DNA of 64,000 bases from Macrostomum lignano (Eukaryota). The stretch spans positions 930,001 to 994,000 of the forward strand of contig NIVC01000001.1 of assembly GCA_002269645.1 (NCBI GenBank), in the 5' to 3' direction. Positions 1 to 64,000 of this stretch are shown here, piece by piece (positions within the stretch are counted from its first letter, which is position 1; each line of letters opens with the position of its first letter). The translations under genes were made by a program, and so were the position numbers. Under the pieces are notes generated by a model. It saw only the letters and a list, made by a program, of their open reading frames with translations, ran no database searches and had not been told where the DNA came from.

Positions 1-2406
1 GCCTCTTTGGTGTTGACAGCATTAAAAGGCCGGTGGACGAGCTGGTCAAAGCGGCTGGTAAAAGGCGAGCAAAAACTGGCCGACCGCTGCCCATTGCTCA
101 GCTGACGGTAAATGATGCCGAACTCTGGATGGTGCTGCGAGTTTTTGTGAATTTATTAGCATTGTCTTGACCAGCTCAAATTTTATACTAACATCTAATT
201 GTCTGCCAATTGTCCCGACTCATTAGTTCCCACACACTATTTATGACCCGAGATTGTTCATGATCCGAGAGATTGTTCATGATCCAAAATTGTATATGAT
301 TCGAGATTGTTCATGATCCGAGAGATTGTTCATGATCCAAGATTGTTCATGATCCGAGAGATTGTTCATGATCCGAGAGATTGTTCATGATCCGAGAGAT
401 TGTTCATGATCCGAGAGATTGTTCATGATCCGAGATTGTTCATGATCCGAGATTGTTCATGATCCGAGAGATTGTTCATGATCCGAGAGATTGTTCATGA
501 TCCGAGAGATTGTTCATGATCCGAGAGATTGTTCATGATCCGAGATTGTTCATGATCCGAGAGATTGTTCATGATCCGAGAGATTGTTCATGATCCGAGA
601 TTGTTCATGATCCGAGAGATTGTTCATGATCCGAGAGATTGTTCATGATCCGAGAGATTGTTCATGATCCGAGAGATTGTTCATGATCCGAGATTGTTCA
701 TGATCCGAGAGATTGTTCATGATCCGAGAGATTGTTCATGATCCGAGAGATTGTTCATGATCCGAGATTGTTCATGATCCGAGATTGTTCATGATCCGAG
801 AGATTGTTCATGATCCGAGAGATTGTTCATGATCCGAGAGATTGTTCATGATCCGAGAGATTGTTCATGATCCGAGATTGTTCATGATCCGAGAGATTGT
901 TCATGATCCGAGAGATTGTTCATGATCCGAGATTGTTCATGATCCGAGAGATTGTTCATGATCCGAGAGATTGTTCATGATCCGAGAGATTGTTCATGAT
1001 CCGAGAGATTGTTCATGATCCGAGATTGTTCATGATCCGAGAGATTGTTCATGATCCGAGAGATTGTTCATGATCCGAGAGATTGTTCATGATCCGAGAT
1101 TGTTCATGATCCGAGATTGTTCATGATCCGAGATTGTTCATGATCCGAGAGATTGTTCATGATCCGAGAGATTGTTCATGATCCGAGATTGTTCATGATC
1201 CGAGAGATTGTTAATGATCCGAGAGATTGTTCATGATCCGAGAGATTGTTCATGATCCGAGAGATTGTTCATGATCCGAGAGATTGTTCATGATCCGAGA
1301 GATTGTTCATGATCCGAGAGATTGTTCATGATCCGAGATTGTTCATGATCCGAGATTGTTCATGATCCGAGATTGTTCATGATCCGAGATTGTTCATGAT
1401 CCGAGATTGTTCATGATCCTTTGTTCATGATCCGAGAGATTGTTCATGATCCGAGATTGTTCATGATCCGAGAGATTGTTAATGATCCGAGAGATTGTTC
1501 ATGATCCGAGAGATTGTTCATGATCCGAGAGATTGTTCATGATCCGAGAGATTGTTCATGATCCGAGATTGTTCATGATCCGAGATTGTTCATAATCCTT
1601 TGTTCATGATCCGAGAGATTGTTCATGATCCGAGATTGTTCATGATCCGAGATTGTTCATGATCCGAGATTGTTCATGATCCTTTGTTCATGATCCGAGA
1701 GATTGTTCATGATCCGAGAGATTGTTCATGATCCGAGAGATTGTTAATGATCCGAGAGATTGTTAATGATCCGAGAGATTGTTCATGATCCGAGAGATTG
1801 TTCATGATCCGAGAGATTGTTCATGATCCGAGAGATTGTTCATGATCCTTTGTTCATGATCCGAGAGATTGTTCATGATCCAAGATTGTTCATGATCCGA
1901 GAGATTGTTCATGATCCGAGAGATTGTTCATGATCCGAGAGATTGTTCATGATCCGAGATTGTTCATGATCCGAGATTGTTCATGATCCGAGATTGTTCA
2001 TGATCCGAGAGATTGTTCATGATCCGAGAGATTGTTTTTGCTCCGAAATTGTTTACCGCAGGTGCTACAGCAGGGCGTCAGCGTGCGGCCGCACCCGCAG
2101 AGCGAGGGCGGCCGAGTTGACAAGGCCTTCCACTCCATCGAAGGCGTGTCCTACGCAGCTGCGGATCCCACAATGCGCCGCATCTTCTGCCTGGTTGTCC
2201 TGCCGGAGGCTGACCAGCAGCAGCAGCAACAGCAGCAGAAGCCAGAGTGCCACGCCTTCGTGTGCAACTCAGTGGAAACGGCCCACCGTCTGGTGCTGGC
2301 CGTGACATTTGCGTTCGAATCTGCGACTTCGGCAGCATCAGCAGCCACAGGTTCGAGGAGGCGCGATGATGAAGGAGAAGAAAACTACTACCAGAAAATG
2401 GTCTGA
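1..2406 (+). CDS. PTB (phosphotyrosine-interaction) domain adaptor protein, last two exons (<3-107 and 2062-2406)
   Basis: GT at 108 and AG at 2060-61 join in phase 0: LFGVDSIKRPVDELVKAAGKRR..LPIAQLT|VLQQGVSVRP..SIEGVSYAAADPTMRRIFCLVV..ECHAFVCNSVETAHRLVLAVTFAF. This matches the PTB pattern (SYxAAD..RIF..CHAF.C..A..L...V..AF). Stop at 2404-06. The orthologue is not identified. Confidence 0.8.
244..2035 (+). repeat. Intronic minisatellite with 19/17-bp unit GATCCGA(GA)GATTGTTCAT, about 95 copies
   Basis: Visible tandem array filling the PTB intron and ending about 25 nt before the acceptor. Confidence 0.97.
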
Positions 2407-2604
2407 TCGGTGGCATGTCGAAGCAAAATTAATTGTTATTTCTAGTAGATTTGCTTTATTGCTTATCAGTTAATATTATTAATAGTTACAGAACTTTTCC
2501 GGGGCCAATGCAACTCTGGGAAAATCTTGCTAACAAGTGTTTCTGTCATTGGAGTAGATTTTACGTTTCAAATTCAGTGAAATTTGCTGTTGCTTGAGAA
2601 CTGA

Positions 2605-2610
2605 AATAAA
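2605..2610 (+). terminator. Candidate polyadenylation signal of the PTB gene
   Basis: AATAAA about 200 nt after the stop codon. Confidence 0.4.
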
Positions 2611-2944
2611 TATTTTCGCTGATGCATTTTTGGAGAAATAAGACTTTCGAATGTTTTCTCACAATACTATTATTTTTGTGTTATGTCATGTTTGCTTTAG
2701 CTAAGTTAAAACAGTTTAATTTATCTCCTGAGCAAAGAGCTTTTTACGTTAATCTAGATAAAGTTTGTGCTTGATTCAAAAGTAGCGTTCCAAGCTGATC
2801 TTGTCTTATCCACTGATGCTTATTACTGGCCTCAGTGACCCAATGCTAATTGAATTTTTACCCTTGTTTTAATCCCACAGAGAAATTGTACGCGCAATCA
2901 CATTAGGTAATACAATATAACTCCTACCTTCGTAACTTTAATTC

Positions 2945-3240
2945 CGAGAGATGGGGTAAAAGAAAAGTCAGAAGATAGGAGAGAAGAGGGGAGAGGAGAA
3001 GGGAGAGAGGGGAGAAGGGAGAGAAGAGGGAAGAGAGAAGAGAGAGGAAAGAGAAGAGGGGAGAGGTAGAGAGGAGAGGGGAGAGGGAGAGAGAGGGAAG
3101 GAGGTGAGAAGAAAGAGCTGAAGAGATATCGACCTTGAGCGGGCCGGATTGCAATTGTGAAGTTCCAAAGGACCCGAGGACCGGATAGAGAGGCTTTGCC
3201 GGGCGCATGTGGCCCGCGGGCCGGAGTTCGCCGACCCCAG
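2945..3240. mobile_element. Partial hAT (Charlie-like) MITE with GA-rich interior
   Basis: Its end, CCGGATAGAGAGGCTT..GCGGGCCGGAGTTCGCCGACCCC, matches the end of the complete element at 22825-23152. The left TIR was not found. Confidence 0.6.
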
Positions 3241-3467
3241 GTGTAGGGTATTGGGTCGGGCTCCGCCCACGCGTTTGAACTAAAAGAGTTACCAAGCTAC
3301 GAGCTACCAGTAACACAGGGAGCAAATAGAGCTGAAGCCGAAATCCAAAATTCTCGGGTTGAACCATAGATCTTATGTATCCCGTATCCCGTATATGTAT
3401 TTTTGTAAATAAGATCCTTGAGTTGAACAGTTCGCTTCATTCCACTAGACAACGAGAATATAATAGG

Positions 3468-3950
3468 AAAGAGAGAGAGAGAGAAGAGGAGAGAGAGGGA
3501 GAGGAGAGAGGGAGAGAGAGGAAGAGAGAGGGGAGAGAGGGGAGAGAGAGAGAGCGAGAGAGAGAGAGCGAGAGAGAGAGCGAGAGAGAGAGCGAGAGAG
3601 AGCGAGAGAGAGAGAGCGAGAGAGAGCGAGAGAGAGAGCGAGAGAGAGAGCGAGAGAGAGAGCGAGAGAGAGAGCGAGAGAGAGAGCGAGAGAGAGAGCG
3701 AGAGAGAGAGCGAGAGAGAGAGCGAGAGAGAGAGCGAGAGAGAGAGAACGAGAGAGAGAGAGAGAGAGCGAGAGAGCGAGAGAGAGAGAGCGAGAGAGAG
3801 ATCGAGAGAGAGAGCGAGAGAGAGAGCGAGAGAGAGAGCGAGAGAGAGAGCGAGAGAGAGAGCGAGAGAGAGAGCGAGAGAGAGAGAGCGAGAGAGAGAA
3901 CGAGAGAGAGAGCGAGAGAGAGAGCGAGAGAGAGAGCGAGAGAGAGAGAA
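3468..3950. repeat. (GA)n/(GAGAGC)n microsatellite
   Basis: Directly visible; it produces the spurious ER-rich and SL-rich ORFs. Confidence 0.98.
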
Positions 3951-6447
3951 TTGTCTAAACGCAAGAACTGCCACTCCCAGACCGCATGTTTGGGAACAAT
4001 ATATCTGAAGGTACAGCGGCACAAGTTATCAATTCAAAACGTAAACAAAACCGCGGAGCTGATGCAGGAAAAAATTGAAGCAAATTATGTTCAAAGCAAA
4101 GAGTACCGAGCTAACAGTTATTTCGGGTAAAAATCTTTAGCAACTTCTAAATGCCTCAACGATGTCCACGTTTTCTAGAGTCAGCACAGGTGTCCGCAGC
4201 TGTCGTGTGTCTCTTAAGATGTGTTCCTGACAAATTCTTGTCGTTTTCGTGACTTTTACATCTCCTCGAAGTCCAACTCGACAAGGCCAGCAAACGTTGG
4301 TTTCACAAATGAAAAGAAAAGTAAGATGGACCAATGACGCAGTGGAGTTGGAGCGCTGATCGGACCGTATCAGAGAAAAGAGAATTTCCAGTTTTTTATT
4401 AGAATTGTATTACGGAATCAAGAACTGACAACACATTTACTCGTATTTACCAAAGCTTGCTATTCGCCCTGATATGGCCCTGCATGACGGTTGAGAAATG
4501 TGCTAGCTACAGTGAACACTACTTTCTCGTGTGAAAAAGGTCCTCAAATGGATAAATTACTGACGTTAATGGCGATTTTTATAACCATTGACATATAGCC
4601 AAGCATTCTTAAATGGATTTACTGCACGGCTTGGGATTTACTGCACAGTCGCGTTATCTATCTATGTCTATGGCTAAAACCAGAAGAATGCTTTGCTCAT
4701 AAATCAATGAATCTATCACTAGGTTCCTTAGAATGCGTTAGCGCACTCGTGCCATAGACTATTCACGCACTCGAAACCTAGAGATAAATCTACCATTTAT
4801 GCTTTGATGAACATTGTTAAATGGTTAGCTTGTAAGAGAAGGTATCTATACACAATAAAAAGATAATAATTTTCGACTTAATAAAAATGGGGAGATCGGC
4901 AGCCGGAGATCCTAAATCAAACCTTAGTTTTTGCACTCGTGGCGGAGATCGGCAGCCGGAGATCCTAAATCAAACCTTAGTTTTTGCACTCGTGACGGAG
5001 ATCGGCAAACGGTGCATAGTGCATAATCTCCAAGGGGACAACAGAATCTGGTTTAGGATCTCCGGATGAAGAGCCCTGCCCAGTGCCCATGCCCCGGAGA
5101 TCCCACAAAGGTTACGGTAGTATTCTTAGTCTCCGTAGGAGATCTTAAACCTTTTAAAGTCCCCGGTCGGAGATCCCAGTTCGTTTGCAGTCTCCGGATC
5201 GGCGACTCAAAACTGGCCGGAGCCCCAGAGATTCTAAACCGTAATACCGGCTGGTTCGGGTCGACGTCCGGCTCCAAGAACAGTGCAAAGGCTATTTAAA
5301 ATCTGAAGACGGTCGCTCCAGAACAATTACCTCAAAATTTCATCACAAACAACAAAGAACCAAGACCCATAAAGATGTGATTCAAGAGTTAAGGGCCAAA
5401 TGTACTTTGAATCAAGCTGCTGCATCTCGGCTGAATTCTTCAACCGTCAGATTCACTGCTTAGCAGCATTTTGCCACGCAATACTACTGATCAAGAGGCA
5501 ACTTCAGCATTGGTAGTGGTGGCAGTGCAGGTCTCAGGAGCTTTTGGAAGCAGCCACAGAAACTTCTGGGCAAGCACCACATTAACATAACGAAAGCAGG
5601 CAAAGACTATTTTGAGCTGCTATATTTCTTAAATTGTAGTCTATTCGAAACCAGTAAATTTATTCCTTTATGGCTGCCTTCTTTTGAGTGATTCTTTTCG
5701 GGAACCTTGATAGTCGGGGGTGCTGTAGATTTTTGCCAGAGCGTCATACAACGCCGGTGACAGCGGTGTAGGGTACACGAGTGATCCGATACTAAACTAT
5801 ACTTATGCGGTAGTATTCAGTGTATAAGTACCAACGAGTGTCGCAACACCTCTAGTAGCAACGCGAATTCTGAGCTTCATCACGCCAAACCGAGCTCACT
5901 GTGCACACAGAGCGTCACTACGTCTGTCCTTTCATTCTACTGAGATTTTTAATTAGGGCGCGTTGGTTATTTTTCAAAATAGAGTAAAATTACGCTCGTA
6001 CATAAGGTCCAAAACAAAACATATCAGTAAAATACATGCTTCAGCTCATTGTAGGAAAAAGTACCATGCTATGAATACTTCGTATTACCGAAAGCGTAAA
6101 ACAATGAAAACGGTTACCACAAGAGTCAAAAATTAGCAGTAGCATTTTATAATAAAATCAGAATAGGTGAAAATATTGTAATTTTGCCTCTGAATGTCAA
6201 GTTAGCCTGATCAGGCTCTAACAGATGGCAAGGTAAAGTAATTATGATCCCATTAAGTGGAAAAACTCGGAAGTAACATTATACACTCGTACTGCTTTGT
6301 AAAAAAACTACAATTATAGTGAAATCATCCATTATCCGCGCTGTCGATCACTTGAACCCCGCTCGGCTTCGACTCTGCAACCTCCACCGAGTCGCTGAGC
6401 TCTCTCGGAATTAAGCTGGCTCCCGGGTAGCTTTGCATGAGAGGCAA

Positions 6448-9447
6448 TTAATCTCTGAACAGTTCTAGCAAACTGGCGGCAAAGTCAGCGCTTGGATCCA
6501 TCGACGAACTCTCGTCTTCGAAACCCGTGACGTCATCCCATTCGACCACCTTGAAACAGTTGCCTCCCTCCTCGGCGAACTTGACCAGAGCGTCGCGGAA
6601 CTCGGCCAGATGAGCTCGCACATCGCCAGTCCTGATGCCGCCGACTCTGCACTCTGCCTGCTTCCGGATGCCGAGCACGCAGGTAGGAATTTCGAACGCG
6701 ATTCTCCTCGATCGCCAGTCGTGCACTCGGAACGAGTAGCGCCTGCCGCTGGCCGCTCGAAACTCGTGCACACTCGACTGAGCTCCGAGCTCCGCGAGCC
6801 GGCTCAGCAACTTGGACTCGTCCGGGTAGCGACCGCTCTTCGGGATCACGAACGTGTACGGCAGGTCGAACGGGATTGGCTCTGCAGAGCTGGACAGCTG
6901 CTGCATGTCTGAAATGAGTAGAGATGCTCAGTTAGACCAGCAGCTAAGACCAAGCTAATACTCGTAGTAATGACGTGACATCAGTTTTGAAATAAGTCAC
7001 TACTTACAATCACTGAGGGGCTGCGCGAATCCGATCCACGTGTTTGCCGCCATCGCGAACGCCATCGACATCAGAGGAAGCTCGTCTCTGACCGACTCTG
7101 CGCTTGACTGCTGAGCAGCTCTCGATACGAAACTCCACTCGTCAATCAACAGAAAGTCCTCAACTGCAGCAAGCATCTGTGACCGTAAAGAGTCACCGTC
7201 CTCCGCGATGTCGATCACGTGAAGCGAGCTCGGCTCCGACTCCGCTACCTCCTCCGAGCTGGTGTCGCTGAGCTCTCTCAGAATCGAGTTCGCTCTCGGG
7301 TGGCTCTGGATGAAGCGCAACTCGTTTCTGAACTGCTGGAACATTGCCGTCTTGTCCTGATCGGCCATCCTGAGCTTCTGCATGACGAACATGGGTGCAG
7401 CGTAGCCGCAGAAGACCACTGCGTGCGAGTAGGTCGACTGGTCCTTCGTGAGCGGCCTCTCCAGCTGCAGCAGGTACGCCGTTACTCGCTTCTTGTAGCC
7501 GGGACTGTCGAACTCGAGACACAGCTCAGTCGATGCGGTGCTCACCTTGCTGCATCCAGGAAACAGCATCTGTGGACACACACAGGATACCGGCTGGTGC
7601 TGGCTGCTCACGGCGCGCTCGTCCAGCAGCAAGAAGTACTTGGGGACGACTAGGATATTGCTGGGGTTGACATCGGTGAGTCCGAAGTTTATGAGCACTT
7701 GTTCTCGGATGAGGCCTTGAGTATCGAGCAGTGACGAGCGGATCTGGCGTCGCATGTTGGGCAGCACGTAGCCGAGGAACCCGGCGGCCAGTTGCCATGC
7801 GAAGCTCTCGCCTGGGCTGCTAAAGCCGCTGTATTCTGAAAGGATTTGCAAATGGTGCGGAGAGAAGCTAATGCTTTACCTTTTAAGTTTCATCTATATT
7901 AAGTGATGCAGTAAGCTTTTCTGGCTATGCAGATCAGCGGCGAAGTAATTGTTTATTTGAGTTGGAATTATAGTGATGATAAATTCTTCTTTTAATGACC
8001 ACCTGGGTTCCAAAAGTTACGCAAAATGAATGCACAATTTCGTAAGAAAAAAAGTCTTTTGTTTCAAAATTCCATACTTACCTAGTTCTGTATTGTTTAA
8101 ATCTTCCAAGAGTTTTCCAACTCTTTTCGTATTCAAATCGTGCAGTTTCAGCACCTTCATCATTCGTGTTGGAAGCAGCTGCGACAGGTACAGGTGACTG
8201 TCTGTTTTGCTTCTGTAGTTCTTGATTAGGTGGGCCATGCGCTTTCTTAGCCTATGACACTGTAATGTTTGCATGGTTTTGAAAGCAATAAGTATCGAGC
8301 CTTGACCTTGGGCTTACTAAATTGCCCTGTGCTCCAATTGCAAGTGGAGGCAAATGATTACTACAGAATTCAACTGCAACCTGAGTTCGCAAATTTGCAT
8401 TGGACCGTTTGAATTTTTGATTGTAGCCTAAAAGTCTACATTCTTCCTACATGAATCTGTGTAGGTAGAAATTGCAAAATAATAACTTTTTTACTTAATA
8501 TGCATATACCAATTTATCAACAATTTTCTCAATCGCAAACTCAATTAGTTTCTTTCTTAATTTCCTAGCCCAAATAACTACATTTACTTGTAACTTTGCA
8601 TCAATTAATCCTTTTTAAATTTGTTGGTAACTATAGCGAAGTAACGAGAGGATTCAGAAAAGGGTAACAATCGTTATGCTGCATGCCATCAATAAGTTCC
8701 ACTCTACCTTAAAAAATAGATATCTATAGATATCTATAGATATCTATCTAGAAAAAAAAATAGCTCCATACCAAGACGCTCTACACTACCAAGATACTTT
8801 ACACCACCATGTCGCTCTAATCTACCAAAACGCTTTACACTGTCAAGACCCCTACACTACCAATAAGATTCGCAATACCAATAAGATAGTGATGGTTCGC
8901 TCTTATCAATAATGTCCCCTTAATTATTTTAAATAATTGCTTCGAGCAGAAAAAAGCTAATAAGTCCTCGCGCGAGTGCCTCTAAATCTTGGTGAGATTC
9001 AGAAAATGATCAGCAACAACGTATAAGAACTTGTCAATCCTTACCCTCTCCACTGTTTGTCTAAGAAGTTTGGTCAGAAGTGTTGCAGATTCCGGTTGAA
9101 ATGCAGTAAAAGAGTTAAATACTAGTAGAACTTGATGACTTTCATCAATGCTGCTGTACACGGAATTCCCAGAGTTGCAAGGATGTTCTACCAGATTCAA
9201 ACAGCCTCTCAGGAGATCAACGACATTGTCATAGAGTCGGTCCTCCCCGTCACTGGAACCAACCACGATGATGGTGACGGTTCTGTTTCTGTCTGAAAAT
9301 ATTTAGTCGCACTCTTACTGCATCAGAATTCGGTTGTACTAGTATTGAGAGTTATAACAGAAACTGTGCACCGTCTATATACTGTAGTAAATTAACAAAC
9401 ATGCGATAGAGTCACGTACCTTGATTGAAGAATTGATGGCTGCACAT
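6448..9447 (-). CDS. STING-like copy A: TIR-like domain plus two tandem STING CBDs (about 580 aa if started at ATG 9447)
   Basis: Exons 9447-9420, 9292-9045, 8259-8082, 7835-7008 and 6908-6448; all GT-AG, phases 1/0/1/1 consistent. CBD1: GESFAWQLAAGFLGYVLP..PGYKKRVTAY..CGYAAP. CBD2: SMAFAMAANTWIGF..PYTFVIP..GRRYSFRV..FEIPT. Compare STING GLAWSYYIGYLRLILP / GIKDRVYSNSIY / LEYATP. The true start is uncertain. Confidence 0.75.
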
Positions 9448-9824
9448 ATATACTCGATCAACATGAGATTTATAGAATTCAATTTTTTATGCACTGAAAC
9501 AGCTTCAACAGGTTAGAAAGCAAAAAGTCTTCAGTAAGTTTAAGGTTACCGTCAAGATCCGAACTTCCACTAAAGCATCTCTACGTCAAACAATGGTACA
9601 GCTAATAGATAAAAATAGTCAGACAGAAAAACCAAGGCAATACCGCGGACTTGCTGTGGACGTTCCGTATGAACCCCGTCTTCGTGTCTATTATCTGCGA
9701 TACAATCTAGTTTATTTTCAAGCAAATAAACTGTTACATATGACAGATTAAGAGAGCATTGAAACAACCTCACAGATAGCGCTTTATAAAAAGTGTCTAC
9801 CTCTGAGTCTCTTATGTTGGCCAT
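9448..9824 (-). pseudogene. Disrupted 5' exon region of copy A (possible degenerate first TIR-like domain)
   Basis: An acceptor (ctatag) lies 4 nt before ATG 9824. The ORF YVTVYLLENKLD..QQVRGIALVFLS loosely resembles the first exon of gene F, but has a TAG at 9570 and no splice route I could find to the 9420 donor. Confidence 0.35.
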
Positions 9825-10069
9825 TTAACTATAGCCTCTATTGTAACTACTGAACCACAACGCTAAGAATATTTCTGAATTCTTTCTTTTTGCAGATGCA
9901 ACCAGGAGGGCCAACAGACAGTCTCCTAAATGTCCAGATCGTCTTACTAAAATTAGTTTGACGATACTACAGAGACGTTAAAATGTTTTAATAGCGCTAG
10001 TAAAAAAAAAGAAAATTTTTGTTGTTCTTCCTTCTTCTGATTACACGGAAACCTGTCTGGCAGAGCGAC

Positions 10070-10620
10070 ACACCACCAGGCAGGCGCGCGGATCCAGCCC
10101 ATGTTATCAGCGGCCTCCGAAAAAACCGCGACGACCGAAAGCCAACCTCAGATGACGCAGAAGAAGGGTTCGAGTGGACGTTTCCTGGCCGAGCGGCAGA
10201 GGCGCAAAAAAGACGCGTGGCGTCGAACTTGGTCGGCGAAACTCCTCGACGTCGGCACTCCTAAGGAGAGCAGAAATAAATATCGCAACCAATTCGTAGG
10301 CATCCTGAAGTTGTCCATGCCGCCACTGCAAAGAAAACTAAAAGACAAAGCGGTAGGACCGTCCGAGACGAGGTCCCAGTGGAGGCCCTGCGGCTATCAC
10401 AAGCGTGATGAACCGTGAACCGCGCGTACTTGATGGCGCCCACCACATGGAACACAGCACACATTGTGCCGACCCCGAAGAAGGCCGGTACAACACAAAA
10501 AGAAAGCCAACCCTGAGATCTTGCTGAGGTACATGTACTGCGTATCTCCAATACGAGCATATCGGGTTACCGTTTGACCGAAATCCTCCCACTTTTCGTT
10601 TCCACGAACTTCCAGAAAGC
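10070..10620 (+). mobile_element. Decayed non-LTR retrotransposon (LINE) ORF2 fragment
   Basis: Across frameshifts and stops it reads ..RDEVPVEALRLSQA**TVNRAYLMAPTTWNTAHIVPTPKKAG, resembling the pre-RT motif GPDxxPxExLK..PxxWxxAxIxxIPK. Confidence 0.6.
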
Positions 10621-11376
10621 TGAGGCCGAGCTACGATTTTAATTGCTTCAGTCCATCAGGTTTAACGGCAGATGATCGCCGCTATCATTTCATTGTGTCG
10701 CGGTGAAACTCTGCGACACAGTGGCGCTGGAGAAACGGATGGCGACAATGTGACTCTGCCTCACTAAATCCGTATAAGAGATTTCAGTTTTGCTTTAATG
10801 CTTAAATTCTTACCAGCACATGTAGCGGTAACTCTTTTCTTGAACGTGATTTTACTACCCGCGGTTATTTACGGATTTACAGAGAGCTGATAAATTACGC
10901 GATTCGTACGTTATCTTTGTTATTTTTATACATCCTGTTCTTAAACAGCAGCTGTCCACTGCGATCGAATGATATGGCATGGCAAAAAACAATCTAGCTC
11001 GTAATGACTGAAAAAATATCAAGCACCTGCAACAAATGGGTTCATTTCACAATCGTAAATCACTAAGAATTTCATAGAAAACTCAATTGTATTCAGTATA
11101 CATAAACTAAACAGCAACGATCGCAGACAGACAGGAATAAGCGCCAGCCCCCACAGAAGAAGGTTAGCGTAAAAAGCCTGAACGTTATTGACTTCTTCCT
11201 GCAGAATCTGTGTAGACTAACAACGAGCTAAATACAATAATTTGGCAGTCTGGCTACATGTATAACTGTATCATGCATCAAGGAAATGTAATCAATGAAA
11301 GTAGCGACGGGTATGCAATTGTCAGGTCGTATAGAACGTCTTGATAATATTTCGAATAGAAATTATTTCTAAAATA

Positions 11377-12143
11377 TGTAGTGACTGGCTGCTAACTGGC
11401 TATTCAGCAGCACTCACTAGCTTTCCCTAAGAGTGCTGTGATCCGCTGCACAGTAGCTCGGTCCACCTGATCTAGTGAGAGAGTTACCCTGTGCTGGGCC
11501 TAAGTGTTTACTGCCCGATGACTCATCGCCTGAGCGGGTGCGGCAGCCACACAAAATGTCTTCCCCTCCCGCGCTGAGGAGGCGAAGCAGGATGACTCAT
11601 CACCTGCGCGGAGTGTAATGGCTACCTAGAGGGAGTAAACAGGATGACTCATCTGCCCAAGTTATTTTTAGCACAGAATAAGCACGTGACTGTGCACGCA
11701 CGCTGTGCGTGGCCACTGACCTTGAGTCACGCCACTGCTGCGTGACAGGGTTGCCTTATTTGGAAGTTGGCCTTGGATCACGAGTCGCTCGCATGATTCT
11801 GAGGACCAAATAAGGAAGTTTCACGCGCTCACCGCATGAAACTCACGTGACTTTTGGGGGTCCGCTCGGCTATAAATACGGAGCATCTGAGAGCCGTTTT
11901 TCTCCAGATCGTGAGCCGCGTTAGGGAGCTTCCTCGACTCGAGCTGCCTCTGCCTTCGAGCTCTCCTCTCTCATTTCAGGTTTTTCAGGTTTTCAGGTTC
12001 GAGCAGCATTCTACTAAGACGATCGACTGTCGAGACATTTTCAGATTTGCCTTTGCTCCGAGCGACTTTGTTATATATTTTATTTCAGGTGACGGATAGA
12101 CAACTCTGCCGACGCGTCGAGTCCGCACACCAAGGTGGCAGCA
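11377..12143 (+). mobile_element. LTR-like element (probable solo LTR) inside the STING cluster
   Basis: Starts TGTAGTGA and ends GGTGGCAGCA, like the element at 61039-61860. Contains GGCTATAAATA (TATA at 11871) and four TGA(C/G)TCA sites. No target-site duplication found. Confidence 0.45.
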
Positions 12144-12687
12144 ACCCTACCAAGTCAAGGCTAACGTTTTAGGTTCATTTTCAGGCAAATCGATAAGTAG
12201 TACAACGTTGCTATCTAGCTACTTCAGGAGCAGCGGGTTCTATTTCTAGGAAAATCTTTAAGAACCCGAGAAGGAGTAGTACTTCAAATACATGCACAGT
12301 AAAGCAGATTGAAATAATATTTAAGTGAAGTATGTGGTAGGAATTTTGAGATATTTATTTCACCAACAAAAAACACCAACAAATGTTGATTCATTGGCAA
12401 GCAAAAACTGGCACAAAATGGATTTTCATATTTATCATACAATACTCTCGAGGAGTTGCAGGAGTGAAGTCTTCACAGGAAAATTAGGAATTCTAATGAC
12501 TAACAAGTTTAGAGTACAGCAACTAACTAGTCAAGCGGGTTGATGACTATTGAGAGATTAGTTTTATCCATACATTACAAAAAGAGGAAATGCACATGTG
12601 TTAGTCTGCTGCTATCAACAAGCTGAGCAAAAACCTAAAAAATTATTTTCGCCTTGCCCTACCAGTAGGTGACGTCATCACATTCGG

Positions 12688-14151
12688 TCACTGACAAATT
12701 ACATCGTCATATACATGTAACATCTCAAAAAAGCTGGCGGCAAAGTCGGCGCTCGGATCCATCGACGAACTCTCGTCTTCGAAACCCGTGACGTCATCCC
12801 ATTCGACCACATTGAAACGGTTGCCTCCCTCCTCGGCGAACTTGACCAGAGCGTCGCGGAACTCGGCCAGATGAGCTCGCACATCGCCAGTCCTGATGCC
12901 ACCGAATCTGCACTCTGCCTGCTTCCGGATGCCGAGTACGCAGGTGGGAATTTCGAACGCGATTCTCCTCGATCGCCAGTCGTGCACTCGAAACGAGTAG
13001 CGCCTGCCGCTGGCCGCTCGAAACTCGTGCACACTCGACTGAGCTCCGAGCTCCGCAAGCCGGCTCAGAAACTTGGACTCGTCCGGGTAGCGACCGCTCT
13101 TCGGGATCACGAACGTGTACGGCAGGTCGAACGGGATTGGCTCTCCAGAGCTGGACAGCTGCTGCATGTCTGAAATGAGTAAAGATGCTCAGTTAGACCA
13201 ACAGCTAAGATCAAGCTAATACTCGTAGTAATGACGTCACATCAGTTTTGAAATAAGTCACTACTTACAATCACTGAGGGGCTGCGCGAATCCGATCCAC
13301 GTGTTTGCCGCCATCGCGAACGCCATCGACATCAGAGGAAGCTCGTCTCTGACCGACTCTGCGCTTGACTGCTGAGCAGCTCTCGATACGAAACTCCACT
13401 CGTCAATCAACAGAAAGTCCTCAACTGCAGCAAGCATCTGTGACCGTAAAGAGTCACCGTCCTCCGCGATGTCGATCACGTGAAGCGAGCTCGGCTCCGA
13501 CTCCGCTACCTCCTCCGAGCTGGTGTCGCTGAGCTCTCTCAGAATCGAGTTCGCTCTCGGGTGGCTCTGGATGAAGCGCAACTCGTTTCTGAACTGCTGG
13601 AACATTGCCGTCTTGTCCTGATCGGCCATCCTGAGCTTCTGCATGACGAACATGGGTGCAGCGTAGCCGCAGAAGACCACTGCGTGCGAGTAGGTCGACT
13701 GGTCCTTCGTGAGCGGCCTCTCCAGCTGCAGCAGGTACGCCGTTACTCGCTTCTTGTAGCCGGGACTGTCGAACTCGAGACACAGCTCAGTCGATGCGGT
13801 GCTCACCTTGCTGCAGCCAGGAAACAGCATCTGCGGACACACACAGGATACCGGCTGATTCTGGCTGCTCACAGCGCGCTCGTCCAGCAGCAAGAAGTAC
13901 TTGGCAACGACTAGGATATTGCTGGGGTCGATATCGGTGAGTCCGAAGTTTATGAGCACTTGTTCTCGGATGAGGCCTTGAGTATCGAGCAGTGACGAGC
14001 GGATCTGGTGTCGCATGTTGGGCAGCACGTAGCCGAGGAACCCGACGGCCAGTTGCCAAGCGAAACTCTCACCTGGGCAAGCGTTTCTTCGTTGAACCGA
14101 ATTGTCGTTAATCTTTTTAATAGATGTACAGGTATCATTACTGGATTGCAT
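12688..14151 (-). CDS. STING-like copy B: tandem STING-STING without an intact TIR exon (454 aa from ATG 14151)
   Basis: Exons 14151-13269 and 13169-12688 with a 99-nt phase-1 GT-AG intron as in copy A. Near-identical to A from PGESFAWQ onward. The upstream acceptor of A/C is replaced by unrelated open sequence. It could be a 5'-truncated pseudogene. Confidence 0.6.
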
Positions 14152-15279
14152 CTTTGATCTTTTGACAAATCTCTGATGTGTTTGAGTCAAACTGGAACAC
14201 TCTCCAAACGCTACGGTTTCTTATTGTGAGGAGAGACTTTGTATCCTCTTATTTCAGTTGATTTTTGTTCCTTTAACGTTGTCTGCTACATGAATAAAAA
14301 CGTTGAGTTTGCCGTGGAAATTCCATGAAAAAGCTTGTGTGCCGCGTACGAGTTGGCTGGTAAAAACGACGGTATTTCCGCGGGAAGTCCTCGGACAAGC
14401 CCCGGAATCTTTGCGAAAACATTTTAGTTCCTAATAAGACGGTCACTTTGAAACGTAGAAGTACTGCTGTTTATTGTAGTTTGAAAGTGAATTCTCCATT
14501 GCTAACCTCTGTAGGACCTATCTTCCCCAGCCGTTAATTCTAGTAGAATCAAGATTTAGTATAGGAGGATTTGTTAGTAAAGTGTATTTAAAGGCAAAAT
14601 ATTGCGTTCGCATATTTTTTGGAATGCAGTTCTCGAATGCTTTGATTTAATAACCCAATGATAATGATTTCAGTTATACATACAATGAATATATGTACAC
14701 ATAGTTAAGAAATTAAATGGTTAAATCAATGGACTAGAACGCGAAAAGCGAAATTCAGTTTTTGCCCGTAAACTATTCAAGCACTGGCGTTTTACGCTTG
14801 AATTATATTGGCTCTACAAAAGCGGAATATACAATAGTTTTATTCAGATGGCTTGAATGAATGGCTACCCGGAAGGATTATTTATATGTACAAGTCTCAG
14901 GCGCTAGTGATTAGGCAAAATAACAAGGAAGATTGACAATGAAAATGCAATACTCGTACGCATTGATAGAGTTTGAAATACTGACACGAGCACAGATGCG
15001 TCCATCAATCAAAATTGACAGTAATCCATAGACTTATTAATTCCTTGCTGCCATTATACTTCTTTTACGAGTATTCCAAAAAATCCGACCGATCCAAGGA
15101 TTCTTGACTGCTAGACCCAATAACGCCATGTCTACCACGATTGAGACGATAGCAGATTCCAGATCGCAGAAAACGGCATGTTGCAGGTCCGTTAATGCTC
15201 GTGATTTTGCAGTCGCTTATAAATGCCAAGGACGTCAGCCAGAGAAGGATGGATTTTATAGCGTGAATCATTTCTGCTT

Positions 15280-17499
15280 CTAATCTGTTGCTGTCAACAA
15301 GCCAAGAAGAGATTTTGCTAACTCGATGTTGTTCGGTTCGGTCACAAAGCATTCATCGAAACCAGTGACGTCATCCCATTCGACCACGCTAAAACGGTTG
15401 CCTTCCTCCTCGGCGAACTTGGCCAGGGCATCGCGGAACTCGGCCAGATGAGCTCGCACATCGCCAGTCCTGATGCCGCCGAATCTGCACTCTGCCTGCT
15501 TCCGGATTCCGAGCACGCATGTCGGAATTTCGAACGCGATTCTTCTCGATCGCCAGTCGTGCACTCGAAACGAGTAGCGCCTGCCGCTGGCCGCTCGAAA
15601 CTCGTGCATACTCGATTGCGCTCCGAGCTCCGCGAGCTGGCTCAGAAACTTGGACTCGTCCGGGTAGCGACCGCTCTTCGGGATTACGAATGTGTACGGC
15701 AGATCGAACGGGATTGGCTCTGCAGAGCTGGACAACTGCTGCATGTCTGAAATGAGCACAGATTCTCAGTCAGGCTAGCAGGTATGACGTATCTAATAGC
15801 AATGACGTATCTAATAGCAATGACCTATCTAATAGCAATGACGTATCTAATAGCAATGACGTATCTAATAGCAATGACGTATCTAATAGCAATGACGTAT
15901 CTAATAGCAATGACGTATCTAATAGCAATGACGTATCTAATAGCAATGACGTATCTAATAGCAATGACGTATCTAATAGCAATGACGTATCTAATAGCAA
16001 TGACGTATCTAATAGCAATGACGTATCTAATAGCAATGACGTCACATCCGTCTTAAATACGCCACTACTTACAATCACTGAGTGGTTGCGCGAATCCGAT
16101 CCACGTGTTTGCCGCCATCGCGAACGCCATCGACATCAGGGGAAGCTCGTCTCTGACGACTGACTCTGAGCTTGACTGCTGAGCAGCTCTCGATACGAAA
16201 CTCCACTCGTCAATCAACAGAAAGTCCTCAACTGCAGCAAGCATCTGTGACCGTAAAGAGTCACCGTCCTCCGCGATGTCGATCACGTGAAGCGAGCTCG
16301 GCTCCGACTCCGCTACCTCCTCCGAGCTGGTGTCGCTGAGCTCTCTCAGAATCGAGTTCGCTCTCGGGTGGCTCTGGATGAAGCGCAACTCGTCTCTAAA
16401 CTGCTGGAACATTGCCGTCTTGTCCTGATCGGCCATCCTGAGCTTCTGCATGACGAACATGGGTGCAGCGTAGCCGCAGAAGACCACTGCGTGCGAGTAG
16501 GTCGACTGGTCCTTCGTGAGCGGCCTCTCCAGCTGCAGCAGGTACGCCGTTACTCGCTTCTTGTAGCCGGGACTGTCGAACTCGAGACACAGCTCAGTCG
16601 ATGCGGTGCTCACCTTGCTGCATCCAGGAAACAGCATCTGCGGACACACACAGGATACCGGCTGGTGCTGGCTGCTCACAGCGCGCTCGTCCAGCAGCAA
16701 GAAGTACTTGGCAACGACTAGGATATTGCTGGGGTCGATATCGGTGAGTCCGAAGTTTGTGAGCACTTGTTCTCGGATGAGGCCTTGAGTATCGAGCAGT
16801 GACGAGCGAATCTGGTGTCGCATGTTGGGCAGCACGTAGCCGAGGAACCCGGCGGCCAGTTGCCATGCAAAGCTCTCGCCTGGGCTGCTAAACGAGTTGT
16901 CTGAAAGAGGAGGCCATTGTGCATGTGTTTTTCTTATTTTTTAGTCCGTATTGTAGGTATTGTACAGTAGTAACTAATGTATGGTTTATGTTATTAAACT
17001 TTGACCTACCATTGTGGTTTTCTCTCAGTATTTCTTCGAATTTTTCCATGGATAACGCTTGAAGATCGTAGGACCAGAAGACGTCGCTGCGGTTCTTTTC
17101 ATGCGTTTCGGTATCGTTGCGATTGTCATTGTTTTTCACTACATGAAGAACTTTCCTTCTTTTGTTGAGGCACTGGAAAATAAATAAAATTCCTAGTTAA
17201 TGCATGTCGTTGTTTGATATTCTATGTCCATATAATGAAATAGAAATGTCAATTTGACATACCAAATCTACGGCTAGTGACCATAGTGATCGTATTGGAT
17301 GTGTTTTTATCTCAGGCCTTTGATTTTCTACTATCACAATTGCATCGGAGACTTCTATTTGCTTCTCAAGTTCCACAGTGTCTTTCACATCGGAAACAAC
17401 AACATCTACTTGGCCAAATACACGCTTGAAGATTCTTAGCAGACAGTCGCGTTCAACAATTCCTTGCTCAGCGGCTCCGATGGTAAATATCAAAATCAT
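15280..17499 (-). CDS. STING-like copy C: TIR-like domain plus two tandem STING CBDs (564 aa)
   Basis: Exons 17499-17263, 17172-17010, 16900-16073 and 15746-15280; all GT-AG, phases 0/1/1, open throughout. An acceptor (tttcag) lies 3 nt before the ATG. The N-terminus MILIFTIG..QIEVSDAIVIVE..SLWSLAVDL|CLNKRRKVLHVVK has a TIR-like beta/alpha pattern. Confidence 0.8.
15784..16044. repeat. 18-bp minisatellite ATGACGTATCTAATAGCA x14 in the last intron of copy C
   Basis: Directly visible; absent from the 99-nt paralogous introns of A and B. Confidence 0.97.
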
Positions 17500-18134
17500 C
17501 GTCTGAAAGGAAAAAAGCAAAAGTTAAAATCAGTACAAAACCTTTCAGTACTTTCCAAGCCGTAGAAGATTAACTAATTCAGATTTTATTTATTCAGAGC
17601 AGCCAAATCAAAATTGTCTCCGTCGACTGGTATGAATAGCCAAGTTGCATTTTTTGCATGTCTCGTAATAAAGCGCCCAATTATACTACGAATTATACAG
17701 ATTCTGGATTAAGCGTATTCCATTTCACGTTCTATTCTAATGAGTTCGACTTCCTAACTCATCCGCACGTGGGTCATTCTGAGCAAATTTTTAAGTGCTA
17801 AGCAAATTAGTTAGCTACCGATCTACCAGTGTAGGAAACCAGTGTGTATTTGCACTGATGAAAAGGCTTTTGGGATGGATGTTCGGCATTTACCGATGAT
17901 TCTAGCTGCTGGCTTCAATTCTGTTCAGGTCAATGGACTTCACTTAAGACGAGAGCCGAGACAAGAGTACTGCTTGAAGATAAATGCTGAAGCTTTTGGT
18001 TGGAAATTTGTGCTTTATTGAAGCTAAGCCTAAGTTCGGCACTTCTGCTCTAAACCAAAACGGCATTTAGTTAAACATTTTTTCTAGCATTTTAAGTATT
18101 CTATAATTCCGCCCACCATTTCAAGCGATAGTTG

Positions 18135-18368
18135 GAGCCCGTCGAAAAATAATTGTCTGTTAATAGTGTCGATATGTAACAAATCGCAAATCCACTTGTT
18201 CTGTTTGGCACAGCAATATGCTGATTAGCATAATATAGTGTCATAACTGTGCTAACTGTGCAGAAATGACAGTTGAGGACAATTCAAAATGTGTCAATTA
18301 GCACATTTTGTTGGCACAGTTGGCAGAGTTGCAGATTTTGTTAGGACAATTATTTTCCGCCGGGAGTG
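18135..18368. mobile_element. Degenerate MITE-like element
   Basis: Imperfect ~22-bp inverted repeats: GAGCCCGTCGAAAAATAATTGTC versus GACAATTATTTTCCGCCGGGAG. Confidence 0.35.
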
Positions 18369-19743
18369 TATTAAACTTGTTTCATGCGCTCATATGGTGC
18401 TACTTAGATAAGTAGTTTTTCACGATTCTAACCAAAGTAATGGCGCATATATATTCAAGAGAATTGGTAAACGTGTCAGTCCTTAAACGATTTCTTTGGT
18501 AAAACATACGAGTCTCAGCTGGGCGCACAGTTAACGAGCCACAAGCTTAACAACTATGGTTGAGAATGCACTGAAACCTCAGTAAGAAAATTGTGAGATC
18601 TAGAAATTCGTATCTACAGCATTCAGCTTTCACTGTATAGTGTGCTCTATCCCGTTCTTTGTCCATCCACAAAATTTACTCAATTGAAAAGCTTTAATCT
18701 TTTCTCTTCAATACGCACTTACCAGTAAAAGATTTTAGGTTGATTCTGAAGAAAACTTTCGAAATCTCTCGATTTAGGCTTTTCTCGTTGAATGCTGGTA
18801 ATTTGAAATCGCAGCAAGTTGACGATAGAGGAGTAGGAAAACGAATCTCAGAAGCTTAGGGCTTCAAAGTATAAGGAAAGACAACAGAGAAATCCGCTGA
18901 CAATCCACGGCATTTCCACGGGTGTTCAGGGGAGAAGCCGCAGCAAGCCGCGGCAAGAGTGCATTCAGTGCGAAGCATTACTTGTTTGCGACAAATCATG
19001 GCTATTTTTAGAAATCACGCGACTCAGGCCACTGGAATGGAATGCCCACGGAAAAACCGTCCTGTCTGAACATGGAACTAAACACAGCAAATTCATAGCT
19101 TCAACATTCTACTTATATAAGCTTACAAGCGGAATTTTGTTTTCTTATTGTTTTTAATAATCGTCGATTACTCAAACAAAGGCCTCAAAATTGTTTTATA
19201 CTTGTAAATAATAATTTATTGAAGTATTGACTCATTGTTACTACTTCAAACAGCGGATGCTGAACGATTTTAACCATAAATGAAATACTGATTAGGCAGG
19301 GCTTAGCCAGAGGGAGCAAGGGGTGGCGGCTCAAAAATTACGAGTATAGACGTTATTGGCGCTCCGTTGTACTCAAATAAAATGGCATCCTCAAAAATAG
19401 CGCCACGATGCGCAAATAACAAAATAAAAGCTAATTTTTAACTGTTTATCTAAAATATTCAACTATTATACCGAATTATCGATATATTTTATGAAAACAT
19501 CAAAACTTTGCTATGGAAAAAAGCACCTTCTATAAAATGACAACAAAGCGATTGAAATAGCCAAACAGGCCAATACATACTGACGAGCGAAATGGGCGAA
19601 AATTGAATTATAAAATGGCCGATACAATATGTGTTTTATTCACATCAGCAAACATCAGCAAAATTGTGATAAAAATATGAGGAAAATAAGAGTACAGACT
19701 AATGCATGCAAGCAAGTTTAAGAAATCTCTACTTGTTATTAAC

Positions 19744-20574
19744 CTAATCGTAGTTTGATTTAAAGAATTTTCTCGATTCGTCATCTGCGAAGACCCTCTC
19801 GAGCGCGTCCGACGGCGCCAAGTGTCGACAGAAAGTTTTCGTCAGGCCAGTCCAGAACCCGAACGAAAGTTCAGCCAGCATGGTCTTGAATGTCATGATG
19901 TACTCGTCAAGGTTCTGCTTCAGTCTCGTCCGACACACGCCTCCGACGCCGCTCTTGGCTTGCCCGCGAAGGTTCGCACGGCGGCACATCAAAGGCCGCT
20001 CTTAGCTCTCCGCGCGAGTTTGACTTTGATGTGTAAAAACTGAAACTGTAATAGCTGTTCTCGTTGTCTTCAAACTGACTCCAAGCTCACTTGGACTGGT
20101 ACAAATAAATGATCGAACGTGAGCGTAACGATGTTGTTTTGACACCAGCACATTGTCCTGATAATTTGAAACGGATTCGCTGCCAAGAAACGACAATGAG
20201 GCCGACTTTGCTGGCGCTGCACTGCTTGCTGTCTGAAAGTCCGAAAATCAAACTTGAATTTTAGATTTCTGCGAGTTCTCGATAGAGTTGGAACTAGCCA
20301 CTTGCCCACACCCTCTCGAGCAAAAGGACACCCAAAAGATGAAGACTTACCCCCCCCCCCACTCTGAGAGTTTCTTTACCGTAGTAGATAATCAATCATC
20401 TTACAGTTAACATGCATTAAGACATGCAGCAATACCTTTGGAATTTCGTCGCAATGCCTCATCAATTTGTTGCAGATTATTAGAACGTCGAAATTTGGAT
20501 CAAAAGCAGACTGGTTCGCAGGTCAGCAACACGGACCTGCAGGCTTCCAGATGACTCCATGCTTCAGCGTCAAC
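19744..20574 (-). pseudogene. Frameshifted relic (D) of a gene-F-type TIR/STING gene
   Basis: 19760-20050 is clearly similar in DNA to the last exon of F, with a 5-nt deletion (TGC-GAAC versus TGCGTGCTGAAC, ~19975) and further indels. 20574-20436 resembles the first exon of F (GTTGACGCTGAAGC versus GCTGACGCAGAAG; RSVLLTCEP versus QSVVLVCDP) with an in-frame TGA. Confidence 0.75.
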
Positions 20575-21574
20575 CGCTTGAGAAATCCTGAACCATTGGT
20601 CAGCATGAATGTTTTATGATGCTATTGTACTTTTAAGAGAGGCAAAATTACAAAACCCGATCATTTACCTTTGTAGCGCTATGGGATTATAAACATTACA
20701 AAAGCTAAATTTGAATTATTTATATTTTATCACCGTCTGCACCTTCAAACTGCAAGTTAAGCACCCCATTGTCGTTTGTCTGATAACTGACTCGCCAATT
20801 TTTCTGACTAGAAACTGAAAGTCGGGCTTCAATAACTTTTTCTACTTGTAAATAAGCCTTGAACAAGAGACGTTCGATTTGCAATTGATCTATAGAAGTC
20901 CGAAATGAGAAGAGGTGATCTGTTTTATGCTAGAATCAGCAAACTTTTAGACGCTAACACATTCGATTGATTTGTTAGCTCAAACTGATTTTACTTAACA
21001 TGCAGCCCAGATGCACATACCTGACTCGACATGCTTTACGACGAAGATGTTAAAGCGACAGGACGATCAGAAATTGCTTTTTTTGAAAGCGGGTATTGCA
21101 AAATAAGTTGCCAAATAGGAAACTCGAAAGCAGAAATTCAAACTTGCATAGTTCAGTAAATTGCTCTCTATCGCAGCAAAATTTGTGGCAAAAAGCGCAG
21201 AGAAATCCGCTGAATCTCCGCGGCAGTTCCACGGATGCGCCCTGGACTGCCCCAGTCGAGTGGCGAAGTCACAAATGGAATTATTTTTAGCTATTACTTG
21301 TACAAAAGTTGAGATTATTTGCAATTCGATAAAAGAAAACTAAACCCGAATCGAAACTAATGGAATCAAATAAGCATGCCGCTAATAAACAAGAAATTTT
21401 GATCACTCTAGATTTCTAGAAATAACCGAAGATGCATTGTTATGTGAACTCTTAAAATGAATCATCAAATGATTTCTTCGACGCACTACAAGTATTTAAT
21501 TAAATAGAATATTATAGAATTTTCTATCTAAGAGCATATATTTTGTAATATGGCTTACGCAAGCCAGGAGCGAA

Positions 21575-21669
21575 GACTATGGAGAGTGCTGTCTATGGCA
21601 GCGGAGACTATGGAGAGTGTTGTCTATGGAAGGGGAGACTATGGAGAGTGCTGTCTATGGCAGCGGAGA
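21575..21669. repeat. 31-bp tandem repeat x3 (GACTATGGAGAGTGCTGTCTATGGCAGCGGA)
   Basis: Directly visible. Confidence 0.85.
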
Positions 21670-22824
21670 ATACTTACTGAGATTCTCCGCTAGCAAAACA
21701 CTAGTGGGATAAATTCAGTTCTGTTGTGTTTATATCTCAAAATAAAAATTGAAGTGATTTGGAAGAATTGTCTAACCACTAATGCAAAACAAAATTTTGG
21801 CGAAGCCTGTGACTAAAATATCTACAAAAAGAAATTAGATGCCCCTTATAAACGATTTTTCATCACTTCATGGTCTTGGAACAAGTTTTCATTAAAAGTC
21901 AGTTCCAACTACTCAAACATTCTTGATGCGATCAAATTTCCGAGAAAAAAAGCATTAAGCAAGGACCCTTTTATGGCAATATAGTTCGAATGGTTAAAAT
22001 AACACATTTCAAGGCTTTTGCATAGCAATTTGCAATTGCATTTTCAAAGGTGCCTAGAATGGCTCGTGGACACTAATAGACCCCTGGCAATGCAGTAAGC
22101 AACCAGCGAAACTAAAACTGGCTGGAAAATAGCGCCGTTCCAAGGCTTGTGTCAGTTTTTTATCAACTGTCATAAATTAATAAATTGTGCAAGTAAGCAA
22201 ACACATACTAGAGCCGGGGCATTTTAGTCACTATCGGCAGGCGTATGCATTGCACAAAACAGATGAGTGCTCGGTGCGGTGCAGCACAGCAACAAGCTAC
22301 TCGTACCTGCGTTCGCATTTTGAGCCGGCAGCCTGCTTTTTCTACTCTTTAAAGCAGAAAGAGGCAAACTGTAGCTGCACTAGGTAGCATAGATAAGAAC
22401 CGCCTGGTTACTAAGCTAAAGTAAGAAAAATGTTTCAAGATTGTTCAAATAGTAGACTAATTTTAATAAATAAAAAATGAGTAGATTACAGAATTTTATT
22501 AATAGGACTGAATCAAATTTAGAATTACGTCGTAATAATGATTTCTGGCATGGCACGCAGAACTTGATTTTAAACATCGCATGACTACGACTTCTTAATG
22601 GCGCAGAGAATTATTAATGAGTTACAGCATGTCTATCACCTCACAGAGGATTAAGCAGCAAGACATTGGTTATGCATGACTACATCAAAACATAAAATGA
22701 AGTGTTAAAGTTAACGATGTCTGCTAGATGTTAGGTTCAAATCATGCCTGCTGACTGGACATTGTTCTAGATAAATTATTATTGTACACCTTTTTAAAAG
22801 ATTATTGGAATAACACAGTTAGAA

Positions 22825-23152
22825 CAGGGGTCTGCAACTTTTTCTACCTCAAGGCCAGATAAAGAATCAAGCTCATAGCTGCGGATTAGGTGAGAGAGGA
22901 AAGGAGAGGGAATAGAAATGAGAGATAAGAGCGGAGAGAAGGGGCGAGAGAAGCGGGGAGAGAGGGAAGGGAAGAGAGGAGAGGAGAGGGGAGAAAGACG
23001 GAGAGAAGAGGGCAGAGAGAAGAGATGGAAGAAGAGAGAGGGAAGGGGAGAGAGGAGACAAGAGGAGAGGAAGAGAAGAGAGAGCTGAGAAGAGACACAA
23101 CCTTGAGCGAACCGGATAGAGAGGCTTCGCGGGCGGAGTTTGCCGACCCCTG
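22825..23152. mobile_element. hAT-family MITE with GA-rich interior
   Basis: TIRs CAGGGGTCTGCAAC / (rc) CAGGGGTCGGCAAA; 8-bp target-site duplication AGTTAGAA / ACTTAGAA (7 of 8 match). Confidence 0.8.
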
Positions 23153-23736
23153 ACTTAGAACGAAACAATCAATGAAAGGTTTCGACTAAAAATTAACCAA
23201 GAAAAGCAGAAGCTTACGTTAACAAACTGAAAGCAAATACTGCTAGCAGATAATTTAAAAAATCTAACAATTAATTAAACTGACTAAAGAAAACTACTTT
23301 ACCATTTTTCCTACTAATTACTGACAAAAATGATCATCACGCATATCGTATGTGGAAATTAAGTGGCAAGTATACATAAGGAAATTAGCACTCATTTGGA
23401 TGGTTAATGAATTTTTAATGAAACAAACAAAAAATAATTTCGACTTTTGGCAAACTGAATACAAGACTGCAACAGACATGGTCGATAATTACAAGTTAGG
23501 TGAGGAATTAGAAAAAGGCACAGCACAAAATCACAGCTACTGTTTAATCCAGAGTTAAAAGTAGCTTTGACATAAGTAGCATCTAATACTATTGTAAATA
23601 ATAATGAATCCGATGATGTATCGACGCGTGCAGGACTGTTCGTCAGATGGGTCTCAAGGAAATGGTGAAAATCTTTTTGGCAGATAAGGAAACCCGCTCC
23701 TTTAACAACAGTCGTACTTGGAGTGCGGCTAGCATT

Positions 23737-26700
23737 TTACTCCAAGCGAAGATTTGCCACATCGGCATGTTCAGCTTCGACATCAGCGAATACGAGGTCC
23801 CGCAGGCTCTCTGCGTACTCGCGCGTCGGATGGCGCCAAGTGTCGACAGGAAATTTGTCGTCAGGCCAGTCCAGCACTTGAACGGATTTCTGCCAGTCCA
23901 TGCACTCAAGCATGGTCTTGAATGCCATGATGTACTCGTCAAGGTTCTGCTTCAGTTTCGCCCGACGCACGCCTCCGAAGCCGCTCTTGGCTTGCTTGCG
24001 AAGGTTCAGCACGCACGGCGGCACCTCAAAGGCCACGCTTAGCTCTCGCGAGTTTGACTTCCAAGTGTACAAGCAGAACCGATAGTTTCTGCCCTCGCTT
24101 TGAAACGTGTCTTTCTTAAAAGTGACTCCCAGCTTACTGAGCTGCTCTTGCAGTTCGGAATACTCAGGATACCGCGCACTGCGTGGTACAACGTACTTGT
24201 AAGGCAGCTTGAACGGCAGTCTGCCGGCTTGTTCACCTGGGTAAAGATTCAGGCAATTTTGTTAAAAAATCATTTTCACGCACCGAATGGGAGTGTACCT
24301 GATATGGGGGTGAGCCACAGTACCGTAGCTGCAACTGCCGCCGACAAACTAAGACTTACATTGAACCAAATGATGAACAAATCCAAAGCAGGAGTTTGCA
24401 GCCATTGAATAAGCCATGGACATCAGAGGAAGGTTTTCATCGACCTTGATAGTAGGATTTCTAAGATCTAAAATTGTCAATTGTAGACAGTAAAATACTT
24501 ATAAAACATTATGACCAAGTTTCACTAATTAATAGAGAAACTTAAAAGTACTCAAAAATAACTTACTTAGACGTTGAATTAATTCGTGGAATGAACAATG
24601 CCTTGATTCGCCCTCAGAGAAAGCAAACTGAATATTGTCTAATCTGTCGTTTGTTAGATTTAGGATAGACACAACATTATTCTCAGGAAGAATTTGCAAT
24701 GAAGACGGTAGGACGCTGTAGATGTCTTTATTGACATTTTGGGTGATGACAACGACCACCAGATTGTACTCCTGACGCATGTGAATCTGAAATTGACCAA
24801 TTAGTTTTATATGATAAAACTATGTGACGTTATCACTTATAGAAATGAAAACTTACGTAAGTCACAGCTGATGTTATGTCTCGAAGCAAGTGGTTGTGCT
24901 TTTTATCACTGTAGTCAAAGCTGCTGTACTCCTTGTTGAAACACTCCAAGTCTTGGAGAGATGCAAACAAAATCATTCGCCGGCATTTGACGAGAACTTC
25001 GGCAAACGTGTTGTTTAACAGCTGGAAATTTTCTACACGAAAGCCTTCTTCTTGCTCGAGCCTTTCGACGACAGCATCGTGAAGCTCTTCGACTGACCTT
25101 GAAAACTTGACAACTAAAACGTCACTGTCAACTTGATGATGATTATCAATCGATCGGATAGGTTCATTGCGGCGATCATTAAAAATTTCCTCCTTGATGC
25201 GGGAGAGAAAGAGTTTATCCCAGTTATCGTCAGACTCCCCCTTCTTACGCTCAACAATACAAGCTGCTTTGTCAAAATTCGCAGACTTGTCAGGCAGGAC
25301 GTCTACAGAACCGAATTTTGCAAGCAGCTCGTTTGCTTTGGGGTGGTTCAAAATGAACTGCAACTCTTCCTTGAAGAGCTTGTAGGCATTATGCAGCATT
25401 TCTTCTGAAACATCTAAATCTTTGATTCCTCGAAGCTCGCGAATGACAGTGACTGGAGGAGCGAAGCCTCCCAAGATTATTGCGTGGCTGTAGCGCTCAG
25501 ACTGAGAGATTTTCAATTCTTCACCAAATTTGACAAGGTAGAGAGGAATTGTTTTGGAATAACCTGGACTTTCAAACTCTAATGTTATAGGCTGCGCACA
25601 ATGTTGCGGCGGTGCACATAATTCCTCATTGTCTGCAGGACTAGAATTCGAAGTCATTACTGGTTCACTCAGTGTGCGTTGAATCTTGCAACATGTAGCA
25701 AAAAGCTTCTCCGGATTTGGATTCACATGACTGTCACTGTCGATGTCGTCCTCCTTCAGTAGCACAAAGTACTTCTTCAAAACGAATATTTTTTTTTGAT
25801 CAATGCTGCCAAGACCACATTGATCGAGCAATTCTGCTTTTAAGAGGCTACTGTCATTAGTTACTTGGTCTCTCAAAACCTTGCCGATATTAGGCAAAAT
25901 ATATGCCAAGAAACCTGTGGCATACTGCCAAGCAAGACCATTTCCAAGGCTCCCAAATACCATACTTTTGCTTACTTCTACAGCTGCCTCTTCAGTCAGC
26001 CACGCTTTGACAGCTTCTTGAATTGCGCCCAAACTGCAGGGCCCAACTGCACGGACAAAGCTCTGAATGCGGTGGTTTTTAAGCACGGTGTCTCCGTCAG
26101 ATCCATCAGAGGCAGCGTACATCTTGACGATGTACATGACTGGCTCTCTCAGAGCAATCATCCTGTCAAAAGCCATCTGGTACAGATGACCGCGAGCGTG
26201 GCTCGAGATTTCTCCTGGTGGCTTGAAGTACACAACGATCACTTTGTCACACTCAGCCATGTTGTCGGAAATGGCATTCCATTCAAAGCAATTTGGATCT
26301 CGTTGGCGCAAGCGAAATCCCGAGTGCAGAAGGAAGTTGATAAGCGAATCGAAATCATCCATCTGTTTGCTGCTGGCTGCTGTATCGCCAACAGGTAGCG
26401 CAAAGATAATGTCTGAAATGAAAATAAAAATTACTGAAATATTGCTGCTTACAATACGGTTCATACAGTATCTGAGACTTAATTACATGTAAATCCTATC
26501 TACCTTTTTTTAGCCATATTTGCAACTCGGCTTCCATGTTCTCAACTGGTATTCTTCTGACATCTTCGCGTTTTCCGACTTTTTCTAGCAGCTTTTCTGC
26601 CGCAAGATTTTCCGCTTCGACAATGAGGACGCACTTGTTGCAGTCTTTGGCTCGCTGGAATGCGCAATAATAACACGGGATACTAGTGTGGGCCTGAATA

Positions 26701-26980
26701 ATGTTGAGAGTACTCCCAGAAACACTCAAGAATCAAAACCAATTACCTCGAGAAGACGCTCAACATTGCCGATAAATTTGTAAGACCATCCTTTCGACAC
26801 AACCAGAATAAGTCGATCAGAGTTCTCGACATCATTAAGTGTTTGAGTCTTAACGACATAGCAGGATTCGGAATCAAGAACGGCGTGAATTCTCTGCCTG
26901 ATGTCGCTTGGGTCGCAGACGAGCACAACCGACTGACTGCGGGTTGGCTGAAGGCTTGCTGCTGCCTCTTCTGCGTCAGC
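23737..26980 (-). CDS. Gene F: TIR-TIR-STING-TIR-STING protein (at least 935 aa; no in-frame ATG at its 5' end)
   Basis: Exons 26980-26747, 26693-26504, 26412-24857, 24786-24567, 24467-24360 and 24236-23737; all GT-AG, phases 0/1/0/1/1, open throughout. CBD1 GNGLAWQYATGFLAYILP; CBD2 SMAYSMAANSCFGF..EGRNYRFCLY..FEVPP. TIR-like units: SVVLVCD..VENSDRLILVVS; IIFALPV..MAECDKVIVVY; DVLVVKFS..VVERLEQEEGFRV..CRRMILFAS. Confidence 0.8.
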
Positions 26981-27322
26981 CTGGAAGTGAGAGCCAAGAT
27001 ATAGACAACAATATATTAAAGAATAGTAAAATAATATACAATAATTTACTAATTAAAAAAAATGACATCCGAACAACATGCAATATTTTCCGCTGCTAAT
27101 TTCTTAACACGGCCGATAGCTATGAGAAATTTATAAATTAATAACACGAAAAGCAGCTACTAAAGCAACGTAAACGTGTTGCTTTGTTATTAGTATGCAT
27201 TTATTAATAACATTCGGGGCCAATTGACAACAAAATGCACATGTCAAATGAACTCTACTAATTCATCCGACTCAATTTAATTCTAATAAAGTCGCTAAGT
27301 TGGGTGGCTTGAAGTTCAACAG

Positions 27323-30300
27323 CTACTCTTTTAGCTTGTAGTCGAAGTCGGGCGAATCATTGTAGTCGTGCGGCAGCTCTGGCTTGAGCACGACGTGCCA
27401 ATTGAGCAGCGGTGTGTCAGCTCGCTTAGCCAGAGTGTACACGGTTTTGTGCACCGGCTTGCGGTAGGCGCCCAACTGCTCCATCTGCTCGCTGTACGGC
27501 GGCCAGATGCGCGCCTGTTCGTCGGGTGTTGGCACTCGCGGCTCCTGTTTAAAGGTGATAGTTTAATAATCAATTGGAATCTTATTGACAATCTTTATAG
27601 TCTGGTAGTATGGTTGTCGCGACTTTATTAGTAATTTCTTAGTTCATCTGCACTTGTATCTTGTTCACTCTGTTTTCTCTCTCCCTCTCTGTCTAGTTCA
27701 GTCTTGTTATTCTTATCTATCTCTCTCTCACTCGCTGCCTTCTGATTGGCTCCTCAATCTCGCCTCTTGCCTTGCACACCAACACCACCCCTCTTTTTCT
27801 TATCTGCACTCAACCCCCCCCCCCCCAGTTTAATGACATAAATATGTGGTTGGGCCCCTGCACCACACTTGCTTTGTTTGGTGTTTTTTTGAACTCTAAT
27901 TACTTTACTTGACGCCCGAACAAAATACCGAACAAAAACAATATAATGTAGACTGTTTAAAGAAGTTCTCATGGGATTTTTTCTTCAAAGCTGGCCCATT
28001 TTTACAGACCTGGCTTGGAGCGTCTTTTAATTCGTTGACACTTGACAGACAGACTGTTGTTGCAGCTGGGAGTAGAATTTTACATATGCATTGGTAAAGC
28101 GCAAGAGCTTTCCAGATGACCGTAATATTTTACTTTCTTAGTGCACCTTGTCCCTGTGATATATCTAAATATACATAGACTATTTTAAGGCCAACATTGC
28201 TTTATCAAAAGCATCACGGATAGAGGGGTTAGCGAGGCTTCTTTGAGACCCAGCGGCCTATGACAACAGCAGCCACAAGCCAAATGTAGATGCGAGTTTT
28301 TCTAGGGGAGGGTGGGGGTCAGGTCGCACTTTAAGCGACATATAATCAGCGAGAGGCATTACCGCCCATTCCGCCGACTTCCCTGAGCAGGCACACAAGC
28401 GCGCGGAGGCTACGACCCTCTTGATTCGCTAGATCCATCGCCGTCTACACACTTATAGTTAGTAAACAATAATAATACTCAACAGTAAATTGGACACCAA
28501 CCTGAAAGCTATACGGATCCCACTTGGGTCGGAGCAGCATGAGCGGCGGCGCCAGTTCGCTAAACCGATCCGGATGCTGCCTGATGAGGTGAGCCTCTAT
28601 AGCCGGCGGGTATCGGCACACCGATTCGATCACTTGCACAGGCGCCGGCTCAAAGCTGCGCGATTTGAATTCCTCTTCGCGCTCTCTCGGCACCAGCACC
28701 CAGTCAGGCAGGTGAGTGCCAGGTATGAGGGTCGGTGTGCCCTCCGCTTCGCCAGGCGGCGACATCAGCCGGCCGCGGAACACCTCCGTGCCCCACACGC
28801 GACAGCGGCGCCGAGAAGCGTCGCCAAGCACCGGCTCGACTCGGGTTGGCACGCAGTAGCATGGCTCTTTGTACCTGGTTTGGTAATTGGATAGGATTTG
28901 ATGGCTCTTTGTACCTGGTTTGGTAATTGGATAGGATTTGATGGCTCTTTGTACCTGGATTGGTAATTGACATGATTTGATAGCTCTTTGTACCTGGTTT
29001 GGTAATTGGATAGGATTTGATGGCTCTTTGTACCTGGTTTGGTAATTGGATAGGATTTGATGGCTCTTTGTACCTGAATTGGTAATTGACATGATTTGAT
29101 AGCTCTTTGTACCTGGTTTGGTAATTGGATAGGATTTGATGGCTCTTTGTACCTGAATTGGTAATTGACATGATTTGATAGCTCTTTGTACCTGGTTTGG
29201 TAATTGGATAGGATTTGATGGCTCTTTGTACCTGGTTTGGTAATTGGATAGGATTTGATGGCTCTTTGTACCTGGTTTGGTAATTGGATAGGATTTGATG
29301 GCTCTTTGTACCTGAATTGGTAATTGACATGATTTGATGGCTCTTTGTACCTGAATTGGTAATTGACATGATTTGATAGCTCTTTGTACCTGGATTGGTA
29401 ATTGACATGATTTGATGGCTCTTTGTACCTGGATTGGTAATTGGATAGGATTTGATGGCTCTTTGTACCTGGTTTGGTAATTGGATAGGATTTGATGGCT
29501 CTTTGTACCTGAATTGGTAATTGACATGATTTGATAGCTCTTTGTACCTGGTTTGGTAATTGGATAGGATTTGATGGCTCTTTGTACCTGGTTTGGTAAT
29601 TGGATAGGATTTGATGGCTCTTTGTACCTGAATTGGTAATTGACATGATTTGATAGCTCTTTGTACCTGGTTTGGTAATTGGATAGGATTTGATGGCTCT
29701 TTGTACCTGAATTGGTAATTGACATGATTTGATAGCTCTTTGTACCTGGATTGGTAATTGACATGATTTGATGGCTCTTTGTACCTGGATTGGTAATTGG
29801 ATAGGATTTGATGGCTCTTTGTACCTGGTTTGGTAATTGGATAGGATTTGATGGCTCTTTGTACCTGAATTGGTAATTGACATGATTTGATAGCTCTTTG
29901 TACCTGGTTTGGTAATTGGATAGGATTTGATGGCTCTTTGTACCTGGTTTGGTAATTGGATAGGATTTGATGGCTCTTTGTACCTGGTTTGGTAATTGGA
30001 TAGGATTTGATAGCTCTTTGTACCTGGTTTGGTAATTGACATGATTTGATGGCTCTTTGTACCTGGTTTGGCAATTGGATAGGATTTGATGGCTCTTTGT
30101 ACCTGGTTTGGTAATTGGATAGGATTTGATGGCTCTTTGTACCTGGTTTGGTAATTGGATAGGATTTGATGGCTCTTTGTACCTGGTTTGGTAATTGGAT
30201 AGGATTTGATAGCTCTTTGTACCTGGTTTGGTAATTGACATGATTTGATGGCTCTTTGTACCTGGTTTGGTAATTGGATAGGATTTGATGGCTCTTTGTA

Positions 30301-30930
30301 CCTGGTTTGGTAATTGGATAGGATTTGATGGCTCTTTGTACCTGGATTGGTAATTGACATGATTTGATGGCTCTTTGTACCTGGTTTGGTAATTGGATAG
30401 GATTTGATGGCTCTTTGTACCTGGTTTGGTAATTGGATAGGATTTGATAGCTCTTTGTACCTGGTTTGGTAATTGGATAGGATTTGATAGCTCTTTGTAC
30501 CTGGTTTGGTAATTGGATAGGATTTGATAGCTCTTTGTACCTGGTTTGGTAATTGGATAGGATTTGATGGCTCTTTGTACCTGAATTGGTAATTGGATAG
30601 GATTTGATGGCTCTTTGTACCTGAATTGGTAATTGACATGATTTGATGGCTCTTTGTACCTGAATTGGTAATTGATACGATTTGATGACTCTGGCCCTCC
30701 GTGTTACTATACATGTAGTGACTGACAGGTTATCATGGAGAGATGGATAAGAGAAGTGCCAGCCATTTTGAAATCGCAGTTTGATATAAACAAACTCACT
30801 TAGCGGCGTGATTCAGCCGATAGAAGCAGCGCCCAACGCCCAGATCTTTCAGCTGGATGGCCAGCTCGGCAAAGAATTTGCCAGTAAGAACTGGCGGCGC
30901 CATGCGGCCATAGTATTTCACGCGGGGCAT
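27323..30930 (-). CDS. MRPS34: Mitochondrial small ribosomal subunit protein mS34 (241 aa)
   Basis: Exons 30930-30800, 28874-28502 and 27544-27323. MPRVKYYGR..GKFFAELAIQLKDLGVGR..KYKEPCYCVPTRV..RVWGTEVFRG..DWVLVP..EEEF..YPP matches MRPS34 motifs (GxGR, EPCY, WGxxxFxG, DWxLVP, YPP). Confidence 0.88.
28305..28420 (-). mobile_element. Truncated copy of the SINE found at 32867 and 59171
   Basis: Shares GCACTTTAAGCGACATA..GCGAGAGGCATTAC.GCCCATTCCGCCGACT.CCCTGAGCAGG..CAAGCGCGCGG. Confidence 0.75.
28862..30690. repeat. 40/39-bp minisatellite (about 46 copies) in MRPS34 intron 1, containing the 3' splice site
   Basis: Sense-strand unit ..AATTACCAAACCAG|GTACAAAGAGCCAT..; the last copy supplies the real acceptor and the first 14 nt of exon 2. 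Confidence 0.97.
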
Positions 30931-32228
30931 TGCCGTTGCGCTGGAAGTGCGCGTAGTGTTTATAATATAGTATCATATAGTAACGAGCTTCGAAAAAAAT
31001 AGTCAATAGAGGCCACTTACCATTGCGGGCAGTTTCAATTAAATCTACACTAGCCTACTGGTTCTCAGTTAGTTACAACAGCGCACAAGCGGCAGTTGTA
31101 AGTGGAAAGAAAAGCTTTTATTATAAAGTTAACTTAAGCCTCGTCTTTTATGAGACCAGCAATACGGTCTGGGGTTTTAAGCTAGCATTTCAGAAAGTAT
31201 AAAAGGCAAAACTGTCGGTTCACAACACAAGCAGACAAGTGGCTTAAAACTGCAATAGTCTAGCATAGACTCTACATAAGGGCAGACATGGATAAATGTA
31301 CACAGACGGATAGAATGTACAGCGAGATGAAAAGTCACTAAAATTAGAACCGCAAGTTCTATTCCACTGAACTAAGCGCGCAGACAGACTATGGGGGGAT
31401 AGGAAAACAGTCAAAACCAGAGATTCGTAGTAAAATAATTTTCTTCCGAACTAAAAAACTACTGAATCGTCAAACTACTCTACTTGTAGTAGGCGCCTAT
31501 AAAATCTGTAGGTATAAATTAGGCAAAAAACGAAGGCAGTAAAGACTAATGCTTAAAAGTGTCGAGTAATAGTGACACAAATGAAGTAATTTCTATTTTT
31601 TTCTGCAAAACCTCAAAAGCCTGCAGTATGTGAAACCGGAGTAAACAAAGCATTTACACTATAAGACACTATAAAAAGCTTTTGTATCAAATTATATCAT
31701 GTCAAATTGTATTATCAAAAACTGTACAGAACGCATTAATAATAATACTGTGTGCAGAGTATGAGAGGCTTGGCTGCCCTCTGCCAGATTGTGCTACTAC
31801 CAGTAGTTATTTTCAAATTTAGTATGCACATCAGTTTATAATAAAATAATCAAACTAATATCTAGGCAATGTAAAGTAAATCTGAGAACGATGCTCTGAT
31901 TCTGAATAAAAACACTTGGCAAGACAATTTTATTATCAATTTAAGCCAGTTGGGATCTAAAACAAGTATAAATAAACAACTCTAATCAGTGATTGCTTAG
32001 TTATTAGGCACGACAGAAAATGATGCGAAGGACCATCACCTGAGGTATTGCTGGCGCTATGCGAAAGGAACTGCAATCGCGATTGTAAAAAGCGAGATTT
32101 ATTTTACAAGGAATCACCATTAGAGTACAAAAAAGTTTAATTGAAAATTTGGCTGAAAAGTTTGGAATTAAATAATATTCACCAAGTGTTGCGCAACTGG
32201 AAGAAACTTGCTATGGGTTCAATGAAAT

Positions 32229-33592
32229 GGAAGGTTCAGTGGCGATTCTCAGGGAAGGTTCAGTGGCGATTCTCACTGAAGGTTCAGTGGCGATTCTCAC
32301 TGAAGGTTCAGTGGCGATTCTCACTGAAGGTTCAGTAGGGATTCTCACTGAAGGTTCAGCGACGATTCTCACTGAAGGTTCAGCGACGATTCTCACTGAA
32401 GGTTCAGCGGCGATTCTCACTGAAGGTTCAGTGGCGATTCTCACTGAAGGTTCAGTGGTGATTCTCACTGAAGGTTCAGTGGCGATTCTCACTGAAGGTT
32501 CAGTGGCGATTCTCACTGAAGGTTCAGTAGGGATTCTCACTGAAGGTTCAGCGACGATTCTCACTGAAGGTTCAGTGGCGATTCTCACTGAAGGTTCAGT
32601 GGCGATTCTCACTGAAGGTTCAGTGGCGATTCTCACTGAAGGTTCAGTGGCGATTCTCACTGAAGGTTCAATGGCGATTCTCAGAAAGGTTCAGTAGGGA
32701 TTCTCAGGGAAGGTTCAGTAGGGATTCTCACTGAAGGTTCAGTGGCGATTCTCAGGGAAGGGTTAGTGCCGATTCTCACTGAAGGTTCAGTGGCGTTTCT
32801 CACTGAAGGTTTGAAGGTTCAGTGGCGATTTTCAGGGAAGGTTCAGTGGCGATTCTCAGGGAAGGGTTTTTTTTTAGAGGCAGGGGGGTTGTGTGCACCC
32901 TGGCGCACTTTCAGCGACATAGGCACACAACCGGCGAGAGGCATTACTGCCCATTCCGCCGACTCCCCTGAGCAGGTATACAAGCGCGCGGATACGTACG
33001 CAGGCACACACTCACACAGGAGTGTACAGCGGCCCTAACTTTATATTATCGTTAGGCATGTACACTTCACTGCGCCTTGGGGGTTGGCTCTCAAGGCCGT
33101 TAATTGCACGAGCAGAGCCAAGCCGAGATTCCAATTCAGCCCCAAATTAATGTGACTGCACTTGGAATCGAGCCTGGGTCGCTGGCACAGCAGAGCAGCT
33201 GCGCTACCGCTGGGCTACGGCCCCCACTTTCTCACTGAAGGTTTGAAGGTTCAGTGGCGATTTTCAGGGAAGGATCAGTGGCGATTCTCAGGAAAGGGTT
33301 AGTGGCGATTCTCACTGAAGGTTCAGTGGCGTTTCTCACTGAAGGTTTGAAGGTTCAGTGGCGATTTTCAGGGAAGGTTCAGTGGCGATTCTCAGGGAAG
33401 GGTTAGTGCCGATTCTCACTGAAGGTTCAGTGGCGATTGTCACTGAAGGTTCGTGGCGATTCTCAGGGAAGGTTCAGTGGCGATTCTCAGGGAAGGTTCA
33501 GTGGCGATTCTCACTGAAGGTTCAGTGGCGATTCTCAGGGAAGGTTCAGTGGCGATTCTCACTGAAGGTTCAGTGGCGATTCTCAGGGAAGG
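32229..33592. repeat. 24-bp minisatellite GGTTCAGTGGCGATTCTCACTGAA, interrupted by a SINE
   Basis: Directly visible at 32229-32860 and 33232-33592, between TECPR1 and MRPS34. Confidence 0.95.
32867..33225 (-). mobile_element. tRNA-derived SINE (full length)
   Basis: Minus-strand head GGGGCCGTAGCCCAGCGG (A box) and GGCTCGATTCC (B box), with an A-rich tail; near-identical copy at 59171-59529. Confidence 0.85.
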
Positions 33593-33657
33593 TTGTATAC
33601 ACTATGCGGGAGGCCACACTGGAGAGAGAGAAGCGGCACCGAGAGAAGCGACTTTTG

Positions 33658-34028
33658 TCACCGCCTGGCAGCCATGCCGCGAACACAGGCGGACTGGCAC
33701 AGGCCCGCCAGGCCGCGGTTCCAGCCGGTGCCGCACGGCGACTCCTGGCTGCACATCCCGGAGCGCAGCGCCAGGTCGCGCCCCTCCAGCAGGACGGCGC
33801 AGACCCGGCCGGCGCCGACGCTTACGCTGGCGACGCCGCGACAGACCAGCTCCCAGTCAGTGCCGTCGGGGAAATCGCGGGGCTGAACGTTGCGACGCCG
33901 ATAGAGGCAGCCGGATTCGTCAACAGCCCACAGCTCGCGCCCGTCTGCTGACACCTGCGATTGAGGCGGGGGGTCAGGAACTCTGTGTGGACAGACAGAC
34001 AGACACTAAGGTAGGCAGACAGAAGGAC

Positions 34029-34107
<79 letters not shown>

Positions 34108-37100
34108 CACAGACAGACAGACACACAGACAGACAGACAGACAGACACACAGACCTGAGTCAGTTTGGCGCCGTCATCCGGCAGCCCCACAATCGACCAG
34201 CTGCAGCCGAGCGGCTGGTCGGCCGACAGTCCCAGCCGGGAGTAGCAGCGGCCGTCGGCGCCGATGGCGTAAAGCCGCCAGCCTGAGCCGGCGGAGCAGC
34301 TAATTAGGGGCACCTGGAATAACAGACCAGACGGCTAAGTAATGATGATTCGGGATTTCAAATTACACTTAGGATAGTAAATTCGATTTTGTATTCCCAT
34401 GTAAAATTAGATTTTTGGATTCCCCATGAAATTTCCTTTCTGAGATTTACCTTGAGAATTCCTTTTTAGGATTCCCTATTCTTGGGGATTCCCCATGAAA
34501 ATTCCTTTTGGGATTCACCATGGGAATTCCTGATTTGGATTTACCATCTATTCTGGGATTACCGATGGAAATTTCCTTGGGATTCCCCATTATTTTTGGC
34601 ATTCTCCATGGGAATTCCCTTTGGGATTTACCTTGGAAATTCTATTTTGTGATTCCCCATACTTTTTGGGATTCAGCACGGAAATTTGCTTCGAGATTAC
34701 TAATAAAATATCTATATGAGGGACTCCCCCTGAATAAGTCAAATTGGAATCGTAATGAATAATATGGTTACCTCGCAGGCAATAAGCGACCAGCGATCGC
34801 CGGCCGGATTGGAATCGGCGTCAAAGCCCGCCCGGTGCAGCAGCTGCCCATTGTAGGCCACAGCGTAGGCTACGGAAGAATCCGGTGCCAAGGACACCTG
34901 CTTGAGGGCTACGGTGCCCGGCACGGCTAGCCAAGGCCCGGCGTCCAGCACAACATAGGTTCGGCTCCATTTTCTACGTCTCAGACCGGTGTTCCATCGC
35001 TTGGTCTGCGGCGTGGAAAGCATGTGGGAGTGGCTATCACTGACATCTTGGCACTGGCTATCACTGACATCTTGGCACTCTCTATCAGTGACATCTTGGC
35101 ACTGGCTATCACTAACATCTTGTCATTGGCTATCACTGACATCTTGGCACTGGCTATCAGTGACAACTTGGCACTGGCTATCACTGACATCTTGTCACTG
35201 GCTATCACTGACATCTTGTCACTGGCTATCACTGACATCTTGGCACTGGCTATCAGTGACAACTTGGCACTGGCTATCACTGACATCTTGTCACTGGCTA
35301 TCACTGACATCTTGGCACTGGCTATCACTGACATCTTGGCACTGGCTATCACTGACATCTTGGCACTGGCTATCACTGACATCTTGGCACTGGCTATCAC
35401 TGACATCTTGGCACTGGCTATCACTAACATCTTGTCATTGGCTATCACTGACATCTTGTCACTGGCTATCACTGACATCTTGGCACTGGCTATCAGTGAC
35501 AACATGGCACAGGCTATCACTAACATCTTGTCATTGGCTATCACTGACATCTTGGCACTGGCTATCAGTGACAACTTGGCACTGGCTATCACTAACATCT
35601 TGTCACTGGCTATCAATGACATCTTGGCACTGGCTATCACTGACATCTTGTCACTGGCTATCAGTGACATCTTGGCACTGGCTATCACTGACATCTTGGC
35701 ACTGGCTATCACTGACATCTTGGCACTGGCTATCACTGACATCTTGGCACTGGCTATCACTGACATCTTGGCACTGGCTATCACTGACATCTTGTCACTG
35801 GCTATCAGTGACATCTTGGCACTGGCTATCACTGACATCTTGTCACTGGCTATCAGTGACATCTTGTCACTGGCTATCACTGACATCTTGGCACTGGCTA
35901 TCACTGACATCTTGTCACTGGCTATCACTGACATCTTGGCACTGGCTATCACTGACATCTTGTCACTGGCTATCACTGACATCTTGGCACTGGCTATCAC
36001 TGACATCTTGGCACTGGCTATCACTGACAAGTACTTGCTTAGTACTTGTCAGCTTAGTACTTGAAAAACACGGATTCGGGCAGCAAAAATACGTACCTTT
36101 GAGTAAGGCCCTTTCAGTTCCTTGGCGTACTGCCAGCCGTGCTCATCGGTGTCCTCGGCAGAGATTCGCACGGCCCAGTCGGTCTCCCAGACCCAGTTGG
36201 CCTCGCAGCCGGCGCCGATGAGGGCCTCCTTGGGCAGAGCGTCGCTCCAGGAGGCGGCGTTGCCGGCAACAGCAGCGGCCGCGGCCTGCTCATTGGGAGG
36301 CGAGTGGTGCAGGAAGCCGCGATCCGTGTAGCCGGACAGGGGCCGCCAGTGCTGGTACTCGTAGGCGCAGCACACCTGCCTGCGTTTTATTAGGGGGTGT
36401 GGGTTGGTAAGATAACCTGCATATGCTATTTGGAGCATAACTATTTAGATATGAGTACATAGGAACATATTTAACTTCTCGCAGGTGATAAAGTCATAGA
36501 TAGCGGGTGATTATCACAGGTGATAAAGTCATAGATAGAGGGCGATTCTCACAGGTGATAGAGTCATAGATGGAGGGCGATTCTCACAGGTGATAAAGTC
36601 ATAGATAGAGGGTGATTATCACAGGTGATAAGTCATAGATAGAGGGCGATTCTCACAGGTGATAGAGTCATAGATAGAGGGCGATTCTCATAGGTGATAG
36701 AGCCAAAAATAGAGGGCGATTCTCAGAGATGATAGAGTCATAGATAGAGGGCGATTATCAGAGGTGATAGTCATAGAGGGCGATTATCACAGGTGATAGT
36801 CATGGAGGGCGATTATCACAGATGATAGAGTCATAGATAGAGGGCGATTATCAGAGGTGATAGAGTCATAGATAGAGGGCGATTATCACAGGTGATAGAG
36901 CCATAGATAGATGGCGATTTTCACAGGTGATAGTCATAGAGGGCGATTATTACAGAAGATAGAGTCATAGATAGAGGGCGATTATCACAGGTGATAGAGC
37001 CATAAATAGATGGCGATTCTCACAAGTGATAGACATAGAGGGCGATTTTCACAGATGATAGAGTCATAGATAGAGGGCGATTATCACAGGTGATAGAGCC

Positions 37101-40100
37101 ATAGATAGATGGCGATTCTCACAGGTGATAGAATCATAAATAGAGGGCGATTATCACGTGATAGAATCATAGATATAGGGCGATTATCACAGGTGATAGA
37201 ATCATAGATAGAGGGCGATTATCACGTGATAGAATCATAGATATAGGGCGATTATCACAGGTGATAGAATCATAGGTAGAGGGCGACTCTCACAGGTGAT
37301 AATGCCAGAAAGTGGTTTTTTGAGAATCTCAAAAGGGAATTTTAGCCCTAAATCGAAACAATACGAGCTAGCGAAATCGCTGCAATTTGTAACAGGGAGT
37401 AAAGTCAGCGAATAATACAACACCAGCTAATCGCGCCAACCTGTCCACAATCTCGTTCGATTCGCCAGACTCCGGCGCGTACACGAACGGCCTGCCGTCC
37501 CCGGTGAGGGCCCACAGCACGGAGCGGCTGCCGCACAGCTGCATGAAATGACCGCCAACCCGACGCCAGTGCCGACGCGACACGCTCACGTCGCTATTGT
37601 CGATGATATTGTCGTCGACTTCCTCGCCAATCTGAGTGTCGCTGTCATCGCAATCATCGCTGACTAGAACGTCGCCGCGTACAGTCAGCACTAGAAGGCA
37701 GGCGCCGATGCGGATGCTCGGCAACTGCTGGCTGGACAAGCTGACTGAGCGTTGGCGGCGCTGCTGCCGCTCCTGGCGTCGACGTTGAGCGTCGTCGTTG
37801 AGATGGCGACGCGAGTTTTGCGATCGAATGAGAAGGCGCAGCGCGGCCAGCCAGTCGGCGCAGTCGCGATCGGTGGCGCAGGTCACCTGAGAGTCGACGG
37901 GGATTTTTGAGATTCTCGACAAGGACGCTTTAAGAATAACGAATTCACTTCCGTTTCTAGGAAATTTTGAAGGCTGATTCTGCGCAGAATAAGGGATTCA
38001 CTTCCGTTTCTAGGAAAATTTGAAGGCTGATTCTACGCAGAATAACGTGTTCACTTCCGTTTCTAGGAAAATTTGAAGGCTGATTTATACGCAGAATAAG
38101 GGATTCATTTCCGTTTCTAGGAAAATTTGAAGGCTGATTCTGCGCATAATAAGGGATTCATTTCCGTTTCTAGGAAAATTTGAAGGCTGATTCTACGCAG
38201 AGTAACGAATTCACTTCCGTTTCTAGGAAAATTTGAAGGCAGATTCTGCGCATAATAAGGGATTCATTTCCGTTTCTAGGAAAATTTGAAGGCTGATTCT
38301 ACGCAGAATAACGTGTTCACTTCCGTTTCTAGGAAAATTTGAAGGCTGATTTATACGCAGAATAAGGGATTCATTTCCGTTTCTAGGAAAATTTGAAGGC
38401 TGATTCTGCGCATAATAAGGGATTCATTTCCGTTTCTAGGAAAATTTGAAGGCTGATTCTACGCAGAGTAACGAATTCACTTCCGTTTCTAGGAAAATTT
38501 GAAGGCAGATTCTGCGCATAATAAGGGATTCATTTCCGTTTCTAGGAAAATTTGAAGGCTGATTCTACGCAGAATAACGTGTTCACTTCCGTTTCTAGGA
38601 AAATTTGAAGGCTGATTTATACGCAGAATAAGGGATTCATTTCCGTTTCTAGGAAAATTTGAAGGCTGATTTTGCGCAGAATAAGGGATTCATTTCCTTT
38701 TTTAGGAAAATTTGAAGGCTGATTCTACGCAGAGTAACGAATTCACTTCCGTTTCTAGGAAAATTTGAAGGCAGATTCTGCGCATAATAAGGGATTCATT
38801 TCCGTTTCTAGGAAAATTTGAAGGCTGATTCTACGCAGAATAACGTGTTCACTTCCGTTTCTAGGAAAATTTGAAGGCTGATTTATACGCAGAATAAGGG
38901 ATTCATTTCCGTTTCTAGGAAAATTTGAAGGCTGATTTTGCGCAGAATAAGGGATTCATTTCCTTTTTTAGGAAAATTTGAAGGCTGATTCTACGCAGAG
39001 TAACGGGTTCACTTCCGTTTCTAGGAAAATTTGAAGGCTGATTCTACGCAGAGTAACGGGTTCACTTCCGTTTCTAGGAAAATTTGAAGGCTGATTTATA
39101 CGCAAACTACCGATAGTTATTTTCCGACCCCTGACTTTTGCAGAGATCTTGCACGAAGAATGGTTTGTGTCATAAGTTGCTTGACAACAACAAAGTTAGG
39201 GCTGTTGCACAGTCCACGCCCGTGTTTAGGTACCAGTGGAACGGGCATGACTACTTGCCCGTTTGAAGATTAGGAGCCTAGACTGAAATTTCCTTTTTAC
39301 AGACAATACTCTAGGTCAGGTAAACAGTGGGAGTAAATATATGTAGATTTTCATCAGCAAATGCCTCGTCATCTTCCTAGAAAGGTTTCTTAGAAATCAT
39401 TTACCTGCAAAGCGTGATAGCAATTCTCAGTGTAGACAGCCAGACAGGCTGGCCGATTTGACAGCTGAGCAACGCAGGTAACGGACTCCAACGGTATGCG
39501 GCGCTCCGCTCGCTGCGCTGCCGACTTGCCGCCGCCAGTCTGCTGCTGCTGCTGCCGACGGCGCATCGCCGGGGTGAGCACCAGCTCAGCCTTGGCGCCG
39601 CCAGCCGATGCCACCAGTGCCAGCTGGGCCTCGCAGCCTCGGCCGGTCTCGTGATGCCAGTGCGTGACCTTCTCCGCTTTCCACAGGCCGGACTGTTCAA
39701 ATGGGCCAGATTTGAATTGAACGCATTTAGCGGCTGACTAAATTGAGGACTCTCTACAAAGAGTAGAAGTACAGACTCTCAACAGCTCAACAGTCAATAC
39801 ATTTAAGCGCCTATCTTAGCAGGGCCGCTGTACACTTTGGGCCGTATGCAGAAAGCCTAGTCCAGACTAGCTAGTCCGGACTTGGGTAGTTCAGTCTATA
39901 GTCTATGGTCCAGCTACCCTAGTTCTGCTATAGTAAACTGGTCTAACTTTGTGTTTCTGCATACCAAATCCAAGTCCAGACTAGCTTTTCAAGACCGGAC
40001 TACCCTAGACAGAGCTTTCTGCATACGGCCCCCTGTGTGAGCGTGTATATAAGCAGCCGAAGGTGCAGCGCTAGGGTGCCAACGGCCCTCTTTGAGTGTT

Positions 40101-43100
40101 ACTATAATTAGCTTTCTACGACTTCTAAGGGGGTAGTTTTAGCCCAGTGGCTGGAGCGTCGGACTCACGACTTGAAGGTCAGGGGTTCGATTCCCGATCC
40201 CACTGGAACAATGTGTTCTTGAGCAAGACACTTAACTCTGCATTGCTTCAGCTCATTAGCTGGGGGTGACTGAGGGTGTGTGCGGCGACCCCCCAAGTCC
40301 TTGGACTGAACAGCCGTATGCAGCTCGAAAATATGACAATTTCAAACCAAGTCTACAGCCTTTAGGGAAGATTAGCCAACAGTTTTCGGCTGTATCTATC
40401 ATCGATAATAATTTTATCTACTTAGTAAGTAGTACAAAATAAAAATTAATACCGAATTCGAAGGTAGAAAACTTAGAAAAATACTGTTATAACCGCTGTG
40501 TCACAACAAACAATTGAAAATGAATGTTACATCTACTCTCTTATTACTTATACTTAGGCATCATACACTTGACGTAAAAATATAACTAAGAAATGCTTTA
40601 AAGAAGTATATGTTAGCAATGCATAAATACAGTGGAGAATTGCATACGTATAATTATAAATATTGATGCATATTAATGTGTTCAGCAGTCGATCCCAATG
40701 CCATAAGTGAGCCAATTTGCTAACCAAAAATATGATTAACAGTTACCAAAATGCCACAACAGATTTATAACAGAACTACCTGTTTAGCAAACTTCATATC
40801 AGCACAGACATGCTGCTACACAGCTAAGTCCACCTGTTGGCCTTTAATACTTACTTGAATTTCAGCTGGCAAGTAAACAGCAACACAACTTTTTACAACA
40901 TGTACTTTTAGTTATTTAAAATAGCTATATGCATTTCCATTAGCAGGGCTCCTAGAGAAGAAAAAAGAAGAAGTTTTTTTAAAATCTTTGAATTTCTACT
41001 AATAGTAGAATAACTTGAATCGAATAATTCAAAATCGAAATGATGACAAAATTCATCACGACTGCCCATCTAATCCAAACACCGGCACCTGCGCAAACAG
41101 AGGAGAAACACCTATCTGAGACCAGTGGGTGAAAATTCCGTTTTAGAGTATATACCTAGCCATAGCAACGAATCTCATTGGCATAACAAGGCCACTCAAT
41201 TAGCAAACCATTGTTTGATAAAACTTTATACAGGGTTGAACATTGAAACTTGCCATGTCCGGCTGTCATATCAAGACATTCTGAGACTCGAACTCAATAG
41301 ATTGATTCCACGAGCAGCCTGGCATATTCATATGTTTTGGGCTTGTGCTGTGCTTGCATCATTCACGCAACTCTGACTACTAGAATAGAATCCCATGGAC
41401 TCAGGGTCAGCGGTTTGAGCATAGATGCTTAAAAGACGTATAGAGGAGTAGAGGGAGGAAAACAAGAGTAAGAGGGGAGTAGAGGGAGGAATCAAGGAGG
41501 GTGGAGGGAGTAGAGGGAGGAACCGAGGGTAGAGGGGAGTAGAGGGAGGAATCAAGGAGGGTGGAGGGAGTAGAGGGAGGAACCGAGGGTAGAGGGGAGT
41601 AGAGGAGGAATCAAGGTGGAGGGGAGTAGAGGGAGGAACCGAGGGTAGAGGGGAGTAGAGGAGGAATCAAGGTGGAGGGGAGTAGAGGGAGGAAAAAGAG
41701 GGTAGATGGGAGTAGAGGGAGGAAAAAGAGGGTAGATGGGAGTAGAGGGAGGAAAAGGAGGGTAGAGGGGAGTAGAGGGAGGAAAAATAGGGTAGAGGGG
41801 AGTAGAGGGAGGAAAAAGAGGGTAGATGGGAGTAGAGGGAGGAAAAAGGAGGGTAGAGGGGAGTAGAGTGAGGAAATACATGCAAAGGAGAAGAGAGGGG
41901 CTACAGAGAACCGAGTGAATAACGCAGCACCGACAGGCAGCCTCACCTCCTCCCTCGCAACGCTGCCGAAGTGAGCAAAACGGGGGCTCTTGTACTCGCG
42001 ATTGTCCCGCTGCACCAGCTGGTACAGCACTGCGGACTCGAGAGCCGACAGGTCCAGCTGGGAGTCGCAGCTGCAGCCGCCGCCACGCCGCCTGGCCGGA
42101 TGCCAGAGCGTTGAGATCGCGCCGCCAAGCAGCGGCAGGGCGGAGGCGGACAAATCCATCACGGCCAGAAGCAGGGGAGCTTCATAGGCGGCGCACTTCT
42201 CAACGCCGCCGCCTACAACAGTTGCAGCAGCGAGAGAGGCGGGAATCATCGGCAAGGGCGGCGGATCGACAAACTGGATGAAGCCGGTCATCTGGCGGCT
42301 GAGCCGGGCCTCATCGGACTCTGCACTCTCTTCGCCTGCCTCTTCTTCTTCGTGTTGACCTTTTTCGTCCGCTTCCTCGGCGGCTACGCCAAGTTCTACA
42401 CTGTCTGCCGCCGAGGATGCTGCGAAAGCGCCGGAACCGGAAGCGGCAGCTGCCGAGGCGCTGAGACTGGGAGCTGCGCCGCTAGAGGAAGACTCTGCCG
42501 AATTGAATGGCGTGTAAATGCTTGACTAAATAAAACACTTCTCAAAGTGAAATATGCATAAAATAAGTCTAATCCAGCTAAATTAGGCACTAAATAGACT
42601 TTAAATTAGGTTTTTAGATCCTAAAAACTCAGTAGATGTTTGACTACACTCTAGAAAAGAAAGAGTACAGACTCAAAAAGGCAGCCAGAATAAACTTAGG
42701 AAGGTTTAAGTAGGCTGTAGCCTAGTGGTTAGAGCGTCAGACTCACGACTGAAAGGTCGGGGGTTCGATTCTCAATCCACTCGGAACGATTTGTGTCCTT
42801 GAGCAAGATCATTAACTCAGAATTGCTTCAGTTCAGTCAGCAATAAATTGATGCAAACAGCCTATTAAGACAGTTGTACTCGTAATTAATTATTATTATT
42901 ATTATTAATATTATGGGCCGTATGCAGAAAGCTCTGTCTAGGGTAGTCCGGTCTTGAAAAACTAGTCTAGACTTGGATTTGGTATGCAGAAACACAAAGT
43001 TAGACCAGTCTACTATAGCAGAACTAGGCTAGCTGGACCATAGACTATAGACTGAACTACCCAAGTCCGGACTAGCTAGTCTGGACTAAGCTTTCTGCAT

Positions 43101-46100
43101 ACGGCCCTATAAGTCTTCTGAGTAGGCCCAAACCTTTAATAAGGATTTTGAGTAGGCCCTAGCCTATAATAACAAGGTTTCTGGGTAGACTTTATTCCAT
43201 AATTAATAACGCTTCTGAGTAGACTCCGATGAGTGGTTCTGAGCAGATGAGCAGACTCAGCAGATCGACTTACCCAAATTAGCGGCCGACATCGACGACG
43301 TAGAGGCGGTGGCAGCGACGACGGCCTCCGACATGCGCCGCAAGTAGCGCCGCACGCAGTCCGGATAGCCGATTGGCAGGCAGAGCCGTTCCCAGGTTTT
43401 GCCAACCAGCAGCTCTTTGCGCGACTCGATGCCGGTCCGGTAGAGCAGCTGATTGCTCACCAGGTCGATGCCCCACACCTGCGGCGGCGGCGACAGCGGT
43501 GGTTATGAAGAAGACCATAAGCTTAATATAAACTAAATTTAGTAACCGTTATTATTGTAACGTTTATCATAAAAAGTAGACACTTTCATATCACTCTACT
43601 AATAGTAAAAATGTTCGAAAATTAGTTGTAAAAAAAGTAGTACATGGACATTTGTTCGACAGGCTACTAAAAGTATATAATGTTGGTTGTCATATTTGCC
43701 GCGACAGCAGATACTGGATTTAGCTAGATCTGTCACTAGGAAAAATGGTACTCATCTACTCTTTTTCAGTAGCAAAATTTGCGTTTCATGCCTTAATACC
43801 TGTAAAATTTACAATAATATTTTGAAAGCTGCACTAATTGCCTCTGGTTTTCTACTGCACACTGCTTCAGACTCGATAGCATTGAAGAATAAAATAACTC
43901 TTAAGAATGAAGATTGCAGGAAAAAACTTAAAAAAGCAGAAATCCATGTGTATAGCGAGCAAGAGAGACAAGGGGTGGCGACCAGCCCCCCTCCTCAGCC
44001 AGGCCGATAAACAGTTTGGCTTTCTATTCGCCCGCTTGTGTCCGACTTTGATCTCTCTCCTTACTGCTCTCTCATTGGCTGAGCCAGATTGGGCCTGCCC
44101 CCTAGGCTGAGTTTCGTCCGTATGACTTTCACCTCTCTCCTTACTGCTCTCTCATTGGCTGAGCCAGATTGGGCCTGCCCCCCTAGGCTGTCTTGCGCTC
44201 ACTTGTGTACATCCAGTTGAATGCTTGTTGTTCATTCTTAACTCCATATGCTCCTGAGGCCGCCAACCCCGAGGAAGGAAAGGAAGTTTTAGCTGCCACA
44301 TTAAATCTAAGTGACACTGCCCAGATAATTACTGAGTAGACTACCTAATTAGTCTAGCAGTTCTTGAGATCTTAAGATTTTGAAGTTCAGTTTTTAAATT
44401 TACGAAAACAAGTGACATTTTTAAATTTCAAAATTTCGACATCTTTTCAGCAGCAGTGCCAATCCACGCACCTGATCTGTAGGGCTAACGCTGACCTGCC
44501 TAAACAGGCCAATCATCTCCACCCAGCTGTAGCCGGCCTGCAGAGCTGACTGGTCGGACGAGAAATTGACACCACGCCTGAACCAAATTCGGCCAGTGTT
44601 GGTCACCGCCCACATCGATCTGACACCGTGGCTCACCTGGGCAGGAAGCGGAGAGTGCCGATTCGCACAGCGCTCTGAGCTGCTTTATCTCCTACGAATT
44701 TACCCTCTCCATTACGAACTTACCCTCTATACTGCGAATTTACCCTCTATCCTACGAATTCACCCTCTATCCTACGAATTTACCCTCTATCCAACGAATT
44801 TACCCTCTGTCCTACGAATTTTATCCTCTGTCCTACGAATTTTATCCTCTGTCCTACGAATTTTATCCTCTGTCCTACGAATTTACCCTCTATCCTATGA
44901 ATTTACCCTCTATCCTACGGATTTGCCCTTTTTTCTAAGAGTCTACCCTCTATCCTATGAATCTAGCCTGTTTCCCTTACATGTAGGAATCAATCAGTCA
45001 TAAAATTCTCTCACTGAGCTCACTGACCTGCAAAATCCGCTCCCTGGTAGATAGATTCTTAGGGGGCTGCACGCACACCCAGTCGGCTCCGGTGACGCAC
45101 TGCCAGGTGATGCCAGTTCTCACGTACACTCCGCCAGCGTCAGTCACTGTCAGCACTGAGCCTAGCGGGCCAACCGATACGCCAGTCACCTGCTCCGTGT
45201 TGCTTGGCGGGCTGACAAGCCACCAGGACAGGCCTTCGGGGCACAGCCTGTCAACGCCTGATAAGCGATAACGGAAGATGGAGATGAAGGGCGATTCTTT
45301 AAATCTGGCGGGATTCTTGAAGAATCTGGAGGGCAATTCTTGGAAAAGCCGGAGGGCAAATTCTTGGAGAAGATGAAGAAGGGCGATTCTTCGAGGAGAT
45401 GAAAGGCGATTCTTGGAGAATCTGGAGGTCGATTCTTAGAGAATCTGGAGGAGATTCTTGGAGAATCTGGCAGGAGATTCTTGGAGAATCTGGAGGGAGA
45501 TTCTTGGAGAAGATGGAGGGATATTCTTGGAGAAGATGGAGGGCGATTCTTGGAAAAGATAGAGGGCGATTCTTGGAAAAGATGGAGGGCGATTCTCGGA
45601 AATGATGGAGGGCGATTCTTGGAAAAGATAGAGGGCGATTCTTGGAAAAGATGGGGGCGATTCTCGGAAAAGATAGAGGGTGATTCTTGGAGAAGATGGA
45701 GAGCTATTCTTAGGAGAATCTGGCGGGAGATTCTTGCAGAAGATGGAGGGCGAATCTGGGAGAAGACTGGAGACTTCAGGTCTCTCAAACATTTAAAGAC
45801 GATTGGTTATCCGAGAACTTTGAAGAAACAGTAAAGATATGCGATGGCTCACCAGTCCGATAGACCAGCTGGCCCTTGACAGTGACCGCCCACAGAGCCA
45901 AATAGCCGTCGTTTTGGTGCGGCATCCACTGGCCGCCGACGCTGACCTCGCGAAACGGGTCGTCCGTGGGGAACTGCGACGATGGCGCCGGGATCAGCAG
46001 CCACCGGTCTGTCGCTGAGAAATACCTTCATGGCCAGGTGATGGGGAATAAGGGAGGCTGGCTATGGGACTAAATTATTAAAAACAGGTGACAATTCTTA

Positions 46101-46994
46101 CCTATGCCGCAGCCAGCGCCGCTTTCGCACAAAAGCGATTCGTCTTTCAGGCGCGAACGCTTTATTAAAGTCCAGCGCGTACTGCCAGCCCAGCTTGTCG
46201 GTGGCCGGGCCGGCCTCTTCCAGGTGCCAGTCGTCTTCCCAGGTCCAGCGGGACGATGGAGGCCGGACTGAGCGAAGAGACACGGGCTTGTAGAAGGCGC
46301 TCTGCCTCACCTGTGGTGGATTAAATGATTGATTATCATTTCCTTAGCGTTATGATTTTTCAGAGAAAGATAATAGCGGTTGTCAGATGCAGTTTGTGAG
46401 CGATTCTCAGATGCAGTTTGTGAGCGATTCTCAGATGCAGCTTGTGAGCGATTTTCAGATGCAGTTTGTGAGCGATTCTCAGGTGCAGTTTGTGAGCGAT
46501 TCTCAGAGAGGGTTTGTGAGCGATTCTCAGAGAGGGTTTGTGAGCGATTCTCAGATGCAGCTTGTGAGCGATTCTCAGAGAGGGTTTGTGAGCGATTCTC
46601 AGAGCCAGTTTGTGAGCGATTCTCAGAGACAGTTTGTGAGCGATTCTCAGAGACAGTTTGATGGGACAGCACTTCCATTTACCTGCAGAGCAAAATGCGG
46701 CGGATCATTATTCAATAATTTGGCGCCAGAGAAGCCGCCAATAGGCGAATAGCGCTCGTGCTCAACAACGGATTCCTGGTAGCGGATTTTCATATCGCTG
46801 CTCAGCACCATCAGGAAGAGCTGCTGGTCGTTGCCGATGGCCCACAGGCACCAGCTGGCAGGGGCCAGGCGCTTGAAATGGCGCAGCTTCGACTGTCCGG
46901 AGCTGACGGGCTGCCATTCGCTGCTTGAAGAACTGATGCTGAACACCCGACCGGCCAGGTCCAGGGCGTATAGGCTGCCGCTGCCGCAGGCCAT
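33658..46994 (-). CDS. TECPR1: Tectonin beta-propeller repeat-containing protein 1 (13 exons, about 1182 aa)
   Basis: Exons 46994-46683, 46310-46102, 46025-45853, 45257-45028, 44636-44472, 43478-43274, 42494-41947, 39692-39405, 37886-37441, 36379-36097, 35005-34772, 34313-34155 and 33954-33658; all GT-AG and phase-consistent. N-terminal LYALDLAGRVFSI..FKRL, two DysF-like regions (WTWEDDW..GWQYALDF..VRKRRWLR; WVWETDW..GWQYA..RRRKWSR), a PH-like region ending DCADWLAAL, and tectonin repeats. Confidence 0.93.
33995..34152. repeat. (CAGA)n microsatellite in the last TECPR1 intron
   Basis: Directly visible; abuts the donor at 34154. Confidence 0.95.
34380..34680. repeat. Degenerate GGGATTCCCCATGRAATTTCC-type repeat
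   Basis: Recurrent GGATTC/GGAATTCC words in a TECPR1 intron. Confidence 0.6.
35030..36028. repeat. 24-bp minisatellite GGCTATCACTGACATCTTGGCACT (about 41 copies)
   Basis: Directly visible; fills the intron 36096-35006. Confidence 0.97.
36480..37305. repeat. About 35-bp minisatellite GGCGATTCTCACAGGTGATAGAGTCATAGATAGAG
   Basis: Directly visible, with shorter deletion variants. Confidence 0.95.
37930..39105. repeat. 53-bp satellite (about 22 monomers) with a 266-bp higher-order period
   Basis: The variant GGCTGATTCTACGCAGAATAACGTG recurs at 38025, 38291, 38557 and 38823. Confidence 0.93.
39839..40031. mobile_element. MITE with perfect 18-bp TIR GGGCCGTATGCAGAAAGC
   Basis: Perfect TIRs; inverted near-identical copy at 42915-43107. 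No TSD at this copy. Confidence 0.85.
40130..40255 (+). mobile_element. tRNA-derived SINE (second family)
   Basis: A box TAGCCCAGTGG, B box GGTTCGATTCC, then GTGTTCTTGAGCAAGACACTTAACT; homologous to 42713. Confidence 0.75.
41443..41878. repeat. About 30-bp purine-rich minisatellite GGGTAGAGGGGAGTAGAGGGAGGAAAAAGA
   Basis: Directly visible in a TECPR1 intron. Confidence 0.93.
42713..42850 (+). mobile_element. tRNA-derived SINE (second family)
   Basis: TAGCCTAGTGG A box, GGTTCGATTCT B box and GTGTCCTTGAGCAAGA core; no acceptor-stem pairing. Confidence 0.75.
42915..43107. mobile_element. PIF/Harbinger-like MITE, inverted copy of 39839-40031
   Basis: 18-bp TIR GGGCCGTATGCAGAAAGC flanked by a 3-bp TAT duplication. 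Confidence 0.85.
43760..44340. mobile_element. Interspersed repeat with an internal ~69-bp tandem unit (2 copies here)
   Basis: Unit ..CCTTACTGCTCTCTCATTGGCTGAGCCAGATT(A/G)GGCCT..CCCCTAGGCTG; the unit and its flanks recur at 57000-57670. Confidence 0.7.
44690..44960. repeat. About 20-bp minisatellite TTTACCCTCTATCCTACGAA
   Basis: Directly visible in a TECPR1 intron. Confidence 0.88.
45285..45775. repeat. About 23-bp minisatellite GGGCGATTCTTGGAAAAGATAGA
   Basis: Directly visible; runs to about 30 nt from the acceptor. Confidence 0.9.
46380..46660. repeat. 24-bp minisatellite GTTTGTGAGCGATTCTCAGATGCA
   Basis: Directly visible in TECPR1 intron 1. Confidence 0.93.
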
Positions 46995-47096
46995 GCCGCT
47001 GCTGCCAGTACTGCAACTACTGCTAGTAGCTTGGAGGGAAATGCTGCAATTTTAAAATGTGAAATCATTTTCTTGGAATTTCCGATAGTTTAGCCT

Positions 47097-47950
47097 CAGG
47101 GGCGATTCTTTGAGATGGTTCAGGGGCGATTCTTTGGGATGGTTCAGGGGCGATTCTTAGGAATGGTTCAGGGGCGATTCGTTGGGATGGTTCAGGGGCG
47201 ATTCTTTGGAATAGTTCAGGGGCGATTCTTTGGGCTGGTTCAGGGGCGATTTTTTGGAATGGTTCAGGGGCGATTCTTTGGAATAGTTCAGGGGCGATTC
47301 TTTGGGCTGGTTCAGGGGCGATTTTTTGGAATGGTTCAGGGGCGATTTTTTGGAATGGTTCAGGGGCGATTCTTTGGAATGGTTCAGGGGCGATTCTTTG
47401 GAATAGTTCAGGGGCGATTCTTTGGAATGGTTCAGGGGCGATTTTTTGGAATGGTTCAGGGGCGATTCTTTGGAATGGTTCAGGGGCGATTCTTTGGAAT
47501 GGTTCAGGGGCGATTCTTTGGAATAGTTCAGGGGCGATTCTTTGGAATGGTTCAGGGGCGATTTTTTGGAATGGTTCAGGGGCGATTCTTTGGAATGGTT
47601 CAGGGGCGATTTTTTGGAATGGTTCAGGGGCGATTCTTTGGGATGGTTCAGGGGCGATTCTTTGGGATGGTTCAGGGGCGATTCTTTGGGATGACTCAGG
47701 AGCGATTCTATGGGATGGTTCAGGGGCGATTCTTTGGGATGGTTCAGGGGCGATTCTTTGGGATGACTCAGGAGCGATTCTTTGGGATGACTCAGGAGCG
47801 ATTCTCTGGGATGGTTCAGGGGCGATTCTTTGGGATGGTTCAGGGGCGATTCTTTGGGATGGTTCAGGGGCGATTCTTTGGGATGACTCAGGAGCGATTC
47901 TCTGGGATGGTTCAGGGGCGATTATTTGGGATGGTTCAGGGGCGATTCTC
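47097..47950. repeat. 24-bp minisatellite GGTTCAGGGGCGATTCTTTGGAAT (about 35 copies)
   Basis: Directly visible, immediately upstream of the TECPR1 5' acceptor. Confidence 0.96.
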
Positions 47951-48458
47951 TGTGATGTATTAAAGGTGTTTCTGCAAGGTCGAGAGGTACATAGACAAAG
48001 TAGAAAGTAAAAAGTAAATAAAGAAACGAATATGTGTTCTACGGATAAGCTAAAGTGGCCTAGAAAGTTATTTAACGGTATTTCTGTATTTATTTCTGTC
48101 TTAAACGCACAAGACAGTTGGGATCAGAATGAGCATTACAGTGTAATAATTCTATTACGATTTCTGGGCTAGGCAAAACAGAAAGGTAAAAATCTGCAGT
48201 TCATTTACAACAGGCTGCTAGAGAGTTCGAGTGCAGATAGTGACGCTAAAAGGAGTTCATAAAGTTATACTCTGCAGGTTGTCTGTAGCTACAAAACACT
48301 TTGGATATTTTATTTCTAATGATAAAGAAAAGTAGACACAACATATACTACTGATGTCAATATAGTAGTTAAATAGTAAAATCACAATATCATAGACGAG
48401 CTCTGCTAGCTGGCGAGAGAATTCGGCAAAAACTGAGGGGGCGAGGGTGGTGATGGCC

Positions 48459-49490
48459 CAGCAACTGAGGATCTTGGAGGCTGGCCCAGCAACTGAAACT
48501 CTGGGAGGCTGGCCCAGCAACTGAGGATCTTGGAGGCTGGCCCAGCAACTGACACTCTGGGAGGCTGGCCCAGCAACTGACACTCTGGGAGGCTGGCCCA
48601 GCAACTGGGGATCCGAGAGGCTGGCCCAGCAACTGAAGATCTGGGAGGCTGGCCCAGCAACTGACACTCTGGAAGGCTGGCCCAGCAACTGACACTCTGG
48701 GAGGCTGGAACAGCAACTGAGGATCTGGGAGGCTGGCCCAGCAACTGAGGATCTGGGAGGCTGGCCCAGCAACTGACACTCTGGGAGGCTGGCCCAGCAA
48801 CTGGGGATCCGAGAGGCTGGCCCAGCAACTGAGGATCTGGGAGGCTTGCCCAGCAACTGACACTCTGGGAGGCTGGCCCAGCAACTGACACTCTGGGAGG
48901 CTGGCCCAGCAACTGACACTCTGGGAGGCTGGCCCAGCAACTGAGGATCTGGGAGGCTGGCCCAGCAACTGACACTCTGGGAGGCTGGCCCAGCAACTGA
49001 GGATCTGGGAGGCTGGCCCAGCAACTGACACTCTGGGAGGCTGGCCCAGCAACTGAGGATCTGGGAGGCTGGCCCAGCAACTGACACTCTGGGAGGCTGG
49101 CCCAGCAACTGAGGATCTGGGAGGCTGGCCCAGCAACTGACACTCTGGGAGGCTGGCCCAGCAACTGAGGATCTGGGAGGCTGGCCCAGCAACTGACACT
49201 CTGGGAGGCTGGAACAGCAACTGAGGATCTGGGAGGCTGGCCCAGCAACTGACACTCTGGGAGGCTGGAACAGCAACTGAGGATCTGGGAGGCTGACCCA
49301 GCAACTGACACTCTGGGAGGCTGGCCCAGCAACTGAGGATCTGGGAGGCTGGCCCAGCAACTGACACTCTGGGAGGCTGGAACAGCAACTGAGGATCTGG
49401 GAGGCTGGCCCAGCAACTGACACTCTGGGAGGCTGGAACAGCAACTGAGGATCTGGGAGGCTGGCCTAGCAACTGGGGATCTGGGAGGAG
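48459..49490. repeat. 28-bp minisatellite GGAGGCTGGCCCAGCAACTGA(CACT/GGAT)CTG (about 37 copies)
   Basis: Directly visible between MMADHC and TECPR1. Confidence 0.96.
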
Positions 49491-49888
49491 GCGGGCGAGA
49501 ATAAGAATCTTGCATTAGTTCAGTACAAGTTAGCAGATGTGGCAGCTCTAACACTATATTAGCAATACAATACTTGCATAAGTGTGATCTCAAACGTGAA
49601 GCAAAACACTAGCAAACACAGTGTGAAAAACAAAACACTTCCAGCGCTAATGAATGACGCGGCAATCAGTTAGAAATAGATTTCGATTACACAGGCAATT
49701 GCTGAAAACCTTCAGTATCGAAAATTATCCGTTTTCCAACTGATAGCTGCTATTTAAAGATTCAAACAGAGAGCTGCGCTACTATGAGTAACATAGAAAA
49801 ACAATCGATGAGAATTACAACACGCTAGCTAGTTTAGCTCAGAAACACACGCTATGTTAAACAGGTCAGGCTGTGGCAGTTCAGACTG

Positions 49889-52206
49889 TCAGGCGGAGGC
49901 GGCAAGACCGACAAGGAGCGGATGATCGACTGGCGCATTGGTGAACAGGGCGCCAACGAACACCCTGGCGCCCCAGGCGGCGTGCATGATCACTTTGCAG
50001 CAGCCGAGGTCCTCGATGTCGAAGCCGAGGCTTCTGTACCGTTCGTCAGTTTCAAATAGGGCGTCCGTACCGCCACTCGATTCCATCGGCCGGCCGGAGG
50101 TTGGGTCGATGAAGTCGCACCTGAGGGTTGCGAGTTAAGGTGATGTTATAATGGACTGATTGACTTGGTGGTGGAGATGGGAGATAGATAATGGAGATGG
50201 GAGATAGACCATGGAGATGGGAGATAGATAATGGAGATGGGAGATAGACCATGGAGATGGGAGATAGATAATGGAGATGGGAGATAGATAATGGAGATGG
50301 GAGATAGATAATGGAGATGGGAGATAGATAATGGAGATGGGAGATAGATAATGGAGATGGGAGATAGATAATGGAGATGGGAGATAGATCATGGAGATTG
50401 GAGATAGATCATGGAGATGGGAGATAGATCATGGAGATGGGAGATAGACCATGGAGATGGGAGATAGATAATGGAGATGGGAGATAGATAATGGAGATGG
50501 GAGATAGATAATGGAGATGGGAGATAGATAATGGAGATGGGAGATAGATAATGGAGATGGGAGATAGATAATGGAGATGGGAGATAGACCATGGAGATGG
50601 GAGATAGATAATGGAGATGGGAGATAGACCATGGAGATGGGAGATAGATAATGGAGATGGGAGATAGATAATGGAGATGGGAGATAGATAATGGAGATGG
50701 GAGATAGATAATGGAGATGGGAGATAGATCATGGAGATTGGAGATAGATCATGGAGATGGGAGATAGATCATGGAGATGGGAGATAGACCATGGAAATGG
50801 GAGATAGATAATGGAGATGGGAGATAGATAATGGAGATGGGAGATAGATAATGGAGATGGGAGATAGACCATGGAGATGGGAGAAAGACCATGGAGATGG
50901 TAGATAAATAATGGAGATGGGAGATAGATAATGGAGATGGGAGATAGACCATGGAGATGGGAGATAGATCATGAAGATGGGAGATAGACCATGGAGATTT
51001 GAGATAGACCATGGAGATTTGAGATAGACCATGGAGATGGGAGATAGATAATGGAGATGGGAGATAGATAATGGAGATGGGAGATAGACCATGGAGATGG
51101 GAGACAGATCATGGGGATGGGAGATAGATAATGGAGATGGGAGATAGACCATGGAGATGGGAGATAGATAATGGAGATGGGAGATAGATAATGGAGATGG
51201 GAGATAGATAATGGAGATGGGAGATAGACCATGGAGATGGGAGATAGATAATGGAGATGAGAGATAGATAATGGAGATGGGAGATGGGAGATAGATAATG
51301 GAGATGGGAGACAGATCATGGGGATGGGAGATAGATAATGGAGATAGGAGATAGACCATGGAGATGGGATGAGAGGGAAGCAGGGTAGATACTGGAGTAC
51401 AAAATGGTTTTGAGAAGGTCGCGACCCCGGCACCGCTGCCAGACTTGCCAGTATCCGGCAGCCCGCAGTCGGCGGCACAAGTGAGCAGCCGCCGCAACAA
51501 ACTGTTCGGTGAGCTCCTCCCGTTCCTCTTGCACCTGAGTAGACCAGCCGCTCATGTCGTTGCGAGTCCGATGGGCCAAGGTGATGACGTTCATCGAGCT
51601 GGACACTGGCGCCTCGGCGCCGAGCAAGGAGACCAGATCGCGGCGCAGCTGGTTGGGGCAGGGCCTGGTGGAAAAGTGCAGAGTGCGAGACTTTAACAGT
51701 GTCTAATGAAGTTCATGTATCTTCACAAAAACTTTATTTTCCCCTCTTTTAGCTTATCCTATCTCATTTATTCCCCTCCTAGCTGATCCAATCTCGTTTA
51801 TTCCCATCTCCTAGCTGATCCAATCTCGTTTATTCCCCTCTCCTAGCTGATCCCATCTCATTTATTCCACTATCGCAGCTTATCCCATCACCTCTAAGCC
51901 AAATTCTCACCTAGCAGTAAGCTCAAGAGTCCCGTCGCCAGCCGAAGCAGTCTGCGTCTGCCTGGCCGCAGAGGCAGCGGACACGGGATCCAAGCCAGCC
52001 GCGGCAGCCGGAGCAACATTTCCCGGCAGTGGGCAGCGCGACGGAGCCGCCTGCTCGGCCAGCGGTCCGAGGCGCTGGTTCTGCTGCTGCTGGCTGGACA
52101 CCGCAGCAGCGGCGCTGACGCTTGGCGCAGAGGACTGCTGGCCGACTCGGCGAAGGAGGGCGGCGTAGCCGGGAAGGCGGGCGGTGAGCTGGCGACTTGG
52201 CTGCAT
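49889..52206 (-). CDS. MMADHC: Cobalamin trafficking protein CblD (247 aa)
   Basis: Exons 52206-51911, 51664-51449 and 50120-49889. RLPGYAALLRRV..LPGNV..PCPNQLRRD..TRNDMSGWS..GYW|CDFIDP..LFETDERYRSLGFDIEDLGCCKVI.H..WG..VFVGALFTNA is diagnostic of MMADHC. Intron 2 is GC-AG. Confidence 0.93.
50172..51370. repeat. 20-bp minisatellite GAGATAGATAATGGAGATGG (about 60 copies)
   Basis: Directly visible; fills MMADHC intron 2. Confidence 0.97.
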
Positions 52207-52279
52207 GATTGAGCTGCTGCTGTCAATGGGGTGGCCTGTCTGTAGCATGAATGGGTTGGCTGTTGTGCTGTGGCTCTGG

Positions 52280-53382
52280 GTGTGCACTGATTGGGGTGGG
52301 TGTGCTCAGATTGGGGTGGGTGTGCTCAGATTGGGGTGGGTGTGCTCAGATTGGGGTGGGTGTGCTCTATGATTGGGGTGGGTGTGCTCAGATTGGGGTG
52401 GGTGTGCACTGATTGTGGGGTGGGTGTGCACTGATTGTGGGGTGGGTGTGCACTGATTGGGGTGGGTGTGAAGTGATTGGGGTGGGTGTGCACTGATTGG
52501 GGTGGGTGTGCACTGATTGTGGGGTGGGTGTGCACTGATTGGGGTGGGTGTGCTCTGGTTGGGGTGGGTGTGAAGTGATTGGGGTGGGTGTGAAGTGATT
52601 GGGGTGGGTGTGAAGTGATTGGGGTGGGTGTGCACTGGTTGGGGTTGGTGTGCACTGATTGGGGTGGGTGTGAAGTGATTAGGGTGGGTGTGCATGTGCA
52701 CTGATTGGGGTGGGTGTGCACTGATTGGGGTGGGTGTGAAGTGATTGGGGTGGGTGTGCACTGATTGGGGTGGGTGTGCACTGATTGGGGTGGGTGTGCA
52801 CTGATTGGGGTGGGTGTACACTGATTGGGGTGGGTGTGCACTGGTTGGGTGGGTGTGAAGTGATTGGGGTGGGTGTGAAGTGATTGGGGTGGGTGTGCAC
52901 TGGTTGGGGTGGGTGTGAAGTGATTGGGGTGGGTGTGAAGTGATTGGGGTGGGTGTGCACTGGTTGGGGTGGGTGTGCACTGGTTGGGGTGGGTGTGAAG
53001 TGATTGGGGTGGGTGTGAAGTGATTGAGGTGGGTGTGAAGTGATTGGGGTGGGTGTGCACTGGTTGGGGTTGGTGTGAAGTGATTGGGGTGGGTGTGCAC
53101 TGATTGGGGTGGGTGTGCACTGATTGGGGTGGGTGTGCACTGATTGGGGTGGGTGTACACTGATTGGGGTGGGTGTGCACTGGTTGGGGTGGGTGTGAAG
53201 TGATTGGGGTGGGTGTGAAGTGATTGGGTGGGTGTGCACTGGTTGGGGTGGGTGTGCACTGGTTGGGGTGGGTGTGCACTGGTTGGGGTGGGTGTGAAGT
53301 GATTGGGGTGGGTGTGAAGTGATTGGGGTGGGTGGGCACTGGTTGGGGTTGGTGTAAAGTGATTGGGGTGGGTGTGCACTGA
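52280..53382. repeat. 20-bp G-rich minisatellite GATTGGGGTGGGTGTGCACT (about 55 copies)
   Basis: Directly visible between the BRD7/9 3' end and MMADHC. Confidence 0.97.
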
Positions 53383-53726
53383 TTGATTAAGCCTAATCTA
53401 AGTATGATCAATGTATTGGCCCTAATATTGAAATGTGACAAAGACCTATCACGATCCCTGATGCCGAGAAATTACGACAAAGCGAATATTTATTTATATT
53501 TCAAACGAGCTAGCATGCGCAGAGACAATTTATGCATATATACAGACAATTAAATATCGCTAATGCAGGTAAATCAAACTACACGCAACACAACAAACAC
53601 GAGCCACGAGCCAATACGTATATATCGAAATTGCATTTAGAAGTTTAATTAAATGCACAAAAAATGCGCATCAATCTACTAAAGAGTATTATAAATTTAC
53701 AATAAAACAGAGCAAAAGGATATTTT

Positions 53727-56700
53727 CTATTTCGGCGACTGCTTCTTATCCTCAGCAACAGAAGCAGCAGCAGTGGAAAGTTCACATTGTTCAGCTTTCA
53801 ATTCAGCCTTGGCCTCGGCGCCATTGCAATCCTCCGCCTTGGCCTTTGCTTCGCCTTCGCCGTCTCTTTGTTCAGAGACTTTGTCCTTGCCGTCGCCACC
53901 ATCCTCGCCATTTTTATCGTCCTCCTGATCCTCTTCTTCCTCCTCCTCCTCATCGTCATCGTTGTCGTCGTCTTGGTCGATTTCCTCTTTGAAGTCGCCG
54001 CCGAAGCGTCGGCGTTGTTGAAGTCGCCGATGCCGTCTCTGCCGACGCTGGTATTGGCGCCAGATCGGCTCGCAGCGTTTGTGATCGCCCTCGGTGACCA
54101 GGTTGAAGTACTTGTTCACCAGGCGGCGCTGGCCCCGACTGCAGCCGGCTATGTAAGTCTGCACGCTGAGCACGTACTCAAGTGCTAGACGGTCGCCGTA
54201 CACTTCGCCTAGCAGGTCGGCGGAGGCAGCCTCTTCGGCTAGGAATGCGTCGACTCGATCCCCGGTGCCGCTGGCGGTGGCCAGGAGCGGCCCGCCAGCC
54301 GCAGGGAGCAGGCGGCTCGTCATCTGGTCCAGGGCGGCCTGCTCCGATTCCTGGTGGGGAAAGGGGAGTGGATTAGAGAGCGTTTACTTGGGTCAAAGAG
54401 TGGATATAAGGGGCGGATTAGGCTGGCGTTGACAAGGAATATTAGAGCAGATCCCCAATGTGTGGATTAGAGCCGATGGCTCAAGGTGTGGATTAGAGCT
54501 GATTGCTCAAGGTGTGGATTAGAGCCGATTGCTCAAGGTGTGGATTAGAGCCGATTGCTCAAGGTGTGGATTAGAGCTGATTGCTCAAGGTGTGGATTAG
54601 AGCCGATTGCTCAAGGTGTGGATTAGAGCTGATTGCTCAAGGTGTGGATTAGAGCCGATTGCTCAAGGTGTGGATTAGAGCTGATTGCTCAAGGTGTGGA
54701 TTAGAGCTGATTGCTCAAGGTGTGGATTAGAGCTGATTGCTCAAGGTGTGGATTAGAGCTGATTGCTCAAGGTGTGGATTAGAGCTGATTGCTCAAGGTG
54801 TGGATTAGAGCTGATTGCTCAAGGTGTGGATTAGAGCTGATTGCTCAAGGTGTGGATTAGAGCTGATTGCTCAAGGTGTGGATTAGAGCTGATTGCTCAA
54901 GGTGTGGATTAGAGCTGATTGCTCAAGGTGTGGATTAGAGCTGATTGCTCAAGGTGTGGATTAGAGCTGATTGCTCAAGGTGTGGATTAGAGCTAATTGC
55001 TCAAGGTGTGGATTAGAGCTGATTGCTCAAGGTGTGGATTAGAGCTAATTGCTCAAGGTGTGGATTAGAGCTGATTGCTCAAGGTGTGGATTAAAACTGA
55101 CTATCTATCCGTAAGTCAGGAACTGGTATGCAAAAGACACATAGAAAAACTTGATTGACAAGCAGCCATCGCGGCCTAACCTGCAGTCCCAACAGCCGCG
55201 CGGCATCAGTCGGATAGAACACTTGACGGCGGCAGAGTCGTTTCACGTCGGTCGGTGCGGCGGCCACGCCGGAGCTCGAATAAAAATCGTCTTCGTAGTC
55301 GTCAAGCGGCACGAATACCAGGCCGGGCTCCTCAAGCCGGCCGATCAGAGGCGGCCCGGCTGACATCAGGCGGGCTCGCGCCTCCGCCGCCGCGGCCTCG
55401 GCCAGCGCAGTCAGCTCGCCGACAGGAGTCGGGTCGGTGTACGATGCCGGCGCGCCGGGCCGGTCGTCATCCACTTCATCTTCGTCAGCGATGAGCTCTT
55501 CAATCTCGATCTGGCCGGCCTCGGAGCCCTCCTCTTCCATCAGCACCATCATGTTGCTGGACGAGTTGCCCGAGCCTTCTCCGTCGGCGTCGGCTCCGCC
55601 GGCCAGGCCAAGACCGCCATTTGAATCAGCGGCCAGGCTTCTGGCGCTGCTGGCGCCGGCGCCGCCGCTGCACTGCGACGCGCCGCTGTTGCTGGCCTCG
55701 CCGACGCCGACAACGCTCTCAAAGATGTCGTCAGGCACGGAGTTCGAGGCCGGACGCGATGCGCCGCCGGCGCTACTGACGCCGATTTCAGCGGCTGCCG
55801 TTGCGCTGGAACTGCTGGCAGCGGGCGGCGGAGTCAAGGCCGCTGCTGGGCGGCGACGGTTGCCGCTGGCGCTGACGCCGCTGCCGCCGACCGCTGCCGA
55901 TCTGGGCGAAGACTTTGGCGACGCTTTTGCCAACAGCTGCTGGGCGGGGTGCCTTCGCGGCCGTCCGCTGGCTGCCTATTGATCCGGCGGGGTTGAGGTA
56001 AGAATTAAGGTGAGATTTCCATCTTCTTGAAAACTAAACTAGATTAAACAAAGATACCCAGGCCAAGAAGCGTCCCAGTGGTTGCAGGTAACACAGATAA
56101 AATAGGAAAGAAGTGACTCCAGACGACTCTAAAACGACGAGATGTCAGGATACAAGTCGCTAAAAAGTCATCAAAGAGTCGCCTAAGAGTCAATTTGAGG
56201 CGTTTCATTGTCTGCGACTCAACAATGCGCTTCAACAATGACTCTGGGGCCGTGGACTCTCATTCTCATCACGATAACTGTTTTCAACTGGAAATTCAGT
56301 GAGATTTCCAAGAGACAAGCTGAGATTCTTTTACCTGCAAATCTTCATCACTGAGCCGATTGGCCAGTCCGCACTGCTTCCTCAGCTGGATGAGCTTGTC
56401 GAAAGCCATCAGCCTGTCGCCTTCGGTCATGAGCTTGTCGGCTTCCTCATAGAATATCGTGTCCGGCGTATTGTAGGTCATGGCATTCTGGCACATCAGG
56501 CGGAAGTCGCCCCGGAAATCGGCGACGTTAGCGTACTGATTGGAGTCGATTTTGGATCGAATAGTGCTCAAATCCATGGGGTTTGTGATGATCTCCGAAT
56601 AGCGAGGCGCGATGTCGTCAGTGACGGGCTTGGCGAAGATGCCGTTGACATCCCGCCTGACCAGCTGCTTGTGCAGCCTGATCAGCAGCGTCCGCATCGC

Positions 56701-56772
56701 CTCCTGGTGCTGCGACATCTCGTCGGAGCTGGCGGCAGCGGTGAGGTCCGAGGAGCTGGCGTGATCCGACAT
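53727..56772 (-). CDS. BRD7/BRD9-family bromodomain protein (618 aa)
   Basis: Exons 56772-56335, 55975-55181 and 54350-53727, phase 0/0. Bromodomain RRDVNGIFAKPVTDDIAPRYSEIITNPMDLSTI..NAMTYNTPDTIFY. The C-terminal YGDRLALEYVLSVQTY..LVTEGDH resembles the BRD7/9 C-terminal region. I cannot choose between BRD7 and BRD9. Confidence 0.88.
54465..55092. repeat. 26-bp minisatellite GATTAGAGCTGATTGCTCAAGGTGTG (about 24 copies)
   Basis: Directly visible in BRD7/9 intron 2. Confidence 0.97.
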
Positions 56773-56999
56773 GGAGCTGCAAAATTAAAAAAGGCATCGA
56801 CTGGTCAGGCAGTGCAAAAGTGCGACAGGCTGTTATGGGCAATAAAAATTGTAATATTAAGTAATGAAATTTAGAAACTGGTTTCGCAAGACTGTTTAGA
56901 TTTAAATAATTTATTTCAATATCAGTTAGGTTGCCGATACAGATACTTAATTAGCTAGATCGGTTTCTCGCAATAATGCGCTCATAACAGCGCATTGAA

Positions 57000-57670
57000 T
57001 CTTTCTTCAGTAGCAAAATTTGCACTCTTGGCTGCATACTAGTGATCGAAAAAAAATACAATTTCATAGAATACTTTAAGCTTCTGAAGCTGCAATAATC
57101 GCCTGACTTTCTAAAAGCAATCAAATCTAGTGCGTGCTCATAGCCAGCAAGAGATAAAAGGGGTGGCGCCCTCAGCCAGGACAATAAACAATTTGGTTTT
57201 CCTCTTTCCCGCTTGTGTCCGACTTTGACCCTCTCTCCTTACTGCTCTCTCATTGGCTGAGCCAGATTAGGCCTATCCCCCCTAGGCTGAATTTTTTCCG
57301 TCTGACTTCGACCTTTTTCCTTACTGCTCTCTCATTGGCTGAGCCAGATTAGGCCTGTCCCCCCTAGGCTGAGTTTCTTCCGTCTGACTTTGACCTCTTT
57401 CCTTACTGCTCTCTCATTGGCTGAGCCAGATTAGGCCTATCCCCCTAGGCTGCATTTCTTCCGTCTGACTTCGACCTTTTTCCTTACTGCTCTCTCATTG
57501 GCTGAGCCAGATTGGGCCTGGCCCCCTATCCGAGTTTCGTCCGTTTTGCATTTACTTTTCGGTCAAATGCTTCTTAACCGAATATGTTTCTGAGGCCTAA
57601 AACCTGAGCTGAGAAAGGAAATTTTTTGCCTTCCCATTAAATTTAAGCGACATTGCGCAGACAAACTACT
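57000..57670. mobile_element. Second copy of the 43760 interspersed repeat, with 4 internal ~69-bp units
   Basis: Shared AGCAAGAGA.A.AAGGGGTGGCG..CTCAGCCAGG..CCCGCTTGTGTCCGACTTTGA and shared downstream flank. Confidence 0.7.
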
Positions 57671-58156
57671 GAAAAAGCGTAGAAGCTCTGCTTTTAAACA
57701 ACTATAATAGCACGTGTCATAACTGTTCGTTGCGCATCTGCGATTGCCACTTGTAGCTGACTAGGAGCACTTGCAAGATAAATTATGCAGATTTAGATAC
57801 CGATTTATGCATTAATCTGGTATTAAAATTTAATTTTATGCGAAGAAAACAAAAAATAATCACAAATCCAACAAGACGACTAAATATCATAGAATTTATT
57901 CGACTAGACTAAAAAAGTTGCAGTTTATCAAGTTGGATATGCTTGCACTGATAAATTATTCCAAGCAAGTAGAATAAAGGCGATTTGATAAATAAAACAG
58001 AAACGAAAAAATACACCAGACCAATTCGGCCTTTTCTAAGAACAAAAAACAAAACAGCGCCCTTACACCAAATAAGAAGCACAGTTGTGTGAGCATTGGC
58101 ACATATTCAAATTGGAATTATAAATTATAAACAGTTGTATATAAGGCCACTATTGC

Positions 58157-60540
58157 TCAACACGAGCAGCCAGAGGAGCCGCCGCTAGCGTCACTGCCGC
58201 CTCTTCTTGTGTCATTCAGGGCCACACCGGAATTTCCAGCCGCCTCCCACAGGCCGGGCGTTTGTAGAATTTTTTCAACCAATTCTTCGAAAGCCGTCTT
58301 AACACCTTCGTTGGTCTTAGCGCTGGCCTCTATAAACAGCATGTGATGCTTGCGGGCGAACTTCAAGCCTTCGTCTCGGCTAACCTCGCGTTTGGCCTAA
58401 ATGAGTGCGTTTAATTAAAAAAGGCTACATCAATAATAGAATAACTACTAGATCTCGCCACTCAGTGCATTTGCGTATAAGCTACTATTCAATTCAGTAG
58501 TATAAGTTAAACTGCAGCATTTATGTGTTTTTAGACAAGGCTCATTTTTATTGGCTCTTACAACCCTATGGCTTAATAAAACACCCTAACCGGGTCTTTT
58601 AACACAAGCATCTACCCCCGCCCCGCCGTACAATTTTTATTGTCTTTCTTAGTGTTCCACCTTAAGCTACCATGTACAACTAGGTAACGCTGGCTAATGT
58701 ACATTATAGCTATGGGACGGCTGAACCAATTAGGTTGTTTGCGACTGCGCAAGCTCAGCTCGGCTTCTAAACTTATCAAAGTCATCTCAGCTGACTTTAT
58801 TTTTGTAAAATAGCTTATGTATTCCTCCTTGCTACTGAACTGGAAGTAGAAAGACTGTCTTATGAAGTATATATGGCGGCTGGCTCATTATGCAATATAC
58901 TGAAAAGGCAAGATACCTATCTAATTTTGACACTGTTTAACCTACGTACGCTATCAATCTTATTTCCAACAAGCATTTTGACCAAATTGCCGCGATTTGC
59001 AAATGTTGTCAGTTCGCTTAGCCAGTTCTCCAAACGGCTGAATGTGTCTTTCTTAGTGACGTCGTAAACTAGAATGACGCCTTGAGCGTTGCGATAGTAA
59101 CCGGGCGTCAGTGTGCGAAATCGTTCCTGGCCTGCGGTGTCCTGTATAGGATTTGTTGAGGGAATTAGGGTTTTTTTTTAGAGGCAGGGGGGCTGTGTGC
59201 ACCCTGGCGCACTTTAAGCGACATAGGCACACAACCGGCGAGAGGCATTACTGCCCATTCCGCCGACTCCCCTGAGCAGGCATACAAGCGCGCGGATACG
59301 TACGCAGGCACACACTCACACAGGTGTACAGCGGCCCTAACTTTATATTATCGTTAGGCATGTACACTTCACTGCGCCTTGGGGGGTTGGCTCTCAAGGC
59401 CGTTAATTGCACGAGCAGAGCCAAGCCGAGATTCCAATTCAGCCCCAAATTAATGTGACTGCACTTGGAATCGAGCCTGAGTCGCTGGCACACCAGAGCA
59501 GCTGCGCTACCGCTGGGCTACGGCCCCCCTAAGGGAATTTGGGTTAGTAATGATTCAGGTTCAGTTATATATGAGTGGAACTCCTCCTCCTTCGGAGGAG
59601 AAAGGAAGAGCTCCCATTGTCAGAATTTCATTCCCTGAAATCCATCAGCTGAAATTCCATGACTTGAATCCTATCTTCTAAATCGTCTCCAAATCCTCTA
59701 CAAAGCCTTTCAAATACCATATTTTATTTCCCCTGTTTGCAAAAACTGACTGAAACTGTCCAGACTCAGGTTCTCCTGTCTTTTCTCTCTCATCTCTCTT
59801 ATCTCTCCTCTATCTTCTCTACTGTCTACTCTATTATCTCTTATCTCTCCTCTCTGCACTCCTCTCTTACACTCTTCTTTCCCCGCACTACTTTCTCCTC
59901 TTAACTCTCTTATCTCTGATCTTTCATCTCTCTTCTCTCTCCTCTCTCTCTCTCATCTGATCTCTGAAGAGTCAATTTGAGGCGTTTTTTTTGTCCGCAA
60001 CTTTTCAAAGGACTTTGGGACGACGCAAGTGATTCTGTGGCGCTTATATAGTGACTTTGGAACCGTAGAGTCGTAGCTGATGCGTGCTGGAGTCGCTGCA
60101 GAATCACTGAGTTGCGTCTAAAGCGCATCTGCCTCACTTTACTAGAATTTATTTTGCATTTACGAGCTATAAAACTATTTAGTCTACTTAAGTAAGTAGA
60201 CAGTTAAACGCTAAATCGAATCTTGAACAATATTTCATGAATTTTTTTAATTCTATAACTCACTTAATTGACGCATTGCAGTCGTTTGAGTAGTTAAAAA
60301 ATCACAAGCGTTGCTGGATTCATTAGTAAGTTTTTTTGCAGTCCTTCATTATCGACTATTGTCCCAGTAAATTTTTCAACAGGCTTGGGGGGGGGGGGTT
60401 TATAAGCGTTTGGATCAGCTGGGCCACTTGGCTACCTGTTCCGAATTGGAATTGGAATTCATACAAAAAACTTACCCAAATAGCCAATTTTGTTCGATTT
60501 CCATCAACACTCATGAGACTCTTTACTTTGAAGTCCACAC
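58157..60540 (-). CDS. RAB18: Rab18 GTPase; first exon(s) lie beyond the window
   Basis: Exons 60540-60476, 59141-58950 and 58396-58157: [18 protein letters not shown]|[72 protein letters not shown]; C-terminal CSC prenylation motif. Confidence 0.93.
59171..59529 (-). mobile_element. tRNA-derived SINE in a RAB18 intron
   Basis: Near-identical to 32867-33225; AGGGAATT occurs on both flanks. Confidence 0.88.
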
Positions 60541-61038
60541 CTGAAGAAAGTACAGTGATAAAAATATATTGGATAGATATATTCCAGATTAATTCAAGCT
60601 TCTTTCAATTGAAAAGCATTAATAAATGTAAATCTCTACTAACCAATAGTGGCAGGCTGTTCAACATCAAATGTGTCATCCACAAATCGCAGCAGTAAAC
60701 TAAAATGTTTTTTTTTCAGTTTTTTTGTTTCTCACACTTTAAGTAAGTTATAAAAATTTGGTATTGCAAAGTTTAGGCCCTATGAAAGTTGATGCACTAG
60801 CCATTAGAAATATAAGTAAAATGCATTTAGAATATGTAGATCCTATAGTCTATTTCTATTTATTTAACAACTGCTAATATTATTGAAATAGAAATAGTAT
60901 TGCATAATAATCATAAAGCAAAGGCAACAATATACCTAATAAATTCAATATTCCCATTTTGATACATATAAGGGTATTGGCAATTCTATTAGTAGGCTAA
61001 CTCATTTGATAGCAAAACAGTCTAGAATTATTTACTAG

Positions 61039-61860
61039 TGTAGTGAGCCACTAGTTTATGGTTAGGCATTGCCCTTGTCAGCTGTTCCCTTGCCTTTGCC
61101 CTGGGTTGCTGTCTGCTGCTGGTCAGCTTCCCGCCCCCCTTTCCCGCCCCCCTGTTACCACCCGCGTCCTTTCCGCCCTGTTGCGTCTCTGTTCTTAGTC
61201 CTCAGCCTCTCGGCTGTGGGCTGTCTCTGTTTTGTTTCTGTCCCATTTTCCCTGTCTTCTGAGCCAGTCACGTGATAGCTCTTGCATTCTTCGAGTCCCA
61301 AAGTGCAGTAAACATGTTTACTACACTCATTGGCCCTGTTTACTGGGAGAATCACGTGCTTTTAGAACCTTCCCTTCTCTAAGGAGAGGAGTGACTCAAG
61401 TTGCTAAAAATAGCAACTGAGTCACAACCACGTGTACTCTGGCCAGAGACCTCAAGTGACATCAGTTCTAAAAATAGAACAAGTCACGAGGTCTTGTGCA
61501 TGGGTGTTTCCCGGCTATAAATAGGACCCCTCTGCCCTTGTTTCCATCAAGGAGACTTCTTTTCTACAGAGAATTCATTAAGATCCTGTGTGTGTCAGTG
61601 TCTAACTAAGTGCCCTTTACATATACTGAATCCGTTTGTACTGGTCTGACTGAGACCCCACTAAAGCCCAACCTCAAGCCTACGAGAGGCTAACTAAGCC
61701 CTCCCTGAACCAACCAAGCCCGGCAGGTGCTTCTGACAAGACGCCTTGTACGTTGAACTGCAAATCTGCACGCGGTGCTGAGTTTGTTGACTTTGTTATT
61801 TCATTCCGATGGGAAGCTCACCTCATCGAAGGCTGAGACCTGAAGGAACTGGTGGCAACA
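61039..61860 (+). mobile_element. Solo LTR (TG...CA)
   Basis: TGTAGTGAG...GGTGGCAACA with flanks CTAG/CTAC (imperfect 4-bp TSD), GGCTATAAATA at ~61513, and AP-1-like sites at 61392 and 61418. Confidence 0.55.
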
Positions 61861-62533
61861 CTACCTACGCTACTGAGAGTTGAGAGAACTTCCCACTGAA
61901 GAGGCTAGAGTCTTAAGGTAATCTTAAGTGCCTAACTGGGAAGCAAACAGCGTTCTATTTCACTAGCTTATATGAACCCATAGGTAGCAAGTCAATTTGC
62001 CAAAAGTTGATTTGTGAAAGTCAATTTGCCAAAAGCTGGTTGTTTCACCAAAAGTTGTTTTGCTAAACAAATAAACAAAGTGAAAAAGAAAAAACAAATG
62101 AGGAAATGAAATGGTAAATGTTAAATTTGAAACATTAAAATCAATCCATGACCTTATCTATGAACAAATAAATAAGGTAAAATGTAGAATGTTAAATATT
62201 AATATCACCCATGTTTTACAAATAAAGTGGTAAAATGCAGAAAAAGCATATAGCATATATGTGGCAGTTGTTGTGCAAAATATTATTCTCCTTGTATTTT
62301 TTATAAAATTAAAAGACTTGAACCAGCAGAAAGAAGTTTTCTATAGTTGATAATTATTGGCTATGACAACTAAAAAATCAAACTTACAACCTTACCCATG
62401 TGACCCAAGTATCATACCATGATACCAAAAAAGACTTTGAAATATTGCCAATATCATTATTTGAATTGGTAGATATCAGTTTCCCAATCAGGTTTTTGGT
62501 GAATTGACTTTTGGCAAATAGTTTTTTGGCAAA

Positions 62534-62830
62534 CATACATGCGCAACAGTCGGCTGAGTCGGCCGGTCCGGCCGACCGATTTGGCGGCCAACCAAGGAAG
62601 TCGCAAAAATGCCCACCCGAAAAAATAACCAAGTAGTAGTACTAAGTAGCTGACGAGGCATTTTGACCTAATAATACAGTCATAGTTACTTCTACCGTTT
62701 ACCCAAAGTTGCGTTAATTTTGCTTTAGGGTTTTTTACATCTAAGTCGCATTTTTGGCCAAAAACTACGTCGCATTTTTGTTAAAACTAAGTCGCATGGC
62801 CGACCGAATTTTGGAGGTTGCGCATGTATG
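62534..62830. mobile_element. hAT-family MITE (297 bp)
   Basis: Perfect 14-bp TIR CATACATGCGCAAC and perfect 8-bp TSD TTGGCAAA. Confidence 0.92.
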
Positions 62831-64000
62831 TTGGCAAATCATTGGCATTTTTTCATTTTACAATCCCCAAGCAAGTCAAGTTTTGTTTTATGATCCCCAT
62901 TAAAATAGTCAAAAAGACATTCCAGTATATCAAAAAATTAAATTTCATCTCACAATTATTGTACATTATACTCACTTTTTAAATCTTATTAAATCAACAC
63001 TGTAATTGTCATTGAAATGTAACATTAAGTTATGGAAGAATAGCTTATATTTACTTTTGTTATACAATCATTTAAATGGTGAAATTATATGTAGGTGATT
63101 GTAAGACAAAACAAAAAGAGCTTGTAGGTTTCCAATTACGATTATACCAATAATAAAATTGCATTAGAGAGATTGTATCACAAAATTGAATGGATTAGTA
63201 TAGTCCAAAATTTGCAGTTTGATTATGTTCATTCTACGGACACAAAGTCTATGGTCTATGTCAAATGGTATATCTTCATCAAGATTGATGCATGGTTGAG
63301 AACAAATTGATTTGTTATGGTAATTGCTTCTCCACCCCCTCACATTTGTCTTATGATCCCCACTCAATATAAAACATACATCCATTTCATTAGGGAGATT
63401 GTGAAACAAAAGTGAGGGAAGGCCAAAAACAGGTGCATTAGTTATAAATGTCTGGCTTCTCGTGGAATGTCTAAGACTTAGATAAGACAAAACAGTAGGA
63501 TGTCCATCAGTTGATTAAATATATCAAAAATTTCCTAGAATTTTGAAATACAATCTCTCTAATACAATTTTACTCTTGGTATGATCATAATTCAAAACCT
63601 ACAAGCTTTTTCAATTTTTTCTTACAATTACTTACATATAAATTTACTATTTTAATGATTGTATGATAGAAATGAATATAAGCTACCTTCCTAACAAAAC
63701 ATAAGAGTTGTTGCTACAATACTATGCTTATAAGTGGTCCTATTTTAAAGTTGTAAAACAAAAGAATGCCGAATCATCTAGTATTCAACCCATATAATAT
63801 TTCTATAATTTTTAAATGCTAAACTAATAGTCATTTTATATTCACTAAGTCACTTAATTGAGATCTTATTTTGTGATCTGATTAAGTTAAAGAATTCTAC
63901 CCAAGAGCCACACTCAAGAAGGTGTACATAATGGCAGAAAATTCTGGTACATATCAACAAAAATGGTGCGCAAAGTGGGGTACACAGCGCATAAGTGCAC

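What the first reader, a model, noticed from the sequence alone, without database searches (positions are those of the whole stretch)
6448..17499. Tandem STING-STING in one chain with a degenerate CBD1 and a conserved CBD2: possible asymmetric single-chain pseudo-dimer
Seen: in A, B and C a phase-1 intron joins SMAFAMAANTWIGFAQPLSD to YMQQL..PYTFVIP, completing a second CBD about 25 aa after the first. By-eye alignment to human STING: CBD2 keeps R238/Y240 (GRRYS), E260 and T263 (FEIPT). CBD1 keeps the Y167-equivalent aromatic and R238 (KKRV) but has Y240>T, E260>G and T263>A. Gene F shows the same polarity (CBD2 GRNY, FEV; CBD1 GGFAPP). Established: STING binds one cyclic dinucleotide at a two-fold homodimer interface. 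Inference: two unequal CBDs in cis could form an asymmetric pocket for a mixed-linkage or mixed-base ligand, or CBD1 could act as a ligand-independent polymerisation module.
Basis: partly seen in the sequence, partly recalled or inferred. Interest (0 to 1): 0.88.

Follow-up and report, generated by a model that had tools for sequence, protein, structure and literature searches.

The report
Flatworm proteins with two STING domains
A cluster of Macrostomum lignano (flatworm) genes encodes soluble proteins with two very divergent STING-type nucleotide-sensor domains in one chain. The first domain has lost the ligand-contact residues and the second has kept them, which makes this a candidate hidden STING receptor in a phylum thought to lack STING.

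Summary
Genes A (6448-9447), B (12688-~14190), C (15280-17499) and F (23737-26980), all on the minus strand, each join two STING ligand-binding-domain (CBD) folds in one reading frame. They are joined through a conserved phase-1 GT-AG intron.

Sequence tools mostly miss both domains. Pfam gives one sub-threshold hit, and an exhaustive HMMER profile search of 1.84 billion proteins finds only M. lignano paralogues. The evidence that does support STING is:
- AlphaFold models of the whole protein and of CBD2 alone each return only STING structures as the top 50 Foldseek hits.
- CBD1 aligns to a STING profile at E 4e-6.

- CBD1: E260>G, T263>A/P, Y240 lost, R232>S.
- CBD2: R238, Y240 and E260 kept, with F at Y167. 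The CBD2 alignment is weak.

Both domains are under purifying selection (dN/dS 0.1-0.3).

The single-chain pseudo-dimer idea is neither supported nor refuted. The ~25-29-residue disordered linker is long enough, but no interface could be examined.

Closest known are the oyster TIR-STING proteins, including an annotated class with two STING and two TIR domains. I rate this a new variant of a known kind, of moderately high interest. M. lignano has cGLR enzymes, and no STING is reported for it in the papers I searched.

The parts
15280..17499 (-). Gene C, identical to P0004 (564 aa). Four exons: 17499-17263, 17172-17011, ~16901-16073 and ~15746-15280 (boundaries +/-2 nt). Domain order: N-terminal alpha/beta domain, CBD1, linker, CBD2.
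   Evidence: Exact peptide mapping; splice contexts; AF2 and Foldseek.
16212..16895 (-). Gene C CBD1 (aa ~136-363). STING fold with the alpha1 motif SFAWQLAAGFLGYVLPN. Pocket residues are substituted: Q for S162, S for R232, T for Y240, G for E260, A for T263.
   Evidence: hhalign Prob 87%, E 4.4e-6. Profile search against PDB sequences: nearly all listed hits are STING chains. Foldseek.
16146..16211 (-). Gene C inter-domain linker (aa ~364-385, extending to ~392 by DSSP). Predicted disordered, pLDDT 23-38.
16074..16145 (-). Gene C CBD2 alpha1 helix (LPLMSMAFAMAANTWIGFAQPLSD). It is encoded in the same exon as CBD1.
15283..15746 (-). Gene C remainder of CBD2: beta1 YTFVIP, GRRYS, AFEIPT and the C-terminal helices.
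15747..16072 (-). Gene C phase-1 intron between CBD2 alpha1 and beta1. An 18-nt minisatellite (15784-16042, 14.4 copies) has expanded it to ~326 nt. The same intron is ~100 nt in A and B.
6448..9447 (-). Gene A (N-terminus like P0003). Exons at about 9447-9421, 9293-9045, 8250-8083, 7835-7008 (CBD1, linker and CBD2 alpha1) and 6908-6448 (rest of CBD2 plus the stop codon).
12688..14190 (-). Gene B, a 5'-truncated copy. Homology to A and C begins at ~14078, at the start of CBD1. No N-terminal domain exons were found. Both CBD exons are intact (14073-13269 and 13169-12688).
23737..26980 (-). Gene F, 922 codons in 6 exons: 26980-26747, 26654-26504, 26412-24857, 24786-24567, 24467-24360 and 24236-23737. 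Domain order: two alpha/beta domains, CBD1, a further alpha/beta domain, CBD2. Close to P0006.
   Evidence: Spliced translation with no stop codon; P0006 match; Pfam STING_LBD hit on alpha1, E 0.0011.
6328..6477 (-). Relic of a CBD1 C-terminal segment just downstream of the gene A stop codon. It looks like a remnant of the tandem duplication.
   Evidence: tblastn, 50% identity over 52 aa.
19832..20100 (-). Frameshifted relic of an F-type CBD2 (…RAAFDVPPC… / …QAKSGVGGVCRTRLKQNLDEYIM… / …VLDWPDENF…).

Best explanation
These genes encode soluble proteins with no transmembrane segment, and they form a highly divergent STING family seen only in Macrostomum. Each protein carries two STING ligand-binding-domain folds.

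The likely ancestor had the order (alpha/beta domain)-STING-(alpha/beta domain)-STING, which F and P0005 still show. That order resembles the oyster class annotated with two TIR and two STING domains. A, B and C have lost the internal alpha/beta domain, which leaves STING-linker-STING.

CBD2 is compact, about the size of a bacterial STING, with a 5-residue beta2-beta3 turn in place of a long lid. It keeps the nucleotide-contact set: N for S162, F for Y167, R238, Y or F at 240, and E260. I take CBD2 to be the module that binds a cyclic dinucleotide or a related cGLR product.

CBD1 keeps the STING alpha1 dimerisation motif but has fixed non-binding residues at the pocket. I take it to be a ligand-blind STING module retained for pairing or oligomer assembly, not a decaying remnant.

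Ligand binding would drive oligomerisation, and the N-terminal alpha/beta (possibly TIR-like) domain would signal, as in TIR-STING proteins.

Shown here: gene structure, the two folds, the residue pattern and purifying selection. Inferred: ligand binding, which domains pair with which, and the output.
For: Gene structure and one-chain continuity.

Folds: the top 50 Foldseek hits are all STING for the whole protein and for CBD2 alone. For CBD2 the bacterial STINGs fit well (TM 0.61-0.64, rmsd 4.0-4.8 A).

CBD1 to STING: hhalign E 4.4e-6 and 5.6e-5. The profile search against PDB sequences lists almost only STING chains. Pfam STING_LBD hit on F alpha1, E 0.0011.

Pocket mapping. Invariance of the substituted CBD1 residues and of the CBD2 motifs GR.[YF] and AFE.P across three lineages at 31-44% identity.

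dN/dS is 0.09-0.30 for both exons among A, B and C.

No transmembrane segment: the maximum 19-residue hydropathy is below 1.5 in P0003-P0006.

N-terminal domain: predicted beta-alpha-beta topology. Foldseek aligns 392 columns collinearly with a bacterial TIR-STING, 9lmq_A.

Context: five M. lignano cGLRs are listed in the cGLR screen (PMC9980059, supplement 3), and M. lignano does not appear in that paper's table of cGLR and STING gene counts. Oysters have an annotated class with two STING and two TIR domains (PMC11103948).
Against: No sequence method recognises CBD2 as STING (Pfam, PADLOC, PDB profile search; hhalign probability below 1%). Its residue equivalences therefore rest on a weak alignment plus a predicted secondary structure.

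Both AF2 models come from 5-sequence alignments (pLDDT 52.7 and 68.2).

T263 is not conserved in CBD2 of F or P0005. CBD2 has almost no lid, so R232-type contacts are absent.

The TIR identity of the alpha/beta domains is unproven: Pfam finds no TIR, and the PDB profile search gives only a SIGIRR TIR chain at E 0.79.

Gene B lacks the N-terminal exons and may not be expressed.

I do not know whether M. lignano also has a canonical transmembrane STING.
Confidence: 0.5

Rival explanations
1. CBD1 and CBD2 pair within one chain to form a single asymmetric pseudo-dimer. One face of the pocket is canonical (CBD2) and the other is altered (CBD1). This pocket would be tuned to an asymmetric ligand with mixed linkage or mixed bases, or possibly a linear or mononucleotide ligand. 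The analogy is the SAVED domain, which is a fusion of two CARF-like halves.
For: The ~25-29-residue disordered linker is long enough to reach across a STING dimer (inference). Both alpha1 helices keep the G-[FY] pair that aligns with G166-Y167, and both are among the most conserved segments. The substituted pocket residues of CBD1 are invariant rather than drifting, as expected if they still line a functional site. The asymmetry is conserved in three lineages.
Against: There is no evidence of a CBD1-CBD2 contact. The full-length model has pTM 0.43, and no coordinates or predicted aligned error were available. F and P0005 place a whole ~170-aa domain between the two CBDs, which an obligate intramolecular dimer does not require. 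Every characterised STING forms a two-fold symmetric homodimer (PMC9402430).
Confidence: 0.25
2. Neither domain binds a nucleotide. The STING folds have been co-opted as protein-protein scaffolds in an adaptor family unrelated to cyclic-dinucleotide signalling.
For: Divergence from all known STINGs is extreme: nothing outside M. lignano appears in 1.84 billion representative proteins. CBD2 has a truncated lid and T263 varies. CBD1 has clearly lost the pocket residues.
Against: CBD2 keeps R238, Y or F at 240, E260 and an aromatic at Y167 in all three lineages despite ~40% overall identity. M. lignano has cGLR genes whose products need a receptor.
Confidence: 0.17
3. Artefact. The STING resemblance is a modelling bias of AF2 on a shallow alignment, or the gene model wrongly fuses two genes.
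For: The alignments hold only 5 sequences and pLDDT is moderate. CBD2 has no significant sequence match to STING.
Against: Two independent models each give only STING among the top 50 hits. CBD1 has independent sequence support. CBD2 alpha1 is in the same exon and frame as CBD1. The intron position and phase are conserved in A, B, C and F. Independent database proteins P0002-P0006 have the same architecture.
Confidence: 0.05

Closest known systems
Oyster (Crassostrea gigas) TIR-STING proteins (PDB 6WT6/6WT7), and the oyster class annotated with two STING domains plus two TIR superfamily domains
   Same: Soluble lophotrochozoan STING proteins in which an N-terminal alpha/beta domain takes the place of the 4-TM domain. 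The oyster two-STING class has the repeated module order that F and P0005 show. C. gigas STING (8ydn) is the top Foldseek hit for CBD2.
   Different: Oyster STING domains are recognised by Pfam and InterPro; these are not. A, B and C have STING-linker-STING with no intervening domain. TIR identity is unproven here. I could not retrieve oyster sequences, so orthology and any CBD1/CBD2 polarity in oysters are untested.
Canonical animal TM-STING (human, Nematostella, coral; Pfam PF15009 with PF23417)
   Same: Same ligand-binding-domain fold. CBD1 shares the alpha1 motif (GLAW..G[YF]L..LP) and the xYAxP block. CBD2 shares the R238, Y240 and E260 constellation.
   Different: There is no transmembrane domain and no C-terminal TBK1-binding tail motif was seen. 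There are two ligand-binding domains per chain. Both score below the Pfam threshold. The CBD2 lid is reduced to a 5-residue turn.
Bacterial CBASS TIR-STING (SfSTING, FsSTING, CgSTING)
   Same: CBD2 has the compact size of bacterial STINGs, and those fit it best (TM 0.61-0.64, rmsd 4-4.8 A). The order of an N-terminal alpha/beta domain followed by STING is shared. The likely logic of ligand-driven oligomerisation is shared.
   Different: No sequence similarity was found: PADLOC and Pfam Prok_STING give nothing. The flatworm genes are eukaryotic and carry introns. They have tandem STING domains.
SAVED domain of CBASS Cap4 (a fusion of two CARF-like halves in one chain) - an analogy, not homology
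   Same: It is a precedent for a nucleotide-sensor dimer becoming a single-chain pseudo-dimer with unequal halves that reads asymmetric ligands (from my own knowledge of the field).
   Different: The fold is different. Pseudo-dimer formation is demonstrated for SAVED and is only hypothetical here.

Membership tests
STING ligand-binding domain (Pfam PF15009 STING_LBD) | Scores above the curated Pfam gathering threshold (27 bits) | tested here: not met
   A, C, P0003 and P0005 give no hit at E<=1. F gives 18.7 bits, E 0.0011, over alpha1 only (aa 285-311). CBD2 alone gives nothing at E<=10.
STING ligand-binding domain | The STING fold: a long alpha1 helix, a five-stranded sheet and alpha2-alpha4 in the canonical order | tested here: met
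   Foldseek against PDB: the top 50 hits are all STING for the full-length model and for CBD2 alone, probability 0.99-1.00. The order of secondary-structure elements matches. Model confidence is moderate.
STING ligand-binding domain | Alpha1 motif GLAWSYY.GYL..LP (dimer stem) | tested here: met
   CBD1 has SFAWQLAAGFLGYVLPN, and F has GLAWQYATGFLAYILPN. CBD2 has only WIGF aligned to YIGY, from a forced global alignment, so for CBD2 this feature is inconclusive.
STING ligand-binding domain | Cyclic-dinucleotide contact residues (S162, Y167, R232, R238, Y240, E260, T263) | tested here: inconclusive
   CBD1 does not meet it: Q, F, S, R (T in F), T/P, G and A/P, from an alignment with E 4.4e-6. 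CBD2 mostly meets it: N, F, no lid, R, Y/F, E and T/A/P, but on an alignment with E 0.06-0.3.
STING ligand-binding domain | Two-fold homodimer that binds one cyclic dinucleotide at the interface | not testable with these tools
   No multimer prediction, coordinates or biochemistry were available.
Animal TM-STING | N-terminal four-helix transmembrane domain (PF23417) | tested here: not met
   No Pfam hit. No hydrophobic 19-residue window reaches 1.5 in P0003-P0006.
TIR-STING (bacterial or oyster) | A TIR domain N-terminal to STING | tested here: inconclusive
   Predicted beta-alpha-beta topology and a 392-column collinear Foldseek alignment to TIR-STING 9lmq_A favour it. Against it, Pfam finds no TIR, PADLOC finds nothing, and the PDB profile search gives only SIGIRR TIR at E 0.79.
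Oyster class with two STING and two TIR domains | Repeated (alpha/beta)-STING module in one chain, and orthology to the oyster genes | not tested
   F and P0005 have the repeated order. No oyster sequence could be retrieved: the two remaining homology searches returned vertebrates and corals. The oyster class is known to me only from PMC11103948.

The most novel reading that the evidence does not exclude
The tandem is a single-chain, asymmetric STING pseudo-dimer: a STING counterpart of the CARF-to-SAVED transition. Its half-canonical pocket would read an asymmetric or non-canonical nucleotide made by the M. lignano cGLRs, for which no receptor is reported in the papers I searched. It would be the missing STING of flatworms.
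Probability: 0.2. Interest if true: 0.88.

Novelty: new variant of a known kind. Interest (0 to 1): 0.66.

Why it matters
Flatworms are described as lacking the pathway. No cGAS or STING could be found in the planarian Schmidtea (PMC13563047), and most platyhelminths have no cGLRs (PMC9980059). Yet five M. lignano cGLRs were cloned in the cGLR screen, and none of the papers I searched describes a STING for this species.

A STING-fold family that HMM searches cannot see offers a concrete candidate receptor. It also shows that absence of STING by sequence search can be a false negative.

The tandem with one ligand-blind and one ligand-competent domain is a natural experiment on what a STING domain does apart from binding ligand, such as pairing and filament assembly. 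It can also test whether a symmetric dimeric sensor can evolve into an asymmetric single-chain one.

M. lignano is a laboratory model with RNAi and transgenesis, so the idea can be tested.

Tried and rejected
Sequence searches that found nothing:
- Pfam on the tandem and on whole proteins gave no STING hit above threshold.
- PADLOC gave nothing.
- phmmer of the tandem against PDB gave nothing.
- The CBD2 profile against PDB gave only chance hits: a designed coiled coil and a bacterioferritin.
- The word-indexed homology search returned five M. lignano proteins only.
- The exhaustive HMMER profile search of 1.84 billion representatives returned three clusters, all M. lignano. The family cannot be linked to STING, to bacterial STING or to any other phylum by sequence. 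This also argues against a recent bacterial origin for CBD2.

CBD1 against CBD2 by BLASTP and hhalign showed no similarity. A recent internal duplication is therefore rejected; the two domains are anciently diverged.

My attempts to reach oyster two-STING proteins failed.

The profile of the alpha/beta domains against PDB gave no significant TIR match.

Paper PMC7572726 (Morehouse 2020) is not held.

I considered and rejected a gene-fusion artefact, because CBD2 alpha1 shares an exon with CBD1. I also rejected decay of CBD1, because dN/dS is 0.12-0.21 and the substituted residues are invariant.

Full report
**Source and gene structure.** The window comes from the flatworm Macrostomum lignano. 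A 421-aa translation of gene A matches five M. lignano proteins at 93-95% identity and nothing else. Gene C is identical to P0004 (564 aa) over four exons at 17499-17263, 17172-17011, ~16901-16073 and ~15746-15280.

tblastn finds four loci on the minus strand that carry both domains:
- A (6448-9447)
- B (12688-~14190)
- C (15280-17499)
- F (23737-26980)

There are also two relics, at 6328-6477 and 19832-20100. The second is frameshifted.

In A, B and C the exon ends ...AGT GAT T|GTAAGT and resumes TTTCAG|AC ATG CAG, giving ...GFAQPLSD-Y-MQQLSS... in phase 1. My six-exon model of F translates to 922 codons with no internal stop. It has a phase-1 intron at the same structural position, and it matches database protein P0006. 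The first helix of the second domain is in the same exon and frame as the first domain, so the two domains are unavoidably in one polypeptide.

**Are they STING domains?** Sequence methods largely say no.
- Pfam finds nothing in A, C, P0003 or P0005 at E<=1. In F it gives only a sub-threshold STING_LBD hit (18.7 bits against a cut-off of 27, E 0.0011) over the alpha1 helix.
- phmmer against PDB finds nothing, and PADLOC finds nothing.
- An exhaustive HMMER profile search of 1.84 billion representative proteins finds three clusters, all M. lignano paralogues.

Structure prediction says yes.
- The AF2 model of P0004 has a mean pLDDT of 52.7, but ~70-83 over CBD1. Its 50 best Foldseek matches in PDB are all STING, with E from 3.5e-5 and target TM-scores of 0.52-0.64 for ligand-binding-domain-only chains.
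- I modelled CBD2 separately so that CBD1 could not carry the result. That model has pLDDT 68.2 and pTM 0.62. Its 50 best matches are again all STING, from human, Nematostella, oyster and bacteria.

Independent sequence support exists for CBD1.
- A profile of five CBD1 sequences lists almost only STING chains among its PDB matches.
- It aligns to a deuterostome plus cnidarian STING profile with Prob 87%, E 4.4e-6 over 135 columns. Against a smaller profile the figures are 66% and 5.6e-5.

CBD2 has no significant profile match (E 0.06-0.08, probability below 1%). The alignment it produces is nevertheless collinear with the predicted secondary structure. CBD1 and CBD2 show no detectable similarity to each other, so this is not a recent internal duplication.

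**Residue polarity.** I validated my human STING sequence against PDB; query index i corresponds to residue 153+i.

For CBD1 the significant alignment gives:
- S162>Q
- Y167>F
- R232>S
- R238 kept in A-C and P0005, but T in F
- Y240 lost (T or P)
- E260>G
- T263>A/A/P
- P264 kept

For CBD2 the local and global alignments give GRRYS = D237-S241, AFEIPT = L259-P264 and WIGF = Y164-Y167. That means R238, Y240 (F in P0005) and E260 are kept, there is an aromatic at 167, and N replaces S162. T263 is T in A-C, A in P0005 and P in F. The beta2-beta3 'lid' of CBD2 is only a 5-residue turn, so there is no equivalent of R232.

The CBD2 equivalences rest on a weak alignment and need a structural superposition.

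Two points qualify the word 'degenerate'.
- CBD1 is the domain closer in sequence to animal STING. Its substituted pocket residues (Q, S, G) are invariant across three lineages that are only 31-41% identical.
- dN/dS among A, B and C is 0.12-0.21 for the CBD1 exon and 0.09-0.30 for the CBD2 exon. The counts are small but the values are consistent, so both domains are under constraint.

**Architecture and history.** None of the proteins has a transmembrane segment.
- C and A have an N-terminal domain of ~135-150 aa with a predicted beta-alpha-beta topology.
- F has two such domains before CBD1 and a third (~170 aa) between CBD1 and CBD2. P0005 also has the internal one.
- Foldseek aligns the full model collinearly over 392 columns with a bacterial TIR-STING (9lmq_A). 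That hints the alpha/beta domain is TIR-like. Pfam and a PDB profile search do not confirm it.

DNA homology among A, B and C begins only at the start of the CBD1 exon. The ~1.35-kb CBD1-CBD2 cassette is 97% identical behind unrelated 5' exons in A and C (N-terminal domains 22% identical). In B it sits behind no recognisable N-terminal exons.

The simplest history is an (alpha/beta)-STING-(alpha/beta)-STING ancestor, with loss of the internal domain in the A/B/C lineage.

**Mechanism.** Established knowledge is that STING binds one cyclic dinucleotide at a two-fold homodimer interface, closes a lid and then oligomerises. In TIR-STING this activates the fused TIR domain (PMC9402430).

My best reading (confidence 0.5) has three parts:
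- CBD2 is the ligand-binding module.
- CBD1 is a conserved, ligand-blind STING module kept for pairing or assembly.
- The output goes through the N-terminal alpha/beta domain.

- The linker of ~24-29 residues is predicted disordered (pLDDT 23-38).
- I could not inspect coordinates, predicted aligned error or a multimer model. The pTM of 0.43 gives no confident inter-domain geometry.
- The SAVED domain, a single-chain fusion of two CARF-like halves, is a precedent for such a transition. This is an analogy from my own knowledge.

**Comparison with what is known.** The closest known proteins are the oyster TIR-STINGs. [quoted passage not shown] Two STING domains in one chain therefore already exist as an annotation.

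In the papers I searched I found no description of any of the following:
- a direct STING-linker-STING arrangement
- an asymmetric pattern of pocket residues
- any STING in a flatworm

**Context that raises the stakes.**
- cGAS and STING could not be found in the planarian Schmidtea (PMC13563047).
- Most platyhelminths have no cGLRs (PMC9980059).
- Five M. lignano cGLRs are listed among the enzymes cloned for the cGLR screen (supplement 3).
- M. lignano does not appear in that paper's table of cGLR and STING gene counts.

I do not know whether M. lignano also has a canonical TM-STING.

**Verdict.** This is a new variant of a known kind, with interest 0.66.

Noticed in passing
window 7824-6518, 14078-12730, 16892-15355: The CBD1-CBD2 cassette (~1.35 kb) is 97% identical among A, B and C, but DNA homology stops exactly at the start of the CBD1 exon. 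A and C carry unrelated N-terminal exons (domains 22% identical) and B carries none. This suggests cassette duplication or gene conversion behind different 5' modules. The CBD2 exon of C is more diverged (dS 0.19-0.23) than its CBD1 exon (dS 0.06-0.07), so the history is mosaic.
   Followed up: partly
window 15784-16042: An 18-nt minisatellite (ATGACGTATCTAATAGCA, 14.4 copies, 99% match) lies inside the CBD2 intron of gene C. It expands that intron from ~100 nt in A and B to ~326 nt.
   Followed up: yes
window 19832-20100 (-): A frameshifted relic of an F-type CBD2 lies 2.3 kb upstream of gene C. Database protein P0001, from another locus and named 'HECT domain-containing', starts with the same kind of fragment fused to a C-type gene. 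That looks like an annotation merge of a relic with the downstream gene.
   Followed up: partly
window 6328-6477 (-): A 50-codon fragment resembling the C-terminal part of CBD1 (…RELSDSVEVAESKPSGVQVIDSADNG) lies directly after the gene A stop codon. It is probably a leftover of another truncated copy.
   Followed up: no
window 26980 (-), 5' end of gene F; 17499-17510 (-), 5' end of gene C: The F reading frame opens exactly at a splice acceptor (CACTTCCAG|GCTGAC...) with no upstream ATG exon before the neighbouring gene ends at ~27325. From memory, the M. lignano spliced leader ends in ATG, so trans-splicing may supply the start codon. Gene C also has an acceptor-like TTTCAG 3 nt before its ATG.
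   Followed up: no
window 53727-56772 (-): A BRD7/BRD9-like gene: Bromodomain (E 4.7e-26) at 56299-56772 and DUF3512 (E 6.4e-8) at 53730-54323.
   Followed up: partly
window ~2900-4130, 28445-30714, 32211-36221, 41611-42291, 44566-45788, 47115-53441: Large parts of the window are minisatellite arrays that give long spurious ORFs in several frames (SL/RE repeats, the 'PITKPGTKSHQILSNYQTRYKE' repeat, 'MVQGRFFG' and others). GC skew is strongly positive from 46 to 54 kb.
   Followed up: no
P0005 (M. lignano paralogue, not in the window): A third lineage of the family, named 'Death domain-containing protein' by UniRef, has the internal alpha/beta domain as F does. Its CBD2 motif is GRRF / AFEVPA. 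Pfam finds no death domain in the 698-aa sequence.
   Followed up: partly

Follow-up and report, generated by a model that had tools for sequence, protein, structure and literature searches.

A Macrostomum lignano gene encoding a soluble protein with two highly divergent STING-type domains

STING and cGAS have been stated to be lost in flatworms (Schistosoma; PMC4117786), and they were not found in the planarian Schmidtea (PMC13563047). A 64,000-nt stretch of the Macrostomum lignano genome (hereafter the window, in whose positions all coordinates are given) raises the question of what is encoded by a locus that a preliminary description, made from the DNA letters, had read as a soluble TIR-TIR-STING-TIR-STING protein. 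We found that this flatworm has a real, transcript-annotated gene whose soluble product carries two highly divergent domains of the STING type, with a small alpha/beta domain ahead of each.

Gene model, start codon and second genomic copy

The double-STING gene occupies 26980-23737 on the minus strand and consists of six exons (Table 1), in which every intron is GT-AG and the phases are compatible, giving a single stop-free frame of 922 codons (a protein of 922-923 aa). The exon ends, phases and open frame of the six-exon model proposed earlier were verified, with a correction of the protein length, which had been put at 935 aa or more. The spliced product matched NCBI PAA94788.1 (BOX15_Mlig027466g3, M. 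lignano, flagged 'partial') with 100% identity from end to end, and the source of this annotation is an RNA-seq-guided transcriptome (PMC5730564). A bacterial-style ORF list displays the gene merely as fragments, as had been remarked. The domain order of the encoded protein is alpha/beta-1, alpha/beta-2, STING1, alpha/beta-3 and STING2. That its two halves could be separate genes was ruled out, because exon 3 encodes alpha/beta unit 2, all of STING1 and part of alpha/beta unit 3 and thus spans the junction. No transmembrane segment was detected, the maximal 19-residue Kyte-Doolittle mean across the protein being 1.15, compared to 1.6 in the transmembrane region of human STING; by this measure the four N-terminal transmembrane helices of canonical animal TM-STING are absent, and the protein is soluble as described before.

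Table 1. Positions in the window of the double-STING gene, its encoded units and related features
Feature	Position	Strand	Details
AG acceptor, probable spliced-leader trans-splice site	26981..26982	-	directly precedes first codon GCT at 26980
Exon 1	26747..26980	-	234 nt, residues 1-78
Exon 2	26504..26654	-	151 nt
Exon 3	24857..26412	-	1556 nt, residues 129-647; alpha/beta unit 2, STING1 and alpha/beta unit 3, unbroken
Exon 4	24567..24786	-	220 nt
Exon 5	24360..24467	-	108 nt; codes STING2 helix alpha1
Exon 6	23737..24236	-	500 nt, ends with TAA stop 23739-23737
Alpha/beta unit 1	26505..26935	-	residues 16-128, split by intron 1; type A proteins only
Alpha/beta unit 2	25973..26504	-	residues 129-275, split by intron 2
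STING1, predicted STING ligand-binding-domain fold	25163..25960	-	residues 280-545
Alpha/beta unit 3	24568..25132	-	residues 556-720, split by intron 3
STING2, predicted STING ligand-binding-domain fold	23770..24441	-	residues 730-912, split by intron 5
Frame-shifted degenerate remnant, last exon of type A STING2	19832..20065	-	tblastn 82% identity, 33 aa; ORF
Paralog B3, 565 aa	15280..17502	-	exons 17502-17263, 17172-17010, 16900-16073, 15746-15280
Paralog B2	12688..14190	-	STING1-STING2 alone
Paralog B1, 580 aa	6448..9447	-	exons 9447-9420, 9292-9045, 8259-8082, 7835-7008, 6908-6448

At the 5′ end of exon 1, the acceptor context tctcacttccag is immediately followed by GCTGAC. The closest upstream in-frame stop lies 25 codons away with no ATG between, the first Met of the ORF is residue 118, and no in-frame candidate for an upstream first exon bearing an ATG was present between 27322 and 26981. 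Since exon 1 has no usable in-frame ATG and the 3′ end of the M. lignano spliced leader reads ...TTGCATG (PMC8629364), the start codon is probably supplied in frame by spliced-leader trans-splicing, which would also explain the 'partial' flag at NCBI. The stop of the upstream MRP-S34 gene is at 27323, approximately 340 bp from the double-STING gene, in an operon-like arrangement (the published operon criterion for M. lignano is <1 kb; PMC8629364).

In a second genomic copy (L001, NIVC01000486.1), the six exons and their splice sites are the same, the AG acceptor of exon 1 is retained and the translation is exactly that of P0002. An ORF of 922-927 codons and ten of the ten splice sites are intact in both copies, between which the overall dN/dS was 0.37 at a dS of 0.099. 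Comparison of the two copies shows the gene to be conserved under purifying selection, which by the same measure acts on both STING units too.

Paralogs in the window and distribution of the family

The family was found in M. lignano only and in three architectures (types A, B and C): an exhaustive phmmer search of 1.84 billion representatives gave three clusters, every one from M. lignano, and homologue searches, whether started from the full protein or from the family alignment, yielded nothing beyond P0001-P0003. The window carries three paralogs in tandem whose STING1 is fused straight to STING2 with no internal alpha/beta unit. Paralog B3 has the order alpha/beta domain, STING1, a linker of approximately 13 residues and STING2; for paralog B2, exons of the N-terminal domain were not found upstream; and paralog B1 closely resembles P0005 (PAA82216.1). 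The order STING1, unit 3, STING2 of the double-STING gene recurs in the type C paralog P0007. The degenerate remnant of a type A last exon in the window is also present in the second genomic copy. Tandem clusters of variable architecture are typical for immune gene families.

STING-type and alpha/beta units of the protein

The fold of both units was examined in two AF2 models, one of the whole protein and one of residues 130-549, which were built from shallow alignments (4-8 sequences, best of five models each; mean pLDDT 44 and 50). For both models, the top Foldseek match was the oyster TIR-STING 6WT7 with approximately 400 aligned columns, and over 100 STING ligand-binding domains came after it. 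STING2 was the best part of the full-length model (pLDDT 70-83) and matched more than 100 STING domains (E ~1e-6, TMt 0.55-0.66, approximately 180 columns). STING1 (pLDDT 55-78) matched STING domains in the model of residues 130-549, which contains no STING2, with E of 2e-5 to 2e-4 and TMt of 0.5-0.6. These models show that both units have a predicted STING fold, in which a long helix alpha1 precedes a core of mixed alpha/beta structure. The two STING-like units of the preliminary description, at about 25950-25320 and 24467-23737, lie within STING1 and STING2 as delimited here, both of which match STING in Foldseek, and were supported in this way.

At the level of sequence, STING1 carries an alpha1 signature, GLAWQYATGFLAYILP, at residues 287-302, and also a lineage-specific insertion of approximately 50 residues. 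Pfam STING_LBD (PF15009) matched type A STING1 at E = 0.0011 and 18.7 bits and type A' STING1 at 18.5 bits, in both cases under the gathering cut-off of 27 and over helix alpha1 only. With the STING1 family profile, the best 60 of 69 PDB matches were all STING (top E = 0.014), and hhalign aligned the STING1 family to mammalian STING (human and mouse) over 138 collinear columns with E = 5.7e-4 and a probability of only 30%. The sequence similarity of STING1 to STING is thus weak, though specific. STING2 gave no match to STING by BLASTP against human STING, by profile against PDB or by hhalign against mammalian STING; PF15009 matched neither STING2 nor any type B or C paralog. No similarity between STING1 and STING2 was detectable by pairwise BLASTP or by family-to-family hhalign.

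In the hhalign alignment, STING1 has F at human Y167 (G-F at G166-Y167) and keeps P264, while the position of R238 is Thr in type A and R in types B and C, that of E260 is Gly and that of T263 is Ala or Pro. The ligand pocket of STING1 may be degenerate, since the positions of E260, T263 and, in type A, R238 are substituted. In STING2, a by-eye alignment placed the invariant columns G-R at the R238 lid, F-E at L259-E260 and G-F at G166-Y167.

The earlier reading of three beta/alpha units with TIR-like motifs held for the strand-helix alternation, which is present in the AF2 models, but not for the name TIR, which has no profile match behind it and is not justified for all three. Unit 1 showed the alternation at pLDDT 27-53. 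Unit 2, a homologue of the N-terminal domain in paralogs of types B and C (it aligns with P0007 and P0005), was modelled at pLDDT <50, and its alignment with 6WT7 is long, at 402 columns, but has an RMSD of 16 Å. Unit 3 has five strand-helix repeats at pLDDT of about 40-69. TIR or SEFIR (Pfam PF01582, PF13676 and PF08357) was not detected at E up to 10 in any isolated unit of types A, B and C; PADLOC and NCBIfam gave no TIR/SEFIR match in the protein. Profile searches of the alpha/beta units against PDB yielded only insignificant matches to SIGIRR (E = 1.2) and TLR3 (E = 2.2), with no TIR for unit 3, and similarity of the units to one another was undetectable. The sole positive sequence hint is the automatic UniProt name 'SEFIR domain-containing' for the type C paralog A0A1I8GSK2.

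On the other hand, the full-length model aligned to oyster TIR-STING 6WT7 over 396 columns (E = 3e-9) and to bacterial TIR-STING 9LMQ over 349 columns (E = 3e-8), and STING-only structures scored poorer (~1e-6). The TIR-STING alignments extend over 349-402 columns, yet the alpha/beta pLDDT is <70 and the RMSD 9-17 Å; and long Foldseek alignments alone are no proof of TIR, because the full-length TM-STING 8IK0 also aligns long to the N-terminal model. We regard unit 3 as the best TIR candidate and the only unit with moderate structural support from the models. In unit 3, an AF2 helix (614-626) holding E618 and E623 comes after the strand 607-613. E618 (DLE) does not vary when types A and C are aligned, and E623 (NKEY) is NSEY in type A' and falls in a MAFFT gap in type C, with the Glu of NDER nearby. 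The Glu of the ECFNKEY motif is, judged from sequence, a plausible candidate for a catalytic residue.

Relation to known receptors and proposed function

The preliminary description had called the architecture unrecognised. This novelty was overstated, because soluble TIR-STING proteins are already annotated in oyster, some of them with two STING domains, according to the literature; UniProt moreover already names two of the flatworm paralogs 'Stimulator of interferon genes protein'. The flatworm protein resembles oyster TIR-STING (6WT7) in being soluble and free of TM helices and in having an alpha/beta domain directly N-terminal to the STING ligand-binding domain, and a duplicated module exists in both of these lophotrochozoan animals. 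It differs in that the identity is just 13-14%, Pfam TIR and STING models are missed or undershot, an additional N-terminal alpha/beta unit is present, sister paralogs lose the internal unit, and STING1 and STING2 are mutually dissimilar. The oyster double-STING proteins were compared via their literature description, a padded 31-aa query of 6WT6 alpha1 having matched only two short fragments.

Bacterial CBASS TIR-STING (Sphingobacterium faecium, 9LMQ), which ranks second among the Foldseek matches of the C-terminal module, is likewise soluble and has the TIR-then-STING order. The flatworm gene, by contrast, is a eukaryotic one that has five spliceosomal introns and is probably trans-spliced; it has no CD-NTase operon, is negative in PADLOC and encodes two STING units per chain instead of one. 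In bacterial TIR-STING, as PMC8204762 describes the work of PMC9402430, cyclic dinucleotide drives formation of filaments in which the TIR NADase becomes active. With canonical animal STING (TMEM173, PF15009), both flatworm units share the predicted ligand-binding-domain fold, and STING1 retains the alpha1 signature GLAWxYxxG(F/Y)LxxxLP and (F/Y)AxP at the YATP position. Unlike canonical STING, the flatworm protein has none of the 4 TM helices, stays below the Pfam gathering cut-off and carries two STING domains per chain, and a C-terminal tail with the TBK1/IRF3 motif was not seen.

The explanation that we favour, and which taken as a whole we consider somewhat probable, is an expressed gene in an operon-like arrangement, probably matured by the spliced leader, for a soluble, divergent receptor of the TIR-STING type, its family being a fast-evolving, highly divergent offshoot of the soluble metazoan receptors of this type that are known from oyster. 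The STING units would bind a cyclic dinucleotide, either from an endogenous cGAS-like enzyme or from bacteria, and binding would cause oligomerisation. This could bring together the flanking alpha/beta domains, chiefly unit 3 as the most TIR-like, which by analogy to bacterial and oyster TIR-STING might then form an NAD+-cleaving effector or a signalling scaffold.

That the gene is an artefact of annotation in which neighbouring genes were misjoined, or a decaying duplicate, is very improbable. The 'partial' flag, the degenerate last-exon fragment and the UniRef model A0A1I8G5R6, which wrongly joins the double-STING gene to MRP-S34 and omits exons, could be taken in this sense; however, the flag is accounted for by the spliced-leader ATG, one exon unites unit 2, STING1 and unit 3, the frame and splice sites are intact in two copies at the dN/dS given above, and P0007 has the identical STING1, unit 3, STING2 order. 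The nature of the effector is less secure, and it is possible, if rather doubtful, that the STING receptor acts through alpha/beta domains of another flavodoxin-like or Rossmann-like class, with an output that is neither NAD+ cleavage nor TIR-type signalling. The lack of any TIR/SEFIR HMM match in all libraries, the insignificant PDB profile matches, the pLDDT below 50 at most places of units 1 and 2, the mutual dissimilarity of the alpha/beta units and the long alignment of 8IK0 to the N-terminal model all fit such effectors. For the C-terminal module, however, the E-values of 6WT7 and 9LMQ are 2-3 orders of magnitude better than those of all STING-only structures, unit 3 has five strand-helix repeats, as a TIR does, and acidic residues in the helix that comes after strand C, and the UniProt pipeline gives one type C paralog its SEFIR name.

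A further alternative concerns the ligand: the STING folds might have lost it and serve solely as protein-protein or oligomerisation modules of a lineage-specific scaffold. We think this unlikely, although the extreme divergence (Pfam scores under the cut-off or absent), the absence of any STING sequence match for STING2, the substitution of several canonical contact residues in STING1 and the reports of flatworms without cGAS and STING partners (PMC4117786; PMC13563047) are in its favour. Against it, both STING units are under purifying selection, and paralogs of only ~30% identity do not vary at the lid and pocket positions (G-R and F-E in STING2, SPG(Y/F)xK and (F/Y)A(A/P)P in STING1); this invariance suggests a maintained pocket.

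To bind one cyclic dinucleotide, canonical STING must form a symmetric homodimer. For the TIR-STING-type receptor proposed here, we tentatively suggest that STING1 and STING2 of one chain may pair with each other as an intramolecular, asymmetric single-chain dimer with a heterotypic ligand pocket, an idea on which we would place no great weight. Relevant to it are the short linker between the units in type B (~13 residues) and the different divergence of the two pockets, STING1 having kept the alpha1 signature and lost E260, and STING2 having kept R238-like and E260-like residues. If such pairing were true, the receptor could respond to nucleotide signals that are asymmetric or non-canonical, and the flatworm lineage would have kept and rebuilt a STING signalling thought lost from the phylum.

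An early-branching, free-living flatworm that serves as a transgenic laboratory model thus carries an expanded family of soluble proteins with a predicted STING fold, divergent enough for standard profiles to miss. Its natural variants, with two different STING domains per chain and with or without a TIR-like domain between them, make it possible to test tandem STING as a single-chain receptor, the ligand that it reads and whether an animal TIR-STING is an enzyme or a scaffold. Where STING 'loss' has been reported for fast-evolving phyla, limited search sensitivity can be the cause.

Gene model, start codon and second copy

The minus strand was read between 27400 and 23400 to rebuild BOX15_Mlig027466g3, and the spliced model gave a single open frame of 922 codons up to the TAA stop, the remaining frames containing 39 and 63 stops. 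All introns were GT...AG and compatible in phase, so that the six-exon structure and uninterrupted frame proposed in the preliminary description were confirmed, although its length of at least 935 aa must be corrected to 922 aa. The product was identical to NCBI PAA94788.1 (100% identity, 100% length; 'hypothetical protein BOX15_Mlig027466g3, partial [Macrostomum lignano]'), and therefore the window is flatworm DNA. The M. lignano annotation derives from RNA-seq data assembled with the genome as guide, its transcriptional units having been divided into genes using mapped positions of trans-splicing and polyadenylation, and the '.g3' suffix fits such cutting (PMC5730564).

An AG acceptor (tctcacttccag|GCT) immediately precedes exon 1, no ATG occurs upstream of it before the nearest in-frame stop (25 codons away), and the first Met in the frame is residue 118. 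Trans-splicing of the published M. lignano spliced leader, CGGTCTCTTACTGCGAAGACTCAATTTATTGCATG (PMC8629364), at 26981/26980 would put the ATG at its end in frame with GCT GAC and yield 923 aa, which would account for the 'partial' flag on PAA94788.1. The gene for mitochondrial ribosomal protein S34 (MRP-S34), on the same strand, ends ~340 bp upstream of exon 1, less than the 1-kb limit for operon calling used by the authors of the spliced-leader study (PMC8629364). A public model joining the two genes, UniRef A0A1I8G5R6 (P0003, 'RING-type domain-containing protein'), leaves out STING2 helix alpha1 and some of STING1; prediction across an operon-like gene pair probably produced this artefact.

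Could the two halves be separate genes, or the locus a decaying pseudogene? The former was ruled out because exon 3 starts in alpha/beta unit 2, spans STING1 and ends in alpha/beta unit 3, in agreement with the single-gene reading proposed originally. The latter was ruled out by a second copy on contig NIVC01000486.1, which has the same six exons with intact GT-AG sites and is also flanked by MRP-S34; its spliced translation equals exactly the 927-aa protein P0002, 92% identical to the product studied here. Between the copies dN/dS was 0.37 (Nei-Gojobori; dS 0.099; 77.5 non-synonymous and 55.5 synonymous differences; per-domain values depend on few changes), indicating purifying but relaxed selection.

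Coordinates of the gene and of features around it (L001, piece of NIVC01000486.1 with the second copy)
Feature	Position	Strand	Remarks
Exon 1	26980-26747	minus	preceded by AG acceptor
Exon 2	26654-26504	minus	GT...AG introns, phases fit
Exon 3	26412-24857	minus	1556 nt; alpha/beta unit 2, STING1, into alpha/beta unit 3
Exon 4	24786-24567	minus	GT...AG introns, phases fit
Exon 5	24467-24360	minus	GT...AG introns, phases fit
Exon 6	24236-23737	minus	TAA stop at 23739-23737
B3	17502-15280	minus	spliced model, intact ORF
B2	14190-12688	minus	appears to be STING1-STING2 alone, seemingly without N-terminal domain
B1	9447-6448	minus	spliced model, intact ORF
STING2 last-exon remnant	19832-20065	minus	frame-shifted, type A; also L001 17306-17574
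Minisatellite	15784-16042		18 bp, 14.4 copies, 99% matches
MRP-S34 gene	27323 to about 30700	minus	PF16053 in L001
40-bp tandem repeats	28861-30692		1.8 kb, within MRP-S34 gene span; long spurious ORFs (456-649 aa) in ORF list
Dense repeat arrays	250-2036, 3470-3948, 32230-39104, 41431-55100		periods 12-266 bp, many with 20-60 copies
Bromodomain-like ORF	56296-56772	minus	158 aa
Gene upstream of MRP-S34, second copy	L001 1-3227		Hyd_WA/Tectonin repeats (PF06462; PF19193 weak)

STING units and alpha/beta units

The full-length AF2 model had a mean pLDDT of 43.9, with residues 740-910 reaching 70-83 and STING1 ~30. Its first Foldseek match in the PDB was oyster TIR-STING 6WT7 (E=3e-9, 396 columns), followed by bacterial TIR-STING 9LMQ (E=3e-8, 349 columns) and more than 100 STING ligand-binding domains (E ~1e-6, target TM-score 0.55-0.66, ~180 columns). 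Since the pLDDT of STING1 was so low, these matches were attributed to unit 3 and STING2, the aligned query residues being absent from the Foldseek output. When residues 130-549 (25151-26410, minus) were modelled alone with a cleaner eight-row alignment, the STING1 core reached a pLDDT of 55-78, and 6WT7 was again the top match (E=3.4e-6, 402 columns), ahead of STING domains (E 2e-5 to 2e-4, target TM-score 0.5-0.6). Because each model gave 6WT7 and then STING domains, both units adopt the STING fold in the models, as originally claimed, with shallow alignments and only the best of five models kept.

Likeness to STING detectable in the sequence is limited to STING1 (residues about 280-545). 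Pfam STING_LBD matched its helix alpha1 only, below the cut-off (E=0.0011, 18.7 bits against 27), and BLASTP aligned GLAWQYATGFLAYILP to GLAWSYYIGYLRLILP of human STING (E=6e-6). A four-sequence family profile of STING1 gave 69 PDB matches, of which the 60 listed were all STING; the best among the matches listed was Nematostella STING (E=0.014), in which the YATP motif gave a further collinear match, a weak one. In hhalign, STING1 matched mammalian STING over 138 collinear columns (E=5.7e-4, 30% probability). For STING2 (residues about 730-912), BLASTP, the PDB profile search and hhalign gave no STING match, and no similarity between STING1 and STING2 was detected.

In canonical animal STING the ligand-binding domain comes after four TM helices, whereas the M. 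lignano protein has no such helices: no 19-residue window exceeded a mean hydropathy of 1.6 (maximum 1.15), while the TM region of human STING was detected in the same scan, in line with the solubility proposed at the outset.

Alpha/beta units 1, 2 and 3 all show strand-helix alternation in the AF2 models, with a pLDDT below about 53 for units 1 and 2 and of 40-69 for unit 3 (residues 556-720), which has five strand-helix repeats. All three had been described as TIR units; no TIR or SEFIR match was found in the alpha/beta units of any paralog type with Pfam (E up to 10), nor with PADLOC or NCBIfam. In profile searches against the PDB, the N-domain profile gave only insignificant TIR matches, SIGIRR (E=1.2) and TLR3 (E=2.2), and unit 3 hit neither TIR nor SEFIR. 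What remains of the description is that unit 3 is probably TIR-like: in the full-length model TIR-STING structures had E-values 2-3 orders of magnitude better than STING-only ones and their alignments were twice the length, the helix after strand C carries E618, invariant across types A and C, and E623, the Glu of the ECFNKEY motif picked out earlier, and UniProt automatically named one type C paralog 'SEFIR domain-containing'. The long 6WT7 alignment of residues 130-549 is weak evidence for a TIR in unit 2, because full-length TM-STING 8IK0 scored nearly as well, and the TIR-like call is restricted to unit 3.

The family and its surroundings in the window

An exhaustive phmmer search of 1.84 billion representative proteins gave three clusters only, all from M. 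lignano. Type A (the product studied here and P0002) reads alpha/beta-1, alpha/beta-2, STING1, alpha/beta-3, STING2; type C (P0007, 712 aa) reads alpha/beta, STING1, alpha/beta-3, STING2; and type B (P0005, P0009 and P0010, ~580 aa) reads alpha/beta, STING1, a ~13-residue linker, STING2. UniProt already calls two family paralogs 'Stimulator of interferon genes protein', and the literature searched contained no mention of STING in Macrostomum. Three type B genes, B1, B2 and B3, lie in tandem on the same strand within the window (6448-17502, minus). In all of them a STING1-like unit is joined to a STING2-like unit by ~13 residues without an alpha/beta unit between, and the N-terminal domains of B1 and B3 are quite different from each other.

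About 4 kb downstream of the gene there is a remnant of the type A STING2 last exon (82% aa identity across 33 residues), and the second genomic copy has it too. A near-perfect minisatellite makes up most of the last intron of B3, the one that interrupts STING2 behind helix alpha1. The density of satellite and minisatellite arrays is unusual: they occupy a large share of the non-gene part of the window and account for most of the long ORFs that mechanical ORF calling lists. Visual inspection for motifs characteristic of BRD7/BRD9-type proteins suggested a bromodomain in the 158-aa ORF, which probably represents an exon of another gene nearby with no relation to the STING gene. Tectonin-type lectins, whose repeats occur in the gene upstream of MRP-S34 in the second copy, are often immune-related.

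Putative function and relation to known STINGs

On the analogy of TIR-STING from oyster and bacteria, the protein is probably a cytosolic cyclic-dinucleotide receptor-effector, in which ligand binding at the STING units would lead to oligomerisation; the TIR-like unit(s), brought into proximity in this way, would cleave NAD+ or signal as adaptors. STING1 has G-F opposite human G166-Y167, (F/Y)A(A/P)P opposite YATP and SPG(Y/F)xK(R/T) opposite the lid; the R238 position is Arg in types B and C and Thr in type A, and the E260 position is Gly. Columns of STING2 invariant across paralogs (MAANxxxGF, G-R, AFE(V/I)P) were tentatively mapped to human residues by eye. Such conservation among ~30%-identical paralogs suggests a maintained pocket. 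STING1 and STING2 may even pair within one chain as a hypothetical asymmetric dimer, an arrangement we regard as possible and rather doubtful. According to one survey, 'most' flatworms have no cGAS-like synthases beyond Mab21-like proteins (PMC9980059).

Bacterial CBASS includes soluble proteins in which TIR is fused to STING, and rare animal examples, the oyster among them, have been described as well (PMC10732462). As two-STING soluble proteins are already annotated in oyster, the repeated module has precedent; the preliminary description, which did not recognise the architecture, overstated its novelty, and prior annotation, in its terms 'in many species', exists in part through these oyster proteins. 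STING has been stated as lost in flatworms (PMC4117786), and none could be detected in Schmidtea (PMC13563047). What is new is a predicted STING-fold family in a phylum with reported STING loss, its degree of divergence, so high that profile thresholds are not reached, an additional N-terminal unit, and a sister architecture in which two unlike STING domains are joined directly.
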